A stretch of 64,000 nucleotides of DNA from Clostridia bacterium. GTDB lineage: Bacteria > Bacillota > Clostridia > Christensenellales > CAG-314. The notes beneath the pieces are model-generated. The model was not told the DNA's origin and did no database searches. It saw only the letters and a program-made list of their open reading frames with translations. Positions 1 through 64,000 of the stretch are shown here, piece after piece. Both the position numbers and the translations under genes were made by a program. Position 1 is the stretch's first letter, and each line of letters starts with the position of its first letter. Where the stretch lies: assembly GCA_036654455.1 (NCBI GenBank), contig JAVVRZ010000004.1:199-64198 (forward strand). Reading direction: 5' to 3'.

Positions 1-15
1 CGAGGGCTTGATCAC
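1..15 (+). rRNA. probable extreme 3' end of 23S rRNA (partial, runs off the window)
   Basis: CGAGGGCTTGATCAC resembles the conserved bacterial 23S 3' terminus (..GTGAGGCTTAACCTT), and a 5S gene follows ~125 nt downstream. Confidence 0.3.
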
Positions 16-140
16 ATTTATATGTGATTCTTAGACCTTATACAAATTATTTCTTTTACGCTTTTGTTATTGAACTATGCAGTTGTCAATGTTCCCTTTA
101 ATAGATTATCCTACGGCTATTTGGCCGTTAATAATAACCA

Positions 141-259
141 TTGCGGTGGTTATAGCGAGAAGGATCCACCTGTTCTCATACCGAACACAGAAGTTAAGCT
201 TCTCAACGCTGACAATACTTGGCGGGTAACTGCCCGGGAAGATAAGAAGCTGCCGCATC
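141..259 (+). rRNA. rrf: 5S ribosomal RNA
   Basis: Conserved 5S core CCACCTGTTCTCATACCGAACACAGAAGTTAAGC. The termini pair as helix I (TGCGGTGG with GCTGCCGCA). Length is ~119 nt. Confidence 0.85.
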
Positions 260-266
260 CAACAAG

Positions 267-303
267 GCGCAAGAGTATTTTATAAATACTCTTGCGTTTT
301 TTT
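267..303 (+). terminator. rho-independent terminator of the rRNA operon
   Basis: Hairpin GCAAGAGTATTT/AAATACTCTTGC followed by GTTTTTTT. Confidence 0.8.
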
Positions 304-545
304 ATGCCCGTTTTTTCGTTACCACCGATATCTCATTATTTTTTATTTCGTCTTTTTATTGCGGCCTAAGTAGTTTTTTTGTAACTTGCGTTTTTGTTAC
401 CACCTATGTTCCATTATATTTTATTTCTTTTTTTGTTACGGTCTAAGTTGTTTTTTATGCCCATTTTTCGTTACCAACAATGTTCCATTATTATTTTATA
501 TTTTCTTGTTATGTCGATACTTCTTGACTTTATTATTTTTTTATA
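291..545. repeat. degenerate tandem repeat, about 3 copies of ~74-78 bp, T-rich
   Basis: GTTACCACCGATATCTCATTAT.. (318), GTTACCACCTATGTTCCATTAT.. (396), GTTACCAACAATGTTCCATTAT.. (470). Flanking TTTTTTATGCCC(G/A)TTTTTC and CTTGCGTTTTT are also duplicated. Confidence 0.7.
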
Positions 546-1243
546 TAGGCCTGCGTTTCGTCACTTTTTATCTCGAACATTTCCAATTTCACTTGTCGTT
601 ATTATTTATCTCGTAGCCTTATTTTTGCGTAAATATTTTTTGCTACCTTTTATTATAATAAGCAATATCTATCAGTTATTTAATTAATATTTATTTTTAT
701 CATTTGTAATTGTCTATATAATTATATTTTTTTAAATATTTGTTATAAATGTAAATTTTCCTTTAAGTTCTATCTTTAAATTTAGATATTTCGCAAAGTT
801 TTTGTCAAATTACGAAGTTCTACACGGCGAGATTATTTCGGTCGGTAGAGAGTATATATTTAGCTTTTGGCTGTTGTAGGGCTTCTTATGGGCTTATTTT
901 GCCATACATTTTTTGTTACAGCGTTTTAAGTCTTTTTTATAAGCTCCATAAGACTTAATTTGCTTTAAAATTATTCTTTTATGCCTTGTAAAAAGTCCAA
1001 ACGGTTAAACTGCTTGCAAGTTCTTTTTTTTAAAGGACAAAAACATAAAATTTTAAACAATAAGTAAAAATAATAGTAAAAAATAAATAAAAGCATAGAC
1101 AAACTAAGTTTATTTTGTTACAATCTATTAATATCAATGAAATGAAAGCTAATATTATTTTTTTTGAGCGTTTAAACACTATTTAAGACGCTAAAAAATA
1201 AAATATATAAGTATTTTTCTTTTTAACTGCATAAGGAGAGTGT

Positions 1244-3622
1244 ATGGCAACGGTAAAAAAGCAGTCTAATATAATATCTTCGCAAAATCCTGCGGCTTGG
1301 TGGGGAGAAACTTGGCGAGAAGGGTATTTTGTAGGCAACGGAGTAATTGGCGCAAATGTTTGCGGTGGCGCAAGCTGTGAAAAAGTTCTTATTACCCACG
1401 CAGATTTATTGTGGCAAGGTCGAATAAATGTTGTTCCCGACGTAAGCGCAAAGTTAGTTCAAGCTCGTCAACTTGTCGAGTCCGGGCAATATATTGAGGT
1501 CGGCGACGTTTACACGAGGGCTCTTGCAAGCAAAAATTTCCGTCCGCAACACTTCTATTCCTTCCCTCTATGCGTGCTTAAAGCTACTACGTTGTTAGAG
1601 CGTAGTCCAAAAGAATTCCTACGCAGTCTTAATATGAACAACGCCGAAGTAACGGTTACTTATATTGATGGTCAAACTAGAACCAACCGCAATTTATTTG
1701 TTTCTAGGGCAAATGACACTATTGTCTACGAAATAACTAAGACGGGCGGAAGTAAATTGTTGGACTACGAATTTAGCCTAGAAACGCAGGACGCTTACAA
1801 TAGTCGCACTCCAAACAGCTTTTCTAATCTTCCGCAGGGCGTTAGAACCAAATACGACCGTTATTTTATGTATTACACGGCTCGTAACGACGACGGAGCA
1901 GACTACGGCGCAGTTGCAAAACTTAATCATTACGGCGGTAATTTAACAGTTACCGATCAAGGTATTCGTATTTCGGGCGCAAATTCAATAATCATTTATC
2001 TTAAAGTATTTGTTAAAAGCGCATACGAAAAAGAGTTTACCCGTCTTAAACAAGAACTTAGTTTGCTTAAAGACCCTTATGACAAATTATTAAAACAACA
2101 CACCACCATACACCAAAAGTTATATTCTTCTTCAACCCTCAGCTTTGAAGATACCGAAGACCAAATAACTGATGTTTTAATTGAAAATGTTAAAAAGCAA
2201 GATATTTCTACCGATTTGATTGAAAAAGAATATAAATACGCAAGATATTTGCTAATTTGTTCGACCAACGAACACGGTAGATTGTTTAATCCTTACGGAC
2301 TTTGGAGCGGTAGCTTCCGCCCTTATCGTTCGGCTATGCTTTATTCTGGCGCTATACAAGAAGTCTACAACTTTGCCGTGCAAACAAATTTGTTACCGCT
2401 TGCCGAATCTATATTTAATTTTTTAGACGAACATTTAGGCGAATTTAAAGATAATGCGATAAGATTATTTAATTGTCGGGGTATATTTATTCCAACAATC
2501 CTTGCGACAAATACGGGTAGGCTAGGCTCGATTGAGCCAAACGCAATACATTTTACAGGTTGCGCCGGGCTTACCGCAAGACTTTACAAGCAATATTATT
2601 TGTTAACCGGCAATGCCAAATTTTTTAAAACTAGGTATTTGCCCTTTTTGCGTGAGGTTGCGGTATTTTATCAAGATTATTTTAAAATTTTAAAAGATGG
2701 TAGCGTACTATCTACGCCGTCGTGTTTGCCGGAATCAACCTTTACAAGCATTTCCGCCTCGCAAGATTACCCAATAGCTAAAAACGCATATATAGACTTT
2801 GTTTTATGCAAAGAAGTTCTTACCGACTTAATCGAGGGGTGCAAAGAAAGCAAACTATTCTTAGCCGAGATTGATTCGTGGCAAACCTTACTTAACGCCT
2901 TGCCCAAAAGGCAACTTTCACCCGGCGGAGAGATTAAAGACTTTCTTGACTGCGACGTTAAATCAACCCAAATTACCAATATTTCTACGCTTTACGAGGT
3001 TGATAACGCCGAAACTGCTAGCGACCTTGCAAACGACCTACTTCAAACGGCAAAAGCTAAGTTTTGCGAACCTAATAAGCAAAATTCTTATAATTTATCT
3101 ATGCTTGCGCTTGCCTTTGTCAAATTAAATCAAAAGAAACTAGCGCAAGAAGCAATCGCCAACGTGGTTAGAGGTTGTAGTATGTCAAATCTTGCCCTAA
3201 CCCTTAATGACTGGCGTGGTATGGGCGTGTGTGGTAATGAAATTTATGCCCCGATGCAATTACAAAGCAATATAATAATAGCTTCCGCTATTCAAAATAT
3301 GTTGCTTAGGACTTCTCAAAATTCTATCTATATCTTGCCTTGTATGCCAACGGAATGGGGCAGTTTTAAAGCCGATAATTTGCTTTCGGTAAATAGTTGT
3401 GAAGTTTCTATCGCATATAACAGTTCTAAGTCGACCTTGCAAGTAGATATTAAAGCTAGAAAAGCTAGCGTATTTAATCTAATTTTACCCGATGGAACAA
3501 AAAAACTTCTTAAATCGGCGACTAAACTAATATTTGACGTTGAAAAAGATACTATCGACAATATAGAACTATCCGCAGGAAAGTCAATTAGCTTAAATTT
3601 TGCGTTTAAGCCCAACAAATAA
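1244..3622 (+). CDS. glycoside hydrolase family 95-like protein (putative alpha-L-fucosidase-type)
   Basis: N-terminus WWGETWREGYFVGNGVIGANVCGG..EKVLITHADLLWQG fits the GH95 N-terminal signature (W.E..P.GNG.LGA.V.GG..E...LNE..LWSG). 792 aa is typical. RBS AAGGAGAG. Confidence 0.6.
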   Translation: MATVKKQSNIISSQNPAAWWGETWREGYFVGNGVIGANVCGGASCEKVLITHADLLWQGRINVVPDVSAKLVQARQLVESGQYIEVGDVYTRALASKNFRPQHFYSFPLCVLKATTLLERSPKEFLRSLNMNNAEVTVTYIDGQTRTNRNLFVSRANDTIVYEITKTGGSKLLDYEFSLETQDAYNSRTPNSFSNLPQGVRTKYDRYFMYYTARNDDGADYGAVAKLNHYGGNLTVTDQGIRISGANSIIIYLKVFVKSAYEKEFTRLKQELSLLKDPYDKLLKQHTTIHQKLYSSSTLSFEDTEDQITDVLIENVKKQDISTDLIEKEYKYARYLLICSTNEHGRLFNPYGLWSGSFRPYRSAMLYSGAIQEVYNFAVQTNLLPLAESIFNFLDEHLGEFKDNAIRLFNCRGIFIPTILATNTGRLGSIEPNAIHFTGCAGLTARLYKQYYLLTGNAKFFKTRYLPFLREVAVFYQDYFKILKDGSVLSTPSCLPESTFTSISASQDYPIAKNAYIDFVLCKEVLTDLIEGCKESKLFLAEIDSWQTLLNALPKRQLSPGGEIKDFLDCDVKSTQITNISTLYEVDNAETASDLANDLLQTAKAKFCEPNKQNSYNLSMLALAFVKLNQKKLAQEAIANVVRGCSMSNLALTLNDWRGMGVCGNEIYAPMQLQSNIIIASAIQNMLLRTSQNSIYILPCMPTEWGSFKADNLLSVNSCEVSIAYNSSKSTLQVDIKARKASVFNLILPDGTKKLLKSATKLIFDVEKDTIDNIELSAGKSISLNFAFKPNK

Positions 3623-3628
3623 GAAGGA

Positions 3629-4099
3629 ATGATTATGAAATGTTTATTTTGCGGTTGTGAAGAAAGCAAGGTTGTTGATTCTAGGTCAATCGAAGAAGGC
3701 AACGCTATTCGCCGTCGTAGGGAGTGCGAAGGCTGCGGAAGGCGTTTTACGACTTTCGAAACGATAGAGACTACGCCTATATTAGTAATCAAAAATAGCG
3801 GAGTACGCCAACCTTTTGACAAAAATAAGCTTAAAAATGGTATTATAAAAGCCTGTGAAAAACGACCTGTCGCAATGCGTCAAGTCGATAGTCTTGTAGA
3901 AGACATACAAAAGCAACTTTTTAATTCGCTAGAACAAGAAGTTACAAGCAAGCGTATCGGCGAGCTTGTTATGGAGGGTCTTAAAAGCATAGACGAGGTC
4001 GCTTACATTCGTTTTGCCTCAGTGTATAGACAATTTAAAGACAGCGCAACTTTTATTCAAGAAATGACAAAAATTTTTGAACCTGAAAAAAAGATATAA
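3629..4099 (+). CDS. nrdR: transcriptional repressor NrdR
   Basis: MKCLFCGCEESKVVDSRSIEEGNAIRRRRECEGCGRRFTTFE zinc ribbon plus ATP-cone, ~155 aa. Confidence 0.95.
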   Translation: MIMKCLFCGCEESKVVDSRSIEEGNAIRRRRECEGCGRRFTTFETIETTPILVIKNSGVRQPFDKNKLKNGIIKACEKRPVAMRQVDSLVEDIQKQLFNSLEQEVTSKRIGELVMEGLKSIDEVAYIRFASVYRQFKDSATFIQEMTKIFEPEKKI

Positions 4100-5160
4100 T
4101 GTTTGTAGATATTTTACTAAAACATTACAATAAATATCCGCTTATGCGCATAGACGACTTTGTTAAATTAATTTATCAAAGCGAATTCGGCGCGCATTTT
4201 AACCCTAATTACGATGTAATTCTTCAAGGCATTGAAGAAGAATGTCGAAATCTTACACCGCAAATCAAACCGACAATGCCAATTTCCAGCAATCTTGTAA
4301 GGGTAGACTTGCAAGATTGTTTGTATAAAGGCGTAAAATTTTCAATTCTTGCAAATATGTTTTGTTTAAGTAGCCTCGAAGGCAATCAAGAATCTATTTG
4401 TCAAAAATTTGATATTTTGCTTGATTTAATTCAAAGTAAAAAAATAAATTTATCTTTAAACGCAACCAAGGCATTTTTAATTAATTATAAAAAGTCGCCT
4501 TACGCTTTGTCGCACTCAATGGCTTACAGCAAAAATTATCAACCGCATTATAGAGTAATCGATAGCAAACTTTGGCAACTTTATAAGGTAATTGAAATTA
4601 TCGAGGGCATAGCCGACAAAAAAGGCACGGTAGTAGTGGCGTTTGAGGGTTGTTCGGCAAGCGGAAAAACCACAACGGCAGGTATAATTAAGAATTATTT
4701 TGGCAGTCGTTGCAATTTGTTCCATACCGACAATTTCTTTTTGCCTCAAAGCCTAAAAACGAAGGAGCGACTAGCTGAAATAGGTGGCAACATTAATTAC
4801 GAAAAATTACAAGAGTTGCTACATTCTATTAGACAGGGACAAGTCGTAGGCTACCAAAGTTTTGATTGCCATACCCAAACTTTCACAAATATTTCCCTAC
4901 CGCCGTCAAATATCAACATCGTAGAGGGGGTTTATTCGCTTCACCCAACGTTAATTAAAAATTACGACCAAATTTTCTTGTTTAGCGTAGATAAATACGT
5001 TCAACAACAGCGAATAACCTTGCGTGACGGGCAAGAGGGGTTAAAACAATACAATGAAGTTTGGTTGCCGCTTGAAAATAAATACCTAAATAGTTTGGCT
5101 CTACAAGGAGAAGTAAACTATATCGACGCAAATGACCTTGACAACATCATTATTAAATAA
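4099..5160 (+). CDS. two-domain protein: unknown N-terminal domain plus uridine-kinase-like P-loop domain
   Basis: Walker A AFEGCSASGKTT at ~aa 180. The C-terminal half resembles uridine/nucleoside kinases. The ATG overlaps the nrdR stop (TAATG). Confidence 0.55.
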   Translation: MFVDILLKHYNKYPLMRIDDFVKLIYQSEFGAHFNPNYDVILQGIEEECRNLTPQIKPTMPISSNLVRVDLQDCLYKGVKFSILANMFCLSSLEGNQESICQKFDILLDLIQSKKINLSLNATKAFLINYKKSPYALSHSMAYSKNYQPHYRVIDSKLWQLYKVIEIIEGIADKKGTVVVAFEGCSASGKTTTAGIIKNYFGSRCNLFHTDNFFLPQSLKTKERLAEIGGNINYEKLQELLHSIRQGQVVGYQSFDCHTQTFTNISLPPSNINIVEGVYSLHPTLIKNYDQIFLFSVDKYVQQQRITLRDGQEGLKQYNEVWLPLENKYLNSLALQGEVNYIDANDLDNIIIK

Positions 5161-5181
5161 AGATTAATTTAATAACTATTT

Positions 5182-5280
5182 CAATATTACTTAAATTAAA
5201 AAAACGAACATATTCAATATTACTTAAATTAAAAAAACGAACAAATTTAATATTACTTAAATTAAAAAAATGCAACAAAA
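5182..5280. repeat. 3 tandem copies of a 33-bp unit
   Basis: CAATATTACTTAAATTAAAAAAACGAACA at 5182 and 5215, with a diverged third copy at 5248. Confidence 0.9.
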
Positions 5281-5310
5281 ACTCCACTACACAGTAGTGG
5301 AGTTGATTTT
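5277..5310. terminator. bidirectional rho-independent terminator between convergent genes
   Basis: Stem CTCCACTAC/GTAGTGGAG (5282-5302) flanked by A-run and T-run. Confidence 0.8.
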
Positions 5311-5331
5311 TGTAGTAAAATTAACCGTTAA

Positions 5332-5880
5332 TTATTTAATCTCGTCGGTAGGCTCGTCGACAGGTTGCTCAACTGGCTTAGCAACTTTCTTTGGAGCTTT
5401 TTTGGCTGTTTCTTTCTTTTCCTCAGTCTTCTTAACCGGACTAGCGACAGGCTTAGCGGACTTTTTGGGAGCAGGAACTTTTGCAGCTTCTTTTGCCTTT
5501 CTTGCGTCGTTAATAGTCGCCTTAATTGTGGCTTGTTCTTCGGCTTTTTTGACTGCGGCAGCCTTTTGCTCGGCTTGCTTTTGTGTCTTAGCGTCAATCT
5601 TGATTACGACAATGCCGTTTACAAGTTGATACAAAGCTTTACTAACTTGTGATTTTTTGCGGTTAGCGCAATTTTTGTGGATAACGCCCTTAGTTGCTGC
5701 GCCGTCGATTTTGCTTTCGGCGATAGGCAATAATTTCTTAGCAAGTTCAAGGTCGCTACTAGAAATAGCTGCGTTAAATTTTTTGATTGCGGTGTTCATT
5801 TGCGAACGAACCATTTGATTTTCAAGTTTTTTCTTGTTTGAAACAGAAACTCTCTTTTCTGCGGATTTAATGTTAGGCAT
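5332..5880 (-). CDS. rpsT: 30S ribosomal protein S20 with ~95-aa Lys/Ala/Pro/Glu-rich C-terminal extension
   Basis: MPNIKSAEKRVSVSNKKKLENQ..AIKKF..KGVIHKN.ANRKKS is canonical S20. The tail KAAAVKKAEE..PAPKKSAKPVASPVKKTEEKKETAKKAPKKVAKP is low complexity. Confidence 0.9.
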   Translation of the reverse strand: MPNIKSAEKRVSVSNKKKLENQMVRSQMNTAIKKFNAAISSSDLELAKKLLPIAESKIDGAATKGVIHKNCANRKKSQVSKALYQLVNGIVVIKIDAKTQKQAEQKAAAVKKAEEQATIKATINDARKAKEAAKVPAPKKSAKPVASPVKKTEEKKETAKKAPKKVAKPVEQPVDEPTDEIK

Positions 5881-5942
5881 TTTCTACTCCTTACCCTTTA
5901 ATTTCTTATTTAGCCTTGTAATTTTATCACAAATTACAATAT

Positions 5943-6713
5943 TTGACAACAATTTTAGCTAATAATTATTATTTAGTTTGCTTATACATAGTATATAGCG
6001 TGAGCATTGTTATAATTGATAGCGGAGTAGGGGGAAGCTCCGTTTACCAAAAGGTAAAAAAATTACTTCCTCAGCAAAATTACATATATTTTTGCGATAA
6101 TTTGCATTTCCCATACGGAGAGCGTAGCGTTATGGAGTTGCAACAAATAGCCAAACAAAACATCGATTACTTGATAAACAATTACCAAGTAAGTTGTTTT
6201 GTTTTAGCTTGCAATACTATTACGGCTTGCGCAATAGATTGTCTGCGGTCAACCTACCTAGACTATTCTTTCGTAGGCACTGAACCGCCAATTAAACAAG
6301 CGCTTGAATATACGGCTAATAATTGCTTAGTCGCCAGCACTCGGGCGACAGCGTTAAGTCAACGCTTAAAAGAGCGTTTTAACCAAGATAACGTTAAATT
6401 TGTAGCTTTTGACAAGCTTGCCTCAATGGTAGAATGTCAAGAGCCAAGCAAAAATATTAGTAGATATATCAATAGCGTACTTGAAAAACAAGATTATAAT
6501 TTTGACTGCGTAGCCTTAGGTTGCACGCATTTTTTATTATGTAAATACGAATTTTCCCAAGCATTTATCGGCGAAGTGTTTGATGGTAGCTTAGGGGTTG
6601 CGTCTAGGGTTAAACAATTAGTCGGCAAGGCTAGGCAAGAATTTGCTTGTTCGGTTATTTTAACCAAGCACGACGACAACAAATACAATCAAATTGTTAA
6701 GTTATTACAGTAA
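5943..6713 (+). CDS. murI: glutamate racemase
   Basis: IIDSGVGGSSVY, LACNT and LGCTHF motifs. The true start may be the GTG at ~6001 (VSIVIIDSGVGG). Confidence 0.85.
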   Translation: MTTILANNYYLVCLYIVYSVSIVIIDSGVGGSSVYQKVKKLLPQQNYIYFCDNLHFPYGERSVMELQQIAKQNIDYLINNYQVSCFVLACNTITACAIDCLRSTYLDYSFVGTEPPIKQALEYTANNCLVASTRATALSQRLKERFNQDNVKFVAFDKLASMVECQEPSKNISRYINSVLEKQDYNFDCVALGCTHFLLCKYEFSQAFIGEVFDGSLGVASRVKQLVGKARQEFACSVILTKHDDNKYNQIVKLLQ

Positions 6714-6942
6714 TTTTTATTTTTATCTTTGCCATTGTTGCTTTTATTTGTATTATTTGGTTTAACTTGAAATAAAATAAATCAATTTATTAAAAATATT
6801 CCTCTATTTATAATAAAAATAATAGTAAATAACCTTAAACTATTTGATAAATATAGCTGTTTAGTGTATAATCACGTTATATGGCGGTTTTTAACTACCT
6901 GTAACGCAAGTTTTATAAATTAAAGATAAAGGGGAATAAAAG

Positions 6943-9000
6943 ATGATCGCAAAAGACATTCGCAATTTTGCTCTTATAGGGCACAGCGGTGAGGGTAAGA
7001 CCACCCTAGCCGAAGCTATACTTTTTAACGCTAAGGCAATAGACAGACAAGGCAAAGTCGACGACGGCAACAGCACGCTTGACTTTGACCCCGAAGAAAT
7101 AGCTAAAAAAATATCTATTTCGCTATCGGTAGCTAACGGCACTTATAGGCAAACTAAATTTAATATTATCGACGTTCCCGGCTATTTTGACTTTGACGGC
7201 GAGAAAGTACAAGCTCTTTCGGTTGCCGACTCTGCTATAATCGTAACTTCGGCTTCGGGCGATATGTCCGTAGGCACAGAGAAGTCCATAGATTACTGTA
7301 TTGCAAACAAAATACCCGCAATTATATTTATCAACGGTCTTGACAAAGAGAATACTAATTATCAAGGTACTGTTTCGGCAATAACCGAGCGTTATTTAAC
7401 CAAAGTTACCCCGTTATTTATTCCTATTACTAAGGGTGGATTTAGCGGTTTTGCAAACGTTCTTAATGGTAAATTCTACCAAACTAGCGACGAAGCAAAC
7501 GCTATCGAAATGCCTTCTGCAATAGCTGACGAAGTAGCTTCGCTTCACTCAAAAGTTGTTGAGTCTGCCGCCGAAAGCGACGACAAACTTATGGAGAAAT
7601 ATTTCGAAGAAGGCGATTTAACCGAAGAAGAAGTTGAGCAAGGTCTTAAACAAGGCGTGCTTAATTGCGTAACAATTCCAATATTTGGCGGAGCTGCTTA
7701 TTCTAACAAGGGTATATTCAACTTAATGAACCATATCATTTCCCTTTTACCTAGCCCCGACAAACGTGAAATAATAGCTACCGACGACGACGGCAACAGC
7801 AAGACAATCAAATGCGACGCAACTTGCCCTGTTGTTTTGAGAGTATTTAAGACCGTAGTAGACCCCTTTGTAGGTCGACTAACATATTTTAAATTACTTA
7901 GTGGTTCGCTAAAAAGCGGTTTAATGCTTAAAAACGCCAATAAGGACAGCGAGGAAAAGATAAGCTCAATGTATTTTGTTAAAGGCAAAAAACAAGAGCC
8001 TACCGATACAATCACAGCCGGCGACATCGGCGCAGTTAGCAAACTAAATACGCCAACAACAGGCGACGTGCTTAGCGAGGGCGTAGAACTTACCCTTCCG
8101 CCCATCAATATGCCTTCACCCGTACTTTCAATGGCGGTTTACGCTGCAAAAAAAGGCGAAGAAGACAAGATTTTTGCCGGACTATCCAAACTTAAAGACG
8201 AGGATATTTCTTTCTCGGTAGTTAAAAATATTGAAACAAACGAAATGCTACTTTCGGGCGTAGGCGAAAACCAACTTGACATTTTGTGCCGTAAATTAAG
8301 AAATAAATTCGGCGTAGAAGCCGTGTTAAAAGAACCTCGCATCGCATATAAAGAAACAATCAAGGGCAAAGCTACCGCCGAAGGCAAACACAAAAAGCAA
8401 TCGGGCGGAGCAGGTCAATATGGCGTAGCTACAATCGAATTTGAGGCGGGCGCAGCCGACGGTATGTACGAATTTTGCGACAAGGTCGTAGGCGGAGCAA
8501 TACCCAAACAATTTATTCCGGCAGTAGACAAGGGGCTTAAAGAAGCCGTTAAAAAAGGTATCCTTGCAGGTTACCCAATGATTAACCTTAAATGTAGCGT
8601 AATTGACGGTAAATATCACCCCGTAGACAGTAAGGAAATCGCTTTCGTTTCGGCGGCAAAACTTGCATACGAAGAAGCTATTCCTAACGCAAAGCCAATT
8701 CTTCTCGAACCGGTATATCTTATTAAAGTAACTGTTCCCGAGAGCTTTATGGGCGATATTTTAGGCGACCTTAATAAGCGTCGTGGTAGAGTGCTAGGTA
8801 TGGAGCCTGACCAGGGTAGACAAATTATTTCCGCCGAAGTTCCTATGGCTGAAATTACTAAATACGCAACCGACCTGCGTTCGATGACGCAAGGCAGAGG
8901 CAGTTTTACTTTGGAGTTTATTAGATACGACGAAGTTCCCGCATTGTCGGCTACTAAGATTATCGAAGACGCTAAAAAGCGCGCGACCGAAGAAGAATAA
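6943..9000 (+). CDS. elongation factor G family GTPase (stand-alone paralog, not in a str operon)
   Basis: G1 IGHSGEGKTTLAEAILF, DVPGYFDF, 685 aa with EF-G domains IV/V. RBS AAGGGGA. Confidence 0.85.
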   Translation: MIAKDIRNFALIGHSGEGKTTLAEAILFNAKAIDRQGKVDDGNSTLDFDPEEIAKKISISLSVANGTYRQTKFNIIDVPGYFDFDGEKVQALSVADSAIIVTSASGDMSVGTEKSIDYCIANKIPAIIFINGLDKENTNYQGTVSAITERYLTKVTPLFIPITKGGFSGFANVLNGKFYQTSDEANAIEMPSAIADEVASLHSKVVESAAESDDKLMEKYFEEGDLTEEEVEQGLKQGVLNCVTIPIFGGAAYSNKGIFNLMNHIISLLPSPDKREIIATDDDGNSKTIKCDATCPVVLRVFKTVVDPFVGRLTYFKLLSGSLKSGLMLKNANKDSEEKISSMYFVKGKKQEPTDTITAGDIGAVSKLNTPTTGDVLSEGVELTLPPINMPSPVLSMAVYAAKKGEEDKIFAGLSKLKDEDISFSVVKNIETNEMLLSGVGENQLDILCRKLRNKFGVEAVLKEPRIAYKETIKGKATAEGKHKKQSGGAGQYGVATIEFEAGAADGMYEFCDKVVGGAIPKQFIPAVDKGLKEAVKKGILAGYPMINLKCSVIDGKYHPVDSKEIAFVSAAKLAYEEAIPNAKPILLEPVYLIKVTVPESFMGDILGDLNKRRGRVLGMEPDQGRQIISAEVPMAEITKYATDLRSMTQGRGSFTLEFIRYDEVPALSATKIIEDAKKRATEEE

Positions 9001-9020
9001 ACTAATATTTACAAAATTTA

Positions 9021-9050
9021 AAGGGGCAATTAGATACGCCCCTTTTTTGT
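9021..9050 (+). terminator. rho-independent terminator
   Basis: AAGGGGC..GCCCCTT followed by TTTTGT. Confidence 0.7.
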
Positions 9051-9139
9051 ATAAATTTTACCGTTTTTATATTTTACTTAAAAAAATTGATTTTTAGTCA
9101 ACATTACTATATAATGTATGGCAAGATAAGGAGAAGTTT

Positions 9140-10159
9140 ATGAAAATTTTGGTTACGGGCGGTACGGGCTACATCGGTAGTCATATTGTAGTCGAATTAT
9201 TAAGCAGAGGCGACGAAGTCGTTATAATAGACAACCTCTCTAACAGCGACATTACCGTACTTGACCGAATAGCTCAAATTACTTCGGTTCGTCCGTCGTT
9301 TTATAAATTAGATTTATGTGACCTTGACGGGTTGTCGTACATTTTTTCCATACACAAATTCGATGTGGTAATACATCTTGCAGGCAAAAAAGCAGTAGGC
9401 GAAAGCGTAGAAAAACCCCAAGAATATTACTACGTCAACCTTATCGCCACGCTTAATTTAGCCTCGTGTATGCAACAATTTGAAGTAAAAAATCTTGTAT
9501 TTTCTTCTTCGGCTACGGTGTATAGCCCAAGCAAAACTCCCGTAGACGAACAAGCTAATCTAGGTTGTACAAACCCTTATGGATATACCAAATTATTTAA
9601 CGAACAGATACTAATTGATATATGCAAAGCTAACAAATCTCTTAACGTTGCAATTTTAAGGTATTTTAACCCGCTGGGAGCGCATTCTAGCGGTCTAATA
9701 GGAGAGTGTCCTATTGATACGCCTAACAATCTTGCGCCCTACGTGCTTGCGGTTGCAGGACGACAATTACCCTACGTAAGAGTATTTGGCAACGATTATT
9801 CTACGCCTGACGGCACAGGCGTAAGGGACTATATTCACGTTTGCGACCTAGCAAAGGGGCATATTAAAGTTATTGACAAACTGCTTACAAACTGCGGTTG
9901 TGTAATATATAATTTAGGAACTGGCAAGGGCTATTCCGTGCTTGAAGTAATCGACGCTTACAGGGTAGCGACTAAGGCGGATATTCCATATCAATTTTTG
10001 CCAAGACGACCAGGCGACATTGACTCGGTCTACGCCGTAGCCGATAAGGCACGTAGAGAACTTGGTTTTACGGCAGAAAGAACCTTACTTGATATGGCAA
10101 AAGACAGTTGGAAATGGTATCAATATTATTTAGCTCATATCAATAAGACAAAGAATTAA
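9140..10159 (+). CDS. galE: UDP-glucose 4-epimerase
   Basis: ILVTGGTGYIGSH Rossmann motif, catalytic YGYTK, 339 aa. Confidence 0.9.
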   Translation: MKILVTGGTGYIGSHIVVELLSRGDEVVIIDNLSNSDITVLDRIAQITSVRPSFYKLDLCDLDGLSYIFSIHKFDVVIHLAGKKAVGESVEKPQEYYYVNLIATLNLASCMQQFEVKNLVFSSSATVYSPSKTPVDEQANLGCTNPYGYTKLFNEQILIDICKANKSLNVAILRYFNPLGAHSSGLIGECPIDTPNNLAPYVLAVAGRQLPYVRVFGNDYSTPDGTGVRDYIHVCDLAKGHIKVIDKLLTNCGCVIYNLGTGKGYSVLEVIDAYRVATKADIPYQFLPRRPGDIDSVYAVADKARRELGFTAERTLLDMAKDSWKWYQYYLAHINKTKN

Positions 10160-10298
10160 CTTTGAGAACTTGTGATTGACAAATGATTGACAAACATATC
10201 AAGGGTTAGTTTAGCTAAGTCGCTTAATAGAATATTTAGCAAGAGTTATTTAATTGAAAATTATTAAAATTATTAAAACAAATTATAGGAAGTAAATT

Positions 10299-11168
10299 AT
10301 GACAGTAAACAAGGCTTGTATATTAGCCGCAGGTCGTGGAACACGATTTTTGCCCTACACTAAGGCGGTTAGTAAAGAAATGATAGCCGTTGTCGACCGT
10401 CCTGCAATTTCGCTAATCGTAGACGAAGTAATCAGTTCGGGGATAAAGGATATTTTAATCGTCATTAGTCACGACAAAGAACAAATAATTAAGTATTTTA
10501 GTCCCGACCAAGACTTGCAAAATTTTTTAATTGCAAAAAATAAACCTATTCTTGCAAAATTAGTACAAGAAATAGGCGATAGAGCAAATATTTCTTATGT
10601 TTTTCAGTCTGTTGCAAATGGCTCGGGCGAAGCGGTTAAACTTGCAAAAGAGTTTTGCGACAATTCGCCTTGCGTTATTCTTAACGGCGACGACGCAATA
10701 TATAACGCAAATAAGACTGCAACGACCCAATTAATAGAGTGCTACGAGAAATATAACCATACTGTAATAGGCGTGCAACAAGTTACTCGTCAACAAATTA
10801 GCGCTTACGCCTCTTGCAACATTGTAGCAAGTTTTGCAAAAGCTCACTTAGTCGACCAAGTGATTGAAAAGCCTTGCGAACAACAAATTAAGAGCTTGCT
10901 TGCTCCGCTAGGTCGCTACGTAATTACCCCAGACTTTTTTAATTACTTAGACAAGATTACTCCTGCAAATAACGGCGAACTTCAATTTACCGATGCAATA
11001 AACTTGCAAGCTAACAAAGTCGGCATTTACGCTTACGAATTTGAGGGTAGACGCTACGACTTAGGCGACAAATTAGGCTATCTTGAAGCCGTAGTGGAAT
11101 ACGCTCTTAGAGATAATTTGTTAGGCGAACCTTTTGCCAGGTACTTAAAGACTTTAAATAATAAATAA
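10299..11168 (+). CDS. galU: UTP--glucose-1-phosphate uridylyltransferase
   Basis: AAGRGTRFLPYTKAVSKEM signature, 289 aa. Confidence 0.9.
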   Translation: MTVNKACILAAGRGTRFLPYTKAVSKEMIAVVDRPAISLIVDEVISSGIKDILIVISHDKEQIIKYFSPDQDLQNFLIAKNKPILAKLVQEIGDRANISYVFQSVANGSGEAVKLAKEFCDNSPCVILNGDDAIYNANKTATTQLIECYEKYNHTVIGVQQVTRQQISAYASCNIVASFAKAHLVDQVIEKPCEQQIKSLLAPLGRYVITPDFFNYLDKITPANNGELQFTDAINLQANKVGIYAYEFEGRRYDLGDKLGYLEAVVEYALRDNLLGEPFARYLKTLNNK

Positions 11169-11204
11169 TTAGTAATATATTTTTATAAAAAAAGGAGAAC
11201 ATCT

Positions 11205-12989
11205 ATGAGTTATCAAACAAGAAACGACATTCCTACCCAGCACAAATGGAACTTAGCCGACATTTTTGTTTCAACGGAGGCGTGGGACAAGGAATTTGAG
11301 CAAATCTTGGCTTTACTGCCCACGTTTACCGAATACAAGGGCAAGCTTAACAACAAAAAGACCATTCTTGAAATGTATAAAAATAATGACATTACAGAAG
11401 AACGTATTGAAAAGTTGTATTGCTACGCTTATATGACTTATTGCGAGGACAGCAAGAACACCGATTCGCAAACAAGATATGGCAAAGTATCTACATTGCT
11501 CTCTAAGATGTCGGAGCTACTCGCTTATGTAGAACCGGAAATGTCTAAAATACCCGACCAAGAACTTAACGAAATGGTTGCCGACAAAGATTTTGCCGAT
11601 TATAGCGAAAGCCTAAAAGCTTTAATTAGAAATAAGCCTCACGTACTCAGCGAAGAACAAGAACGCATAGTAGCTTCAACTGGCGACGTTACCAGATTTT
11701 TTAACGAAACATTTTCTCGTCTAGATAGCGGCGACCTCGACTACGGCTCGATTATGGTCGACGGCAAGGAAGTTAAACTTTCTCACGGCGCATACTCAAC
11801 CTTAATGCAACACCCCGACCAAAACGTTCGCAAACTTGCCTTCGAAAGGTATTATAAGGCTTATATCGACCAAGTAAATACAATTTCGGCAATATACGAG
11901 GGTAGCGTTAAGAGCGACATTTTCTACGCTAAGGTAAGAAAATTTGACTCGGCTATGGAGAAAGCAACTTTCTACGAAAACGCCGACAAAGTCGTTTATG
12001 AAAATTTAATTAAGAGCATCAACAATTCTTTTGAACCTTTGCACGAATATATAGCGCTACGCAAAAAATTATTAAAGGTCGACAAGTTAAATATGTACGA
12101 TTTGCACGTTCCAATCTTTGCTAACGCCGATATAGCTGTCGATTATGAAAAAGCGTTTGATATGGTGCTTGAAGGTCTTGCTCCCTTAGGCGAAGACTAT
12201 CGCAAACTATTACTTACTGCTCGCAATAACCGTTGGGTTGACGTTTATGAAACTCCAACTAAGCGTGGCGGAGCATACTCAATGGGCGTTACCGGCGTTC
12301 ACCCCTTTGTAATGTTAAATTATCAAGAAACAACGCACGACATATTTACCCTCGCTCACGAGCTAGGTCACTCAATGCACAGTCATTATTCGTCAAAGAA
12401 TCAACCGCAAGCAAAAGCCGGCTACACAATATTTGTCGCCGAAGTTGCTTCAACCGTAAACGAAGTGTTGCTACTTAATTACTTACTTGCAAAAGAAAAA
12501 GACGTAAATATTAAGAAATATCTACTATCTTACTACCTAGATATGTTACGCACTACTATGTATAGACAAGCAATGTTTGCCGAATTTGAGTATATCGCCC
12601 ACAAGAGAAGCGAGAACGGCGAACCTTTGTCAAGCGAAGTGCTAAGTAACGACTATTACGAACTAAACAAGAAGTATTATGGACCATCGGTTGAGCATAA
12701 CCAACAAATTAGATACGAATGGGCAAGAATACCTCACTTTTACAGGGCGTTTTACGTTTATAAATATAGCACAGGCATTACAAGCGCAGTATGTATCGCT
12801 CAAAGAATACTCAAAGAGGGCGCTCCAATGGTAGCTAAATACAAACAATTCTTATCGCTAGGTTGTTCGCTTGACCCGGTAAGCGAGCTTAAAGTTGCAG
12901 GCGTTGACCTAACAAGCAATGTTCCGTTTGACATAGTTAAGCAGTCTTTTGCCGAAACGTTACAACAATTAAAGGAGCTATACGAATAA
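11205..12989 (+). CDS. pepF: oligoendopeptidase F (M3B)
   Basis: HELGHSMH zinc motif, ~594 aa, typical N-terminus (..KWNLADIF..). Confidence 0.9.
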   Translation: MSYQTRNDIPTQHKWNLADIFVSTEAWDKEFEQILALLPTFTEYKGKLNNKKTILEMYKNNDITEERIEKLYCYAYMTYCEDSKNTDSQTRYGKVSTLLSKMSELLAYVEPEMSKIPDQELNEMVADKDFADYSESLKALIRNKPHVLSEEQERIVASTGDVTRFFNETFSRLDSGDLDYGSIMVDGKEVKLSHGAYSTLMQHPDQNVRKLAFERYYKAYIDQVNTISAIYEGSVKSDIFYAKVRKFDSAMEKATFYENADKVVYENLIKSINNSFEPLHEYIALRKKLLKVDKLNMYDLHVPIFANADIAVDYEKAFDMVLEGLAPLGEDYRKLLLTARNNRWVDVYETPTKRGGAYSMGVTGVHPFVMLNYQETTHDIFTLAHELGHSMHSHYSSKNQPQAKAGYTIFVAEVASTVNEVLLLNYLLAKEKDVNIKKYLLSYYLDMLRTTMYRQAMFAEFEYIAHKRSENGEPLSSEVLSNDYYELNKKYYGPSVEHNQQIRYEWARIPHFYRAFYVYKYSTGITSAVCIAQRILKEGAPMVAKYKQFLSLGCSLDPVSELKVAGVDLTSNVPFDIVKQSFAETLQQLKELYE

Positions 12990-12992
12990 ATT

Positions 12993-13277
12993 ATGGTTAA
13001 ACATATTGTTTGTTACACTTTTAAAAACGCAGGCGATAAGCAAAAAGCCCAAGATATTTTGTTATCTATGGTAGGCAAAGTACCGCAAATTATTGAAATA
13101 TCTGCAAAACCCGACTTTCTTCATAGTCCACGTTCTTACGAACTTGCGCTTGAAGTAACCGTAGCCGACAAACAGCAACTAGACGCATATCAACAGAACG
13201 AATATCATTGTAATGTTGTCAAAGCATTTATGCATAGCGTTGTAGATAAGGCAGTTTCGGTAGACTACGAATTCTAA
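12993..13277 (+). CDS. Dabb (stress-responsive A/B barrel) family protein
   Basis: 94 aa, starts MVKHIVCYTFK, ferredoxin-like Dabb pattern. Confidence 0.6.
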   Translation: MVKHIVCYTFKNAGDKQKAQDILLSMVGKVPQIIEISAKPDFLHSPRSYELALEVTVADKQQLDAYQQNEYHCNVVKAFMHSVVDKAVSVDYEF

Positions 13278-13345
13278 TCTAATCAATTAAAATTGCTTGT
13301 TGGCATTAACAATAGGCATAAATTTAAAAAAAATAGGAGGTATCA

Positions 13346-14680
13346 ATGTATAATTTCGACCCAATGTTTTATGCGGACATTCGCATAGAAGATAGATATT
13401 CTACAAATATAGTGTTTAAGAATAATGTGTTTGAAAGCATAATCGAGCGTAAAGATAAGCGAGCTTTCATAAGAGTTTTTGACGGAATAATGTGGTATTA
13501 CGCTTCTACGAGCGAGATTAGTAACGTTCAAACCGAGCTTAACAAACTATACAAGCAGGCAAAACCAAATAAAGATATAGCTTCTAATCCGGTTGTTGCA
13601 AAATTTGAGGTAAATAAAGACCGCAAAATTGTATTTACGGATAATAATATTCGCAACGTATCTAAGCAAGATAAACTCGACCTTGTTAAAGATTGCTTTA
13701 ACTATTTAACTCAGCCTTATATTAAGTTATCGGTTGTAATGTATATAGACCGTAGTAGCCTTTACGAATTTTATTCAAGCAAGGGCGCAGACATTAAATA
13801 CGACCATCAAACCGCAGGGCTTAACATTATGTACGCCTTAGCAAGCCAAACCGAACAATTTACAGGCAGGTTTGGTAGGGGCGAAACTAGCTTTGACAAG
13901 TTAATTAATTTAGGTCAAGCTATTACCAAAGAAGTTGACAGAGGCGTAGACTTTTTGCTTAACGCCAAACCTTGTAAGAAAGGCAACTTCCCCGTTGTGC
14001 TTTCTCCTATCGTAGCAGGCGTGTTTGCTCACGAATCTTTTGGACATAAGAGCGAAGCCGACTTTATGCTAGGCGACGAAACTATGCGTAAAGAGTGGGC
14101 GATAGGTAAAAAAGTCGCAAGCGATATCTTAACCATTGGCGATACCGGCGTAGAATTAGGTTCGGGCTATGTGCCTTACGACGACGAGGGAACAAAGGCA
14201 ACACGGACATATTTAATTAAAGACGGTATTTTGTCGGGCAGGCTTCATTCTTCTCAAACCGCAGTGTATCTTAAAGAGGAGCTAACCGGTAACGCACGGG
14301 CAATGAACGCTCAATACGAGCCCATAGTTCGTATGACCTCAACCTATATAGGTTCGGGCGACAGTACTTTTGAACAACTTATTTCAACTATTAAAGAAGG
14401 TTATTTTATCTACGACCTTGCGCACGGTTCGGGTATGAGCCAATTTACCATAGCGCCAACCATTTCTTACGAGATTAAAGACGGCAAAATTGCAAATCCC
14501 GTAAAGATATCGGTAATTACCGGGTCGGTATTTGAAACGCTAGGTTTAATTGACGGGTTAAGCGACAAGACCGAGATGCTTTCTTTTGTAACCGGCGGTT
14601 GTGGCAAAATGGAACAATATCCTCTAAACGTATCTTTCGGCGGGCCTTATGTAAGGGTGTCAAAGATGAGCGTACAATAA
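13346..14680 (+). CDS. tldD: TldD family metalloprotease
   Basis: HESFGH motif, 444 aa, paired with a PmbA-like gene. Confidence 0.8.
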   Translation: MYNFDPMFYADIRIEDRYSTNIVFKNNVFESIIERKDKRAFIRVFDGIMWYYASTSEISNVQTELNKLYKQAKPNKDIASNPVVAKFEVNKDRKIVFTDNNIRNVSKQDKLDLVKDCFNYLTQPYIKLSVVMYIDRSSLYEFYSSKGADIKYDHQTAGLNIMYALASQTEQFTGRFGRGETSFDKLINLGQAITKEVDRGVDFLLNAKPCKKGNFPVVLSPIVAGVFAHESFGHKSEADFMLGDETMRKEWAIGKKVASDILTIGDTGVELGSGYVPYDDEGTKATRTYLIKDGILSGRLHSSQTAVYLKEELTGNARAMNAQYEPIVRMTSTYIGSGDSTFEQLISTIKEGYFIYDLAHGSGMSQFTIAPTISYEIKDGKIANPVKISVITGSVFETLGLIDGLSDKTEMLSFVTGGCGKMEQYPLNVSFGGPYVRVSKMSVQ

Positions 14681-14692
14681 GGAGTTTAAACT

Positions 14693-15913
14693 ATGCAAAA
14701 AGAAATTATTAAGACAAAATCTACAAATTATACGGTAAATATTACAAATAGCAAGGTTACTTCGTTACGCAAAGTCGTCAATACCTTAACAACCGTAAGA
14801 GCTTACGAGAATGGTTATATAGGTATAGCCGGCGGAGTAGGAGAAATTGACCTTGCAGAACTTGAACAACAAGCTATCGCTAACCTTGACAACAAAATGA
14901 CTTACCCCTGCGAATTGCCGGAAAATGTCACAAAAGACGTTGACGTTGCTAACGCAATTATCAATCCCGACAATTTTGTTGAAATATGTTCTTCAATTAT
15001 GTCTAGGGTATCCTTAGCTGCGCCGACCTTTATGTTTTCTAACATAATTGTTTATAGCGAATTAGAGAAATATTATTCTAATTCTTGCAATAGCAGTCTT
15101 AGTTACAAGGGCAATTCTATTCAAGTAGCGCTTGTGCTTAAAGAGAAAAGTTCGGCAAATCTATTTGACCTATTTTACGAAGCTGAGGCTGATTACATTG
15201 ATATCGACCAAATTGTAGCCGATATTACCGACCTTACCGCAAACTATTATATTCCTTGCGACATAAGCGAGGGAACGCACAAAGTTATTTTTAATGGATT
15301 TAACGTTGTCGATTCGGCTATGCAACACCTTTCTTGCGAGATGTATGGCGTAGGCGCTTCGCTGTTTAAAGATTCGCTCGGCAAGCAAATATTCAACCAA
15401 GATTTTAACCTTTATTATAATTCTAACCCAGAAGAACAGATATGTATTCCATTTTTTGACGCCGAAGGGCGTTTTGGACAAGATTACAAGTCTTATATTA
15501 TTAAGGATGGAATTTTGACTAACTTACTCGGCAACAAGAAGGTTGCTCAAAAGTTTAATTTGCCTTGCGCCGAACGTTCTTCCGCCGACTACGACGGGCT
15601 TGCGCAAGCTAGCCACGTAGGTATGGAAATAGGTTGCAATAATCAAAGTTTAGCCGAGCTTGCAGGCGAAGAAGCCGTACTTATAACCATTGCTTCGGGC
15701 GGAGATATGACTTCGTCGGGCGACTACGCAACCCCTGTTCAACTTGCCTATTTATATAGAAACGGCAAGATAGTCGGTCGTTTGCCAAATCTTAATATTA
15801 GCGGTAATATCAAGGATATTTTTGGAAAAGATTATATCGGCTCAACTTCCACGCTTTGTCGTCGTTATGGCAAGTCAAGCTATACGCTTGCTTTAATGAA
15901 TGTAACTAAATAA
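14693..15913 (+). CDS. pmbA: PmbA/TldE family protein
   Basis: 406 aa, follows tldD directly, family-typical C-terminal G-rich region, no HExxxH. Confidence 0.7.
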   Translation: MQKEIIKTKSTNYTVNITNSKVTSLRKVVNTLTTVRAYENGYIGIAGGVGEIDLAELEQQAIANLDNKMTYPCELPENVTKDVDVANAIINPDNFVEICSSIMSRVSLAAPTFMFSNIIVYSELEKYYSNSCNSSLSYKGNSIQVALVLKEKSSANLFDLFYEAEADYIDIDQIVADITDLTANYYIPCDISEGTHKVIFNGFNVVDSAMQHLSCEMYGVGASLFKDSLGKQIFNQDFNLYYNSNPEEQICIPFFDAEGRFGQDYKSYIIKDGILTNLLGNKKVAQKFNLPCAERSSADYDGLAQASHVGMEIGCNNQSLAELAGEEAVLITIASGGDMTSSGDYATPVQLAYLYRNGKIVGRLPNLNISGNIKDIFGKDYIGSTSTLCRRYGKSSYTLALMNVTK

Positions 15914-15929
15914 AACTTTATTTATATTT

Positions 15930-15970
15930 AATTAGGCTTGAAACTTAATGTTTCAAGCCTAATTTTTTTT
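15930..15970. terminator. bidirectional terminator between convergent pmbA and queT
   Basis: AATTAGGCTTGAAAC/GTTTCAAGCCTAATT stem followed by T8. Confidence 0.85.
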
Positions 15971-16011
15971 CAAGCGTTAGAAAAATTTATGCAATTTTGC
16001 CGATTGTTATC

Positions 16012-16515
16012 TTAGTCGGCGCTATTATTTAGCAATAGAGGTATAATATTTCGTTTTGTGAGCAAATATAAAGGTATGCCCACGCCGTAGAGAATAATTG
16101 CTTGACTAATAAATATCGACAAGCAGTTAAGCCAATAGAAAGCGTCAACTCCGCTAAGCAACCAAATAAGCGGTAGTCCTACGGCATTAAGAACAATAGG
16201 CGGTATAGGGGCAAGCCACATATTCTTAATTTCGGCGGTACAAATGCCTGCTATAAGGGTGATTAAAGTTCCAAAAATAATGTCGTAGACACCCATAACA
16301 GAAAAATATACGTTTGATATAAGACAACCAACCGTAACGCCAAGAGTAGCAAAAGGCATTAAAGAAGGCAATATTGCAAAACACTCGGCTATTCTTAATT
16401 GAATTACGCCGTAGCTAATAGGCGCAAGCACGATTGTCATACTAGCGTATAGAGCGGCAATAACTCCGCTAATACAGATTTTTGTAAGATGCGACATAAT
16501 TATATTATTACACAT
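16012..16515 (-). CDS. queT: queuosine precursor transporter QueT (ECF S-component-like)
   Basis: LTKICISGVIAALYASMTIVLAPISYGVIQLRIAECFAILP is the QueT signature. The likely true start is the Met at 16497. Confidence 0.8.
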   Translation of the reverse strand: MCNNIIMSHLTKICISGVIAALYASMTIVLAPISYGVIQLRIAECFAILPSLMPFATLGVTVGCLISNVYFSVMGVYDIIFGTLITLIAGICTAEIKNMWLAPIPPIVLNAVGLPLIWLLSGVDAFYWLNCLSIFISQAIILYGVGIPLYLLTKRNIIPLLLNNSAD

Positions 16516-16595
16516 TTTACGGTAAAATGCAATTAATACATAATATTATCTGTTTAGATAATACTATACATATAAATCTTTATAAGGAGGAGTGT

Positions 16596-16823
16596 ATGAG
16601 GACATTTAATGTTTTTTCGGTTATATCGCTAATTCTAGTAATAATAGGCGCCCTTAACTGGATGGTTGTTGGAATCTTTAACTTTAACTTTGTTTCCTTT
16701 ATCACGGGAACGTGGACTTGGTTAGAACGAACAATCTATATTCTTGTAGGCGTTGCAAGTATCTATCTTATTATCTGGTCGTGTGTGCGTATGCCCATTA
16801 AGACCCAACAAGCCAAAAACTAA
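16596..16823 (+). CDS. DUF378 family small membrane protein
   Basis: MRTFNVFSVISLILVIIGALNWMVVGIFNFNFV. RBS AAGGAGG lies 6 nt upstream. The longer ORF-track start at 16527 is unlikely. Confidence 0.75.
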   Translation: MRTFNVFSVISLILVIIGALNWMVVGIFNFNFVSFITGTWTWLERTIYILVGVASIYLIIWSCVRMPIKTQQAKN

Positions 16824-16841
16824 TCTTAGTTAATTAGTTTA

Positions 16842-16877
16842 AACCGCTTTTTTAAATGTTAAAAAGGCGGTTTTTTT
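16842..16877 (+). terminator. rho-independent terminator
   Basis: AACCGCTTTTT/AAAAAGGCGGTT hairpin followed by T7. Confidence 0.75.
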
Positions 16878-17055
16878 AATGCTCGATTATTCTTTTAGGC
16901 GTAATTTCTAACAGTTTTATCATTATACCGCATATTAAAAAACAAGGTTTAAAAAAATATTTGTATTATATTTAAATTTATGCTATAATATAATTACAAA
17001 TAAAGTAAAGTGCGTAGCTTTTGCTATTAATTTGATTTTATAAAAGGAGGATAAT

Positions 17056-17610
17056 ATGCTAAGTTTTTTTACAAGTTCGGCAGACGCTAACTTTTGGCAA
17101 AGTTTTGTGTTACTATTTTCGGAGATGTCGACAATCGTAATTGTTTTGTTTGTCGTAGGAATCTTGTTTTGCTTAATCGAAGTGTTTATACCCGGCATTG
17201 GCGCTTTTGGCATTATAGGACTTACGTCTTTTATCGTCGCTATGATTATACGTATGGTTCAAGATGGTAACGCATATATGTTGCTTATTATGGTGTTCTT
17301 TGGCGTAACTCTTATCGGCGGGACATTCTTAATCCTATCTCTATTAATCAAGAACGGCAAACTTGACAAAACAAAAATGTTTTTAGTCGGCACGTCGGTT
17401 TCTACCGGTATTACAGAAGGCACAAAAGATTACTCAAATTTACTTGGTAAGGTTGGCACTGCTAAGACATTATTGCGTCCTGTTGGAATAGCCACATTTG
17501 ACCAAGAAACGGTCGACGTAGTCGCATTAAACGGCGTAATTGAGGCAGGCAGTCAAATCAAGGTAATTAAGGTAGAGGGGCAACGAGTGGTAGTTGAACC
17601 CGCCGAATAA
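17056..17610 (+). CDS. nfeD: NfeD family membrane protein
   Basis: Multi-TM N-terminus plus C-terminal OB-like domain (..QIKVIKVEGQRVVVEP). Sits upstream of floA as in the B. subtilis yqeZ-yqfA operon. Confidence 0.75.
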   Translation: MLSFFTSSADANFWQSFVLLFSEMSTIVIVLFVVGILFCLIEVFIPGIGAFGIIGLTSFIVAMIIRMVQDGNAYMLLIMVFFGVTLIGGTFLILSLLIKNGKLDKTKMFLVGTSVSTGITEGTKDYSNLLGKVGTAKTLLRPVGIATFDQETVDVVALNGVIEAGSQIKVIKVEGQRVVVEPAE

Positions 17611-17636
17611 AATAAATACATATTAGGAGGAATATT

Positions 17637-18638
17637 ATGGCACAATTTTTACTAGCATTTGCGGCAATAGAAGGTTGGGTAATAGCCTTAATCGTTATTA
17701 TTGCTGTTATTTTACTTTTAGTTTTACTTATTTTCCCAATCGGGACGTGGTTTAGAGCCTTGATAAGTAAGGCGCACGTATCAATGGGGCAACTCGTTGG
17801 TATGAAATTAAGAAAAATTAGGTTTAAAATGATAGTCGAAGCTTACATTCGTTCCAAAAAAGCAGGTCTAGACATTGAAGTTAACGAACTTGAAACGCAT
17901 ATTATGGCAGGCGGTAACGTTTTAAATATCGTCGACGCTTTAATATCTGCGCATAGCGCAAATATTGAACTTAGCTCGCAAACTGCAAAGGCAATCGACT
18001 TAGCAGGCAGAGACGTTCTTAACGCCGTAAAGATGTCTGTTAACCCTAAGGTAATTGAAACGCCTATTATTAGCGCTATTGCCAAAGACGGTATTGAGTT
18101 AAGAGCAAAGGCAAGAGTTACCGTTAGAGCAAATATCAGTCGTCTAGTTGGTGGCGCAGGCGAAGAAACAATTATTGCTCGTGTAGGCGAGGGTATTGTA
18201 ACAACTGTTGGTTCGTCCTCAACGCATAAGGAAGTTCTTGAAAATCCCGACCTTATCTCTAAGACAGTACTTAGAAAAGGTCTTGACGCAGGTACTGCTT
18301 ACGAAATATTATCTATTGATATCGCCGACATTGACGTAGGTAGAAATATCGGCGCTCAATTACAAATGGACCAAGCCGAAGCCGACAAGCGTATTGCGCA
18401 AGCTAAGGCGGAAGAACGTAGAGCTATGGCAGTTGCAAAAGAACAAGAAATGAAAGCCGCAACCCAAGAAATGAGAGCTAAGGTAGTAGAAGCAGAGGCG
18501 GAAGTTCCTAAGGCTATGGCGGAAGCTTTCCGTACAGGCAGGCTAGGCGTTATGGATTATTACAAGATGGAGAACGTTCAAGCCGACACCGCTATGCGTC
18601 AAACTCTAAGTGGCGGTACAAAAGAAAGTAAGAAGTAG
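17637..18638 (+). CDS. floA: flotillin-like protein FloA (UPF0365/SPFH)
   Basis: N-terminal TM, then [29 protein letters not shown], and a C-terminal Ala/Glu coiled coil. Confidence 0.9.
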
Positions 18639-18641
18639 AAT

Positions 18642-19121
18642 ATGGATTATATGATATTTATGCCTATACTCGTATTTATCGTTATTGCCTTTATCATTAC
18701 AGGCGCAAGCGTTCTTAACGCTAAACGCAAAAACCATCAAGAGGAAGAACGTAAAAAATACGATAGACAGGTCAATTTTAGAGCGCAAAACCATTCGGGC
18801 ATTGCGCCAAAATCTAAAAAAATCGTTGTTCCGCCAACGGCTTCAACAAGAGAGCCTATGAGGGTAAGCGTAGTAGCTGATAGATTAGCTAGCGGTCACG
18901 GACACGCTTCGGCTGGCGATGCGATAGAATTTAGACCAGATACTTCGGGTTCGTTAGGCGACCAAGAAACTGAGGGTTGCGTAGAGCATAATAACATACG
19001 CTTTTTAACTAAAACGACAGAAACCGAAGAAGGTCAACAAACTATCTACGATTACGACCAAATAGCCTTAGCTATTGTGCTAGGCTCGGCTCTTTCCCAA
19101 CCTAAATACAAAGACTTATAA
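18642..19121 (+). CDS. hypothetical membrane-anchored protein (third gene of the nfeD-floA operon)
   Basis: Single N-terminal TM helix, no recognised motif, tightly linked to floA. Confidence 0.5.
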   Translation: MDYMIFMPILVFIVIAFIITGASVLNAKRKNHQEEERKKYDRQVNFRAQNHSGIAPKSKKIVVPPTASTREPMRVSVVADRLASGHGHASAGDAIEFRPDTSGSLGDQETEGCVEHNNIRFLTKTTETEEGQQTIYDYDQIALAIVLGSALSQPKYKDL

Positions 19122-19135
19122 TTTACCTACAAAAC

Positions 19136-19176
19136 AATTATCCGCAAGAATTAGTTCTTGCGGATAATTTTGTTTT
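19136..19176. terminator. bidirectional terminator
   Basis: AATTATCCGCAAGAA/TTCTTGCGGATAATT 15-bp stem followed by a T-run. Confidence 0.85.
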
Positions 19177-19232
19177 AATTAATAATTTTATTTAAAATGT
19201 TACTTCTTTAATATATTTAATATTTGTATATA

Positions 19233-20912
19233 TTATTTATCTAACAATTCGTAAACCACGCTTTCATAAGCTCTTAATTTACAAGAACATAGATAAGGCG
19301 AACTATCGGGATAATTTGAAATAAATAATTTGCTTGAAGCGTAGGTAAGACCTAATTTTGTAGCCTTAAATTTGTAGTCTTTAACGGTAAAATTAGAGAT
19401 TACAACTAAACGCTTGCCCTCAAATTCTCTTAAATAAGCGTAAAGTTTGTTACCGCCGATATTTATTAAAGAATATGTCCCAAATATCATTTCGTCGTGC
19501 GTTTTTCTAAGAGCGATTAAGCGTTTATAATAGTTAAGCGGACTTGTTTGTTTGTCAATTTGACTTTTTACGTTTATCTCTTTATAGTTTGGGTTAACTT
19601 TTAGCCAAGTTGTGTCGCTAGAACTAAATCCGCCTTGTTTAGAGCTATTCCATTGCATAGGCGTGCGAGCGTTATCACGAGAAGAATACGCTACAAGTTT
19701 CATAGTCAACTTTTTGGTTAGAAATTTATGAAGAAGTTTATAGCTACGGTGGCTCTCTACGTCTTTATAGTCGTCAATATTTTGCATACGAACGCTTGTC
19801 ATACCTATTTCTTGCCCTTGATAAACGTATGGCGTACCCGATAGGAAAAACATTACGTTAGCTAACATTTTTGAGCCGAGTTCTCTATACTTTGCATTAT
19901 CCAAACAATATCTGCCCACAATGCGAGCCTGGTCGTGATTTTCAAAATAGTTTGTGTTCCAACCTTTGTCGAATAGACCATTTTGCCAATGTTTATGAGC
20001 ATTTTTAAGATATTTAAGACTAAATTTTCGTTTTAGTTGCTTTACGCCAAAATAGTTGTCGGCGCTCATTTGCTCAAAAGCAAATACGGTATTGAGTAGA
20101 GGAGCATTTTTGTCGGTTAGTTTAATTGCGTCTTCAACGTTGATTAGCACGCTTTCGCCCACGGTGTAAGTGTCATATTTGTCAAGAACGTCATTTCTAA
20201 GTTCTCTTAAAATATTGTATAGTTCGGGTTGATTTAAGTAGTGTTCTTTGCCGACAAGGGCGATGTTTGCTTTACCGTTTGGCAGACCCTTAGCTTTTGC
20301 TATAATATTAATTACGTCGCATCTAAAACCGTCTACGCCCTTATCTAACCAAAATTTTAAAATATCTTTAATTTCTTGTTTTACAGCCGGGTTTGAGTAA
20401 TTTAAGTCGGGTTGGCAAGCGTCGAATAGATGTAGATACCATTCTTTTGTCGTCTCGTCGTATTCCCAAGCTTTGCCTATAAAGAAACTTGTCCAGTTGT
20501 TTGGAGGCTTTTTGCCATCTTTGCCACGACCCTTTGCCCAAATATAGTAATTGCGGTAAGGGTTGGTAAGGCTACTTCTACTTTGTTTAAACCATTCGTG
20601 CGAGCTACTTGTGTGATTGATTACAAGGTCCATTATACATTTTAAGTTGCGTTTATGCATTTCTTCCAAAAGCAAATCAAAGTCTTGCATATCGCCGTAT
20701 TCGCTATTTATGTTTTTGTAGTCGCTAATATCGTAGCCGTAGTCGGCGTTAGGCGAACAGTACAGCGGAGAAAACCATATTGCGTCAACGCCAAGTTGTT
20801 TAATATAGTCTAATTTAGAGATTATACCTTTAATATCGCCAATTCCGTCGCCGTTGCTATCGCAAAAACTACGAGGGTATATTTGGTAAATCGTCATTCT
20901 TTTATAGTCCAT
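19233..20912 (-). CDS. GH13 alpha-glucosidase / oligo-1,6-glucosidase family
   Basis: IYQIYPRSFCDSNGDGIGDIKGI, DLVINHTS, GFRCDV, FENHDQAR. Confidence 0.85.
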   Translation of the reverse strand: MDYKRMTIYQIYPRSFCDSNGDGIGDIKGIISKLDYIKQLGVDAIWFSPLYCSPNADYGYDISDYKNINSEYGDMQDFDLLLEEMHKRNLKCIMDLVINHTSSSHEWFKQSRSSLTNPYRNYYIWAKGRGKDGKKPPNNWTSFFIGKAWEYDETTKEWYLHLFDACQPDLNYSNPAVKQEIKDILKFWLDKGVDGFRCDVINIIAKAKGLPNGKANIALVGKEHYLNQPELYNILRELRNDVLDKYDTYTVGESVLINVEDAIKLTDKNAPLLNTVFAFEQMSADNYFGVKQLKRKFSLKYLKNAHKHWQNGLFDKGWNTNYFENHDQARIVGRYCLDNAKYRELGSKMLANVMFFLSGTPYVYQGQEIGMTSVRMQNIDDYKDVESHRSYKLLHKFLTKKLTMKLVAYSSRDNARTPMQWNSSKQGGFSSSDTTWLKVNPNYKEINVKSQIDKQTSPLNYYKRLIALRKTHDEMIFGTYSLINIGGNKLYAYLREFEGKRLVVISNFTVKDYKFKATKLGLTYASSKLFISNYPDSSPYLCSCKLRAYESVVYELLDK

Positions 20913-20999
20913 AATTGATACTCCTTTGCTTTAATAGCTAATTTATATTTTATCACACATAATTAGTAATATCAACATTAAAAAATACTTTTTTCCTAC

Positions 21000-21029
21000 T
21001 TGCAAAATAATATATATTTGTGTTATAAT
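21000..21029 (+). promoter_or_regulatory. sigma-A-type promoter (TTGCAA-N18-TGTTATAAT)
   Basis: -35 at 21000-21005 and extended -10 at 21022-21029, upstream of the mutase gene. Confidence 0.6.
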
Positions 21030-21053
21030 AATTAACTAAGGAGGTAAGTTTAT

Positions 21054-22703
21054 ATGACTGAATTTGAACTTTGGCGTGAAAAAGCAACCGACCAAACTGT
21101 AATTAGTAATTTGCAACAAATGACGCAAGACGAGGAGCGCAAATCTTTTGCATTTTGTAAGCAAATAGAATTTGGAACGGCAGGGCTAAGGGGGCTGATG
21201 GACGCAGGCACAAACTGTATGAACGTTTATACAGTAGCTCAAACCACGCAGGCTCTTGCTATTCGTTTACTTAGTGGCTTAGAAAGCGAAGTTGTAGTTT
21301 CTTACGACAGCAGGCATAATTCGCTTTTGTTTGCGCAAATTACGGCTACCGTATTAGCTAATAACGGATTAAAAGTATATCTTACCGAAGAAATACAACC
21401 TACGCCTTTCTTATCTTTTGCCGTTAAACATTTTTCCGCCGACGCAGGCGTAATGATTACCGCTTCTCATAATAGCAAAGAATATAATGGTTACAAGGTT
21501 TACGGCGCAAACGGGGCGCAAATAGGGCAACAAACCGCAGACGAGATATTTGAGATAATAAAGACCGTAGACTGTTTTAACGTCAACACGCAAGGCTTTC
21601 TAAATCATTTAAATAAAGGCAACATTCAATATATTAACAAAAATGTAGTAGGCGAATATTTAAATAATGTTTATTCGCAAAGTATTAACACAATAGATAG
21701 ACTAAGGGTAGTTTATTCGCCCCTTAATGGTTGCGGACATATACTTGTGCCTAAGGTACTAAAAAATAGGGGTTTAACTGATTTATACCTAGTGTCTACG
21801 CAAAAGTACCCTAGCGGTGACTTTACCACGTGTTCTACGCCTAATCCCGAGAAAAAAGAAGCCCTTGCCTACGGCATAGAGTCCTTAGAGTCTAACGGCT
21901 ATGACATTTTAATAGCGACTGACCCCGATTGCGATAGGGTCGGCGTTGCTATCGCCCACAAAGGAAGCACCGTAAGACTTACAGGCAACGAAGTAGGAAT
22001 ACTTCTTACCGATTACCTTCTTTCTAGCAAAAAGGCAAATAAAACATTGTCGCCTAACCCGATTATTATAAAAACTATTGTTACAACCGACTTAGTCGAA
22101 GATATAGTAAAAGATTACAACGGAATGTGCGTCGATTTACTTACGGGATTTAAATATATTGGCGAATACGTTGACGGGCTAACTAGGCAAGGGCAACAAA
22201 GTCGTTTTGTATTAGGATTTGAAGAAAGTTGCGGTTACCTTACGGGCAACTATGCAGGTGACAAAGACGCAGTCTTAGCAAGTATGTTAATTGCCGAAAT
22301 GGCGTCCTTCCACCTAAAAAGAGGACAAACTTTGGTAGATAGGCTAGAATATATTTACTCAAAGTACGGCTATTACTCTCAAACACAATTTAGCCTTGTT
22401 TACGAGGGAACAAAAGGTATTAAACTAAGGCAAGAAGCTATTGATAAATTAAGAGCGACTGAACTTACTAATTTAGGCGGTCAAACTGTGCTATCTATTA
22501 CAGATTTGCTTAACAAAAACGACACTAATTTACCAAAAGCCGATGTTTTAATCTATAAATTGAGCAACGACATTAAAGTTATTATTCGACCAAGCGGAAC
22601 AGAACCGCTTGTTAAATTCTATCTATTTGCAAAGTGCGCTAATAATATTTCCCAAGCGTTATTTTCTAAGTTAGAGTTTTGTCTAAAAGAATTACTGAAA
22701 TAA
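21054..22703 (+). CDS. phospho-sugar mutase (phosphoglucomutase/phosphomannomutase family)
   Basis: Active-site loop TASHNSKEYNGYKVY, DPDCDR metal site, 549 aa. Confidence 0.85.
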   Translation: MTEFELWREKATDQTVISNLQQMTQDEERKSFAFCKQIEFGTAGLRGLMDAGTNCMNVYTVAQTTQALAIRLLSGLESEVVVSYDSRHNSLLFAQITATVLANNGLKVYLTEEIQPTPFLSFAVKHFSADAGVMITASHNSKEYNGYKVYGANGAQIGQQTADEIFEIIKTVDCFNVNTQGFLNHLNKGNIQYINKNVVGEYLNNVYSQSINTIDRLRVVYSPLNGCGHILVPKVLKNRGLTDLYLVSTQKYPSGDFTTCSTPNPEKKEALAYGIESLESNGYDILIATDPDCDRVGVAIAHKGSTVRLTGNEVGILLTDYLLSSKKANKTLSPNPIIIKTIVTTDLVEDIVKDYNGMCVDLLTGFKYIGEYVDGLTRQGQQSRFVLGFEESCGYLTGNYAGDKDAVLASMLIAEMASFHLKRGQTLVDRLEYIYSKYGYYSQTQFSLVYEGTKGIKLRQEAIDKLRATELTNLGGQTVLSITDLLNKNDTNLPKADVLIYKLSNDIKVIIRPSGTEPLVKFYLFAKCANNISQALFSKLEFCLKELLK

Positions 22704-22727
22704 CACTAAGGAGAGAGGAAGAGGGGT

Positions 22728-25118
22728 ATGAACGAATTATTACAACAGCTTACAATAGAACAGAAGGTCGACCTACTTAGCGGTTTGCATTCGTGGTGGA
22801 CTAGGGGGCAAGAGCAACCCTATGTTCCGCAAATAATGATGACCGACGGCCCTTGCGGGTTACGTAAGCAAAGCGCAACTGCTGATAATATCAACGACAG
22901 TAGCATAGCTACTTGTTATCCAACGGCTTGTAGTCTTGCAAACAGTTGGGACAGAGATTTAGCGTTTAGCGTTGGTTCGGCTATTGGGGCGGAGGCTCGT
23001 GCCGAACAAGTTTCAATAGTGCTAGGGCCGGGCGTAAATATCAAGCGCAACCCTTTATGCGGTAGAAATTTCGAGTATTATAGCGAAGACCCTTTTCTTA
23101 CAGGTAGACTTGCCGACAAATGGATTGAAGGCATTCAAAGCCAAAAGGTCGGCGCTTGCGTTAAACACTTTGCCGTAAATAGTCAAGAAACAAGAAGGTC
23201 TACTATTGATACTCTTGTAGACGAACGAGCGTTAAGAGAAATATACCTCTCAGCTTTTGAGTATATTACGCTTAATAGCAAACCTTGTTCGATTATGGCT
23301 GCTTATAACAAGCTTAACGGCGTAAGTTGCGCTCAAAATAAGCGTTTGCTTACGGATATTCTACGTGGCGAATGGGGATACGAAGGTTTGGTTATGTCCG
23401 ATTGGGGCGCAGCTTATAACATCGTAGAGTGTATTCGTAACGGTATGGATTTAGAAATGCCCGACGGACTAGGTTTATCCAAAAAAGCTTTACTCGAAGC
23501 AGTCAAAAATGGCGAACTAGATGTTAGCGATATAGATAGGGCAGTAGCTAACGTACTTAAATTAGTATTCGCTCGCAAAAAAGATATTACCGAAAAAGCC
23601 GTAGTGGACCTTGCCGAACAACATTTGTTAGCTAAGGAAACCGCTACCGAATGCGCAACACTGCTTAAAAATAATTTAAACGTATTACCTCTCAAACCCG
23701 AACAAAAAGTTCTTGTAGTAGGCGAACTGGCTAAAAATATGCGTTTTCAAGGCGCAGGAAGTAGTCATATACACGTTTCGCCAACGCCTAATCTGCTTGA
23801 CACTCTAAGACTTAATAATATTGACGTAGGTTATGCACGTGGTTACGACGCTTCAACCGACGAAATTAACAGCGAATTAATAGAGCAAGCGTGTAACTCC
23901 GCCAAAGATTACGACATCATTGTATTTTGTGGCGGACTTACCGATATTTACGAAAGCGAAGGTTACGATAGGGAGCACTTAGATATGCCCCTAGCCCAAT
24001 CTCACCTTATTAGCAAGTTGACCAAGCTAGGCAAAAAGACCGTGTTTGTTTCTTTTGGCGGCTCTCCCTACATAATACCTTATGTAGACGAGATAGACGC
24101 AATTTTAAATATGTATTTATGCGGACAGGGCGCAGGCGAAGCCACATACGAATTGTTGTATGGTATAAAGAATCCTTGTGGCAAACTTAGCGAAACCTGG
24201 CCTAAAAAATTGTCAAGCGTGCCTTGTTACAACTTTTTTAATCGTAAAATTCGCAGTAGCGAACATCGAGAGAGTATTTTTGTAGGATATCGCTACTATG
24301 ATACATTTGATGTTCCAACATTGTTTGACTTTGGTTATGGACTGTCCTATACTCAGTTTGAGTATAGCGACTTTACCGTCAACAAAAATAATGTCTACAA
24401 TTATACTGTAAGCGTAAAAGTGAAGAATATAGGTTCTACTTCTGGCAAAGAAGTCGTTCAACTTTATATAGCTAACCCTCGTCAAGATATAATTAGAGCA
24501 AAAAGGGAATTAAAAGGTTTCGCCAAGACAGATTTGCTCGAACCAAACGAGGAACAAGAGATAATTTTTACCCTAGACAAACGCAGTTTTGCTTTTTATG
24601 ACGTAACAAAGAGCGATTATGTTGTTCCTAGCGGTAAATATACCTTACAAATAGGGGGCGGACTTAAACAAATTAAGGCGACAAAGGTTATTACGGTTTC
24701 GGGTGAAACCATACCGAGTATGCAGGCAGATTATCCCAGTTATTTTGAGCAAAACGGCGATACATTCTTTATCCCCGAAGACGAATTTGTTAAATTACTG
24801 GGTAGACCATTGATTGAGGACGGCGAATTTCACAAGGGCGAATTTACCCTCTCTAACACGCTTTACGATATGCGCGCAAACAGATTTATTAGATTTATAA
24901 CTAATATTGTAATTAAACAGACTATTAAGAGTATGGGTATGTCTAAGCATAATCCGGCTGTAAAGATGGCTATTTCGGGTACGCTTGAAACTCCGCTTAT
25001 AAATGCAACGGCAATGAGTCAGGGCGTATTTAAACGCAAATTTTGCCAAGCGTTAGTTTATATTGCAAACGGAAAATTCTTTAAGGGAATAGGTCATTTG
25101 CTAAGTAAGGAGAAATAA
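22728..25118 (+). CDS. GH3 beta-glucosidase
   Basis: KHFAVNSQE, nucleophile motif VMSDWGA, 796 aa with a C-terminal Fn3-like region. Confidence 0.85.
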   Translation: MNELLQQLTIEQKVDLLSGLHSWWTRGQEQPYVPQIMMTDGPCGLRKQSATADNINDSSIATCYPTACSLANSWDRDLAFSVGSAIGAEARAEQVSIVLGPGVNIKRNPLCGRNFEYYSEDPFLTGRLADKWIEGIQSQKVGACVKHFAVNSQETRRSTIDTLVDERALREIYLSAFEYITLNSKPCSIMAAYNKLNGVSCAQNKRLLTDILRGEWGYEGLVMSDWGAAYNIVECIRNGMDLEMPDGLGLSKKALLEAVKNGELDVSDIDRAVANVLKLVFARKKDITEKAVVDLAEQHLLAKETATECATLLKNNLNVLPLKPEQKVLVVGELAKNMRFQGAGSSHIHVSPTPNLLDTLRLNNIDVGYARGYDASTDEINSELIEQACNSAKDYDIIVFCGGLTDIYESEGYDREHLDMPLAQSHLISKLTKLGKKTVFVSFGGSPYIIPYVDEIDAILNMYLCGQGAGEATYELLYGIKNPCGKLSETWPKKLSSVPCYNFFNRKIRSSEHRESIFVGYRYYDTFDVPTLFDFGYGLSYTQFEYSDFTVNKNNVYNYTVSVKVKNIGSTSGKEVVQLYIANPRQDIIRAKRELKGFAKTDLLEPNEEQEIIFTLDKRSFAFYDVTKSDYVVPSGKYTLQIGGGLKQIKATKVITVSGETIPSMQADYPSYFEQNGDTFFIPEDEFVKLLGRPLIEDGEFHKGEFTLSNTLYDMRANRFIRFITNIVIKQTIKSMGMSKHNPAVKMAISGTLETPLINATAMSQGVFKRKFCQALVYIANGKFFKGIGHLLSKEK

Positions 25119-26494
25119 TGATAAAATTTGACTTTACAAATATGCTTGATACCGCAGTTAAAAATGGTATTGACAAAAAAGATTTATTGTCTAGCGAGGT
25201 GTATTCTGCCTATGATTTGGTTCAAAGTAATCGTGGTAAAGGTATGCAAGAGTGGATGGATTTGCCGGAAAATCAAGACCAAGTCGTACAAGACATTTTA
25301 GATACGGCAAGGGAAGTTCAATCAAACTTTGACTATTTTGTCGTGCTAGGAATAGGCGGTTCGGCGTTAGGCTCTATTGCGGTATTTAACGCTTTATGTC
25401 ACCTATATCATAACGACTTGCCTAAGGTAGCTCGTGGTAATGCGCCCAAATTTTACGTATTAGATAATGCCGACCCCGAACGTATGCGAGCTCTTTTTGA
25501 TTGTATCGACTTAAAAAAGACAATGTTTAATTGCATAACTAAGTCCGGCGCAACTAGCGAAACTATGAGTCAATACTTAATTGTTACAAATTTGCTTAAA
25601 CAATGTTTAGGCGAGGATTATAACAAACATATTATAGCGACAACTTCGGCAAACAAGGGCAATTTAATTAAGCTAGCTAGGGAACACTCTTATAAGACAT
25701 TTTATATTCCCGAAGGCGTAGGCGGAAGGTTCTCGGTATTTAGTCCCGTTGGGCTACTTCCATTTGCCGTACTCAACATAGATATTATAAGTTTACTCAA
25801 AGGCGCAAGCGAAATGAACAAAATTTGTTCTTCTCGCAATCTTTTGACTAATCCCGCTTTAATGTCGGCAGTAATTCAAAAGAAAGCTATCGACAAAGGC
25901 TGTAATATAAGCGTGCTTATGCCTTATGCGGACAAGCTTAAATATATAGCAGATTGGTTTTGCCAACTTTGGGCGGAATCTATCGGCAAAGCAGTCGATA
26001 AATCGGGTAAGGTCGTAAACGTTGGGCAAACTCCGGTTAAGTCACTAGGCGTTACCGACCAACACTCCCAAGTTCAGCTTTATGCCGAAGGGCCTTACGA
26101 CAAAGTCGTAGTGTTTTTAGAATGTGGGTTTGATACCGTATACAAAATTCCCGAAGAAAAGACCGAGTTTGACGACGTTAATTTCTTATGCGGACAAACT
26201 CTTAATCAATTAATGGATAGCGAAATGCGAGCTACAAGGTATGCTTTAACTAAGGCAAATAGACTTAATTACACTATTACTATGCCTTGCGTAAACGCAT
26301 ATTATTTAGGACAACTTATGCAAATGTTTATGTTGCAAACTGCTTATATGGGCGCAATTTACAATATAGATACTTACAATCAACCCGGCGTAGAAGGGGG
26401 CAAAAATGCAACTTACGCTTTATTTGGCAGAAGCGGTTACCAAGAATTAGCCAAAGAACTTAGCGTAATTCCCGACGAACAATTTATTATTTAA
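25118..26494 (+). CDS. pgi: glucose-6-phosphate isomerase
   Basis: Firmicute-type ~450-aa PGI, VVLGIGGSALG, TKSGATSET. Confidence 0.85.
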   Translation: MIKFDFTNMLDTAVKNGIDKKDLLSSEVYSAYDLVQSNRGKGMQEWMDLPENQDQVVQDILDTAREVQSNFDYFVVLGIGGSALGSIAVFNALCHLYHNDLPKVARGNAPKFYVLDNADPERMRALFDCIDLKKTMFNCITKSGATSETMSQYLIVTNLLKQCLGEDYNKHIIATTSANKGNLIKLAREHSYKTFYIPEGVGGRFSVFSPVGLLPFAVLNIDIISLLKGASEMNKICSSRNLLTNPALMSAVIQKKAIDKGCNISVLMPYADKLKYIADWFCQLWAESIGKAVDKSGKVVNVGQTPVKSLGVTDQHSQVQLYAEGPYDKVVVFLECGFDTVYKIPEEKTEFDDVNFLCGQTLNQLMDSEMRATRYALTKANRLNYTITMPCVNAYYLGQLMQMFMLQTAYMGAIYNIDTYNQPGVEGGKNATYALFGRSGYQELAKELSVIPDEQFII

Positions 26495-26508
26495 GCGAGG
26501 AACAAACA

Positions 26509-27720
26509 ATGATTAGTAAACTTCCACCTAAGGGAATGAGGGACTTTCTCCCTTCGCAAGTAAGAGCTAGAAATTTACTTTTACAAAAAATAAGAGAAAC
26601 ATATTCTAGTTACGGTTTTGTTGAAATAGAAACTCCTTGTATCGAAGATATCTCCCTACTTCTAAGCAAACAAGGCGGAGATAACGAGAAATTAATGTAC
26701 AAAATTTTAAAGCGAGGCGACAAGTTGGCTAAATCGTCAAACGAGGACTTATGCGACCTTGGACTAAGGTTTGACTTGACCCTACCGCTTTCAAGATACT
26801 ATGCAAATAATATCGGCAGTCTTCCGCCGGTATTTAAGGTAATGCACATAGGCAACGTATTTAGAGCCGATAGACCGCAAAACGGACGATATAGGCAGTT
26901 CGTTCAATGCGACATAGATATCATTAACGAGCCTACAATTCTTGCCGAGATTGAATTAATTAACGCAACTTCGGCGGCTTTATTTGCCGTTGGCATACGT
27001 GGGGCAAAGGTAATTATCAACGACCGCAACTTGCTTAAACTACTTGCAAGCTATTGCGGATTTGCAGAAGAACAATATGACGAAGTATTTATTACCCTAG
27101 ACAAACTAGATAAGATAGGTTACGACTCGGTCTACGAGGAGCTAATTACAACGGCTAGTAAAGATGCTTCGGCTAAGTTAGTCGCCACCATACAGCAAAT
27201 AAGAGCCTCTAATGACCAGTTAAATTGTGTTAGGTCGGTTTTGGGTAGTTTGGCAGAACCCTATATCGACTCGCTTAGCCAAATTATTTGTAGCGCCGAA
27301 GCGACTTTTGACATTACGCTTGTAAGAGGTATGAACTACTACACAGGCACAATTTTCGAAGTGACTACGCCCGAATTACCTTATTCGGTAGCAGGCGGAG
27401 GAAGATACGACAAATTAATTGAGAAGGTCAGTGGAACGCCAACTTGCGCTTGCGGTTTTTCAATCGGCTTTGAACGCATCTCGGCATATCTAGGCGACAA
27501 CGTAGATTTGCCTAAACAACAAGCCATAGCCTTTGTTTTTGACAAAGCCTACATTTCGCAAATAAGTAAAATTTTTGACTTAGTTAAAGAATATCGCAAA
27601 GACAACGTATGCAGTATTTTTACCAAGAGCAAGAACTTTTCTTATCAAATAAAGTCGCTCTATAACAATTCTTTTACGGCAATAATGGTTTATAACGGCA
27701 ATACTTTTGAGGAAATATAA
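26509..27720 (+). CDS. hisS: histidine--tRNA ligase
   Basis: GMRDFLP, YYTGTIFEV, GGGRYDKLI, GFSIGFERI class II motifs. Slightly short at 403 aa. Confidence 0.75.
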   Translation: MISKLPPKGMRDFLPSQVRARNLLLQKIRETYSSYGFVEIETPCIEDISLLLSKQGGDNEKLMYKILKRGDKLAKSSNEDLCDLGLRFDLTLPLSRYYANNIGSLPPVFKVMHIGNVFRADRPQNGRYRQFVQCDIDIINEPTILAEIELINATSAALFAVGIRGAKVIINDRNLLKLLASYCGFAEEQYDEVFITLDKLDKIGYDSVYEELITTASKDASAKLVATIQQIRASNDQLNCVRSVLGSLAEPYIDSLSQIICSAEATFDITLVRGMNYYTGTIFEVTTPELPYSVAGGGRYDKLIEKVSGTPTCACGFSIGFERISAYLGDNVDLPKQQAIAFVFDKAYISQISKIFDLVKEYRKDNVCSIFTKSKNFSYQIKSLYNNSFTAIMVYNGNTFEEI

Positions 27721-30174
27721 GTGACCAAACAAGAAAAAGCTAAGTTATACGTCAATCCTAAGCCTATCGCCATTGAGGACGGGGCTAAGTTTGACATAGA
27801 TATAAATAAGGGTCTAAGCGATAATCAAGTAGCTACAAGGCGAAACGAAGGGCTTGTAAACCTTGACGCGCGTAAAAAAGGCAAGTCGATTTTGCAAATT
27901 TTGCTGTCGAATGTCTTTACCTACTTTAACTTAGTATATATGATATTGTCTGCAATATTGATTATTTTTCAGCAGTACAAGCAACTTATGTTTTTAGGCG
28001 TAGTTTTACTAAACACGGCTATTGCGATTATTCAAGAGATTAAGTCGAAGCGCTCGTTAGACAAACTTAAATTTATATCTATTCCGCACGCTACCGTTAT
28101 GCGTAACGGCGTAAAACAAAAAGTTACTATCGAGCAAGTCGCCCTTACGGATATTATTTATTTTTCTAACGGCAGTCAAATTTGCGCCGACTGTATTGTA
28201 ATTGAGGGCGGAGTTGAAGTCAATGAATCAATTCTTACCGGCGAAAGCGAAAGCGTGCAAAAAAATAAAGGCGACAAGATATTTGCAGGTAGTTACGTAG
28301 TTTCTAACAACTGCACGGCTATTGTAGTAGCCGTAGGCAAATATAACTTTATAAATACCCTTGCAGGCAAGGCTCGCCAATACAAAAAGCCCAAAAGTCA
28401 ACTTAATAAATCATTTAAAATTATTCTTTATGTAGTGTCAGTGTTGATACCTATACTTGCCTTTGTAATTTACAATATAAATTTTAGAGCGATAGGCTTT
28501 GGCGATATGCCAACTTTTATCAACAAGACTGTTTCGCCTATAATTAACATAATTCCAGCAGGCCCATTCTTGCTTACTTCGGTAGCCTTAGCGGTATCGG
28601 TAATAAGGTTAACCCAACACAAAACTATGGTGCAAGAGCTGTATTGCATAGAAATGTTAGCAAGGGTAGACACTCTTTGTCTTGACAAAACTGGCACGCT
28701 TACCGACGGCACTATGCGAGTAATAGAGAGTATTGATTTAAGAACTGACGGTAAGTTGATGGTTAAAGATATTATTTCTACAATGAATAGCGCTTTCAAC
28801 GAGTCAAATATGACTGCGCAGGGGCTTAAAGCTTTTTACGGCGACAAAAAACACCCAATGCTAAAAAGTTCGGTTGTGTTGCCATTTTCTTCTAAACGCA
28901 AATTTTCAGCCATTTCTTTTGAAAGAGAAGGGACGTATTTTTTAGGCGCTCCCGAATTTATCTTAAAGACAAAAAATCAACGTATCGACGATATGGTAGA
29001 CAAATACGCAGGGCAGGGGTATCGAGTGCTTCTACTTGCTCATTCTACAAGTATGATGCTCTCTAATGCAGATTTAAGTCAACTGCCATTACTCCGTAGA
29101 CCCGTTGCCTTGATTGTAATAGAGGACCATATACGAAGCGACGCCGAGCAAACGCTCAACTGGTTTAGAGATTTAGGCGTAGATATCAAGCTAATTTCGG
29201 GCGATAACCCTATTACGGTTTCAAATATTGCAAAAAGGCTAGGTATTGTCGGCGGAGAGAATGCCGTTAGCCTAGAAAACTTTACCGACGAAGAAGTCAA
29301 AGATTGCGCTACAAAGTTTAGCGTGTTTGGCAGAGTTAGCCCCGAACAAAAAGCTATACTTGTAACGGCTTTAAAGGCTAACGGGCGTACGGTAGCTATG
29401 ACGGGCGACGGCGTAAACGATATTTTAGCGCTTAAAGAAGCTGATTGTTCTATCGCTATGGCAAGCGGAAGCGACGCAGCCTACAACGTGTCGCACTTAG
29501 TTTTGCTTGACAATAACTTTGCTAACCTTCCGCAAGTTGTATTAGAAGGTAGGCGAGTAGTCAATAATATTCAAAACGCTAGTAGTATGTTCTTTATGAA
29601 GACCGTATTTTCTACCGCTTTGATGGTTTTTTTAGCAATTTTAGGTTTTGGTTTCGGTATTTATTACGCTTATCCTTTTTCAACCACGCAAATAATTTTA
29701 ATCGACACCTTTATAGTAGGCTTGCCGACGGTTTTTTTAGCCTTGCAACCCAACAAAAATATTATAAAAGGTAACTTTCTTACCAACATTTTTAGACGAG
29801 CTATACCGGCTAGCATAACTTTTTTTGTAAGTTTTATTGTGCTATTTGTATTTAATTTTGTGTACAAGTTGCCAGTTAAAGTCGAACATTTCCAAACAGT
29901 TTGCGCTTTGTGCTTTGTGCTGTGTTCTTACTACGCCTTAGTTTACGCTTGTAAACCTTACAAATTTTGGAAAATTTTACTCCTTATCGTAGTAATTTTT
30001 GTAATATTTATAGGCGCTACCGTATTTAGAGAATTTTTAGATTACGCCTTGCTTTCTCGTGAAGAAGTGCTACTTCTTTTGACTGTGTCTATGGCGAGTT
30101 TTCCTGTTTACGCTTTCGTTTACGCATTATTTAATGGATTTAAACCTAAGTTTGAGTTGGGTCTTAAAGTATGA
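27721..30174 (+). CDS. cation-translocating P-type ATPase
   Basis: DKTGTLT phosphorylation site, TGDGVNDILALKEAD hinge, GTG start, 817 aa. Confidence 0.9.
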   Translation: MTKQEKAKLYVNPKPIAIEDGAKFDIDINKGLSDNQVATRRNEGLVNLDARKKGKSILQILLSNVFTYFNLVYMILSAILIIFQQYKQLMFLGVVLLNTAIAIIQEIKSKRSLDKLKFISIPHATVMRNGVKQKVTIEQVALTDIIYFSNGSQICADCIVIEGGVEVNESILTGESESVQKNKGDKIFAGSYVVSNNCTAIVVAVGKYNFINTLAGKARQYKKPKSQLNKSFKIILYVVSVLIPILAFVIYNINFRAIGFGDMPTFINKTVSPIINIIPAGPFLLTSVALAVSVIRLTQHKTMVQELYCIEMLARVDTLCLDKTGTLTDGTMRVIESIDLRTDGKLMVKDIISTMNSAFNESNMTAQGLKAFYGDKKHPMLKSSVVLPFSSKRKFSAISFEREGTYFLGAPEFILKTKNQRIDDMVDKYAGQGYRVLLLAHSTSMMLSNADLSQLPLLRRPVALIVIEDHIRSDAEQTLNWFRDLGVDIKLISGDNPITVSNIAKRLGIVGGENAVSLENFTDEEVKDCATKFSVFGRVSPEQKAILVTALKANGRTVAMTGDGVNDILALKEADCSIAMASGSDAAYNVSHLVLLDNNFANLPQVVLEGRRVVNNIQNASSMFFMKTVFSTALMVFLAILGFGFGIYYAYPFSTTQIILIDTFIVGLPTVFLALQPNKNIIKGNFLTNIFRRAIPASITFFVSFIVLFVFNFVYKLPVKVEHFQTVCALCFVLCSYYALVYACKPYKFWKILLLIVVIFVIFIGATVFREFLDYALLSREEVLLLLTVSMASFPVYAFVYALFNGFKPKFELGLKV

Positions 30175-30893
30175 AAGTAGCGTTAATTACAGGAGGCAAT
30201 CGAGGCATAGGTAGAGCTACGGTAGAAAAGTTTGCAAGTAATGGCTATATTGTCGCTTTTACTTATAACTCTAATAAACTTCAAGCCGAAGAATTAGTTA
30301 AAAAATTATCTTTTTCTCAAAATATAGTTGTAGCTTATCAATGCGACGTGTCTAGCTTAGCTAGCTGTCAAAACGTAGCGAGTCAAATAATTAATCAATT
30401 TAAACATATTGACTGCGTCGTTTGTAACGCAGGCATTTCTATTTCTAAACCAATTACCGATTATACGCAAGACGATTACGCTTCAATTATGTCGGTAAAT
30501 GCAAGAGGCGTGTTTAACACCGTAAAAGCTGTTGTTCCTTATTTAATTTCTAGTAAAAGCGGTAATATTATAGCGCTTTCTTCAATCGCCGAACAAGGTT
30601 TAAGTTGCGAAAGCGTCTACGCTATGAGTAAGGGCGGAGTAGTTAGCTTTGCGTATTCGCTTGCTAAGGAATTAGGGTTAAGTAATATTCGGGTAAATTG
30701 CGTTAGTCCCGGTCTAATAGACACCGATATGAATAGTCAACTAACCGAGCAAGAAAGGCAAACGCTACTAGACAAATGTTTAATTAAACGAATAGGGCTT
30801 AGTCAAGACGTAGCAAACGCCATATTTTTTCTAAGCCAAGCTAGTTACATTACGGGTATAAACCTCGCCGTAGACGGCGGACTAATTCTTTAA
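30171..30893 (+). CDS. SDR family oxidoreductase (FabG-like)
   Basis: TGGNRGIGRA cofactor motif and YAMSK catalytic YxxxK. Confidence 0.8.
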   Translation: MKVALITGGNRGIGRATVEKFASNGYIVAFTYNSNKLQAEELVKKLSFSQNIVVAYQCDVSSLASCQNVASQIINQFKHIDCVVCNAGISISKPITDYTQDDYASIMSVNARGVFNTVKAVVPYLISSKSGNIIALSSIAEQGLSCESVYAMSKGGVVSFAYSLAKELGLSNIRVNCVSPGLIDTDMNSQLTEQERQTLLDKCLIKRIGLSQDVANAIFFLSQASYITGINLAVDGGLIL

Positions 30894-30896
30894 ATT

Positions 30897-31838
30897 ATGG
30901 AGTGGTATTTTTATATTTTAATAATTTTAGGCGTTTTAACCCTTTTTCAATTTGTAATCGCCCTAGTTTTAACTTTGGTTGTGCTTCGTCCTCGCAAGCA
31001 TAGCGACCAATTTATTATCAATAGACAGCTAGATAGAGAGAATGTCGACTACTTATTTTTTGACAATTTGCATAAAGAAGATTTTTCTTTGCAATTAGGT
31101 AGAACAACTATCGTAGGCAAATATATCGTCAATGCCGAATCGACCAATAAGTGGGTAATTATTTCGCACGGTCACGACGCAAGCCACCTCGAAAGCGTTA
31201 AATATCTAAATATGTACTACAAATTAGGTTTTAATTGCTTAGTGTTCGACCAAAGATATTTTGGGCGTAGCGTATCCTCAAACTGTTCGCTTGGTTACTA
31301 CGAACGAAAAGACTTAGTCGCCGTAATTGATATGCTTTGCGATAAATACGGCGAGATTTTTTTAGTCTTGCACGGCGAGTCTATGGGCGCTAGTTCTTCT
31401 ATTTGCGCATTAGAATTTACAAATAAACCCGCTTGTGTTGTCGCAGACTGCGCATACGCTTCGGCTGACAAATTTGTATATGCCGTAATCAAAAAGGTTG
31501 TCAAACTTTTTGCTCCGCTAGTCTTTGTATTCGCTAAACTTATAGCTTTTTTGTCGTGTGGTTGTAGACTTAATAAAGTTAGCCCAATTAAAGTAATCAA
31601 ACATAATAATACGCCAATATTATTTATACACGGAACAAACGACCAGCTAGTGTCGGTTAACAATAGCATAGATATGTTTAACGCTTCGACTTCTAAACTT
31701 ACTCGTTTAGAGTTATTTGACAAGGCTAAACACGTAGAGAGCCACCAATTAGATTCCGCAAGATATGCCTTAGCCGTTCAAGATTTTACCAACAAAGTTT
31801 ATTTAAATTATCAGCATATAACGGACGAGAATTTATAA
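30897..31838 (+). CDS. membrane-anchored alpha/beta hydrolase
   Basis: N-terminal TM helix and HGESMGA nucleophile elbow. Confidence 0.7.
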   Translation: MEWYFYILIILGVLTLFQFVIALVLTLVVLRPRKHSDQFIINRQLDRENVDYLFFDNLHKEDFSLQLGRTTIVGKYIVNAESTNKWVIISHGHDASHLESVKYLNMYYKLGFNCLVFDQRYFGRSVSSNCSLGYYERKDLVAVIDMLCDKYGEIFLVLHGESMGASSSICALEFTNKPACVVADCAYASADKFVYAVIKKVVKLFAPLVFVFAKLIAFLSCGCRLNKVSPIKVIKHNNTPILFIHGTNDQLVSVNNSIDMFNASTSKLTRLELFDKAKHVESHQLDSARYALAVQDFTNKVYLNYQHITDENL

Positions 31839-32062
31839 ATAATAAATTTATATTTAAAGTAAAAATAGAAATTTTAATAATAATTTAAACAAAAAAATAA
31901 AGAGCGATAGTTATGATGTTAACCCTAAAAGTTGGACATATTGAAAAATATGTTAAAATTTAAAAGGCGCATTTCATTTTTCGTTCTTTATTTTTATAAA
32001 TACTATAACTTATATAGCATAGGTAAATTATTATATAAGGCGTAAATTGTCGTACAATTTAG

Positions 32063-34387
32063 TTATTTTTGTTTATCTTTAACCGCTTCGACAGAGTAAA
32101 GACGCCCGCCATAGTCGGTTAAAATTCTTACCGTCTCGTTCCAACCCGAACTGCTAAACGCTTGATATAGCTTAATGCCTGCGTTACAAAGCAAGTCGCC
32201 GTAAGAAGTATATTTCTCGCATTCGGTTTCTAGGCTGTAACCGTGTTCGATAACCATCTTAAATATAGGGTTATTTGCAAGGTGAGGTAGGGCTATATTT
32301 ATTAAATCGCCAAATTGTTTAGCCTCAAAACTTTGTTTTTTGGTAGTTACGACATATTTTGTAGCGTCTTCAAGACCGTCAAGTTTGAGAATATCGCTAG
32401 GGGGCGAAGTTATGGCTTGCCCGTAAAACATTCCAACTATTGCCGTTTGTTTGTCGGGGCTAACTCTAATAAAGCTACTAAGATTGCTTGTAAAAATGCT
32501 ACTTAATTTGTACTGTTTGCCGTATTGAAGGGTTTGACGATATTTTTTGTAATAAGATATTTGTTCTTTTACGCTCTTTAAGTCGTTATTGCTCAATTTA
32601 TTTAAATCTAATTCGTAGCCGAGCAGTCCCATACTTGCTACATTAAAGCGGTTGTCAATGGTTGACATTCTTAGCGTTTGATGGTTAGGACAAGCCGAAA
32701 CGTGCGCTCCAAGCGTAGAAGCAGGGTAAGCAAGCAACGTTCCTTCTTGTATTTTTGTTCTGTCGCAACTGTCGGTATTGTCGCTACACCAATATTGAGG
32801 CATATAGCATAACATTCCTAAGTCGACTCGATTACCACCCGAAGCGCAACTTTCAAATAAAATTTTATCAAATTTTTTGGTTAAGCGACTAAGAACGTCA
32901 TATAGTCCAAGCGTATATTTATGGAAAAATTCGCCTTGATTTGTTAGCGTAGGGGAATAGAAGTCGCTCATAGGACGGTTGAAGTCCCATTTGACATAGC
33001 TAATATTTGCCGAACTAAATATGTCGGTAAGTCTTGTTACAATGTAATCTCTTACGTCTTTGTTTGTGTAGTCAAGCAGTAGCTGATTACGGCTCAAAGA
33101 GTAGTCGTAGTCGGGGTTGGTAACCGCCCAATCGGGGTGACTTCTAAATAAGTCGCTGTCGGGATTAACCATTTCGGGTTCTACCCAAATGCCAAAGTCA
33201 AGTCCAAGTTTGTTAATTTTGTCGCATATTCCGCTAAGCCCGTCAGGAAAACGAGATTTGTTGACATACCAGTCGCCTAGCGCTTTTGTGTCGTCGGTGC
33301 GTTTGCCAAACCAACCGTCGTCAAGCACAAACAACTCTATTCCTAGACTGCTAGCCTTTTGCGCAAGGTCAAGAAGCTTCTTTTGAGTAAAGTTGAAGTA
33401 GGTTGCCTCCCAGTTATTAACTAGAATAGGGCGAAGTTTGTTTTTCCAAACGCCTCTTACGATATGCTCGTTTACAAAAGTGTGGTATTGTTGGCTAATG
33501 CCGTTTGTACCTAAGTCGCTAAACACCATTGTAGCTTCGGGAGTAACAAAGCTAGCTTTACTTTGCAATGTCCAGCTAAAACCAAAGTCGCTTATACCAG
33601 TCATAAATCTAGTTTTGTTGTGGATAGTGACTTCGCAAGTTTCTTTGTGATTTCCCGAATAAATTAAGTTAAAGCCGTAGCCATCGCCAACGCTATCTGT
33701 TGTATTTTGCTTAGACAATATTACAAAAGGGTTGTGAATATTTGAAGATATACCGCATTTTGAATCTATTTGAGTTAAGCCTATTTGAGCCGTTCGTTTA
33801 GTAATTTGTCGTTCTTTGCCCCAAGCGCCGTCCAAAGTAGTCATATCTAAGTTAGCGTAAGGTAAATCAAGCTGTAAGCTTGCTATTTTTTCAATTATAA
33901 TTGTTTTTTCGCCGTTATTTACAAGTTTTGCCGACCTAGTTATTATGTCGCAATCGGCAAAAGTCGAATAATAAAGTATTAAATCTAGATTAGCCCCTTT
34001 GTCGGTAAGCGTAATAGCTAGCGTATCGGTTTTTGCGTAGCTACTGGGAAGTTCGTCAAGCTCAAAATTAGAAATATGTTCGGCTCTACTAAATAAAAAA
34101 TTAGAAACCAAACTGCCGTTACTGTTTTTTACAAGTATAAAAGGCTCTCGGTAGTCGCCCTTTCCGGAAGTAGATATTTCTTGCGACAAGTTATTTAAGT
34201 TAAGCGTAGGAAATTTTGCGCTATACGCAACCGTTGTGCCTAGACTTGTGCCAAGTTTTTCTTCAAGCGGAGTAATCTCGCAAGGGTTGGCTATTTTTTT
34301 GCCATAGTAAAGCTGTTGAAGGTGTCCGCTGTCCATTACCTCAAAGATGTAGCTTGTATTTAGGGTATCTAATTTAAAATATTGCAT
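32063..34387 (-). CDS. GH36 alpha-galactosidase
   Basis: DDGWFGKR, KWDFNR, CASGGNR motifs, 774 aa. Confidence 0.85.
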   Translation of the reverse strand: MQYFKLDTLNTSYIFEVMDSGHLQQLYYGKKIANPCEITPLEEKLGTSLGTTVAYSAKFPTLNLNNLSQEISTSGKGDYREPFILVKNSNGSLVSNFLFSRAEHISNFELDELPSSYAKTDTLAITLTDKGANLDLILYYSTFADCDIITRSAKLVNNGEKTIIIEKIASLQLDLPYANLDMTTLDGAWGKERQITKRTAQIGLTQIDSKCGISSNIHNPFVILSKQNTTDSVGDGYGFNLIYSGNHKETCEVTIHNKTRFMTGISDFGFSWTLQSKASFVTPEATMVFSDLGTNGISQQYHTFVNEHIVRGVWKNKLRPILVNNWEATYFNFTQKKLLDLAQKASSLGIELFVLDDGWFGKRTDDTKALGDWYVNKSRFPDGLSGICDKINKLGLDFGIWVEPEMVNPDSDLFRSHPDWAVTNPDYDYSLSRNQLLLDYTNKDVRDYIVTRLTDIFSSANISYVKWDFNRPMSDFYSPTLTNQGEFFHKYTLGLYDVLSRLTKKFDKILFESCASGGNRVDLGMLCYMPQYWCSDNTDSCDRTKIQEGTLLAYPASTLGAHVSACPNHQTLRMSTIDNRFNVASMGLLGYELDLNKLSNNDLKSVKEQISYYKKYRQTLQYGKQYKLSSIFTSNLSSFIRVSPDKQTAIVGMFYGQAITSPPSDILKLDGLEDATKYVVTTKKQSFEAKQFGDLINIALPHLANNPIFKMVIEHGYSLETECEKYTSYGDLLCNAGIKLYQAFSSSGWNETVRILTDYGGRLYSVEAVKDKQK

Positions 34388-34396
34388 TACTTCCTC

Positions 34397-35602
34397 CTAA
34401 AAAAGTTTATCTATTTCAATTTGAGCCAAGCTAATATTAAAACCAACTTCAAGAATATTTTCTTTGCCAAATTTTTGTTCAAGTATTAGTTGCTTTTTTG
34501 CATCTTTATTTACAAAAGCAAGCACGCTTCCTCTAAACCCCCCTCCGTGAACTCTTACGGCGCAATCTGGATAAATATCTTTTACGCCTTCGATTATTGC
34601 AAGTAGGGGCGAATTTGTTTCGTTATCTATGCTACAATTTCCTAAGTAATCTCTACTGCTTATGCCCGATTGATTAACTAAATTGTAAAATGTAGGTAAG
34701 TCGCCTTTTGTAAGGGCTGTATATGCAAGTTCAACTCGATTATTTTCGTTAAAGAAGTGGAAAGAGCGTTTAAGCTCCCTTGTCTTTTCGTGGCAGTTAT
34801 AGTAAGCCATAAATTCTTGTTCGTCGACCTGTCTAAGATAATTTTTACCAAATATTTTAGCAACGCTTACCATATCGTCTTTAATTTGAGCGTAGTAAGC
34901 GCCTAATTTTGCGTGGTCGTCAAGCGTTTTAATTAGCAATATTTGTCGGTCAAGCTTAACCGAGAGGGTTTTTACCAAAATGTCGCTAGGATTTGCAAAG
35001 TCAATATAGCTTAGTTTTCCATAAGAAACGCCACATTGGTCAAGCAATCCGCAAGGTTTGCCGAAATATTCGTTTTCGGCGTATTGCCCGATTTTAGCAA
35101 GTTGCATTTTTCCTATCGAATTATTGTTAAACAGTCCGTTTAAGATGTTTCCAATTAATATTTCAAATGCAGCCGAACTTGATAAGCCCGAAGCGTAAGG
35201 TATATTGCTTGAACAAACACAATCGAAACCGCTCTTAATATAATTATTATTTGAAAAACCTTTAAGAATACCTCTTACAATGGCTAAACTGGTGTTAATT
35301 TCGTCTTGTCTTTTTGCAATTTCGTTACAGTTAAGGCAAATTTGCCCAAAGTCGCTTATAATATTGATTACATCTGTATTATTTTTTTTAGCAAAGCCGA
35401 TAATATCACGATTAATTGCGCTTACAAGAACTTTACCGTTGTTGTGGTCGGTATGGTTTCCAAGTAGTTCGCACCTGCCGGAGGCGGTAAAAACAGCCTC
35501 GACCTTGCCGAATTTTAATGCAAAGAGTTGGGCGACACTATCGTACCTAGCCTTAGTATATTCCTTTGGTAAATCGCCATAAATAGAAGAATAGTAACTC
35601 AT
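34397..35602 (-). CDS. galK: galactokinase (GHMP kinase)
   Basis: GRCELLGNHTDHNNG galactokinase signature and GLSSSAAFE GHMP motif. Confidence 0.8.
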   Translation of the reverse strand: MSYYSSIYGDLPKEYTKARYDSVAQLFALKFGKVEAVFTASGRCELLGNHTDHNNGKVLVSAINRDIIGFAKKNNTDVINIISDFGQICLNCNEIAKRQDEINTSLAIVRGILKGFSNNNYIKSGFDCVCSSNIPYASGLSSSAAFEILIGNILNGLFNNNSIGKMQLAKIGQYAENEYFGKPCGLLDQCGVSYGKLSYIDFANPSDILVKTLSVKLDRQILLIKTLDDHAKLGAYYAQIKDDMVSVAKIFGKNYLRQVDEQEFMAYYNCHEKTRELKRSFHFFNENNRVELAYTALTKGDLPTFYNLVNQSGISSRDYLGNCSIDNETNSPLLAIIEGVKDIYPDCAVRVHGGGFRGSVLAFVNKDAKKQLILEQKFGKENILEVGFNISLAQIEIDKLF

Positions 35603-36513
35603 ATTCTTTCAAACTCCCACAACTCGGTATGCGTTTTTTGACCGTGTTTTGCAATTTCGTATATAGGCGACAACGTTTCGGCTTCAATAAAATGTTGATT
35701 AGCGTAGCACTCAACGTTGCAACAATAGTCGGGATATTCGCCCGCTACAACTTTTGCCGACTTAGTAAATTTAATATTGTCTTTAATATAGGTTATTTCT
35801 CCGTTTTTAACAAAACTGCCAACTTTTAAGGGCGGTAAGTCTAAATAATTTATTGTCAATTTATCTTTTGTAAGAACAATTCGGCTGTCGTTTATGTCGC
35901 AATATTGCCACAAAACAATGTTGCGGTTAGGCGTAAAGCCCAAAGGAGAATTATCAAATACAATTTCGACTTTTGCGTCCTTTGCAAGGGCGGTTATTGC
36001 CCAAAGACCGAGTTTAGCCATTTCGCCGAAGTTTTCAATTTTGTGAGTAATGGCTAGACTTGTGTCGGTTAAAAATTTAATATCAATAGAATAACGCAAG
36101 CCGTTTGCGTTTATGGGCGAAACCAGACTGATTTCTTCTTGCGTTGCGGTTAAAACAGCCTTAGCGTTGTCCTCATAGTAACAAGAGAAGTCCTCGGGAC
36201 TTTTCCATAAGCGGTGACCGCCTAGCTGAAACCATTTATTGCCGTTATTAAGCAAGGTAGACTGAGTAAATTTATCGTCGTAATAACATAAGTTAGGGCT
36301 ATTGAAAGCTGAAATATAACTTATTCTTATACCATATTGATAAGTTAGCCCAATACTAACCGAATTTGTTGAAATAATTGTCATTTCTCCAAATGCAGTA
36401 AGCCTAGTAGATATTGTATAATTGTCAAAATTTTTCATAATGTAATTATGACACATTAGAGTTGCTATGACAAGTAAAATTAAAAAAATACTTTTGTTAG
36501 TATTGTTAAACAA
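35599..36513 (-). CDS. hypothetical protein, possibly DUF4380/mutarotase-like beta-sandwich
   Basis: GGHRLWKSPE motif recalled from DUF4380. 4-nt overlap with the galK start. Its own start is uncertain (TTG, no RBS). Confidence 0.4.
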   Translation of the reverse strand: MFNNTNKSIFLILLVIATLMCHNYIMKNFDNYTISTRLTAFGEMTIISTNSVSIGLTYQYGIRISYISAFNSPNLCYYDDKFTQSTLLNNGNKWFQLGGHRLWKSPEDFSCYYEDNAKAVLTATQEEISLVSPINANGLRYSIDIKFLTDTSLAITHKIENFGEMAKLGLWAITALAKDAKVEIVFDNSPLGFTPNRNIVLWQYCDINDSRIVLTKDKLTINYLDLPPLKVGSFVKNGEITYIKDNIKFTKSAKVVAGEYPDYCCNVECYANQHFIEAETLSPIYEIAKHGQKTHTELWEFERI

Positions 36514-36548
36514 GTTTTTTCGTGTTATAATAAATTTAAGAGGTTATT

Positions 36549-37268
36549 ATGACAAAGATAGGTATTTTTTCGGACACGCACGGCAACTTATTCGCTCTTG
36601 AAACAATGTATAATTACTTTATAGATAACGGTTGCGAGGAGATTATTCACTGTGGCGATATGATTACAATGGGGGCGCAATCAAAAGAGTGTTTAGACTT
36701 CTTTTTTTCTCACCCAATCACTATGGTTAGGGGCAACCACGATATGGACTATGTGTTAAACAGAGTTTCTCGCAGGGGCGAGTCGCAAGTTAGTCAAGAA
36801 CATAAGGAATTTATTTTTGCTTCGCTAGGCGAAACCTATAAAGAGAGAATTCGTCAACTGCCTTTGGTTGTGTATAGAGAGTTTTACAAGGTAAAATTTG
36901 CTTTTATGCACTACGCTCTTTCTCGTGACAAACAATTTACGTTTACGCCGATTTATCAACAACCAACGATTGAAATTTTTGACGACATTTTTTCGGGTAT
37001 TGACGCCGATTGCATATTTTATGGTCACAAACACGAGCCTTGCGATATGCAAGGTGTTAAACGTTATATTGACGTAGGTAGCGTAGGTTGTCGCAAAGAA
37101 AGCGACGTTAGCGGAATTATTCTTACCGTTTGTCCTAGCGGTTACAAGGTAGAAAGAATATATTTGCCTTATCCTCGTCAAAAAGTCTTGCAAACTATGC
37201 TTGATAGAAATATTCCCGATAGTTTGCATATCTTTGACTATTATTTTAAAGAAGCCGAAAATAAATAA
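36549..37268 (+). CDS. metallophosphoesterase family protein
   Basis: SDTHGN, GDM, GNHD, GHKHEP motifs. Confidence 0.8.
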   Translation: MTKIGIFSDTHGNLFALETMYNYFIDNGCEEIIHCGDMITMGAQSKECLDFFFSHPITMVRGNHDMDYVLNRVSRRGESQVSQEHKEFIFASLGETYKERIRQLPLVVYREFYKVKFAFMHYALSRDKQFTFTPIYQQPTIEIFDDIFSGIDADCIFYGHKHEPCDMQGVKRYIDVGSVGCRKESDVSGIILTVCPSGYKVERIYLPYPRQKVLQTMLDRNIPDSLHIFDYYFKEAENK

Positions 37269-37363
37269 GAATTATTCTTTATTACTATTTTAAGCAATTA
37301 ATATATTAAAAAGCAGACATATATTTTACTTATACTAATATCAATAATAAAAGGGGAGCAATA

Positions 37364-38746
37364 ATGAACAAAAACTTTACTAAAAAGATTCTTTTTGTCG
37401 TATCCGAGTGTCGTCCTTTTGTGGCTTCGGGCGGTTTAGCCGACGTTACGGGAAGTTTGCCAAGTCAATTAATAAAACAAGGCTTGACCGTAGACGTGGT
37501 TATGCCACTCTATCAATCAATTAAACGCAAATTTGGCAAAGACTTAGTCAAAATTGAAACTAAGGACGTTTATCTTGATTATCGCAAACAACAAACCAAC
37601 CTTTATTCTATTGATTGTTCGGGCGTAAAATACTATTTTATTGATTACGATTATTACTACGACCGCCCCAATCTTTACGGCTATGATGACGATATAGAAA
37701 GGTTTACTTTCTTTTGTACCGCCGTTATATCTTTTTTCCAAGATAAATACGATATATTTCATTGTCACGACTGGCAAACGGCGCTTATACCTACTTTGTT
37801 AAAGATGACAAAACCAACTAAGCGCACAATTCTTACTATACATAATATTGATTATCAAGGCAAATTTGCCGTTGGACAGCTACAAGACTTAACCGGACTA
37901 TCAAGCAACTTTTTGGGAATATTTGAGTGGCAGGGTAGTTGCAATTTGCTCAAAAGCGGAATTGTAATGTGCGATAAATTGACCACTGTTTCGCCTAGCT
38001 ATGCCGACGAAATTCAACTTTCCTATTATTCGGCGGGGTTATGCGATATTATAATGCAGAATAGGTATAAATTAGTTGGCATCTTAAACGGTATTGACAC
38101 CTTAAACTATTCTTCTAGCCTTGATACTAATCTTGTCGCAAATTTTGACGCTTCAACGCTTGCTAACAAAAAACTCTGCAAACATCAATTACAACAAACC
38201 TTAGGCTTGCCTCAAAACGACCTTCCTTTATTTTGTATGGTAACTAGACTTGCTACGCATAAAGGGCTGGACTTAGTCAAAAGCGTTATTCCATATTTTT
38301 TACAAAAAAATATACAATTTGCAATTTTAGGAACAGGAGAAAAAGAATACGAAGAATTTTTCGCCTCTCTTTCAAAAACTAATGATAACTGCGCCTGCGT
38401 AATAGACTTTAACAATGTTTTGGCAAAACTTATCTATGGCGGAGCAGATTATTTAATTATGCCTAGTTTAAGCGAGCCTTGCGGATTATCTCAAATGATA
38501 GCTTGTCGCTATGCAACGCTACCTATTGTAAGACGAGTAGGGGGATTAGGCGACAGCATAATCAACAACAAACAAGGCATAGTTTTTGACGACTACGACA
38601 CAACAAGTCTTAGCTTAGCTTGGCAAAAAGGAATTGATATTTATTTAACGCCTATCTTCGACGAAATGCGTCGTTATGCCCTCGCTACCGATTTTAGCTG
38701 GGAAATTTCTTCGCAGGAATATATTAAATTGTACAAGTCAATTTAA
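37364..38746 (+). CDS. glgA: glycogen synthase
   Basis: ILFVVSECRPFVASGGLADV N-terminal signature, 460 aa GT5. Confidence 0.85.
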   Translation: MNKNFTKKILFVVSECRPFVASGGLADVTGSLPSQLIKQGLTVDVVMPLYQSIKRKFGKDLVKIETKDVYLDYRKQQTNLYSIDCSGVKYYFIDYDYYYDRPNLYGYDDDIERFTFFCTAVISFFQDKYDIFHCHDWQTALIPTLLKMTKPTKRTILTIHNIDYQGKFAVGQLQDLTGLSSNFLGIFEWQGSCNLLKSGIVMCDKLTTVSPSYADEIQLSYYSAGLCDIIMQNRYKLVGILNGIDTLNYSSSLDTNLVANFDASTLANKKLCKHQLQQTLGLPQNDLPLFCMVTRLATHKGLDLVKSVIPYFLQKNIQFAILGTGEKEYEEFFASLSKTNDNCACVIDFNNVLAKLIYGGADYLIMPSLSEPCGLSQMIACRYATLPIVRRVGGLGDSIINNKQGIVFDDYDTTSLSLAWQKGIDIYLTPIFDEMRRYALATDFSWEISSQEYIKLYKSI

Positions 38747-38749
38747 TAA

Positions 38750-39850
38750 TTACTTTTTAAGCTTAGTCTTTGCAAAACTATTAGCTTCTAGCACACTCGT
38801 TTGGTAACTGTTTACAAGCGAGTGTTTTTTTATGTTTTCAATTTTAGCTTGTTTGCCTAGCATTTCAACAAATTCGGTTTTGGTATATTTGTTAGCGAAT
38901 AGGTGATAAGCAAGATTACCGGGAATAGTGTTTATCTCGTTTACGTAGATTTTGTCTTCAATCAATAAGTCAATACGCATAACTCCGCTTGCGTTAAGCG
39001 AGGTTGCAATTTTAAGCGCAAGGTTAGATATTTCTTCTTCTTTGCTATGCTCGTTGAGAATAGGACTGGTAAATTTGCCCCCTTGCGCTAAGTATTTATC
39101 TGCAAATGAAAAGACTTCTTGATTTTTAAGCGGTTGTTCAAGACAAGAAACTATATACCCATCAAGATAACGCATGACTGCTACGTTAATTTCTTGTGCG
39201 CATACAAACTTTTCAACAAGGACAAATTCGTCGTAAAACATCGCCGTTTCTATTGCCTTTAATAGTTGCGTACGATTTTCAACTTTGCTTACGCCAATGC
39301 TTGAACCTTGTTTTGTAGGCTTTACAATTAAAGGATAAGCAAATTTTGACTCAACCGTTTGAACAACATTTTGACAATTTGTAAGATAATCTTGCTTGCG
39401 TATCAATTCGTATTCGACTACGTTTAAACCGCTACTTGCAAGGACAAGTTTGGTTAAATATTTGTCGTAGCAAACGTGACTTAGGCTAGAACTCGGCGAA
39501 ACATAGGGGATATCGGCAATTTCAAGCAGTCCTTGTATATCGCCGTTTTCTCCGCTTCCGCCGTGAAAGGCTAGCAAGGCTAAATCAATCTCAAACAGTT
39601 TTTTAAGCCTATTGCCTTTTATTTTATATAAAAATTTGCTGTTTGGTAAAATTATGCAAGGTATGCCCGAACAATTTGTATATTGCTTAGGCGTTAAGCT
39701 ATTCTCAATTAGCCACCACTTATTTGATTTATCTATGTATATTTTTTTATAGTTGGCATTTTCAAACAGACAAGCGGTTATTATTGAAATGTCGTGTTCG
39801 GTTGAAGGCATACCAAACATTATTACTTTGCTTTTTGTTATTTTTTTCAT
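38750..39850 (-). CDS. ddl: D-alanine--D-alanine ligase
   Basis: ATP-grasp, NEINTIPG. Start moved to the ATG at 39850 (MKKITKSK), which has RBS AGGGAG 7 nt upstream. The ORF track extends to 39892. Confidence 0.8.
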   Translation of the reverse strand: MKKITKSKVIMFGMPSTEHDISIITACLFENANYKKIYIDKSNKWWLIENSLTPKQYTNCSGIPCIILPNSKFLYKIKGNRLKKLFEIDLALLAFHGGSGENGDIQGLLEIADIPYVSPSSSLSHVCYDKYLTKLVLASSGLNVVEYELIRKQDYLTNCQNVVQTVESKFAYPLIVKPTKQGSSIGVSKVENRTQLLKAIETAMFYDEFVLVEKFVCAQEINVAVMRYLDGYIVSCLEQPLKNQEVFSFADKYLAQGGKFTSPILNEHSKEEEISNLALKIATSLNASGVMRIDLLIEDKIYVNEINTIPGNLAYHLFANKYTKTEFVEMLGKQAKIENIKKHSLVNSYQTSVLEANSFAKTKLKK

Positions 39851-39869
39851 TCTTTTACTCCCTAATTTT

Positions 39870-41375
39870 TTATAAGTTATCCGGCAAGTCATTTTGAAAG
39901 ACTAGCGTAGAGTGGGTCGAGTAATGCGCTTGACAAATTTTTACGGCGTCTTGTAAATTTTTAGCTTTTATAGCGACTTTGTTTCCAGTAGCGTAACCTT
40001 GACTAATTGCTTGGGAATTTTTACCGATAACTACTAATAAATCTACGCTTAAAGACATTTTTTGCCCGACTTTAAAATTTATATCATAGCTTGCCGAACC
40101 CACTTCGACTATGCCTTGACTGATTGCCATTTTTTTGCCGTCAAATAAATCTAAGGTTTGGCACAAAGCTTCAACTCCGCTTAAATTTGCGTTATAGCTA
40201 TCGTCGATTACGGTGATATTTCCCACTTTTGTTAGACTTAGTCTGTGTAGGGTAGGGGTAAGGTCAAGGCAAGTTTTTGCGATGTCTTGCGTGTTTACGC
40301 CTAATTTAAGGGCAAGCATACTAGACAAAGCTATATTGGTCAAGTTGTGTTTTCCTAGCAGTTTTGTTTGGCAAGGCAAAGATATTTCTTGATATTTTAT
40401 GGTAAAATTGCTACCTAAATAACTACAACTTATGTTGTTTATAGATAGTTCGCCTTTTTCGCCTGCGGTAAACTTTTGACATTTGCCTAATGCGAGATAT
40501 TCTTTGCAGTTATTGCAATCGCTGTTAATTATACACAAGTCATTTTGTTCTAAATAATCTAAAACTTCGCCTTTGGCTTTTATAATATTTTCAATAGACT
40601 TAAAAGTTTCTAGGTGACAAGTGTCAATTCCCGTAATAATTGCAAATTTAGGTTTGACCATTTGACATAAGTAACTTATGTCGCCTAGCCTTTTTGCGCC
40701 CATTTCATAGATACAATAGTCGCAGTCAAGGCTAGTAGTGTTGACGAATTTTGCAATGCCTAAGGGCGTATTGTAACTTGATGGGGTAACTACGCAATTA
40801 TATTTTTGACTAAGCATTTTATATAAAATGTTTTTTACGCTTGTTTTACCATAGCTACCCACAATAGCTATTGATATTGCTTTTGACGAGCAAATTTTTG
40901 TTTTAGCTTTTTTTATGTAGTAATTATTAATATGTTTTTCTATCGGTAAATTAATTAAGTTTGCGCTAGCAAGCAGTAGCGGAAGAAAAATATAAGTTAT
41001 AATGAAAGCGAGTAAGACTTGTTTTAAACATATTTCTAGCGTGACTAAAAGGATAACGCAGACAACACAGTAGGAACAAATCAGTCTAATCAAGCGTTTT
41101 GTGTACTTGATATTTGTCTTAAATTTAATCTTAAATGACAAGGCTAGCATAATTAAAGAGAAGGCAAGTATTAAGTATTCTTGATATTTGTCAAATAGAA
41201 ATATAAGCAAAAATGACAATAAAAAACCTAAGCAAAAAAGCCAAAATTTATCTTTATATACTTTAAAAAAAGTCTTATTAAACTTATAAGATTGCAGTTG
41301 TAAAAACAATAAGTACTTTTTACAAGCGTACAAACAAACAAATAAGGCTGGCAAGCTTAGTATGTATTTAAGCAA
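39870..41375 (-). CDS. murF: Mur ligase (MurF-like) with N-terminal polytopic membrane domain
   Basis: GSYGKTSVKN P-loop and Mur ligase middle/C domains, adjacent to ddl. The first ~135 aa are 4-5 hydrophobic helices. Confidence 0.7.
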   Translation of the reverse strand: MLKYILSLPALFVCLYACKKYLLFLQLQSYKFNKTFFKVYKDKFWLFCLGFLLSFLLIFLFDKYQEYLILAFSLIMLALSFKIKFKTNIKYTKRLIRLICSYCVVCVILLVTLEICLKQVLLAFIITYIFLPLLLASANLINLPIEKHINNYYIKKAKTKICSSKAISIAIVGSYGKTSVKNILYKMLSQKYNCVVTPSSYNTPLGIAKFVNTTSLDCDYCIYEMGAKRLGDISYLCQMVKPKFAIITGIDTCHLETFKSIENIIKAKGEVLDYLEQNDLCIINSDCNNCKEYLALGKCQKFTAGEKGELSINNISCSYLGSNFTIKYQEISLPCQTKLLGKHNLTNIALSSMLALKLGVNTQDIAKTCLDLTPTLHRLSLTKVGNITVIDDSYNANLSGVEALCQTLDLFDGKKMAISQGIVEVGSASYDINFKVGQKMSLSVDLLVVIGKNSQAISQGYATGNKVAIKAKNLQDAVKICQAHYSTHSTLVFQNDLPDNL

Positions 41376-41400
41376 ACTTCTCTCCCAAAATAACTATTAT

Positions 41401-42111
41401 TTAGCCTTCTAGGTAGGCGTTTAAAATGCCGTTAAATAACGTTGGACACTCTAAAAATGGAAAATGTCCGCAAGGCAAGGTTACTAGGCGACTATTTTTT
41501 ATAAGTTTATTAAATTTTTTGCCCATAGCAAGTTTGGTTTCTTGGTCGTGTTCGCCCCAAATTAACAGGGTTGAAGCCTTAACCCTACGGGCGTACTTTG
41601 CTAGCGAGGTATTTACCGCTTTGACAAATATCGCCCGCATAACGCCGTCACACGCCTTGTAATCGCCACTTTGAAATTTTTTTAGCTTATTTTTGTCGAC
41701 AAGCCTTAGTTTTACCAAGCATTTACACCACTTGTACCGTAAAATTTTAAGCCGTGTTTTTAGCGATTTTTGTATAAGTCCTGCGCTATCCACAAGGACA
41801 ATTCCCTTAATTATTTTTGGGTACTTAGCGCCTAGAACTATGGCAATTCTTCCGCCAAAACTGTGACCGACAACTATAACTTTCTTTACATTTTGCGCTG
41901 TCAAATAGTCGTAAATTTGGTTTGCGTAGTCTAGTATACTCAATGGTTCTTTGGGAATTTGCGTTTTGCCAAAGCCTGCAAGGTCGGGAGAAAGGGTAAA
42001 ATATTTATGTTTTAAAAAGTCAATTTGTCCTTTAAATATCGAACCGTCGCTTCCCCAGCCGTGCAAAAAGAGAATGGCAAATTCGCCATTCTCTTGTGTA
42101 AATTCTAACAT
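41401..42111 (-). CDS. alpha/beta hydrolase
   Basis: LHGWG and GHSFGGR nucleophile elbow, 236 aa. Confidence 0.7.
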   Translation of the reverse strand: MLEFTQENGEFAILFLHGWGSDGSIFKGQIDFLKHKYFTLSPDLAGFGKTQIPKEPLSILDYANQIYDYLTAQNVKKVIVVGHSFGGRIAIVLGAKYPKIIKGIVLVDSAGLIQKSLKTRLKILRYKWCKCLVKLRLVDKNKLKKFQSGDYKACDGVMRAIFVKAVNTSLAKYARRVKASTLLIWGEHDQETKLAMGKKFNKLIKNSRLVTLPCGHFPFLECPTLFNGILNAYLEG

Positions 42112-42137
42112 AATCTTTCCCTATTATATTTGTTTAT

Positions 42138-42584
42138 TTATAACTTTTTGACCATAACATAAGCGTCTTTGCTATCAAAAAGTGGTTTGCTATAAAAGTT
42201 TTTTCTTGTAGAAATCACTTCGAAACCGTACTTGCCATATAACTTTAAGGCGTTTAAATTTTGAGTGTTTACTTCAAGAAATATTGCCTGCGTGTTATAA
42301 TCTCTTGCTTTTTTTATAAGTAGTTCAAGTAGTTGCGAACCGTAACCTCGACAAACATAAGGTTTGTCTACGACGATATTGTCAATATTACAGAAGTCAA
42401 TAGACACATTTAGACAAGCGTAACCTATAAGAATTTCGCCCAAAAACACGCCATAGATATCGTTACAAGGGTTTGCAAACATAGACAGTAACATTTGTCT
42501 GTTCCATCGTTCTTGCCCGAAGTTATTTTCTTCAAGCTTTATCAAGTTGTCAAGTTGTTCTTTATTGGTTAATTGTCGTATCAT
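42138..42584 (-). CDS. rimI: ribosomal-protein-alanine N-acetyltransferase
   Basis: 148-aa GNAT (RGYGSQLL) in the conserved tsaE-tsaB-rimI order. Confidence 0.75.
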   Translation of the reverse strand: MIRQLTNKEQLDNLIKLEENNFGQERWNRQMLLSMFANPCNDIYGVFLGEILIGYACLNVSIDFCNIDNIVVDKPYVCRGYGSQLLELLIKKARDYNTQAIFLEVNTQNLNALKLYGKYGFEVISTRKNFYSKPLFDSKDAYVMVKKL

Positions 42585-43185
42585 TTTTAGTTAACTCTTG
42601 TAATTTTTGTGTGTTAAGTTCTTCAATTGCCTGAGGTCTACGCAAATAAATCGGTTGCAGTTGGTCGCAGAAGTCATTTAAGGCAATTTTATCTTTTACA
42701 CATTGGCATATTTGTTTAGTGTAATCGCTTGCTAGGTCGTAGAGTATTCCGCCTTTTTCAAGCAAGGCTATTTTTTCTTTTTCTTCTATAATATGCGGAG
42801 CGACTATCTCAATATTTCTGTTGTAAGTTGCGCAATAGAATAAATTTCGTCCTGCGTCTTGTAAAACTACGCTATCGCCTTGTTTAGTATATGCTACAAC
42901 TTGCAAAGTGTTAATAGCTATCGCTCGGCTTTTTGGTAAAGCGGTTAAAAAGCCTTTTATGCTAGCGATACCTATTCTAATGCCTGTAAAACTGCCCGTG
43001 CCGACGTTGACGGCAAAGACCGAAATATCGCTTAGCGCAAGATTGTTTCTTTCCAGCAAAGTTTTGATGTTTAAGTTAAGATTGACGCTTTGCAAGCCTT
43101 GCTCGATTACGCTGTCGACTTCTTCTTCTTTTAATAGTATGCAATATTGTTTTGCGCTAGTTGTGTCAATTATCAAGGTGTTCAT
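42562..43185 (-). CDS. tsaB: tRNA t6A biosynthesis protein TsaB
   Basis: MNTLIIDTTS, GTGSFTGIRIG motif. Confidence 0.85.
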   Translation of the reverse strand: MNTLIIDTTSAKQYCILLKEEEVDSVIEQGLQSVNLNLNIKTLLERNNLALSDISVFAVNVGTGSFTGIRIGIASIKGFLTALPKSRAIAINTLQVVAYTKQGDSVVLQDAGRNLFYCATYNRNIEIVAPHIIEEKEKIALLEKGGILYDLASDYTKQICQCVKDKIALNDFCDQLQPIYLRRPQAIEELNTQKLQELTKNDTTINQ

Positions 43186-43586
43186 AGTTCAATCTCTCTT
43201 GTTGTTTGGTCGACTATTGTAATTTTTACCGTCTTATGCGTCTGGGGTATTAAGCTAGGGGCGTTGTCCGCCCACTCGATTACGCTAACGCTATTTGCCT
43301 CGTCGATTATTTCTTCTAGTCCCATATTTTGCGCTTCTTCTTGGTCAAGGCGGTAAAAGTCGAAGTGATTTAGCAAAATTTTACCTACGTAGCGATTATG
43401 AATTGCAAAAGTCGGGCTAGTTATTGTTTCTTTTACGCCTAGTCCGCTAGCAAGACCCTTACAAAAATGCGTTTTACCTGCGCCAAGTTCGCCTTGAAGC
43501 ACTACGGTATCGCCCTTGCAAAGAGTTTTTGCATATTGTTTTGCAATAGATATAGTTTGTTTTACGCTTGTACTAATATATTTCAT
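43182..43586 (-). CDS. tsaE: tRNA t6A biosynthesis ATPase TsaE
   Basis: GELGAGKTHFCKG Walker A, SPTFAI, 134 aa. Confidence 0.9.
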   Translation of the reverse strand: MKYISTSVKQTISIAKQYAKTLCKGDTVVLQGELGAGKTHFCKGLASGLGVKETITSPTFAIHNRYVGKILLNHFDFYRLDQEEAQNMGLEEIIDEANSVSVIEWADNAPSLIPQTHKTVKITIVDQTTREIEL

Positions 43587-43622
43587 ATAAGTTATTATAT
43601 CCTAATTAATATAATTTTGCAA

Positions 43623-44393
43623 TTAATTATGGAGCAAGGGGCTAAGAGGTTTGTACAATAAATAAGTAATCGCTCCAACAATAGTCAATCTAATTATGTT
43701 AAATGGAATTACGGCTAAGCAGATGTAATAAACATAGAAAGTATCTTTTGTTACGCCGTTATATAGTTTGCCGACAACATCAAGTAGACCCTGCCAATTT
43801 CCGCCAAACATAGCTTCTACGTAGAAGGGTATTATAATTAGTCTGTTTGCAAGCACCGAAGCGACAAGAGCGCACGCCATACCGCAAGCAATGCCGATTA
43901 AGGCGTTTTTCTTGCTCTTTTTATGTTTATAAATTAAGCTTGCCGGCAAGACAAAGGCAATGCCTATTAGTATGTCGCAAAGTTCGCCCACGCAAACCGA
44001 GCTTGTAAAAGGCATTTTTAAACAACATTTTAAAACAATTATTATTACGCTTGCAAGCGGTCCTATTGCAAAACCGCCTATTAGCGCAGGCATATCCGAA
44101 AATTGTATGTCAAGCCAAATAGGAAAGATAAACCCTAATGGAAATTTGACAAACATATACAATATATAGGATACGGCGGTAAGTATAGCCATACGGGCGA
44201 TATTTTTTGCCGTAAAGAACTTAGGCGAGCTAAGTTTTGTAATAGGCAAGGCTACCGTATCGTCTTTTAGTGTAGAAATTGTGTTTTGACTGTCTTGTTT
44301 ATTTGCCTCTTGACCTTGTTCTTGCGGTTTAGTTTCTTGTTCTTGTAGCGTAGGTTCTTTTTGATTTGTCTTTTTTTGTGATTTGTTGCTCAT
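43623..44393 (-). CDS. ribU: ECF-type riboflavin transporter S component with Q/E/K-rich N-terminal extension
   Basis: Polytopic ECF S-component-like protein directly downstream of an FMN riboswitch. Confidence 0.7.
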   Translation of the reverse strand: MSNKSQKKTNQKEPTLQEQETKPQEQGQEANKQDSQNTISTLKDDTVALPITKLSSPKFFTAKNIARMAILTAVSYILYMFVKFPLGFIFPIWLDIQFSDMPALIGGFAIGPLASVIIIVLKCCLKMPFTSSVCVGELCDILIGIAFVLPASLIYKHKKSKKNALIGIACGMACALVASVLANRLIIIPFYVEAMFGGNWQGLLDVVGKLYNGVTKDTFYVYYICLAVIPFNIIRLTIVGAITYLLYKPLSPLLHN

Positions 44394-44427
44394 AGTTTGC
44401 TCCTTTTGCGAAGCGTTTTTGCAATAA

Positions 44428-44460
44428 AAAACGCCCTAAAAAAAATAGGGGCGCAAAAAA
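44428..44460 (-). terminator. riboswitch expression-platform terminator
   Basis: Minus strand reads GCGCCCCTATTTTTTTTAGGGCG followed by TTTTTTATT, between the aptamer and the ribU RBS. Confidence 0.7.
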
Positions 44461-44464
44461 ATGT

Positions 44465-44585
44465 TCATTCTTTTCCCATCCGGACTATAACCGTCGGTAC
44501 AGGAATTACGCCTGTTCGGCACAGCTTTCGCTATGTTAATGGACTATTACCATCGGTAGAGATTTTCACTCTGCCCCAAAGAATT
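44465..44585 (-). promoter_or_regulatory. FMN riboswitch (RFN element)
   Basis: Minus strand reads TTCTTTGGGGCAGAGTGAAAATCTCTACCGATGGTAATAGTCC...CCGACGGTTATAGTCCGGATGGGAAAAGAA, matching the conserved RFN cores. Confidence 0.9.
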
Positions 44586-44611
44586 ATTAAATATTTGTAT
44601 ATTACGGATAG

Positions 44612-44640
44612 ATATTAACACTTGTTTTAGGCTTTGTCAA
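44612..44640 (-). promoter_or_regulatory. promoter TTGACA-N17-TAATAT for the riboswitch-ribU transcript
   Basis: Reverse complement of 44612-44640 is TTGACAAAGCCTAAAACAAGTGTTAATAT. Confidence 0.7.
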
Positions 44641-44677
44641 CTATGCAAAGAATATTTATTTAAGTAGCAAAATTCGT

Positions 44678-44706
44678 TTGACAAATACCATTATTGACTA
44701 GATAAT
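44678..44706 (+). promoter_or_regulatory. promoter TTGACA-N17-GATAAT for the MATE gene
   Basis: TTGACAAATACCATTATTGACTAGATAAT. Confidence 0.65.
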
Positions 44707-44748
44707 TATGTCGCTACGCATTAAAATATATGCGTAAAAAAGGAACAA

Positions 44749-46200
44749 ATGACAAAAACTATTAGCTTTACAAACGAAAAACATAGCGCATTAAAAGTTA
44801 TTCTTTTGCTTGCTTGGCCGGCAATACTCGAACAGCTACTTATTTCTCTTGTTCAATATGTAGATACTGCAATGGTAGGTAGTCTTGGCACTAACGCAAC
44901 CGGTTCAATCGCTCTTGTTACGCCGTCAATTTGGTTAGTCAATGGTATTTTTGCAGGTATTGCCATAGGTTTTTCTGTGCCGATAGGCAATTACATTGGG
45001 TCTAATCAACTTGACAAAGCTCGTAACGTTGCTAGGCAAGCCGTAATTGCGATAGGATTGCTTGGAATTATCGTTTCGATTTTAATGATTGCGCTTGCGC
45101 AGTTTTTGCCAACTTTATTAAAAGGCGAAGTTGCAATTCGCGCCGACGCTACCGGGTATTTGTCTATTATTGCCGCAGGATTTATTTTTAATATTACAAT
45201 TAATATTTGCTCGGGAATTTTGCGTTGTACGGGCGACACTAAGACGCCACTTCTTTGCAACCTTGCTACAAACGTAATTAACGTTGTTTTAAACTTTTTA
45301 TTTATATTTAGCACTCGTCAAATTACTATTTTTGGGTTTGAGTTTACGATGTGGGGCGCAGGACTAGGAGTTAAAGGGGCTGCGCTTGCTACTATAATTG
45401 CGCTAAGTTTTTCGGCGAGTATGTTATTTAGCAAGTTATTTAGAAAGAAGTTTGTAATTAACATTGTTCTTAAAGACATTCGCAAATTTGATAAAGAAGT
45501 TTGGAAAGATATGGTACGTATCGGTTCGCCCGTTGCAATTGAACGAGCGACGGTTTCGGTTGGGCAGATATTTATGACGGCTATTGTGACTGCGCTAGGT
45601 AAGGCCGCTCTTGCCGCTCACTATTTATCTATTGTAGCCGAATCATTTACATATATGCCTGCCTTTGGTTTTTCGGTTGCGGCTACTACCTTAGTATCGC
45701 AGTCGCTTGGCGCAAACAAACCTCAGCTTGCAAAAAAATATAGCAGACTATGTATAATAAGTGGTATGGTCTTTATGACTGTAATGGGCGTAGTCTTATT
45801 TTTTGCCTCTAATTTTTTAATAAGTCTTTTTTCACAAGACGCCGAAGTAATAGCCCTAGGTGGCAAGGTTTTAAAGATTGAAGCGTTGGCGCAACCGTTT
45901 TTTGCTTGCGCAATGGCGGTGACAGGGGTTTTGCGTGGCGCAAGAGATACAAAATGGCCGTTTTACATCAGCGCTATTGGTATGTGGGGCATAAGACTTC
46001 CGCTTGCGTTTATTTTAACAAAATATACTACGTTAGGCTTGACCGGAGCTTGGATAGGTATGGTTATAGATATGGTTTTGCGTGGCGTGCTTAGCTATTT
46101 TAGATTTAGGTCTAACAAGTGGAATAAACCTATAATTAACGATTTGCTTCCCGACAAAGAACTTACGCCAATCGACGAAGAAACAACTCTCGGCGTTTAG
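44749..46200 (+). CDS. MATE family efflux transporter
   Basis: 12-TM protein, N-terminus ..LLLAWPAILEQLLISLVQYVDTAMVGSLG is typical of MATE. Confidence 0.85.
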   Translation: MTKTISFTNEKHSALKVILLLAWPAILEQLLISLVQYVDTAMVGSLGTNATGSIALVTPSIWLVNGIFAGIAIGFSVPIGNYIGSNQLDKARNVARQAVIAIGLLGIIVSILMIALAQFLPTLLKGEVAIRADATGYLSIIAAGFIFNITINICSGILRCTGDTKTPLLCNLATNVINVVLNFLFIFSTRQITIFGFEFTMWGAGLGVKGAALATIIALSFSASMLFSKLFRKKFVINIVLKDIRKFDKEVWKDMVRIGSPVAIERATVSVGQIFMTAIVTALGKAALAAHYLSIVAESFTYMPAFGFSVAATTLVSQSLGANKPQLAKKYSRLCIISGMVFMTVMGVVLFFASNFLISLFSQDAEVIALGGKVLKIEALAQPFFACAMAVTGVLRGARDTKWPFYISAIGMWGIRLPLAFILTKYTTLGLTGAWIGMVIDMVLRGVLSYFRFRSNKWNKPIINDLLPDKELTPIDEETTLGV

Positions 46201-46389
46201 TATTTTTAGCCTCTTTTTACCAACCGTATAGCTTAGTATTTCAATTCGGCATTTTATAATGATAAACTAAGAAATGCGATTTTTAAGCAGTCAACAGCGC
46301 AATAGTTTTAATGTTTTTCTTTTGCAAGTTTACTAATTAATCGCTGAGAGATTTTTTTAAGGCTTATAGAAGAAAAGTCAAAAAAATAC

Positions 46390-46418
46390 TTGACTATTAT
46401 TTGTTTAAGTGCTAATAT
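46390..46418 (+). promoter_or_regulatory. promoter TTGACT-N17-TAATAT for tRNA-Asn
   Basis: TTGACTATTATTTGTTTAAGTGCTAATAT, ~25 nt upstream of the tRNA. Confidence 0.65.
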
Positions 46419-46442
46419 CTTTATGCTAATTGTTAGCAAATT

Positions 46443-46517
46443 TTCCTCCTTAGCTCAGCGGTAGAGCATCCGGCTGTTAACCGGAGGGTCGTTGGTTCAA
46501 ACCCAACAGGGGGAGCC
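46443..46517 (+). tRNA. tRNA-Asn (anticodon GTT), CCA encoded
   Basis: Acceptor TCCTCCT/AGGGGGA, D-arm AGCTCAGCGGTAGAGC, anticodon loop CTGTTAA, T-arm GGTTCAAACCC. Confidence 0.9.
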
Positions 46518-46523
46518 ATCTAG

Positions 46524-46565
46524 GTATACACTTATGTCTTAATCGACACGAGTGTATATTTTTTT
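46524..46565 (+). terminator. rho-independent terminator after the tRNA
   Basis: TATACACT..AGTGTATA stem followed by T8. Confidence 0.7.
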
Positions 46566-46849
46566 GCCCAAAATAAGTTTTGCAAGGATATTGACGAGTT
46601 TAGTAAGGGAATTAGCTAGTTTAGCAATGATTTTAATGAATTTAGCGAGGATATTCTCACATTTCTCAAATATTTTTAGCGAAAAGTCTTAAAGAGTTCT
46701 CGCTATTTTTATAAAGTTAACTAATCGGCACTATGTTAGAATTCGAATGTCCGCAAAACATACCCCGAAAACCCTAGTTAACTAACCCTCACCATTTGGA
46801 GAATCGAATGTACATAGCTTAATGAAGTATTAATGATAAAATATTTTTA

Positions 46850-46878
46850 TTGACTTTGTTTGAGTAGAAGAATATAAT
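46850..46878 (+). promoter_or_regulatory. promoter TTGACT-N17-TATAAT
   Basis: TTGACTTTGTTTGAGTAGAAGAATATAAT, 27 nt upstream of the decayed HTH ORF. Confidence 0.6.
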
Positions 46879-46904
46879 ATAAATAATACTTTGAGGAATT
46901 TGTT

Positions 46905-47040
46905 ATGGTAAAAGTAGAGTTGCAGTATATGACGACAAACCAAACGGGTAAGCTTTGGGGAATTTCTCAGCGAAGAGTTGGCGTCCTCTGCAAGTAAAAC
47001 CGCGTGGATAAAGACGGTTGTGGGCAAGTATAGTATTTGA
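46905..47040 (+). pseudogene. decayed small helix-turn-helix (mobile-element-type DNA-binding) gene
   Basis: MVKVELQYMTTNQTGKLWGISQRRVGVLCK*NRVDKDGCGQV*YL resembles the ..WGIS.RRV..LC..GRI.GA.K.G..W.IP family, but has two in-frame stops. Confidence 0.45.
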
Positions 47041-47126
47041 TTTAATTATCTTAAACAACTAGTTAACAATTGCAGATGCAAAAAACAAGGAGTTAGTCAA
47101 AAATTTGACAAAATGGAGGCGTGTAA

Positions 47127-47360
47127 GTGAAAGATTTAAGTTTATTAGAACAATATGAATTTTCTTTAAAAATGTTAAGCATAGTAATGCCTATCCTGGC
47201 TGTTATTATGGTTATTATTGGAATAATACTTAGTATAGCACTACAAAAAGTGTTTTGGGTTGGATTAATAATAGTTGCAATTGGATTAGGTGTCTTTGTG
47301 TTATTTGTATTAATTAGGAAATTTCTAATTTGGAAAATCAATGGTTTAAAAAATCTATAA
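47127..47360 (+). CDS. hypothetical small two-TM membrane protein
   Basis: GTG start with GGAGG 7 nt upstream. 77 aa with two long hydrophobic helices. Ends exactly where the cas7 remnant frame opens. Confidence 0.5.
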   Translation: MKDLSLLEQYEFSLKMLSIVMPILAVIMVIIGIILSIALQKVFWVGLIIVAIGLGVFVLFVLIRKFLIWKINGLKNL

Positions 47361-47697
47361 AAACATTGTGCCATACGCTTTATATAAAGCCGAAGGTTAT
47401 GTTCAATCGATTCTTGCAAATAAAACAGGCTTTGACGAGGAAGACTTGGAATTGCTTTGGAAGTCAATTTTGAATATGTTTGAAAACGACCACAGCAGTT
47501 TAAGGGGCAAGATGTGCATGAGAAAATTGATTATCTTTAAGCACGATTCGTTGCTTGGAAACGCTCCTTCGCATAAGCTGTTCGAACTAGTTAAAATCGT
47601 AAAAAAAGATGAAAACAAGGTTACGAGAAATTACAGCGATTATGATATTTCAATAAGTAGCGACATTTTAGAAGGCGTAGAAATCATTGAAAAATAA
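47350..47697 (+). pseudogene. cas7: C-terminal remnant (~105 aa) of type I-C Cas7 (Csd2)
   Basis: PYALYKAEGYV..NKTGFDEEDLELLWKSILNMFENDHSSLRGKMCMRKLIIFKHDSLLGNAPSHKLFELVK matches my recollection of the Csd2 C-terminus. The frame opens after a TAA at 47347. Its stop overlaps the cas4 ATG (TAATG). Confidence 0.7.
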
Positions 47698-48365
47698 TGG
47701 AAGAATACATAGCATTAAGAAGTATTCAACAGTTTTATTACTGTCCGCATAGATGGGGGCTTATGCAAATAAATTGCGATTGGGAAAGCAATTATTTTGT
47801 TGTGCAAGGAGATATTTTACACGAAAAAGTTGACATAAAAGAGCTAATAAAAATTGGTGATAAATATCAATATAAGAGCCTAAGCGTTTTCAATGAAGAT
47901 TACGGAATTTTTGGGATTGCTGACGTTCTTGAACTAAAGAAATCTAAAAAAGGCATAAGAATAGAGTTACTTAATGATAGCTTCGATGTGGAGATTGTAG
48001 AATTTAAAAATACATTTGGGAAAGAACAAAAATTAGACGATTTGTTGCAAATATACGGACAAAAATTATGCGTGGACAAGATGTTTGGTTGCAATTCTAA
48101 AGTTTGCTTTTATTATAATGATATAAAAAGAAGAAGTAACGTGGTAATAACTGAAAAAATCAAACAAGAATTTGAAAATACGATTATAAAAATCAAAGAA
48201 TATTTAAAGAACAACCAAATACCCGAAGTTAAAAAAGGACAGAAATGTAGCGGTTGCTCGCTTGAAAATATTTGTATGCCTATAAAAAGAAAGACAAAAA
48301 GTTTTATGAAAATGGTGGAAACAACAAATGAAGAAATTACTAAATACGCTTTATGTAACAAGTGA
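47697..48365 (+). CDS. cas4: CRISPR-associated exonuclease Cas4
   Basis: N-terminal Cys (YYCPHRWGL) plus C-terminal CSGCSLENIC cluster, RecB-like core, 222 aa. Confidence 0.85.
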   Translation: MEEYIALRSIQQFYYCPHRWGLMQINCDWESNYFVVQGDILHEKVDIKELIKIGDKYQYKSLSVFNEDYGIFGIADVLELKKSKKGIRIELLNDSFDVEIVEFKNTFGKEQKLDDLLQIYGQKLCVDKMFGCNSKVCFYYNDIKRRSNVVITEKIKQEFENTIIKIKEYLKNNQIPEVKKGQKCSGCSLENICMPIKRKTKSFMKMVETTNEEITKYALCNK

Positions 48366-49350
48366 AGATACCTATTTGGCTTTAAATGGCGAAAATATAG
48401 TTATCATAAGAAAAGATAAGGATGATGTTAGGTTTCCGCTTTGCAATTTAGAAGAAATAGTGTGCTTTAATTATACAGGAGCAAGTCCGCAACTTATGGG
48501 CAAGTGTATGGCGGACAATATATCGTTGACTTTTTTGTCTCCAAGTGGCAAACTGTTGGGCAGGGTGATCGGGCGCATAAAAGGGAATGTGTTTACTCGA
48601 ATGGCGCAAATAAAAATGTTTGAAAATAATGAAGTAAAGCTTAAACTTATTCAAAATACTATAGCTTGCAAATTGCTAAATACAAAGTTCTTAATTTCGC
48701 GTTCGCTTAGAGATTATCCGCAAATTGATAATGATAAATGCGTAACGGAGCTTATAAATAAAATAGCAAAAAGAATTGACGTTTTGTATGGCATTGCGGA
48801 AATAGATATATTACGTGGCATTGAAGGCGATATTGCAAAAGATTATTTCGGAATTTTTGACAGATTAATAAGAAACGATGCCTTTAAGTTTAACGGACGA
48901 TCTAAACGGCCGCCGCTTGACGAAATAAACGCATGTCTATCTTTTTTATATGCTATTCAATCAAATTCAATAGCTGCCGCGCTAGAAGTAGTGGGAATCG
49001 ATTCTTATATTGGCTTTTTCCACACAGAAAGGCCAGGCAGAATTTCGTTTGCGCTTGATATTGTTGAAGAATTTAGGGCGATGATTGATAGGTTTGTCAT
49101 TTCAGCTATAAACCTTAAACAGCTGACATTAACCGACTTTATCAAAGAACTAGGCGGAAGTGTTTTGTTAAATGACAGCGGAAGGCAAAAGATTTTAAAG
49201 TTGTGGCAAGATAAGAAGAAAGAAAATATATATCACCAAGTTCTTAAGCAAAACATTCAGTTTGGCATTTTGCCGTTTATACAAGCAAACTTATTTGGGA
49301 AATTTTTAAGAGGAGAAATCGAGGAGTATATTCCTTATTTGATTAAATAA
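48328..49350 (+). CDS. cas1: CRISPR-associated endonuclease Cas1 (I-C type)
   Basis: MKKLLNTLYVTSEDTYLALNGENIVI start, 340 aa, overlaps the cas4 3' end by 38 nt. Confidence 0.9.
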   Translation: MKKLLNTLYVTSEDTYLALNGENIVIIRKDKDDVRFPLCNLEEIVCFNYTGASPQLMGKCMADNISLTFLSPSGKLLGRVIGRIKGNVFTRMAQIKMFENNEVKLKLIQNTIACKLLNTKFLISRSLRDYPQIDNDKCVTELINKIAKRIDVLYGIAEIDILRGIEGDIAKDYFGIFDRLIRNDAFKFNGRSKRPPLDEINACLSFLYAIQSNSIAAALEVVGIDSYIGFFHTERPGRISFALDIVEEFRAMIDRFVISAINLKQLTLTDFIKELGGSVLLNDSGRQKILKLWQDKKKENIYHQVLKQNIQFGILPFIQANLFGKFLRGEIEEYIPYLIK

Positions 49351-49352
49351 CA

Positions 49353-49643
49353 ATGCTAATGTTAATAACTTATGATGTGTCTACAATCGATAGCGTAGGT
49401 AAAAGCAGGTTGAGAAAAGTTGCAAAGGAATGCATAAATTATGGGCAGCGTGTCCAAAATTCCGTTTTTGAAGTCAACACAGATTACGGAACTATTTTAA
49501 AGTTGAAAAATAAACTAATAAAAATTATTGATCAATCAAAAGATAGCATACGATTTTACCATATAGGAAATAATTGGGAAAATAAAGTTGAGCATTTTGG
49601 TGTCAAAGAAAGCTATAACCCCGAAGACTTATTGTTAATCTAG
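49353..49643 (+). CDS. cas2: CRISPR-associated endoribonuclease Cas2
   Basis: MLMLITYDVS...RLRKVAKECINYGQRVQNSVFEV, 96 aa. Confidence 0.9.
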   Translation: MLMLITYDVSTIDSVGKSRLRKVAKECINYGQRVQNSVFEVNTDYGTILKLKNKLIKIIDQSKDSIRFYHIGNNWENKVEHFGVKESYNPEDLLLI

Positions 49644-49822
49644 GTTTGCGAACTAAAAGCTCGTTACACAATTCCATTGGGTTCGCAAGCAAAAATAGTT
49701 GAAATTATAAAAATTGCAACTAAATTATAGAATAATTAATTAAATTAACTCAAAAATTCTATAATTCGTCCGCCTTTCGTTAAATGCAACTATGTTTTTA
49801 TATGTCATACTATAAAAATAGA
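49644..49822 (+). promoter_or_regulatory. CRISPR leader (AT-rich)
   Basis: Lies between the cas2 stop and repeat 1. Contains inverted repeat TTGCGAAC(49646)/GTTCGCAA(49681) and a TATAAT at 49760-49765. Confidence 0.7.
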
Positions 49823-51119
49823 GTTGCACCCCGCGAGGGGTGTGTGGATTGAAATAATAAGCAATATTAACAATTCCAAAATGTACGGAGGTTGCACCCC
49901 GCGAGGGGTGTGTGGATTGAAATTCCTTTCATATAAATTTTGAAAATATCGTAAAAAGTTGCACCCCGCGAGGGGTGTGTGGATTGAAATGATTTTCTTT
50001 ATAGAACTTTAATTTTCTATTTAGGTTGCACCCCGCGAGGGGTGTGTGGATTGAAATTTTTTGTATACAAAAATACTTTTTGAGATACCCTGTTGCACCC
50101 CGCGAGGGGTGTGTGGATTGAAATGATAATATTGTTTTATCCATATTTTTTTATCTCGTTGCACCCCGCGAGGGGTGTGTGGATTGAAATAAATATACCA
50201 CTTGCAAGTGTCAACGAATGGATTATGTTGCACCCCGCGAGGGGTGTGTGGATTGAAATGCCTAAATTTTTGCAAACATATATTGGATACAAAGTTGCAC
50301 CCCGCGAGGGGTGTGTGGATTGAAATTTGTTTTTTAGTACCCCCTTACAAACGTTTGTTGTTGCACCCCGCGAGGGGTGTGTGGATTGAAATGTTGTAAT
50401 ATCTACATAAGAATATGCTTTCGTGGGTTGCACCCCGCGAGGGGTGTGTGGATTGAAATTTTCTAGTTTAATTATAGCTGTATCACTCCCAATGTTGCAC
50501 CCCGCGAGGGGTGTGTGGATTGAAATTCTTTCTTCCATAATTTACTCCTTTTTTATTTTATAGTTGCACCCCGCGAGGGGTGTGTGGATTGAAATCAAAG
50601 AGAATTTATTTGTCGCTATGCCGAGTAGAGTTGCACCCCGCGAGGGGTGTGTGGATTGAAATTTTATTGTGCTGTCAGTTTGTGCCATTAAAAATAGGTT
50701 GCACCCCGCGAGGGGTGTGTGGATTGAAATTTTCTGCAATAGTCATTTTACTCTCCTTTCATAGTTGCACCCCGCGAGGGGTGTGTGGATTGAAATTTAT
50801 TTTTGTCGGGTGGACAACATCGGCTGATGGGTTGCACCCCGCGAGGGGTGTGTGGATTGAAATAGCTAATGATAATCTACCAGTTGCTACTTACGAAGTT
50901 GCACCCCGCGAGGGGTGTGTGGATTGAAATGTATGTATTTTGCGACATCGATTTGCCGGCGTGGTTGCACCCCGCGAGGGGTGTGTGGATTGAAATCATT
51001 AACTGGGTCGGTAACCCTTGCAACGGTGTGTTGCACCCCGTGAGGGGTGTGTGGATTGAAATCGAGATACTCTTCGTGATGATTTCATCCATTCCGTTGC
51101 ACCCCGCGAGGGGTGTGTG
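49823..51119 (+). CRISPR. CRISPR array, 20 repeats of 33 nt (GTTGCACCCCGCGAGGGGTGTGTGGATTGAAAT), 19 spacers of 33-36 nt
   Basis: Repeat starts: 49823, 49891, 49958, 50025, 50092, 50158, 50227, 50294, 50360, 50427, 50494, 50563, 50630, 50698, 50764, 50831, 50898, 50964, 51030 (C12T variant), 51096 (only the first 24 nt). I-C-like repeat with ATTGAAAT 3' end. Confidence 0.97.
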
Positions 51120-51433
51120 CAAACGTGGTCACCATACTAATATAGAGTTGAACCAAAATCCACAGAAGGGAAATTCAAACAAAGCGTATTTACGTAAGGA
51201 ATTGCGTTACGACACAAAAGACGGGTTTTGAAGATGTACTTAATGATTATGAGTTAAGTCCTGCCGATAAAATAAAAGTGATTGAGTACATAGAAAACTG
51301 TAAAAAGAAAAAGTAGCCTATTGGCGGTAGTCATTAACTACCACAAGTCTACTTTCAGCAAGCAAACGCTTACTTTGATATACTACGCTACTTTGGCTTA
51401 TTTGTCAACCAAATAAACGTTAATAAAAGAAGT
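51120..51433 (+). pseudogene. non-CRISPR insert in the array carrying a frameshifted C-terminal gene fragment
   Basis: Reads ..NSNKAYLRKELRYDTKDGF* and then, one base out of frame, EDVLNDYELSPADKIKVIEYIENCKKKK*. No start codon or RBS. Confidence 0.5.
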
Positions 51434-51532
51434 GTTGCACCCCGTGAGGGGTGTGTGGATTGAAATATTGACAACCTTTATATCATTTGGTATAATAAAT
51501 CTTACACTTGCGAGAAGTGTGCGGGCTGAAAT
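51434..51532 (+). CRISPR. detached mini-array: variant repeat, 34-nt spacer, degenerate repeat
   Basis: 51434-51466 is the repeat with the same C12T change as repeat 19. 51501-51532 is CTTACACTTGCGAGAAGTGTGCGGGCTGAAAT (about 10 mismatches and 1 deletion). Confidence 0.85.
51468..51496 (+). promoter_or_regulatory. perfect consensus promoter TTGACA-N17-TATAAT inside the mini-array spacer
   Basis: TTGACAACCTTTATATCATTTGGTATAAT. Confidence 0.6.
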
Positions 51533-51715
51533 ATAAATGATACGCAAAAGCGACGAAAAATTTATTGTTACGGCGAGCCGAGAGAAGACGAAGCGCCGAA
51601 TTTCTTGTTAAAAGAGCTAAACGCAAATTATTTAAGCATTAAATTAGAAGTTGCAATGAGGATAGTTTATACAATCTCACAGCGTGTAAATAGTAAGTCA
51701 CAGAGGTAAATTAAA

Positions 51716-52213
51716 ATGAAAAAGCTGTATATCATAGGTGGTACAATGGGGGTCGGGAAGACTACCGTATGCCAGCAATTAAAAAAGGTTTTGGCAAAAA
51801 GCGTGTTTCTTGACGGTGATTGTTGTTGGGATATGCAACCTTTTGTTGTTAACGAAGAAACGAAAGCAATGGTTATAAAAAATATCTGTTTTTTACTCAA
51901 TCAATTCTTACATTGTTCCGTTTACGAAAATATAATTTTTTGTTGGGTATTGCACCAGCAAGATATAATTGATACTATTCTTAATAGTCTTGATACTACA
52001 AATTGCGAATTGGCAATTATTTCTCTCCTTTGTAATGCTAACACGCTAAATGCAAGATTGGACAAAGACATTCGTGAGGGCATTCGAAGTAATGATGTAA
52101 TCGAAAGAAGCGTTGGGAGAATACCACTTTATGATAACCTTTCTACCGAGAAAATTATTACAGATGGAAAAAGTGTTGACGATATCGTAAAAGAAATTGT
52201 AGACAAGTTTTAA
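51716..52213 (+). CDS. small P-loop NTPase / nucleotide-kinase-like protein
   Basis: Walker A GGTMGVGKTT at aa 8-17, 165 aa, RBS AGAGG. Confidence 0.6.
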   Translation: MKKLYIIGGTMGVGKTTVCQQLKKVLAKSVFLDGDCCWDMQPFVVNEETKAMVIKNICFLLNQFLHCSVYENIIFCWVLHQQDIIDTILNSLDTTNCELAIISLLCNANTLNARLDKDIREGIRSNDVIERSVGRIPLYDNLSTEKIITDGKSVDDIVKEIVDKF

Positions 52214-52651
52214 AAAGTTAGTCCGCAAGTGCGTAGATAAAATGACAAATAAATTCTTTCGCAGTAATATAAGTGAGGCGTATCCGCTAAAAATTGTTAA
52301 GCGCTACTTTATTTATGTTTTAATGCAAATAAAAAATTAAAAAATTAGAAAACTTCAATAGCGATATCTTTACTAGCCTTACCGAAAGCTTGTAGATAGG
52401 CAAAAACTAAGCTAAGCGCTTTGCAAGCGTTCTAATGGAGTAGGTTAACGAAAATATAGCAAATAAAAAGTATCAAGAACAATTAGACGAATTATTTGCG
52501 TTAGAAATTGCAAAGTCTACTGGGTTAGAATGTGATAAAACAGTCCTAGCAAAACTTAAAAAAATTATAAAAACTAATAATTAAGCTCACTTAAAGTGGG
52601 CTTTTATTATACTTAGCTCTACAATAATAATAAGGGTAGCTAGGAGGTTTG

Positions 52652-54037
52652 CTAGTTCATAAGCGTTAAAACTGTAAGACCTGCGCAAATTACCGGAACG
52701 GCGATTAGCAAGCCATATAGAACAAATCGTCTAAATGAATAGTTAACCGAGTTGTCTTTGAGAATTTTTACATACATTATGCCCGCAAGCGCACCGATTG
52801 GGGTAAGAAAAGCTCCAATATTAGAACCCATAATGGCGGCAAAGACATTTACGCCTTGCGGAACGACGTTTTCTAACGCCGAAGCGAACAATACGCTCAT
52901 AGGTATATTGTTGATTAAATTTGCCGAAAGAAAAGATGCAATGCCCACAATAAAGGGACTCTTTCCGTTTAAAAAACTTGAAATTTTACCGATTAAGCCA
53001 CAATTTTCAAAAGCAAGCACGATTACAAACATCGATAGTAAAAAGGGCGTAAGGGCGTAAGGCAATTTTTTAACGGCTTGCCCGATAGGTCTTAGGCTGT
53101 ATTTTTTTATTAAAGATATAATTATGCAAACGGCAAACACTGCAAGCGACACAATTAAGCCTACTAAATACATTTGCATATTTATATACGAAGCTACCGC
53201 CATACCGATAATATAGATAATTAGCCCGACGCAACAAGAGTACATTAAAGGCTTGTTGGGAACAGGAATAAGTTCTTCGGTCGGTTCGAGTTCGGCTGAC
53301 AAATTCTTTCTAAATAGCAAGTACATTATGCCAAAAGAAGTTAGTCCGCAAACCATAGTCGGCAAAGCCATTACTAAAAAGTAATCTACAAAGTCTATGC
53401 CAAAAAAGGTCGCCAAATAAATATTGGTGGGGTTGCCAATTATTAGTAGCAAACTCCACGTATTAGCGGCGACAAATTCCATTACTATATAGGGAATAGG
53501 GTTTATCCTAGCGTGCTTAGTAAAGTAGCAAATAAAAGGGGTAAAAGTCAATATAATTATATCGTTTGAAGTTACAATGGTAAGCAAAGATATCACTATA
53601 TAGAAGTAGATAAATAGCCGACGCTGACTTGTCTTTGCTTTTTTAAGGGCGTAGTAAGCTAGATATTTAAAAAAGCCTATTTCGTCAAGCAGTACCGAAA
53701 CACAAGTCATTGAGAAAAATATAATCAATATTTTTATAGGATTAATCGGTAAATTTGTAGTAAAGTTTTGCAATATTTGTTTAAGAGACACTTCGCCTAT
53801 ACATATTAGTAGTACCGCTCCTAAAAGAGCAAATACCCAATAAAGGCAAAAAGAAACTTTGCCTAGTTTAATTTTTAAATCAAAAATAATAGATATAATC
53901 ATCAATATAAAAACTATTGATGCAATAATAATTGTAGCTGTCATATTTCCTCGTATAAATCTATTGGTAAGTATAGCATAAATTTTAGATAAAATGTCAA
54001 TTTTAAAAAATATATTTTTATCTAATACGCCTATCAA
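52652..54037 (-). CDS. ArsB/NhaD (ion transporter superfamily) permease
   Basis: About 11-12 TM helices with family-like organisation. The true start may be the internal Met (MTATIIIAS). Confidence 0.6.
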   Translation of the reverse strand: MIGVLDKNIFFKIDILSKIYAILTNRFIRGNMTATIIIASIVFILMIISIIFDLKIKLGKVSFCLYWVFALLGAVLLICIGEVSLKQILQNFTTNLPINPIKILIIFFSMTCVSVLLDEIGFFKYLAYYALKKAKTSQRRLFIYFYIVISLLTIVTSNDIIILTFTPFICYFTKHARINPIPYIVMEFVAANTWSLLLIIGNPTNIYLATFFGIDFVDYFLVMALPTMVCGLTSFGIMYLLFRKNLSAELEPTEELIPVPNKPLMYSCCVGLIIYIIGMAVASYINMQMYLVGLIVSLAVFAVCIIISLIKKYSLRPIGQAVKKLPYALTPFLLSMFVIVLAFENCGLIGKISSFLNGKSPFIVGIASFLSANLINNIPMSVLFASALENVVPQGVNVFAAIMGSNIGAFLTPIGALAGIMYVKILKDNSVNYSFRRFVLYGLLIAVPVICAGLTVLTLMN

Positions 54038-54074
54038 TTAGCTATGAAAAGTTAGCGTTTTTTGTTACAAAAAA

Positions 54075-54107
54075 ACAAGAGAACTTAATACTTTTCTCTT
54101 GTTTTTG
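54075..54107. terminator. rho-independent terminator downstream of the aminopeptidase gene
   Basis: ACAAGAGA..TCTCTTGT stem flanked by A-run and T-run. Confidence 0.7.
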
Positions 54108-54146
54108 GTTACAAATATTTTTATTTTTTCGCTTAAATTTTAGAAG

Positions 54147-55400
54147 TTAAAAGGTAACTTCAATTTTATCATAACCGTTACAACTAATCGAACAAGCGTA
54201 GTAAGCCTTCGCTAAATTTACCAATTTATCGTAGTCGTAAGCGCCCATAGTTTCGCTCGTTGAGTGCATAGCAAGTTGAGCTAGTCCAATATCTACGCTT
54301 CTAATTGAAAGTTGTTGTGAGGATATTGCGCCAAGCGTGCTACCGCAAGAAACGTCGGAGCGTGAGAAAGAATCTTGTATTGCGATATTTGATTGTTTAG
54401 CTATATATTTAATTACCGCCGAAGACATAGCGTCTGTCGTATAATTTTGGTTTGCGTGGTGTTTAATTACAACGCCTCCATTAAGCGTAGCTATATTAGT
54501 AGTGTCGCTTTTTTCTAAGTGATTAGGGTGAGCTGCGTGGGCATTATCACAAGAAAGCATAAAACTGTTGGCAAGCATTTTGTCATAATCGTTATCTAGC
54601 AATACAGAAATTTTTCTAAGTGTGTCGACTAAAAATGTTCCGCCTGCGCCTTGTTTAGTGCTACTGCCAACTTCTTCGTTATCCGGCATAAAGGCTAAGG
54701 CTACGTTATGACTTTTAAGGTCTTTTAATGCGTCTATGCTTGCAAAAGCGCTTGTAAGGTTATCTAGTCTAGGCGAAACTAAATATTCGCCGTTTTGTCC
54801 TGCAAAAAAAGGCTCTTGGTTACAAGCTAAAAATAAATCATAGTCAATTAATTCGCCCTCGTACGCTTTATAAGTGTCTTCTCCTGCAAATAAAGGTTGA
54901 AGGTCTATTTGAACATTTGGGGCAAAATTTGTGTTAGCGTCTCTATTTAAGTGTATCGCAAGCGAAGGAATAACAACATTATAATCGCTTTTAACTAATT
55001 TTGAGCAAACGCAATTTGTAACTTTGTCAAGATAGACAATTCGCCCTGCAATTACTAAGGGTTTATCAAACCAAGTATAGTTAAGCCCTCCTCCGTAACG
55101 CTCGACGTTAAGTTTGTATTGCTTAGCTTGCTTAGTAGAAGGGTTATATTTAAGTTTAAGCGCCGGACTGTCGGTGTGCGAAGCAAAGATATTGAAGCCC
55201 AAATTTCTATCGCCTAGACAAAAAGCTATTAAACCCGAACCGTCTTTAATGACATAATATTTGCCTAGTGGCTTAATTTGCCAAGTTTGACCTTCGATTA
55301 ATTCGGTATAACCGCAAGCTATAAGGTCTTGTTTACAAACTTCTACCGCATGGTAAGGCGTGGGGGAATTATGTAATTTTTGCATTAATTCTTTTATCAT
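54147..55400 (-). CDS. M18 family aminopeptidase
   Basis: N-terminal ..LHNSPTPYHAV signature, 417 aa. Confidence 0.8.
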   Translation of the reverse strand: MIKELMQKLHNSPTPYHAVEVCKQDLIACGYTELIEGQTWQIKPLGKYYVIKDGSGLIAFCLGDRNLGFNIFASHTDSPALKLKYNPSTKQAKQYKLNVERYGGGLNYTWFDKPLVIAGRIVYLDKVTNCVCSKLVKSDYNVVIPSLAIHLNRDANTNFAPNVQIDLQPLFAGEDTYKAYEGELIDYDLFLACNQEPFFAGQNGEYLVSPRLDNLTSAFASIDALKDLKSHNVALAFMPDNEEVGSSTKQGAGGTFLVDTLRKISVLLDNDYDKMLANSFMLSCDNAHAAHPNHLEKSDTTNIATLNGGVVIKHHANQNYTTDAMSSAVIKYIAKQSNIAIQDSFSRSDVSCGSTLGAISSQQLSIRSVDIGLAQLAMHSTSETMGAYDYDKLVNLAKAYYACSISCNGYDKIEVTF

Positions 55401-55505
55401 TATGTTCTCCTAAATTTATATTTAATGTCTACTTACTTCTTTTAACCATTTTACAACATAAATATGCTTTTGTCTATATGCGTTAGGGTATATTTTTCAA
55501 AGATA

Positions 55506-55534
55506 TTGACAATTTTTAATAATTGAAGTATAAT
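55506..55534 (+). promoter_or_regulatory. perfect consensus promoter TTGACA-N17-TATAAT
   Basis: TTGACAATTTTTAATAATTGAAGTATAAT upstream of the lipoprotein gene. Confidence 0.7.
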
Positions 55535-55573
55535 AAATAGATAGATATTTAAATAATCTAGGAGGTAAACAAT

Positions 55574-58525
55574 ATGAAAAGATATGTTAAATCTTTGGTG
55601 TCAATTCTACTCGCTGTTGTTATGCTATTTACTTTTGTTGGCTGTGACGATACCCTTTTTGTTGTTAAGTTTTTTGACGGAACAGAACAAATCGGCAAAG
55701 ACGTAGCAGGGACTTCTAGCAAAGTGATTGTTCCCGTTACCGCTCCAACCAAAGTCGGTTACACATTTGAGGGTTGGTTTGACGCAAAGATTGACGGTAA
55801 TAAATTTGTAGATGGCACTAAGTTTACACAAAATATAACGTATTACGCAAGATATACCAAAGACGCCGAACCCACCGTTACCTATACTGTCAAATTTTTT
55901 GACGGAGATATCCAAGTAGGGCAAGACGTTGTTGGCGCTCCCGAACAAGTCATAGTAGCGCCTACTGCTCCAACCAAGGCTGGTTTTATATTTACAGGTT
56001 GGTTTGACCAAAAAGTCAATGGCGATAAATTAGAAAAAGACGCTAAGTTTACTAAAAATATATCTTATTATGCAAGGTATATTGCAGAGGGTCAATCTCC
56101 AACCACCTTTACAGTCAAGTTTTTTGACGGTTTAACGCAAATAGGGCAAGACGTTGTTGGCACTGCCGAACAGCTTATAGTTCCTCCTATGCCACCGGCC
56201 AAAAAAGGTTTTGTGTTTAGCGGTTGGTACGACCAACAAATAGGCGGTACAAAGTTGCCATTTGGCGCAAAATTTACTAAAAACGTAACTTACTACGCAA
56301 GGTACGAAGTAATGAAGACCGAAGGCGAAATTGAAGGCGACGTCAATGACGCCGTCGATAAGAGTCCTACTCTTTCTAGCGGTAATGTTGCGTTAGATAT
56401 CATAACCAAACAAGTTCTTAAAAAAATACTTGTTTCTACTTGCATTAAGTTGACGTTTAGCGGTGTTATGCAAGATAAGATTGCTATTTTGTTAGATATT
56501 TTTACCAACCCTAATAGCGAAATAGTTAGCTTAATAAATCAAATTAAGACAGCGCCTACCCCCGAACTTATTACAAAACTTATTGGATTGATTAAGCTTG
56601 ACGACTTTACCCCCGACGAAGTAGCAACTATTGTTAAGGCGCTTGTCGAGTCAACCTTAGACACAGCCTCAAAGAGTTCAACCTATGACGAACTTGTAAC
56701 CGAACTTAATAAATATGTCGCTACTTTTACCAAAGAACAAGTCAGCGAATATGCTTTTTACGCAGAACTAACTCTTATTAGAGATTACTACGGCAATTAC
56801 GGAAAATATGTATTTAACAATACCGATATGCCAGAAGTAGAATATAACGATTTTGTAGCTTTAATGAGGAGTTTGCCCGATTACAACGCTACTACTTTAA
56901 ATTCTACTACATACCAAACCTTAGTCGCTACGGCTACGTTTGAGCGTCCAAATCCCGTAATGGACTTTGTCAACAAGATTATCGCATCTATGGGCAAAGA
57001 TTATTCTGGCGCAGTAGCGGGTGAGGGTTCGCTTATAGCTAGACTTGCAAACGAGTCCAAACGCATAGAGGCTCTTCCTCAAAAACAAGCGATGGCAGAT
57101 TCTTTTGCTAAGGCGACAACTTTACAAAAGACGCTTACCGTGCGTTTGGCAAATATAATTAAGGCTAACGCTACGGCAACCGCCGAAGATTTAACTTTTT
57201 TACAAGATTGGTCTATTGAGTGGAAAGCGATATTTAAGGACACTAAGATTACTCCTCCGCAAACAGTAGAGGGATTAACGGCTAAATATATTGCCGAGCT
57301 TACAGTTCAAATGACTAGTGATATGCACGCTCTCGAAATGGCGCTTAAAGACTACGTTTCTTACGCTAACGCTCTAACGGCTATAAAGTTAATGCCTCTT
57401 GTTAGCTATCAAGTGACCCAAGTATTGTTTAGCGAGGCTTACATTAGCAAAGATTTACAAAAAAGTTTTATAGATTTAATTAAGCCTACAATAAAGACTT
57501 ACGCAGAGTTGAAAGGTAATTCTACAAAGATAGAGCCTTACATTCAACTGTTTAAGAGCGGTAATATTACTGACAAGCAATATTTAGAGTTTATTAAATT
57601 AGTTAAAGATTCGGCAAATTTAGTTAATTCCTATACTACCAAGAATGGTAATTCGCTCAACACTTTTGCCGACAAGATAGGTGTTTTGACAAGTAAATTT
57701 AAAGCGACACAGGATATTCCAATTACAGATATTATAAAAAGTTTAATCAGCGTAGGCAAAGAATTACCCCTACTCGCTACTACAATATTAGATACGTTGA
57801 ATAAACAACTGCTAATTGATATCTTTTCGCTTACAAATGAAGATTCTGTGCCGGCAAATGCGGTGATTGTTCTAGCCAGAATAGTTACGACAATCAATTC
57901 CAGTTTAACTGACGAACAAATATCCGCCCTTATTCCAACGCTACTTAATAGTTTAAGCGGACAAGTTAAGAGCGCTATGTTCTCGGCTTTACTTTCAAGC
58001 GGTCTATTTACAATGACAACACAAGATACCGAAATTGTAAATAAATATACTAAGGCGCAAGAAATAACTAGACTACTCGCTCTATTTAATTCGCAAATTG
58101 CGCAGGGCGAAAATGCTGTTAAAGCGACTTACAACAAGTTAATTGAGCTAACTCAAATTACAGTTACAATCACCGACTTTGCTTCGCAAACACAAGTTAA
58201 CGCCTTTGTAACTGCCGTTAAGGGCGTATTAGATGGGTTAAATATTGACTCGCTTGATAATCAAGTTAGCAATATAATGATATTTAAACTTCAAACGGCG
58301 ATTACAAAATATAACGCCCGTGACGAAATTTCGGCAATTGCAAGTTTGCCTTTGCTCACTTCAAGTTCGGGGGCGGAATATGTAACTTTCTTAACCACGC
58401 TCAACGCTTATTTTGCAAAAGTTGGCATAACGGAAATTGACGGCGCTACTTACCTTTCGCAATTAATAGCTATTATTAATACCCTTAAATTGTTAGGAAA
58501 CACTACGCCGACAGTTACTCCTTAA
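55574..58525 (+). CDS. large surface lipoprotein: three Listeria-Bacteroides-type (Flg_new) repeats plus ~740-aa uncharacterised helical region
   Basis: Signal peptide with lipobox-like FVGC (Cys24). Repeats carry ..KFFDG..Q.G.DV....E..V.P..P.K.G..F.GW.D....G.K......KFT.N..YYARY. Confidence 0.75.
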   Translation: MKRYVKSLVSILLAVVMLFTFVGCDDTLFVVKFFDGTEQIGKDVAGTSSKVIVPVTAPTKVGYTFEGWFDAKIDGNKFVDGTKFTQNITYYARYTKDAEPTVTYTVKFFDGDIQVGQDVVGAPEQVIVAPTAPTKAGFIFTGWFDQKVNGDKLEKDAKFTKNISYYARYIAEGQSPTTFTVKFFDGLTQIGQDVVGTAEQLIVPPMPPAKKGFVFSGWYDQQIGGTKLPFGAKFTKNVTYYARYEVMKTEGEIEGDVNDAVDKSPTLSSGNVALDIITKQVLKKILVSTCIKLTFSGVMQDKIAILLDIFTNPNSEIVSLINQIKTAPTPELITKLIGLIKLDDFTPDEVATIVKALVESTLDTASKSSTYDELVTELNKYVATFTKEQVSEYAFYAELTLIRDYYGNYGKYVFNNTDMPEVEYNDFVALMRSLPDYNATTLNSTTYQTLVATATFERPNPVMDFVNKIIASMGKDYSGAVAGEGSLIARLANESKRIEALPQKQAMADSFAKATTLQKTLTVRLANIIKANATATAEDLTFLQDWSIEWKAIFKDTKITPPQTVEGLTAKYIAELTVQMTSDMHALEMALKDYVSYANALTAIKLMPLVSYQVTQVLFSEAYISKDLQKSFIDLIKPTIKTYAELKGNSTKIEPYIQLFKSGNITDKQYLEFIKLVKDSANLVNSYTTKNGNSLNTFADKIGVLTSKFKATQDIPITDIIKSLISVGKELPLLATTILDTLNKQLLIDIFSLTNEDSVPANAVIVLARIVTTINSSLTDEQISALIPTLLNSLSGQVKSAMFSALLSSGLFTMTTQDTEIVNKYTKAQEITRLLALFNSQIAQGENAVKATYNKLIELTQITVTITDFASQTQVNAFVTAVKGVLDGLNIDSLDNQVSNIMIFKLQTAITKYNARDEISAIASLPLLTSSSGAEYVTFLTTLNAYFAKVGITEIDGATYLSQLIAIINTLKLLGNTTPTVTP
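55658..56305 (+). repeat. three in-frame 225-nt (75-aa period) coding repeats
   Basis: aa 29-94, 104-169 and 179-244 of the lipoprotein. Confidence 0.85.
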
Positions 58526-58562
58526 AGTTATAACAGCTCCAATTATTTTAAAATCTTAAAAA

Positions 58563-58592
58563 AAAGAAACACTTTTAAAGTGTTTCTTTTTT
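58563..58592 (+). terminator. rho-independent terminator
   Basis: AAGAAACACTT..AAGTGTTTCTT followed by TTTT. Confidence 0.8.
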
Positions 58593-58675
58593 AGTATATC
58601 AAAGACAATAAATATTATATTTAAATAACGCAAATTTGCCAAGAATTTCTTAATATCTTGTATTTATATAAAATG

Positions 58676-59509
58676 CTATTTATTAAGCCTTTCTACTAGA
58701 TAAGGCATAGCTTTTTCAAATTCTACGCCGTACCAATGGCTTTTATCGGGAATTGTTTGCTTGATACATTCGACAGTGTAATCAACGGCAATGCTTGCTG
58801 ATTCGTTAAGAGATTTGCCCCTCATTAAAGAACCAACTAGACAGCTTGCGTATACGTCGCCTGTGCCGTGCATAGCTATGTCAATTTTGTTTTGGAAATA
58901 GTAATATACGCAATCTTTGGCGTGGTTATATACGCATACGCCAAGTTTATCTTCTTCAAAGCTAACGCCGGTAAGCACTACGTCGGCATTTGTTAGTTTG
59001 GTAAAGCTACGGCACAAGTTTTCAATATATCTTCGGTCGTAACCTTTTTCGACATAGGGGATATCTAGTAGGAATGACGCTTCGGTTAGGTTAGGCACAA
59101 TTATGTCGGCTTTTTTGATAAGTTTAGCCATTTCTTTTACAAACGCTGGGGTAAACCCCGTGTAAAGAACTCCGCCGTCAGCCATAACCGGGTCAATTAC
59201 AATTTTTGCGTCTTTGCCAAAGTCGGCAAACATTTTATCAATAATGCCTATTTGTTCAACGCTACCAATATAGCCGGTATAGATTGAGTCGAAGGAAAAG
59301 TTTTGCTCTTGCCAATGTTTTGCAATTTTGCTCATTTCGTTAGTTAGGTCAAGAAAAGTATAATTGTTAAATTTGTAAGTGTGCGTAGACAACACTGCGG
59401 TTGGCATTATACAGCACTCAACTCCGCAAGCTGAGATTATAGGTAGAGCCACTGTAAGCGAACACTGTCCTATGCAAGAGATGTCTTGAATCGTAAGTAT
59501 TTTTTTCAT
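58676..59509 (-). CDS. pdxK: pyridoxamine/pyridoxal kinase
   Basis: MKKILTIQDISCIGQCSLTVALPIISACGVE signature, GTGD near the C-terminus, 277 aa. Confidence 0.85.
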   Translation of the reverse strand: MKKILTIQDISCIGQCSLTVALPIISACGVECCIMPTAVLSTHTYKFNNYTFLDLTNEMSKIAKHWQEQNFSFDSIYTGYIGSVEQIGIIDKMFADFGKDAKIVIDPVMADGGVLYTGFTPAFVKEMAKLIKKADIIVPNLTEASFLLDIPYVEKGYDRRYIENLCRSFTKLTNADVVLTGVSFEEDKLGVCVYNHAKDCVYYYFQNKIDIAMHGTGDVYASCLVGSLMRGKSLNESASIAVDYTVECIKQTIPDKSHWYGVEFEKAMPYLVERLNK

Positions 59510-59537
59510 CGTCTATTCTCCTTAATTGTTCCAAATA

Positions 59538-59566
59538 ATTATCTAATATTTAGGGTTTTTTGTCAA
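59538..59566 (-). promoter_or_regulatory. promoter TTGACA-N17-GATAAT for pdxK
   Basis: Reverse complement reads TTGACAAAAAACCCTAAATATTAGATAAT. Confidence 0.65.
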
Positions 59567-59722
59567 CCCAAATACCCTTGCAAACTTAGATTTGATTACT
59601 ATTTATACGTTTTTTAACTATTTCAGTCAAAACGCTTTATTCTTTTTTTAGTATTGTTAAGCGTTTGCTTTTAACTTAGCGTTGTGATAAAATTGATATA
59701 CTATTAAAGAAGGTTTTGCTAA

Positions 59723-60700
59723 GTGAAGGAATTTTTCTTTGCCGTAAATGGCATAATGCCAATTATTATACTCGTAGCCGTCGGTTACCTACTTAAAAAG
59801 CTAAGAATTTTTAATGACAATTTTTTAAGCGTGGCAAACAAAGTTTGTTTTAAGGTATTTTTGCCCTGTATGTTATTTATTAACATCTATACTATTAAAG
59901 ATTTTACCCATATTAACTGGCAATTAGTATTATTCGCCGTTATCGCAACATTAATTATTTTTGCTCTCGGTCTAGTAATAGGCAAACTCAGCACAAACGA
60001 CTTATCACAGCGTGGCGTAATAGCGATGTGTGTGTTTAGACCTAACTCCGTTATTATAGGTTTGTCGCTAGTAACTTCTATTTATGGCGAAATCGGCGGT
60101 GGTACTATGGCGTTACTGCTTGCGTTTACAATACCTTTGTTTAATATTCTAAGCATAATAACTTTTTCGGTTTATAACAAAAATGAAAAACTTAATGTTG
60201 GCAAAACATTACTCAACCTTATTAAAAATCCTTTGACAATAAGTATTTTAATAGCTTTTGGCGCTCTTTTTGTAAGATATTTACTTAGTCTAGGCGATAT
60301 TTCATTTAGACTTACCGATATTTCATTTATTTATCAATCGATAAAGACGCTTGGCGGACTTGCAACGCCCCTTGCCCTATTAGTTTTGGGAGGACAATTT
60401 GCCTTTTCTTCGGCAAAACAATTTGCAAAGCCCATTACGATTGGAGTGCTATGCAGACTTGTTATTATGCCGATTGCAACGTTTATTGTTGCGTACTATT
60501 TTTTCGACTTTACTCAAATAGAATTTGCTTGTTTGATGTGTTTGTTTGCAGCTCCGCTTGCTGTGACTAGCGTAGTAATGGCAAGCGAAATGAATTCTTC
60601 CGCCGAACTTGCCGGTCAATTAGTTGTTTGGACAACCTTACTTAGCTTTGTAACTTTATTTGTGTATATTATGACTTTTGGCAGTCTTGGTTTAATTTAG
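59723..60700 (+). CDS. AEC (auxin efflux carrier) family transporter
   Basis: About 10 TM helices, GTG start, family-typical N-terminus (..NGIMPIIILVAVGYLLKK). Confidence 0.7.
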   Translation: MKEFFFAVNGIMPIIILVAVGYLLKKLRIFNDNFLSVANKVCFKVFLPCMLFINIYTIKDFTHINWQLVLFAVIATLIIFALGLVIGKLSTNDLSQRGVIAMCVFRPNSVIIGLSLVTSIYGEIGGGTMALLLAFTIPLFNILSIITFSVYNKNEKLNVGKTLLNLIKNPLTISILIAFGALFVRYLLSLGDISFRLTDISFIYQSIKTLGGLATPLALLVLGGQFAFSSAKQFAKPITIGVLCRLVIMPIATFIVAYYFFDFTQIEFACLMCLFAAPLAVTSVVMASEMNSSAELAGQLVVWTTLLSFVTLFVYIMTFGSLGLI

Positions 60701-60746
60701 TTTAGCATTTTATTGTAGTTACATTTTGTACATATATATTAAAAAA

Positions 60747-60775
60747 ACCTTCTATAATATTATAGAAGGTTTTTT
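60747..60775. terminator. bidirectional terminator
   Basis: ACCTTCTATAA/TTATAGAAGGT stem with A7 upstream and T5 downstream. Confidence 0.8.
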
Positions 60776-60822
60776 AAAGATGTTTATAATTAAACTAGGA
60801 ATATTTCAAGTTTTTATAATTT

Positions 60823-61341
60823 CTATTTCAATTCTTGTTTTACAAGAATTTTAGTAATTTCGCCAACATATAAGGTATGATAATCGTTATTTTTATAGAT
60901 TTCTTTACATAGTTTGTCGTCGACAAAACTTTGGGGTGTAAATTCCTGCGCATAAAGTTTTTGGCATAGTAGCACGGTATTTGCCTGCGTAAAGTAGGGG
61001 GTAGCGTCTTTGTCGCAAGTTTCAAGTTTGCTAATTTTAATTTTGTCGACATCTTTGCCCGATACCGAACCCAAATAGCCTAACTGGTCTTTATACTTTT
61101 GGTCAAAAAAAGATAATGAAAAGGTAGATGAGTTGTCGACAAATTGTTTAGTGTATCGAGTTGGCCTAATGACGATAAAGGCGACATTTTTATTCCATAG
61201 TACGCCAAGCCCGCCCCAAGACGCCGTCATTGTATTAATTTTTCCGTTGTGACTAGCGGTAATTAACATCCATTCTTGCCCGATTGCGACAAATGGGTTT
61301 TTATTAAATTGTTCTATCTCTACTTGTTTAAATTCAGTCAT
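60823..61341 (-). CDS. flavin reductase family protein
   Basis: 172 aa, ..MTASWGGLG.. flavin-reductase-like motif. Confidence 0.65.
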   Translation of the reverse strand: MTEFKQVEIEQFNKNPFVAIGQEWMLITASHNGKINTMTASWGGLGVLWNKNVAFIVIRPTRYTKQFVDNSSTFSLSFFDQKYKDQLGYLGSVSGKDVDKIKISKLETCDKDATPYFTQANTVLLCQKLYAQEFTPQSFVDDKLCKEIYKNNDYHTLYVGEITKILVKQELK

Positions 61342-61467
61342 TGTTTACTCCTTTAATTTAAATACCAGTTAAATATATTTTATCATAGTATTTAAAAACT
61401 TACAACTTGCAATTTGTTTTTCTTTTAATTAATTGTAAAATAATTACAATTATGTTATTATTTAAAT

Positions 61468-62817
61468 ATGAAAAAAGATGATGACTTATTATTAGATATA
61501 GTTGATTTAGGCGCTAACGGCGAGGGAATCGCCCACGTCGATAATCAAACTATTTTTGTTCCCTACGCATTAGTCGGTGAAAAAGTTAGCGCAAAGGTCG
61601 ACTTTTGTAAAAATGGTATTGCTTTTACGCATCTTAAAAAAGTTATAACTCAAAGTCCGCATAGGGTGGCTCCGCCCTGCGAAGTGTTTGGAGAATGCGG
61701 TGGTTGTCAACTTCAACATCTTGCTTACGAACAGCAACTTGAACTTAAACGAGCTAATGTTTCCAACAATTTTAAAAAAATTGCCAAACTTGACGTTACT
61801 TGCGACAATGTAATATGGCAAGCTAAATATGGTTATCGCAATAAATTGCAAATGCCAATTTCGCAAATTGATGGTAAACTGGCGTTTGGATTTTACAAAA
61901 ACTCAACGCACGATATAATTGAGGTTGACAAATGTATTTTACATGGCGACTGGTGTGGCAAGCTTATCAATATCGTCAAGACTTTTGCTGAGGAAAATGG
62001 CATTTTAGGTTACTGCGAAAGTGACGACAGCGGTCTATTAAAGCACCTAGTAGCTAGATATATCAACAAACAGCTGATGGTTTGTCTAGTAATTTTTGGA
62101 GAAACATTGCCAAATCACGGTCAACTATACAAGGCCTTAAAAGAAAAATTTAGTTCGGTCAGTCTATACATCAATATAAATAAAGTAAAAAACAATGTAA
62201 TTTTGGGCAAAAAATATGTTCTTTTAGGTGGCGAAAAGTCAATAAAAACCAACGTTTTATGGCTAAAAGTCGAAGTTCAACCTGCAAGTTTTATGCAAAT
62301 TAATGATGGAATTAGAGATAAAATTTATTCTACGGCGCTTAGCAAAGTGGGTCGCACAAATGTACTAATCGATGCTTACAGTGGCGCTGGGGTGCTTTCA
62401 GCCCTTCTGGCGGGCAAGTTTGAACAAGTAACGGGTATTGAGATAGTCAAAGAGGCAGTCGAAGACGCCCAAGCGCTTGTAAAAGCAAACAACATTTCTA
62501 ACTGCAATTTTGTTTTAGGCGACTGCTCGCAAGAGCTAGGCAAGGTTGCAAAAGCGTACGTTGAACAAGGCAAGACAATTACTCTAATAGTCGACCCGCC
62601 CCGAAAGGGTTGCGACAAGTCTGTAATCGAGGCAATCGCCAACGCTAAGCCTGATTACCTTCTTTATATTTCTTGCAACAGCGCTACTCTCGCCCGTGAC
62701 ATCGCCTACCTTCTCGACCTTGCGTCTGACTACGCCCTTTCTCCGCCCGCCCTCTTCGATATGTTCCCCCAAACTAAACACGTCGAGTGCGTGGTGTTGA
62801 TGTCAAGGAAACAATAA
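61468..62817 (+). CDS. 23S rRNA (uracil-C5)-methyltransferase, RumA/RlmD family
   Basis: TRAM-like N-terminus, Fe-S cluster cysteines (..PPCEVFGECGGCQLQH), SAM fold, DPPRKG, catalytic Cys region YISCN. Confidence 0.85.
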   Translation: MKKDDDLLLDIVDLGANGEGIAHVDNQTIFVPYALVGEKVSAKVDFCKNGIAFTHLKKVITQSPHRVAPPCEVFGECGGCQLQHLAYEQQLELKRANVSNNFKKIAKLDVTCDNVIWQAKYGYRNKLQMPISQIDGKLAFGFYKNSTHDIIEVDKCILHGDWCGKLINIVKTFAEENGILGYCESDDSGLLKHLVARYINKQLMVCLVIFGETLPNHGQLYKALKEKFSSVSLYININKVKNNVILGKKYVLLGGEKSIKTNVLWLKVEVQPASFMQINDGIRDKIYSTALSKVGRTNVLIDAYSGAGVLSALLAGKFEQVTGIEIVKEAVEDAQALVKANNISNCNFVLGDCSQELGKVAKAYVEQGKTITLIVDPPRKGCDKSVIEAIANAKPDYLLYISCNSATLARDIAYLLDLASDYALSPPALFDMFPQTKHVECVVLMSRKQ

Positions 62818-63095
62818 ATTTTCAATAAAGATTATTTATATCTGGCGTATACCTAACAAAATCATTATTAACATAAAGTTGTTGCGTTATACAATCGTAG
62901 GTTTATATAAATCAGGGGTTTCTAAGCGCATACACGAAATAGAAACCAAATAATTTGACAAAAATCATTTAATGATAGAATTATTAAAATGAAAAGGGGT
63001 ATCGTGAGGCATGGCAACACATAGATGAAAATTCCTTGAAACGGAAAGAAAATTGTTTTTAGCAAACTAAATTTATAGAATAGGAGGGGAATATT

Positions 63096-63521
63096 TTGGT
63101 TCGTGTAGCGCAAACAGATGATGCAGTTCAATTAGAAATGTTAAACAATGAGTTTAATGGTAAAGGTGAAACTTCTCTCGAAAATATTAGGAAATCTTTA
63201 CTTAACAACGAAAGAGAAATTGTTGTTGTATACTGTGATAGGAATTTACTTGTTGGCTTCACGTGTGTACAATTAAAAAAATCTTTTTGCTATGATGACT
63301 ATATGCCTGAAATTACAGAGGTATATGTAAAAGTCGAATATCGCAATAGAGGTATCGCAACAGCTATGATTACATTTGCAGAAGATTATTGCAAACACAA
63401 TTTTGGAGTGCATGAATTTGAACTTCTTACTGGGGAAAATAATAATACTGCGCAAAAAGTTTATCAAAAAATAGGATACGCTGGCGACGGGGAAATACAT
63501 TTAAGCAAAAGAGTAAGATAG
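63096..63521 (+). CDS. GNAT family N-acetyltransferase
   Basis: 141 aa, RNRGIATAM acetyl-CoA motif, TTG start with RBS AGGAGGGG. Confidence 0.7.
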   Translation: MVRVAQTDDAVQLEMLNNEFNGKGETSLENIRKSLLNNEREIVVVYCDRNLLVGFTCVQLKKSFCYDDYMPEITEVYVKVEYRNRGIATAMITFAEDYCKHNFGVHEFELLTGENNNTAQKVYQKIGYAGDGEIHLSKRVR

Positions 63522-63726
63522 AAATATTAGCTTTATCAACCACGCAAAATGAGCATAATACGAAGTTGATATGTTCCCTAACACCGATAAACGCAGTGGA
63601 TATGTTGCCACAAACGGACAAAGAACAAGACACACTATTTGACGTACTTCCACTCAACTTGCGCAACGGTTGAAGTTCTTGCGTGTTTTGTGCGCAAATA
63701 AGAAATAGACTATCTAAACTACTTAT

Positions 63727-63771
63727 ATACCGATAGGGTTAAGCGTAACGGCTTACTCTATCGGTATTTTT
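63727..63771 (+). terminator. hairpin plus T-run (terminator-like)
   Basis: ATACCGATAG..CTATCGGTAT 10-bp stem followed by TTTT. No obvious upstream CDS within 200 nt. Confidence 0.4.
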
Positions 63772-64000
63772 AATGCTTTTTATTTGTAGACTTAACAGTT
63801 GCGATAGATTAATTAAAATGGTTGATTATTTTAGCGTAGATAAATGTTTATCTAAGTTAAATTAATTAGCGTATAGATTATGCGAATATATTGATAGAAT
63901 AAACGCATTTTATAAGTTTGTTTAAATAAATATATTTAAATATTACAATTTATAATAATATTTTAGAAAATCTATTGAAAATTAACAAAATAAATGGTAT

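What the first reader, a model, noticed from the sequence alone, without database searches (positions are those of the whole stretch)
46520..52650. Type I-C CRISPR-Cas without interference genes: only cas4-cas1-cas2 and a homogeneous 20-repeat array remain, beside tRNA-Asn
The canonical I-C order is cas3-cas5-cas8c-cas7-cas4-cas1-cas2-array. Here the locus begins with an in-frame ~105-aa C-terminal piece of cas7 whose stop still overlaps the cas4 ATG. Everything 5' of it is replaced by non-cas sequence (a decayed HTH gene and a small membrane ORF) directly downstream of tRNA-Asn. cas4, cas1, cas2, the leader and 18 identical repeats look undamaged. That pattern suggests either a very recent deletion or selection to keep an adaptation-only module. 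Without Cas5c, the I-C pre-crRNA endonuclease, the array should not be processed in cis. The options are therefore: (a) a freshly dead locus, (b) a spacer-acquisition module serving an effector encoded elsewhere, or (c) a non-canonical use of Cas4-Cas1-Cas2 and the array. To my eye the segment is AT-richer than its flanks, but I did not compute composition.
Basis: partly seen in the sequence, partly recalled or inferred. Interest (0 to 1): 0.7.

Follow-up and report, generated by a model that had tools for sequence, protein, structure and literature searches.

The report
Recently beheaded type I-C CRISPR locus
This is an ordinary type I-C CRISPR-Cas locus in an uncultured Clostridia bacterium that recently lost its interference genes to a deletion, leaving the spacer-acquisition genes and a frozen, eroding array: a snapshot of CRISPR decay, not a new kind of system.

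Summary
Downstream of tRNA-Asn lie a small membrane-protein gene, a Cas7/Csd2 C-terminal stub, undamaged-looking cas4, cas1 and cas2, a leader and a CRISPR array. No trace of cas3, cas5, cas8c or the cas7 N-terminus exists in the 64-kb window.

A relative with 91% identical Cas1 (L012) has a full cas8c-cas7-cas4-cas1-cas2-array locus. DNA homology to it starts abruptly at window 47359, which is cas7 codon 174 of 285. The same junction appears in five independent assemblies, so it is real and fixed in this population.

The deletion looks recent:
- The cas7 stub still shows dN/dS 0.065.
- Amino-acid change is not accelerated on this lineage (23 versus 21 unique changes).

So intact cas4-cas1-cas2 is not evidence that selection keeps them.

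Three strains are 99.8-100% identical in the flanks. Their arrays share the nine leader-proximal spacers and differ only by internal block deletions. No spacer has been added; the array is only eroding.

An effector elsewhere or a non-canonical use is not excluded, but nothing supports either. Interest is low.

The parts
46444..46518 (+). tRNA-Asn (GTT), the left landmark. No duplicated 3' end (att-like repeat) occurs elsewhere in the window.
   Evidence: ARAGORN; Rfam tRNA, 67.7 bits; the 3'-end search finds only itself.
46519..47126 (+). Non-cas filler, GC 0.31. It holds a degenerate 21-bp tandem repeat (46576-46655), a promoter-like site (46850-46878, 11 of 12) and a stop-interrupted HTH/excisionase-like remnant (about 46906-47030).
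   Evidence: HTH_59 E 0.03 and phrog_2655 excisionase E 0.02. No DNA match in the phage or plasmid collections.
47127..47360 (+). Gene for a 77-aa protein with two predicted membrane helices, preceded by a GGAGG ribosome-binding site. It belongs to a conserved small-protein family. Its stop codon sits on the deletion junction.
   Evidence: 24 homologues of 70-99 aa align end to end. Homologues lie in unrelated, non-CRISPR contexts.
47359..47697 (+). cas7 (csd2) C-terminal stub, covering codons 174-285 of the ancestral gene. The callable ORF runs 47368-47697 (109 aa, GTG start, no visible ribosome-binding site). The deletion junction lies at about 47355-47359.
   Evidence: Pfam and NCBIfam matches to the C-terminal 40% only. 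blastn homology to L012 begins at 47359, which is L012 position 1391. Junction alignment. tblastn with L008 and L006 Cas7 covers residues 174-280.
47697..48365 (+). cas4, 222 aa, apparently intact. The N-terminal Cys, the D...ExK nuclease motif, the Q..Y motif and the C-terminal CxxCx5C are all present.
   Evidence: Pfam Cas_Cas4. Aligns over residues 2-208 to B. halodurans I-C Cas4 in PDB 8D3L, E 2e-32. 83% identical to L012 Cas4 with dN/dS 0.14.
48328..49350 (+). cas1 of the I-C Cas1c type, 340 aa, apparently intact. The E (RGIEG), H (GFFH) and D/E (LDIVEEFR) active-site motifs are present.
   Evidence: Pfam E 1e-88. NCBIfam TIGR03640 Cas1c scores 384.9 bits against a cutoff of 385. Aligns over residues 1-339 to B. 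halodurans Cas1 in PDB 8D3L, E 2e-97. dN/dS 0.09.
49353..49643 (+). cas2, 96 aa, apparently intact, with the N-terminal ITYDV motif present.
   Evidence: Pfam E 9e-25; TIGR01573; 91% identical to L012 Cas2 with dN/dS 0.08.
49644..49822 (+). CRISPR leader, 179 nt, GC 0.26. It shares recognisable conserved blocks with the leader of the intact relative L012.
   Evidence: Side-by-side leader sequences; blastn homology to L012 runs through it.
49823..51062 (+). Main CRISPR array: 19 repeats of 33 nt (18 perfect, the last with C>T) and 18 spacers of 33-36 nt. The repeat folds into a 7-bp GC stem followed by ...GGAUUGAAAU, as I-C repeats do.
51063..51433 (+). Damaged part of the array: one spacer (51063-51096), a repeat truncated to 24 nt (51097-51120) and a 313-nt foreign insert carrying gene-fragment-like reading frames.
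   Evidence: The segment is identical in L001 and L002. No family or database match.
51434..51532 (+). Trailer unit: a C>T repeat (51434-51466), a 33-nt interval holding a perfect sigma-70 promoter consensus (51468-51496), and a degenerate terminal repeat (51500-51532).

Best explanation
This is the remnant of a canonical type I-C CRISPR-Cas locus (cas3-cas5-cas8c-cas7-cas4-cas1-cas2-leader-array). One recent deletion or replacement removed cas3, cas5, cas8c and the first 173 codons of cas7. It joined the rest to the 3' end of an unrelated small membrane-protein gene downstream of tRNA-Asn.

Shown here: the breakpoint, the absence of effector genes in 64 kb, the intact adaptation genes, fixation of the junction in the sampled population, and an array that loses spacers without gaining any.

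Inferred: the locus can no longer interfere. Without Cas5c the pre-crRNA is not processed, and there is no Cascade and no Cas3. It can no longer prime adaptation either. New spacers would bring no benefit, so the array is frozen and shrinks by repeat-repeat recombination. cas4-cas1-cas2 are still intact because too little time has passed for disabling mutations to appear. They may still be transcribed by read-through from the promoters of the upstream HTH remnant and small ORF. In that case rare naive acquisition remains biochemically possible, but it would have no consequence.
For: 1. Truncation point.
- The stub matches only the last 40% of Csd2.
- DNA homology to L012 starts abruptly at window 47359, which is cas7 codon 174 of 285. 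L012 carries intact cas8c-cas7-cas4-cas1-cas2 plus an array, has 91% identical Cas1, and its repeat differs by 1 nt.
- More distant relatives (L006, L008, L013) all have the full cas3-cas5-cas8c-cas7-cas4-cas1-cas2 order.

2. No effector genes in the window.
- tblastn with Cas3, Cas5, Cas8c and the Cas7 N-terminus of L008 and L006 finds nothing with E below 0.6.
- The ten ORFs scanned (eight of the nine longest, plus two others) all match non-cas, housekeeping-type Pfam families.

3. Not an artefact. The identical junction occurs in two NCBI MAGs and in one Logan contig, L003; the other Logan contig, L004, starts inside cas4 and does not cover the junction. The stub protein carries four NCBI accessions.

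4. Recency.
- Against L012, dN/dS is 0.065 for the stub, versus 0.143, 0.091 and 0.078 for cas4, cas1 and cas2, at dS 0.43-0.61.
- The relative-rate test with L013 as outgroup gives 23 versus 21 lineage-specific amino-acid changes overall, and 2 versus 3 in the stub.

5. Frozen, eroding array.
- The window, L001 and L002 are 99.8-100% identical in the flanks.
- They share the nine leader-proximal spacers. They differ only in that the window lacks a block of 4 internal spacers and L001 lacks a different block of 6, relative to L002.
- The array also carries a truncated repeat and a 313-nt insert.

6. Literature. Incomplete CRISPR-Cas configurations are widely reported and read as degeneration (PMC8616872; PMC4521832).
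Against: - The rest of the genome could not be inspected, so a second I-C effector operon cannot be ruled out.
- cas4, cas1, cas2 and the leader carry no lesion at all. That is also what selection for retention would produce.
- The strains compared are almost clonal, so 'no new spacers' covers only a short time span.
- I could not tell an in-situ deletion from import of an already partial fragment by recombination. L012's locus sits in a different downstream context, and no 'empty-site' or intact-site relative of this chromosome region was found.
Confidence: 0.8

Rival explanations
1. Split system: cas4-cas1-cas2 and the array act as the adaptation and memory module for a complete I-C effector operon (cas3-cas5-cas8c-cas7) encoded elsewhere in the same genome. 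That operon would process and use these crRNAs in trans.
For: The adaptation genes, leader and 18 repeats are undamaged. Only 64 kb of the genome could be examined.
Against: - The 90%-identity cluster holding this Cas7 contains only the 109-aa stub (four NCBI accessions plus Logan) and L012's full-length protein. No near-identical full-length Cas7 was called in the MAGs that carry the stub.
- cas7 here is physically cut. A trans effector would therefore have to be a second complete I-C operon, and such operons normally bring their own cas4-cas1-cas2.
- No spacer was gained at the leader end among the three strains, although two independent spacer losses occurred.
- The exact repeat was not found in IMG/VR or in JGI metagenome contigs.
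Confidence: 0.07
2. Selected retention for a non-canonical role. Examples: Cas4-Cas1-Cas2 used in DNA repair or recombination; or an orphan array kept as a decoy or 'anti-cas' barrier that turns any incoming I-C system against its own carrier element.
For: The module is intact. Functional orphan arrays of this sort are documented for E. coli I-F (Almendros et al. 2016, as summarised in PMC8616872). The junction leaves the cas genes directly downstream of an apparently expressed small gene, with no predicted terminator between them.
Against: - The cas7 stub, which can have no such role, is just as well preserved as cas4, cas1 and cas2. Preservation therefore needs no selection.
- No spacer matches the I-C cas genes available from relatives or the window itself beyond chance-level hits of 11-24 nt, all E 0.01 or higher.
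- Spacers are being lost.
- Five other short Cas7 hits on long contigs were all frameshift-split genes inside fuller loci. The 'stub plus adaptation module' layout is not recurrent in that small sample.
Confidence: 0.08
3. The partial locus was never complete in this genome. A fragment running from mid-cas7 to the end of the array was imported by recombination from a donor carrying an intact I-C locus.
For: - The cas segment has lower GC than the window (0.329 versus 0.371).
- The closest intact relative has the locus in a different downstream context.
- The region lies next to a tRNA gene and an excisionase-like remnant.
Against: No att-like repeat, integrase or transposase flanks the segment. 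The functional outcome is the same as for an in-situ deletion. The data cannot separate the two.
Confidence: 0.04
4. Assembly or binning artefact: a chimeric contig joins unrelated sequence to the middle of cas7.
For: The sequences come from metagenome-assembled genomes.
Against: The same junction is found at 100% identity in separately assembled contigs: two NCBI MAGs and a Logan assembly (L003) of a different run. A second Logan contig (L004) covers only cas4-cas2.
Confidence: 0.01

Closest known systems
Canonical type I-C (Dvulg/Csd) CRISPR-Cas, e.g. Bacillus halodurans (Cas4-Cas1-Cas2 structures PDB 8D3L/8D3M/8D3P/8D3Q) and the intact loci L012, L013, L006 and L008 found here
   Same: - Cas1 is the Cas1c type (TIGR03640).
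- Cas4 and Cas1 align end to end with the B. halodurans I-C proteins.
- The Cas7 stub is Csd2 (TIGR02589).
- The gene order cas7-cas4-cas1-cas2-leader-array is kept, including the overlapping cas7 stop and cas4 start.
- The 33-nt hairpin repeat ends in ATTGAAAT.
   Different: cas3, cas5c, the signature gene cas8c and 61% of cas7 are missing. crRNA processing and interference cannot be carried out by this locus.
Degenerate, partial or orphan CRISPR-Cas loci, as surveyed in PMC8616872 and reported for example in Bifidobacterium (PMC4521832)
   Same: Part of the cas operon is lost while the array is kept. There are signs of erosion: internal spacer deletions, a truncated repeat and a foreign insert.
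   Different: Here decay is caught very early. The breakpoint can be mapped to a single codon, and the surviving genes carry no lesions yet.
Orphan I-F CRISPR arrays of E. coli with anti-cas spacers (Almendros et al. 2016, cited in PMC8616872)
   Same: An array persists after the cognate interference genes are lost.
   Different: No spacer here matches the cas genes available for comparison. The adaptation genes are still present.
L009 (GCA_902465315.1), another decaying I-C locus met during this work
   Same: An I-C locus with missing or broken parts, in a chromosomal context.
   Different: L009 keeps cas5-cas8c and a split cas7 but lacks cas3 and has only a cas2 stub. That is a different decay path.

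Membership tests
Type I-C CRISPR-Cas (complete, functional system) | Signature large subunit Cas8c (Csd1) | tested here: not met
   tblastn with L008 and L006 Cas8c against the whole window gives a best E of 0.63. No Csd1 Pfam hit among the window ORFs examined.
Type I-C CRISPR-Cas (complete, functional system) | Cas5c (Cas5d), the pre-crRNA endonuclease | tested here: not met
   tblastn gives a best E of 1.3. The rest of the genome was not available.
Type I-C CRISPR-Cas (complete, functional system) | Cas3 helicase-nuclease | tested here: not met
   tblastn gives a best E of 2.7. The ten ORFs scanned, all of 450 aa or more (eight of the nine longest in the window), match non-cas Pfam families.
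Type I-C CRISPR-Cas (complete, functional system) | Full-length Cas7/Csd2 backbone subunit | tested here: not met
   Only profile positions 171-282 of 284 are present. Homology to L012 cas7 starts at codon 174.
Type I-C CRISPR-Cas (origin of the remnant) | Cas1 of the Cas1c clade, with Cas4 and Cas2 in the order cas4-cas1-cas2 | tested here: met
   TIGR03640 scores 384.9 bits against a cutoff of 385. The best PDB matches are B. halodurans I-C Cas1 and Cas4 in 8D3L. Pfam Cas2.
Type I-C CRISPR-Cas (origin of the remnant) | Repeat of about 32-33 nt with a GC-rich hairpin and an AUUGAAA(U/C) 3' end giving the 11-nt handle | tested here: met
   20 copies. Predicted fold is a 7-bp stem with a tetraloop, -13.7 kcal/mol. 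That this shape is typical of I-C rests on my own knowledge of published I-C repeats.
Type I-C CRISPR-Cas (origin of the remnant) | Protospacers flanked by the 5'-TTC PAM | tested here: inconclusive
   No protospacer was found for any spacer: phage and plasmid collections, five spacers in IMG/VR, and the window and fetched loci.
Degenerate / partial CRISPR-Cas locus | Loss of genes essential for one stage of immunity, with the array retained | tested here: met
Degenerate / partial CRISPR-Cas locus | No ongoing spacer acquisition; array erosion | tested here: met
   Three strains have identical leader-end spacers and two independent internal block deletions. The array also has a truncated repeat and an insert. 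The time span sampled is short.
Active crRNA-producing array | Mature crRNAs detectable | not testable with these tools
   Needs small-RNA sequencing of the organism or community.

The most novel reading that the evidence does not exclude
The adaptation-only remnant is kept and still works as a spacer-capturing 'memory bank'. A compatible I-C effector would use the array in trans. That effector would be either a diverged second operon in the same genome or one supplied transiently by a mobile element or by a co-resident relative such as the L012 lineage. Under this reading, loss of the cis effector lowers autoimmunity cost rather than ending immunity.
Probability: 0.06. Interest if true: 0.6.

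Novelty: new member of a known kind. Interest (0 to 1): 0.2.

Why it matters
It matters only modestly. The locus is a clean, datable example of the first step of CRISPR-Cas decay. One deletion, mapped to a single codon, removes interference while adaptation genes, leader and array stay untouched. Population data then show the array eroding without replenishment.

It is also a useful caution: intact cas1, cas2 and cas4 next to an array should not be read as evidence of function or selection. It adds no new mechanism and opens no long-standing question.

Tried and rejected
1. Spacer targets: none found.
- Whole array against INPHARED phages: only one weak AT-rich 71% hit.
- L002's larger array against PLSDB plasmids: only other I-C-like arrays.
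- Five spacers and the repeat against IMG/VR: 0 hits.
- Repeat against JGI metagenome contigs: 0 hits.
- The age and source of the spacers, and the PAM, therefore could not be assessed.

2. Self-targeting or anti-cas spacers as the cause of the loss. Only chance-level matches of 11-24 nt (all E 0.01 or higher) to the window and to cas genes of relatives. The cas3 and cas5 genes of the closest relative were not available.

3. Is 'Cas7 stub plus adaptation module' a recurrent layout? Five short Cas7 hits on long contigs were checked (P0111, P0058, P0078, P0107, P0116). All are frameshift-split cas7 genes with cas5 and cas8c upstream. The idea was rejected for this sample.

4. Is the small ORF the N-terminal fragment of a larger gene cut by the deletion? 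Rejected. Homologues are 70-99 aa and align end to end.

5. Is the small ORF CRISPR-associated elsewhere? No. Its homologues sit in unrelated contexts.

6. Integrated-island signature at tRNA-Asn. No att-like duplicate of the tRNA 3' end. No DNA match of the filler region to phages or plasmids.

7. The genome-contig scan with Cas1 found only relatives at 41-62% identity, and this species is not among the representatives. A whole-genome check for effector genes was therefore impossible.

8. The 313-nt insert in the array gave no Pfam or PHROG match.

Full report
**What is there**

The window is chromosomal and about 37% GC. It carries a 5S rRNA, an FMN riboswitch and many housekeeping genes. 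NCBI labels the proteins of this locus 'MAG... [Clostridia bacterium]'.

Reading left to right on the + strand:
- tRNA-Asn(GTT) at 46444-46518.
- About 600 bp of AT-rich filler. It holds a degenerate 21-bp tandem repeat and a stop-interrupted HTH/excisionase-like remnant, supported only weakly (E 0.02-0.03).
- A 77-aa ORF with two predicted membrane helices at 47127-47360, preceded by a GGAGG ribosome-binding site.
- A 109-aa ORF at 47368-47697. It matches only the C-terminal 40% of Cas7/Csd2: Pfam positions 154-248 of 249 (E 1e-32), and NCBIfam TIGR02589 positions 171-282 of 284.
- cas4 (47697-48365), cas1 (48328-49350) and cas2 (49353-49643), all full-length.
- A 179-nt leader, then an array of the repeat GTTGCACCCCGCGAGGGGTGTGTGGATTGAAAT. 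There are 20 matches, against 0 expected by chance.

One correction concerns the array. It has 19 contiguous repeats: 18 perfect, and the last with a C>T change. A spacer and a repeat cut to 24 nt follow. Next come a 313-nt non-repeat insert, another C>T repeat, a 33-nt interval and a degenerate terminal repeat.

**Subtype**

- Cas1 scores 384.9 bits on the I-C Cas1c model (cutoff 385).
- Cas1 and Cas4 align end to end with the Bacillus halodurans type I-C proteins of PDB 8D3L (E 2e-97 and 2e-32).
- The repeat folds into a 7-bp GC stem followed by ...GGAUUGAAAU.
- Relatives found through Cas1 (L006, L008, L013) show the canonical order cas3-cas5-cas8c-cas7-cas4-cas1-cas2.

**Where the locus is cut**

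The closest relative is L012, from MAG GCA_036650015.1. Its Cas1 is 91% identical and its repeat differs by one base. It carries cas8c (cut by the contig end), a 285-aa cas7, cas4, cas1, cas2 and an array.

blastn homology between the window and L012 starts abruptly at window 47359, which is L012 position 1391. That is cas7 codon 174. The homology then runs without interruption through cas2 and the leader into the repeats. In the junction alignment, the sequence 5' of ...CTAT|AAAAACATTGTGCC is unrelated.

On the left side of the junction, the 77-aa ORF is not a fragment. Twenty-four homologues of 70-99 aa align with it end to end. They sit in unrelated, non-CRISPR contexts. Its TAA stop straddles the junction, so at most a few variable C-terminal residues were lost.

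tblastn with Cas3, Cas5, Cas8c and the Cas7 N-terminus from two relatives finds nothing in the whole 64 kb (best E 0.63). The ten ORFs scanned (eight of the nine longest, plus two others) match housekeeping-type, non-cas Pfam families.

**Not an artefact, and fixed in the population**

The exact Cas1 protein occurs on contigs from two other NCBI MAGs and two Logan assemblies. These contigs are 99.8-100% identical to the window over the flanks they cover. L001, L002 and L003 span the junction; L004 starts inside cas4. The stub protein has four NCBI accessions.

**How old is the deletion, and are the surviving genes under selection?**

- Against L012, dS is 0.43-0.61. dN/dS is 0.065 for the cas7 stub, 0.143 for cas4, 0.091 for cas1 and 0.078 for cas2.
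- A relative-rate test with L013 as outgroup gives 23 amino-acid changes unique to the window lineage and 21 unique to L012. In the stub the counts are 2 and 3.
- A 112-residue C-terminal piece of a Cascade backbone protein, without Cas5c and Cas8c, has no plausible function. Yet it shows no relaxation of constraint.

The simplest reading is that nearly all divergence from L012 happened before the truncation, so the deletion is recent. The same reasoning removes the argument from intactness. cas4, cas1 and cas2 keep their catalytic motifs:
- Cas1: E in RGIEG, H in GFFH, D/E in LDIVEEFR.
- Cas2: the ITYDV motif.
- Cas4: the D...ExK motif, the Q..Y motif and four Cys.

That is what one expects shortly after the event, with or without selection.

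**Is the array still being written?**

Three strains can be compared. L002 holds the fullest array, with 24 repeats. The window lacks one internal block of 4 spacers, and L001 lacks a different internal block of 6. The nine leader-proximal spacers are identical in all three.

So since their common ancestor, which already carried the junction, two spacer-loss events occurred and no acquisition. This fits established I-C biology. Cas5c is needed to process the pre-crRNA, and Cascade with Cas3 is needed both for interference and for primed adaptation. Without them new spacers are rare and bring no benefit, while repeat-repeat recombination keeps deleting units. The caveat is that the strains are nearly clonal, so the time sampled is short.

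**Effector elsewhere?**

This could not be tested directly. The species is not among the GTDB representatives searched, and whole MAGs cannot be fetched. There is partial evidence against it:
- The 90%-identity cluster around this Cas7 holds only the stub and L012's full-length protein.
- The exact repeat is absent from IMG/VR and from JGI metagenome contigs.
- Because cas7 is physically cut, rescue would need a second complete I-C operon.

**Other checks**

- No spacer target was found anywhere searched. No spacer matches the window itself or the cas genes of relatives, so a self-targeting or anti-cas cause is unsupported.
- The 'stub plus adaptation module' layout is not recurrent in a sample of five short Cas7 hits on long contigs. 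All five were frameshift-split genes inside fuller loci.
- No att-like repeat flanks the region.
- GC is 0.329 for the cas segment against a window mean of 0.371 (lowest 3% of equal-sized windows).

**Verdict**

Incomplete CRISPR-Cas configurations are well known and are usually read as degeneration (PMC8616872; PMC4521832). This is a new instance of a known kind, notable only because the decay is caught early and can be mapped precisely. Interest is low, about 0.2. The most novel reading not excluded is a retained memory module used in trans; I put it at about 6%.

Noticed in passing
window 51468-51496 (+), within the trailer unit 51434-51532: A perfect sigma-70 consensus (TTGACA, 17 nt, TATAAT, 12 of 12, with an extended -10 TG) fills the 33-nt 'spacer' between the last full repeat and the degenerate terminal repeat. 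It points towards the AAA_18 kinase-like gene at 51716-52213. The degenerate repeat keeps its hairpin through paired CC>TT and GG>AA changes. It may be the promoter of the downstream gene, or a repeat-derived RNA unit.
   Followed up: partly
window 51097-51433: The array is interrupted. A repeat is cut after 24 nt and followed by 313 nt of foreign sequence with gene-fragment-like frames (e.g. ...EDVLNDYELSPADKIKVIEYIENCKKKK*). The truncated repeat has the canonical C, whereas both neighbouring repeats have the C>T variant. That hints at recombination with another repeat-bearing DNA. The segment is identical in L001 and L002 and has no database or family match.
   Followed up: partly
window 46576-46655: A degenerate 21-bp tandem repeat (3.8 copies, consensus AGTTTAGCAAGGATATTAACG) lies immediately downstream of tRNA-Asn. 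It might be an iteron-like or protein-binding array. Its function is unknown.
   Followed up: no
window 46906-47030: A stop-interrupted reading frame (MVKVELQYMTTNQTGKLWGISQRRVGVLCK*...) weakly resembles HTH_59 and phage excisionases (E 0.02-0.03). It follows a strong promoter-like site at 46850-46878. It may be the last trace of an element once integrated at tRNA-Asn.
   Followed up: partly
window 47127-47360; homologues P0242-P0265, loci L014-L017: The 77-aa protein with two predicted membrane helices belongs to a small uncharacterised family: 24 representatives of 70-99 aa, with conserved MK..LLEQY, MP, FWVGLI and IRKYL motifs. It has no Pfam, NCBIfam or PHROG model and occurs in varied genomic contexts.
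   Followed up: partly
L009 (GCA_902465315.1, CABQMR010000002.1) 7242-12199: Another decaying I-C locus: cas5-cas8c, cas7 split into 124-aa and 171-aa ORFs, then cas4-cas1 and a 29-aa cas2 stub. No cas3 is called upstream.
   Followed up: no
L018 (ERZ28754151 contig_20229) 819-8357: An I-C locus with the unusual order cas4-cas1-cas2-cas3-cas5-cas8c-cas7, adaptation genes first. Several genes are split, possibly by long-read indel errors. Transposase genes lie downstream.
   Followed up: no
window 47697-48365 versus L012 1729-2397: Cas4 diverges faster than its neighbours. It is 83% identical in amino acids to L012 with dN/dS 0.14, against 91-93% and 0.07-0.09 for the Cas7 C-terminus, Cas1 and Cas2. 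Against L008 it is only 43% identical, where Cas1 is 62%.
   Followed up: partly
window 44464-44587 (-) and 43623-44393 (-): An FMN riboswitch (100 bits) sits upstream of an ECF-transporter S-component gene, presumably a riboflavin transporter. This is ordinary.
   Followed up: no
window 55574-58525 (+): A 983-aa protein with Listeria-Bacteroides (Flg_new) repeats, probably a surface protein.
   Followed up: no
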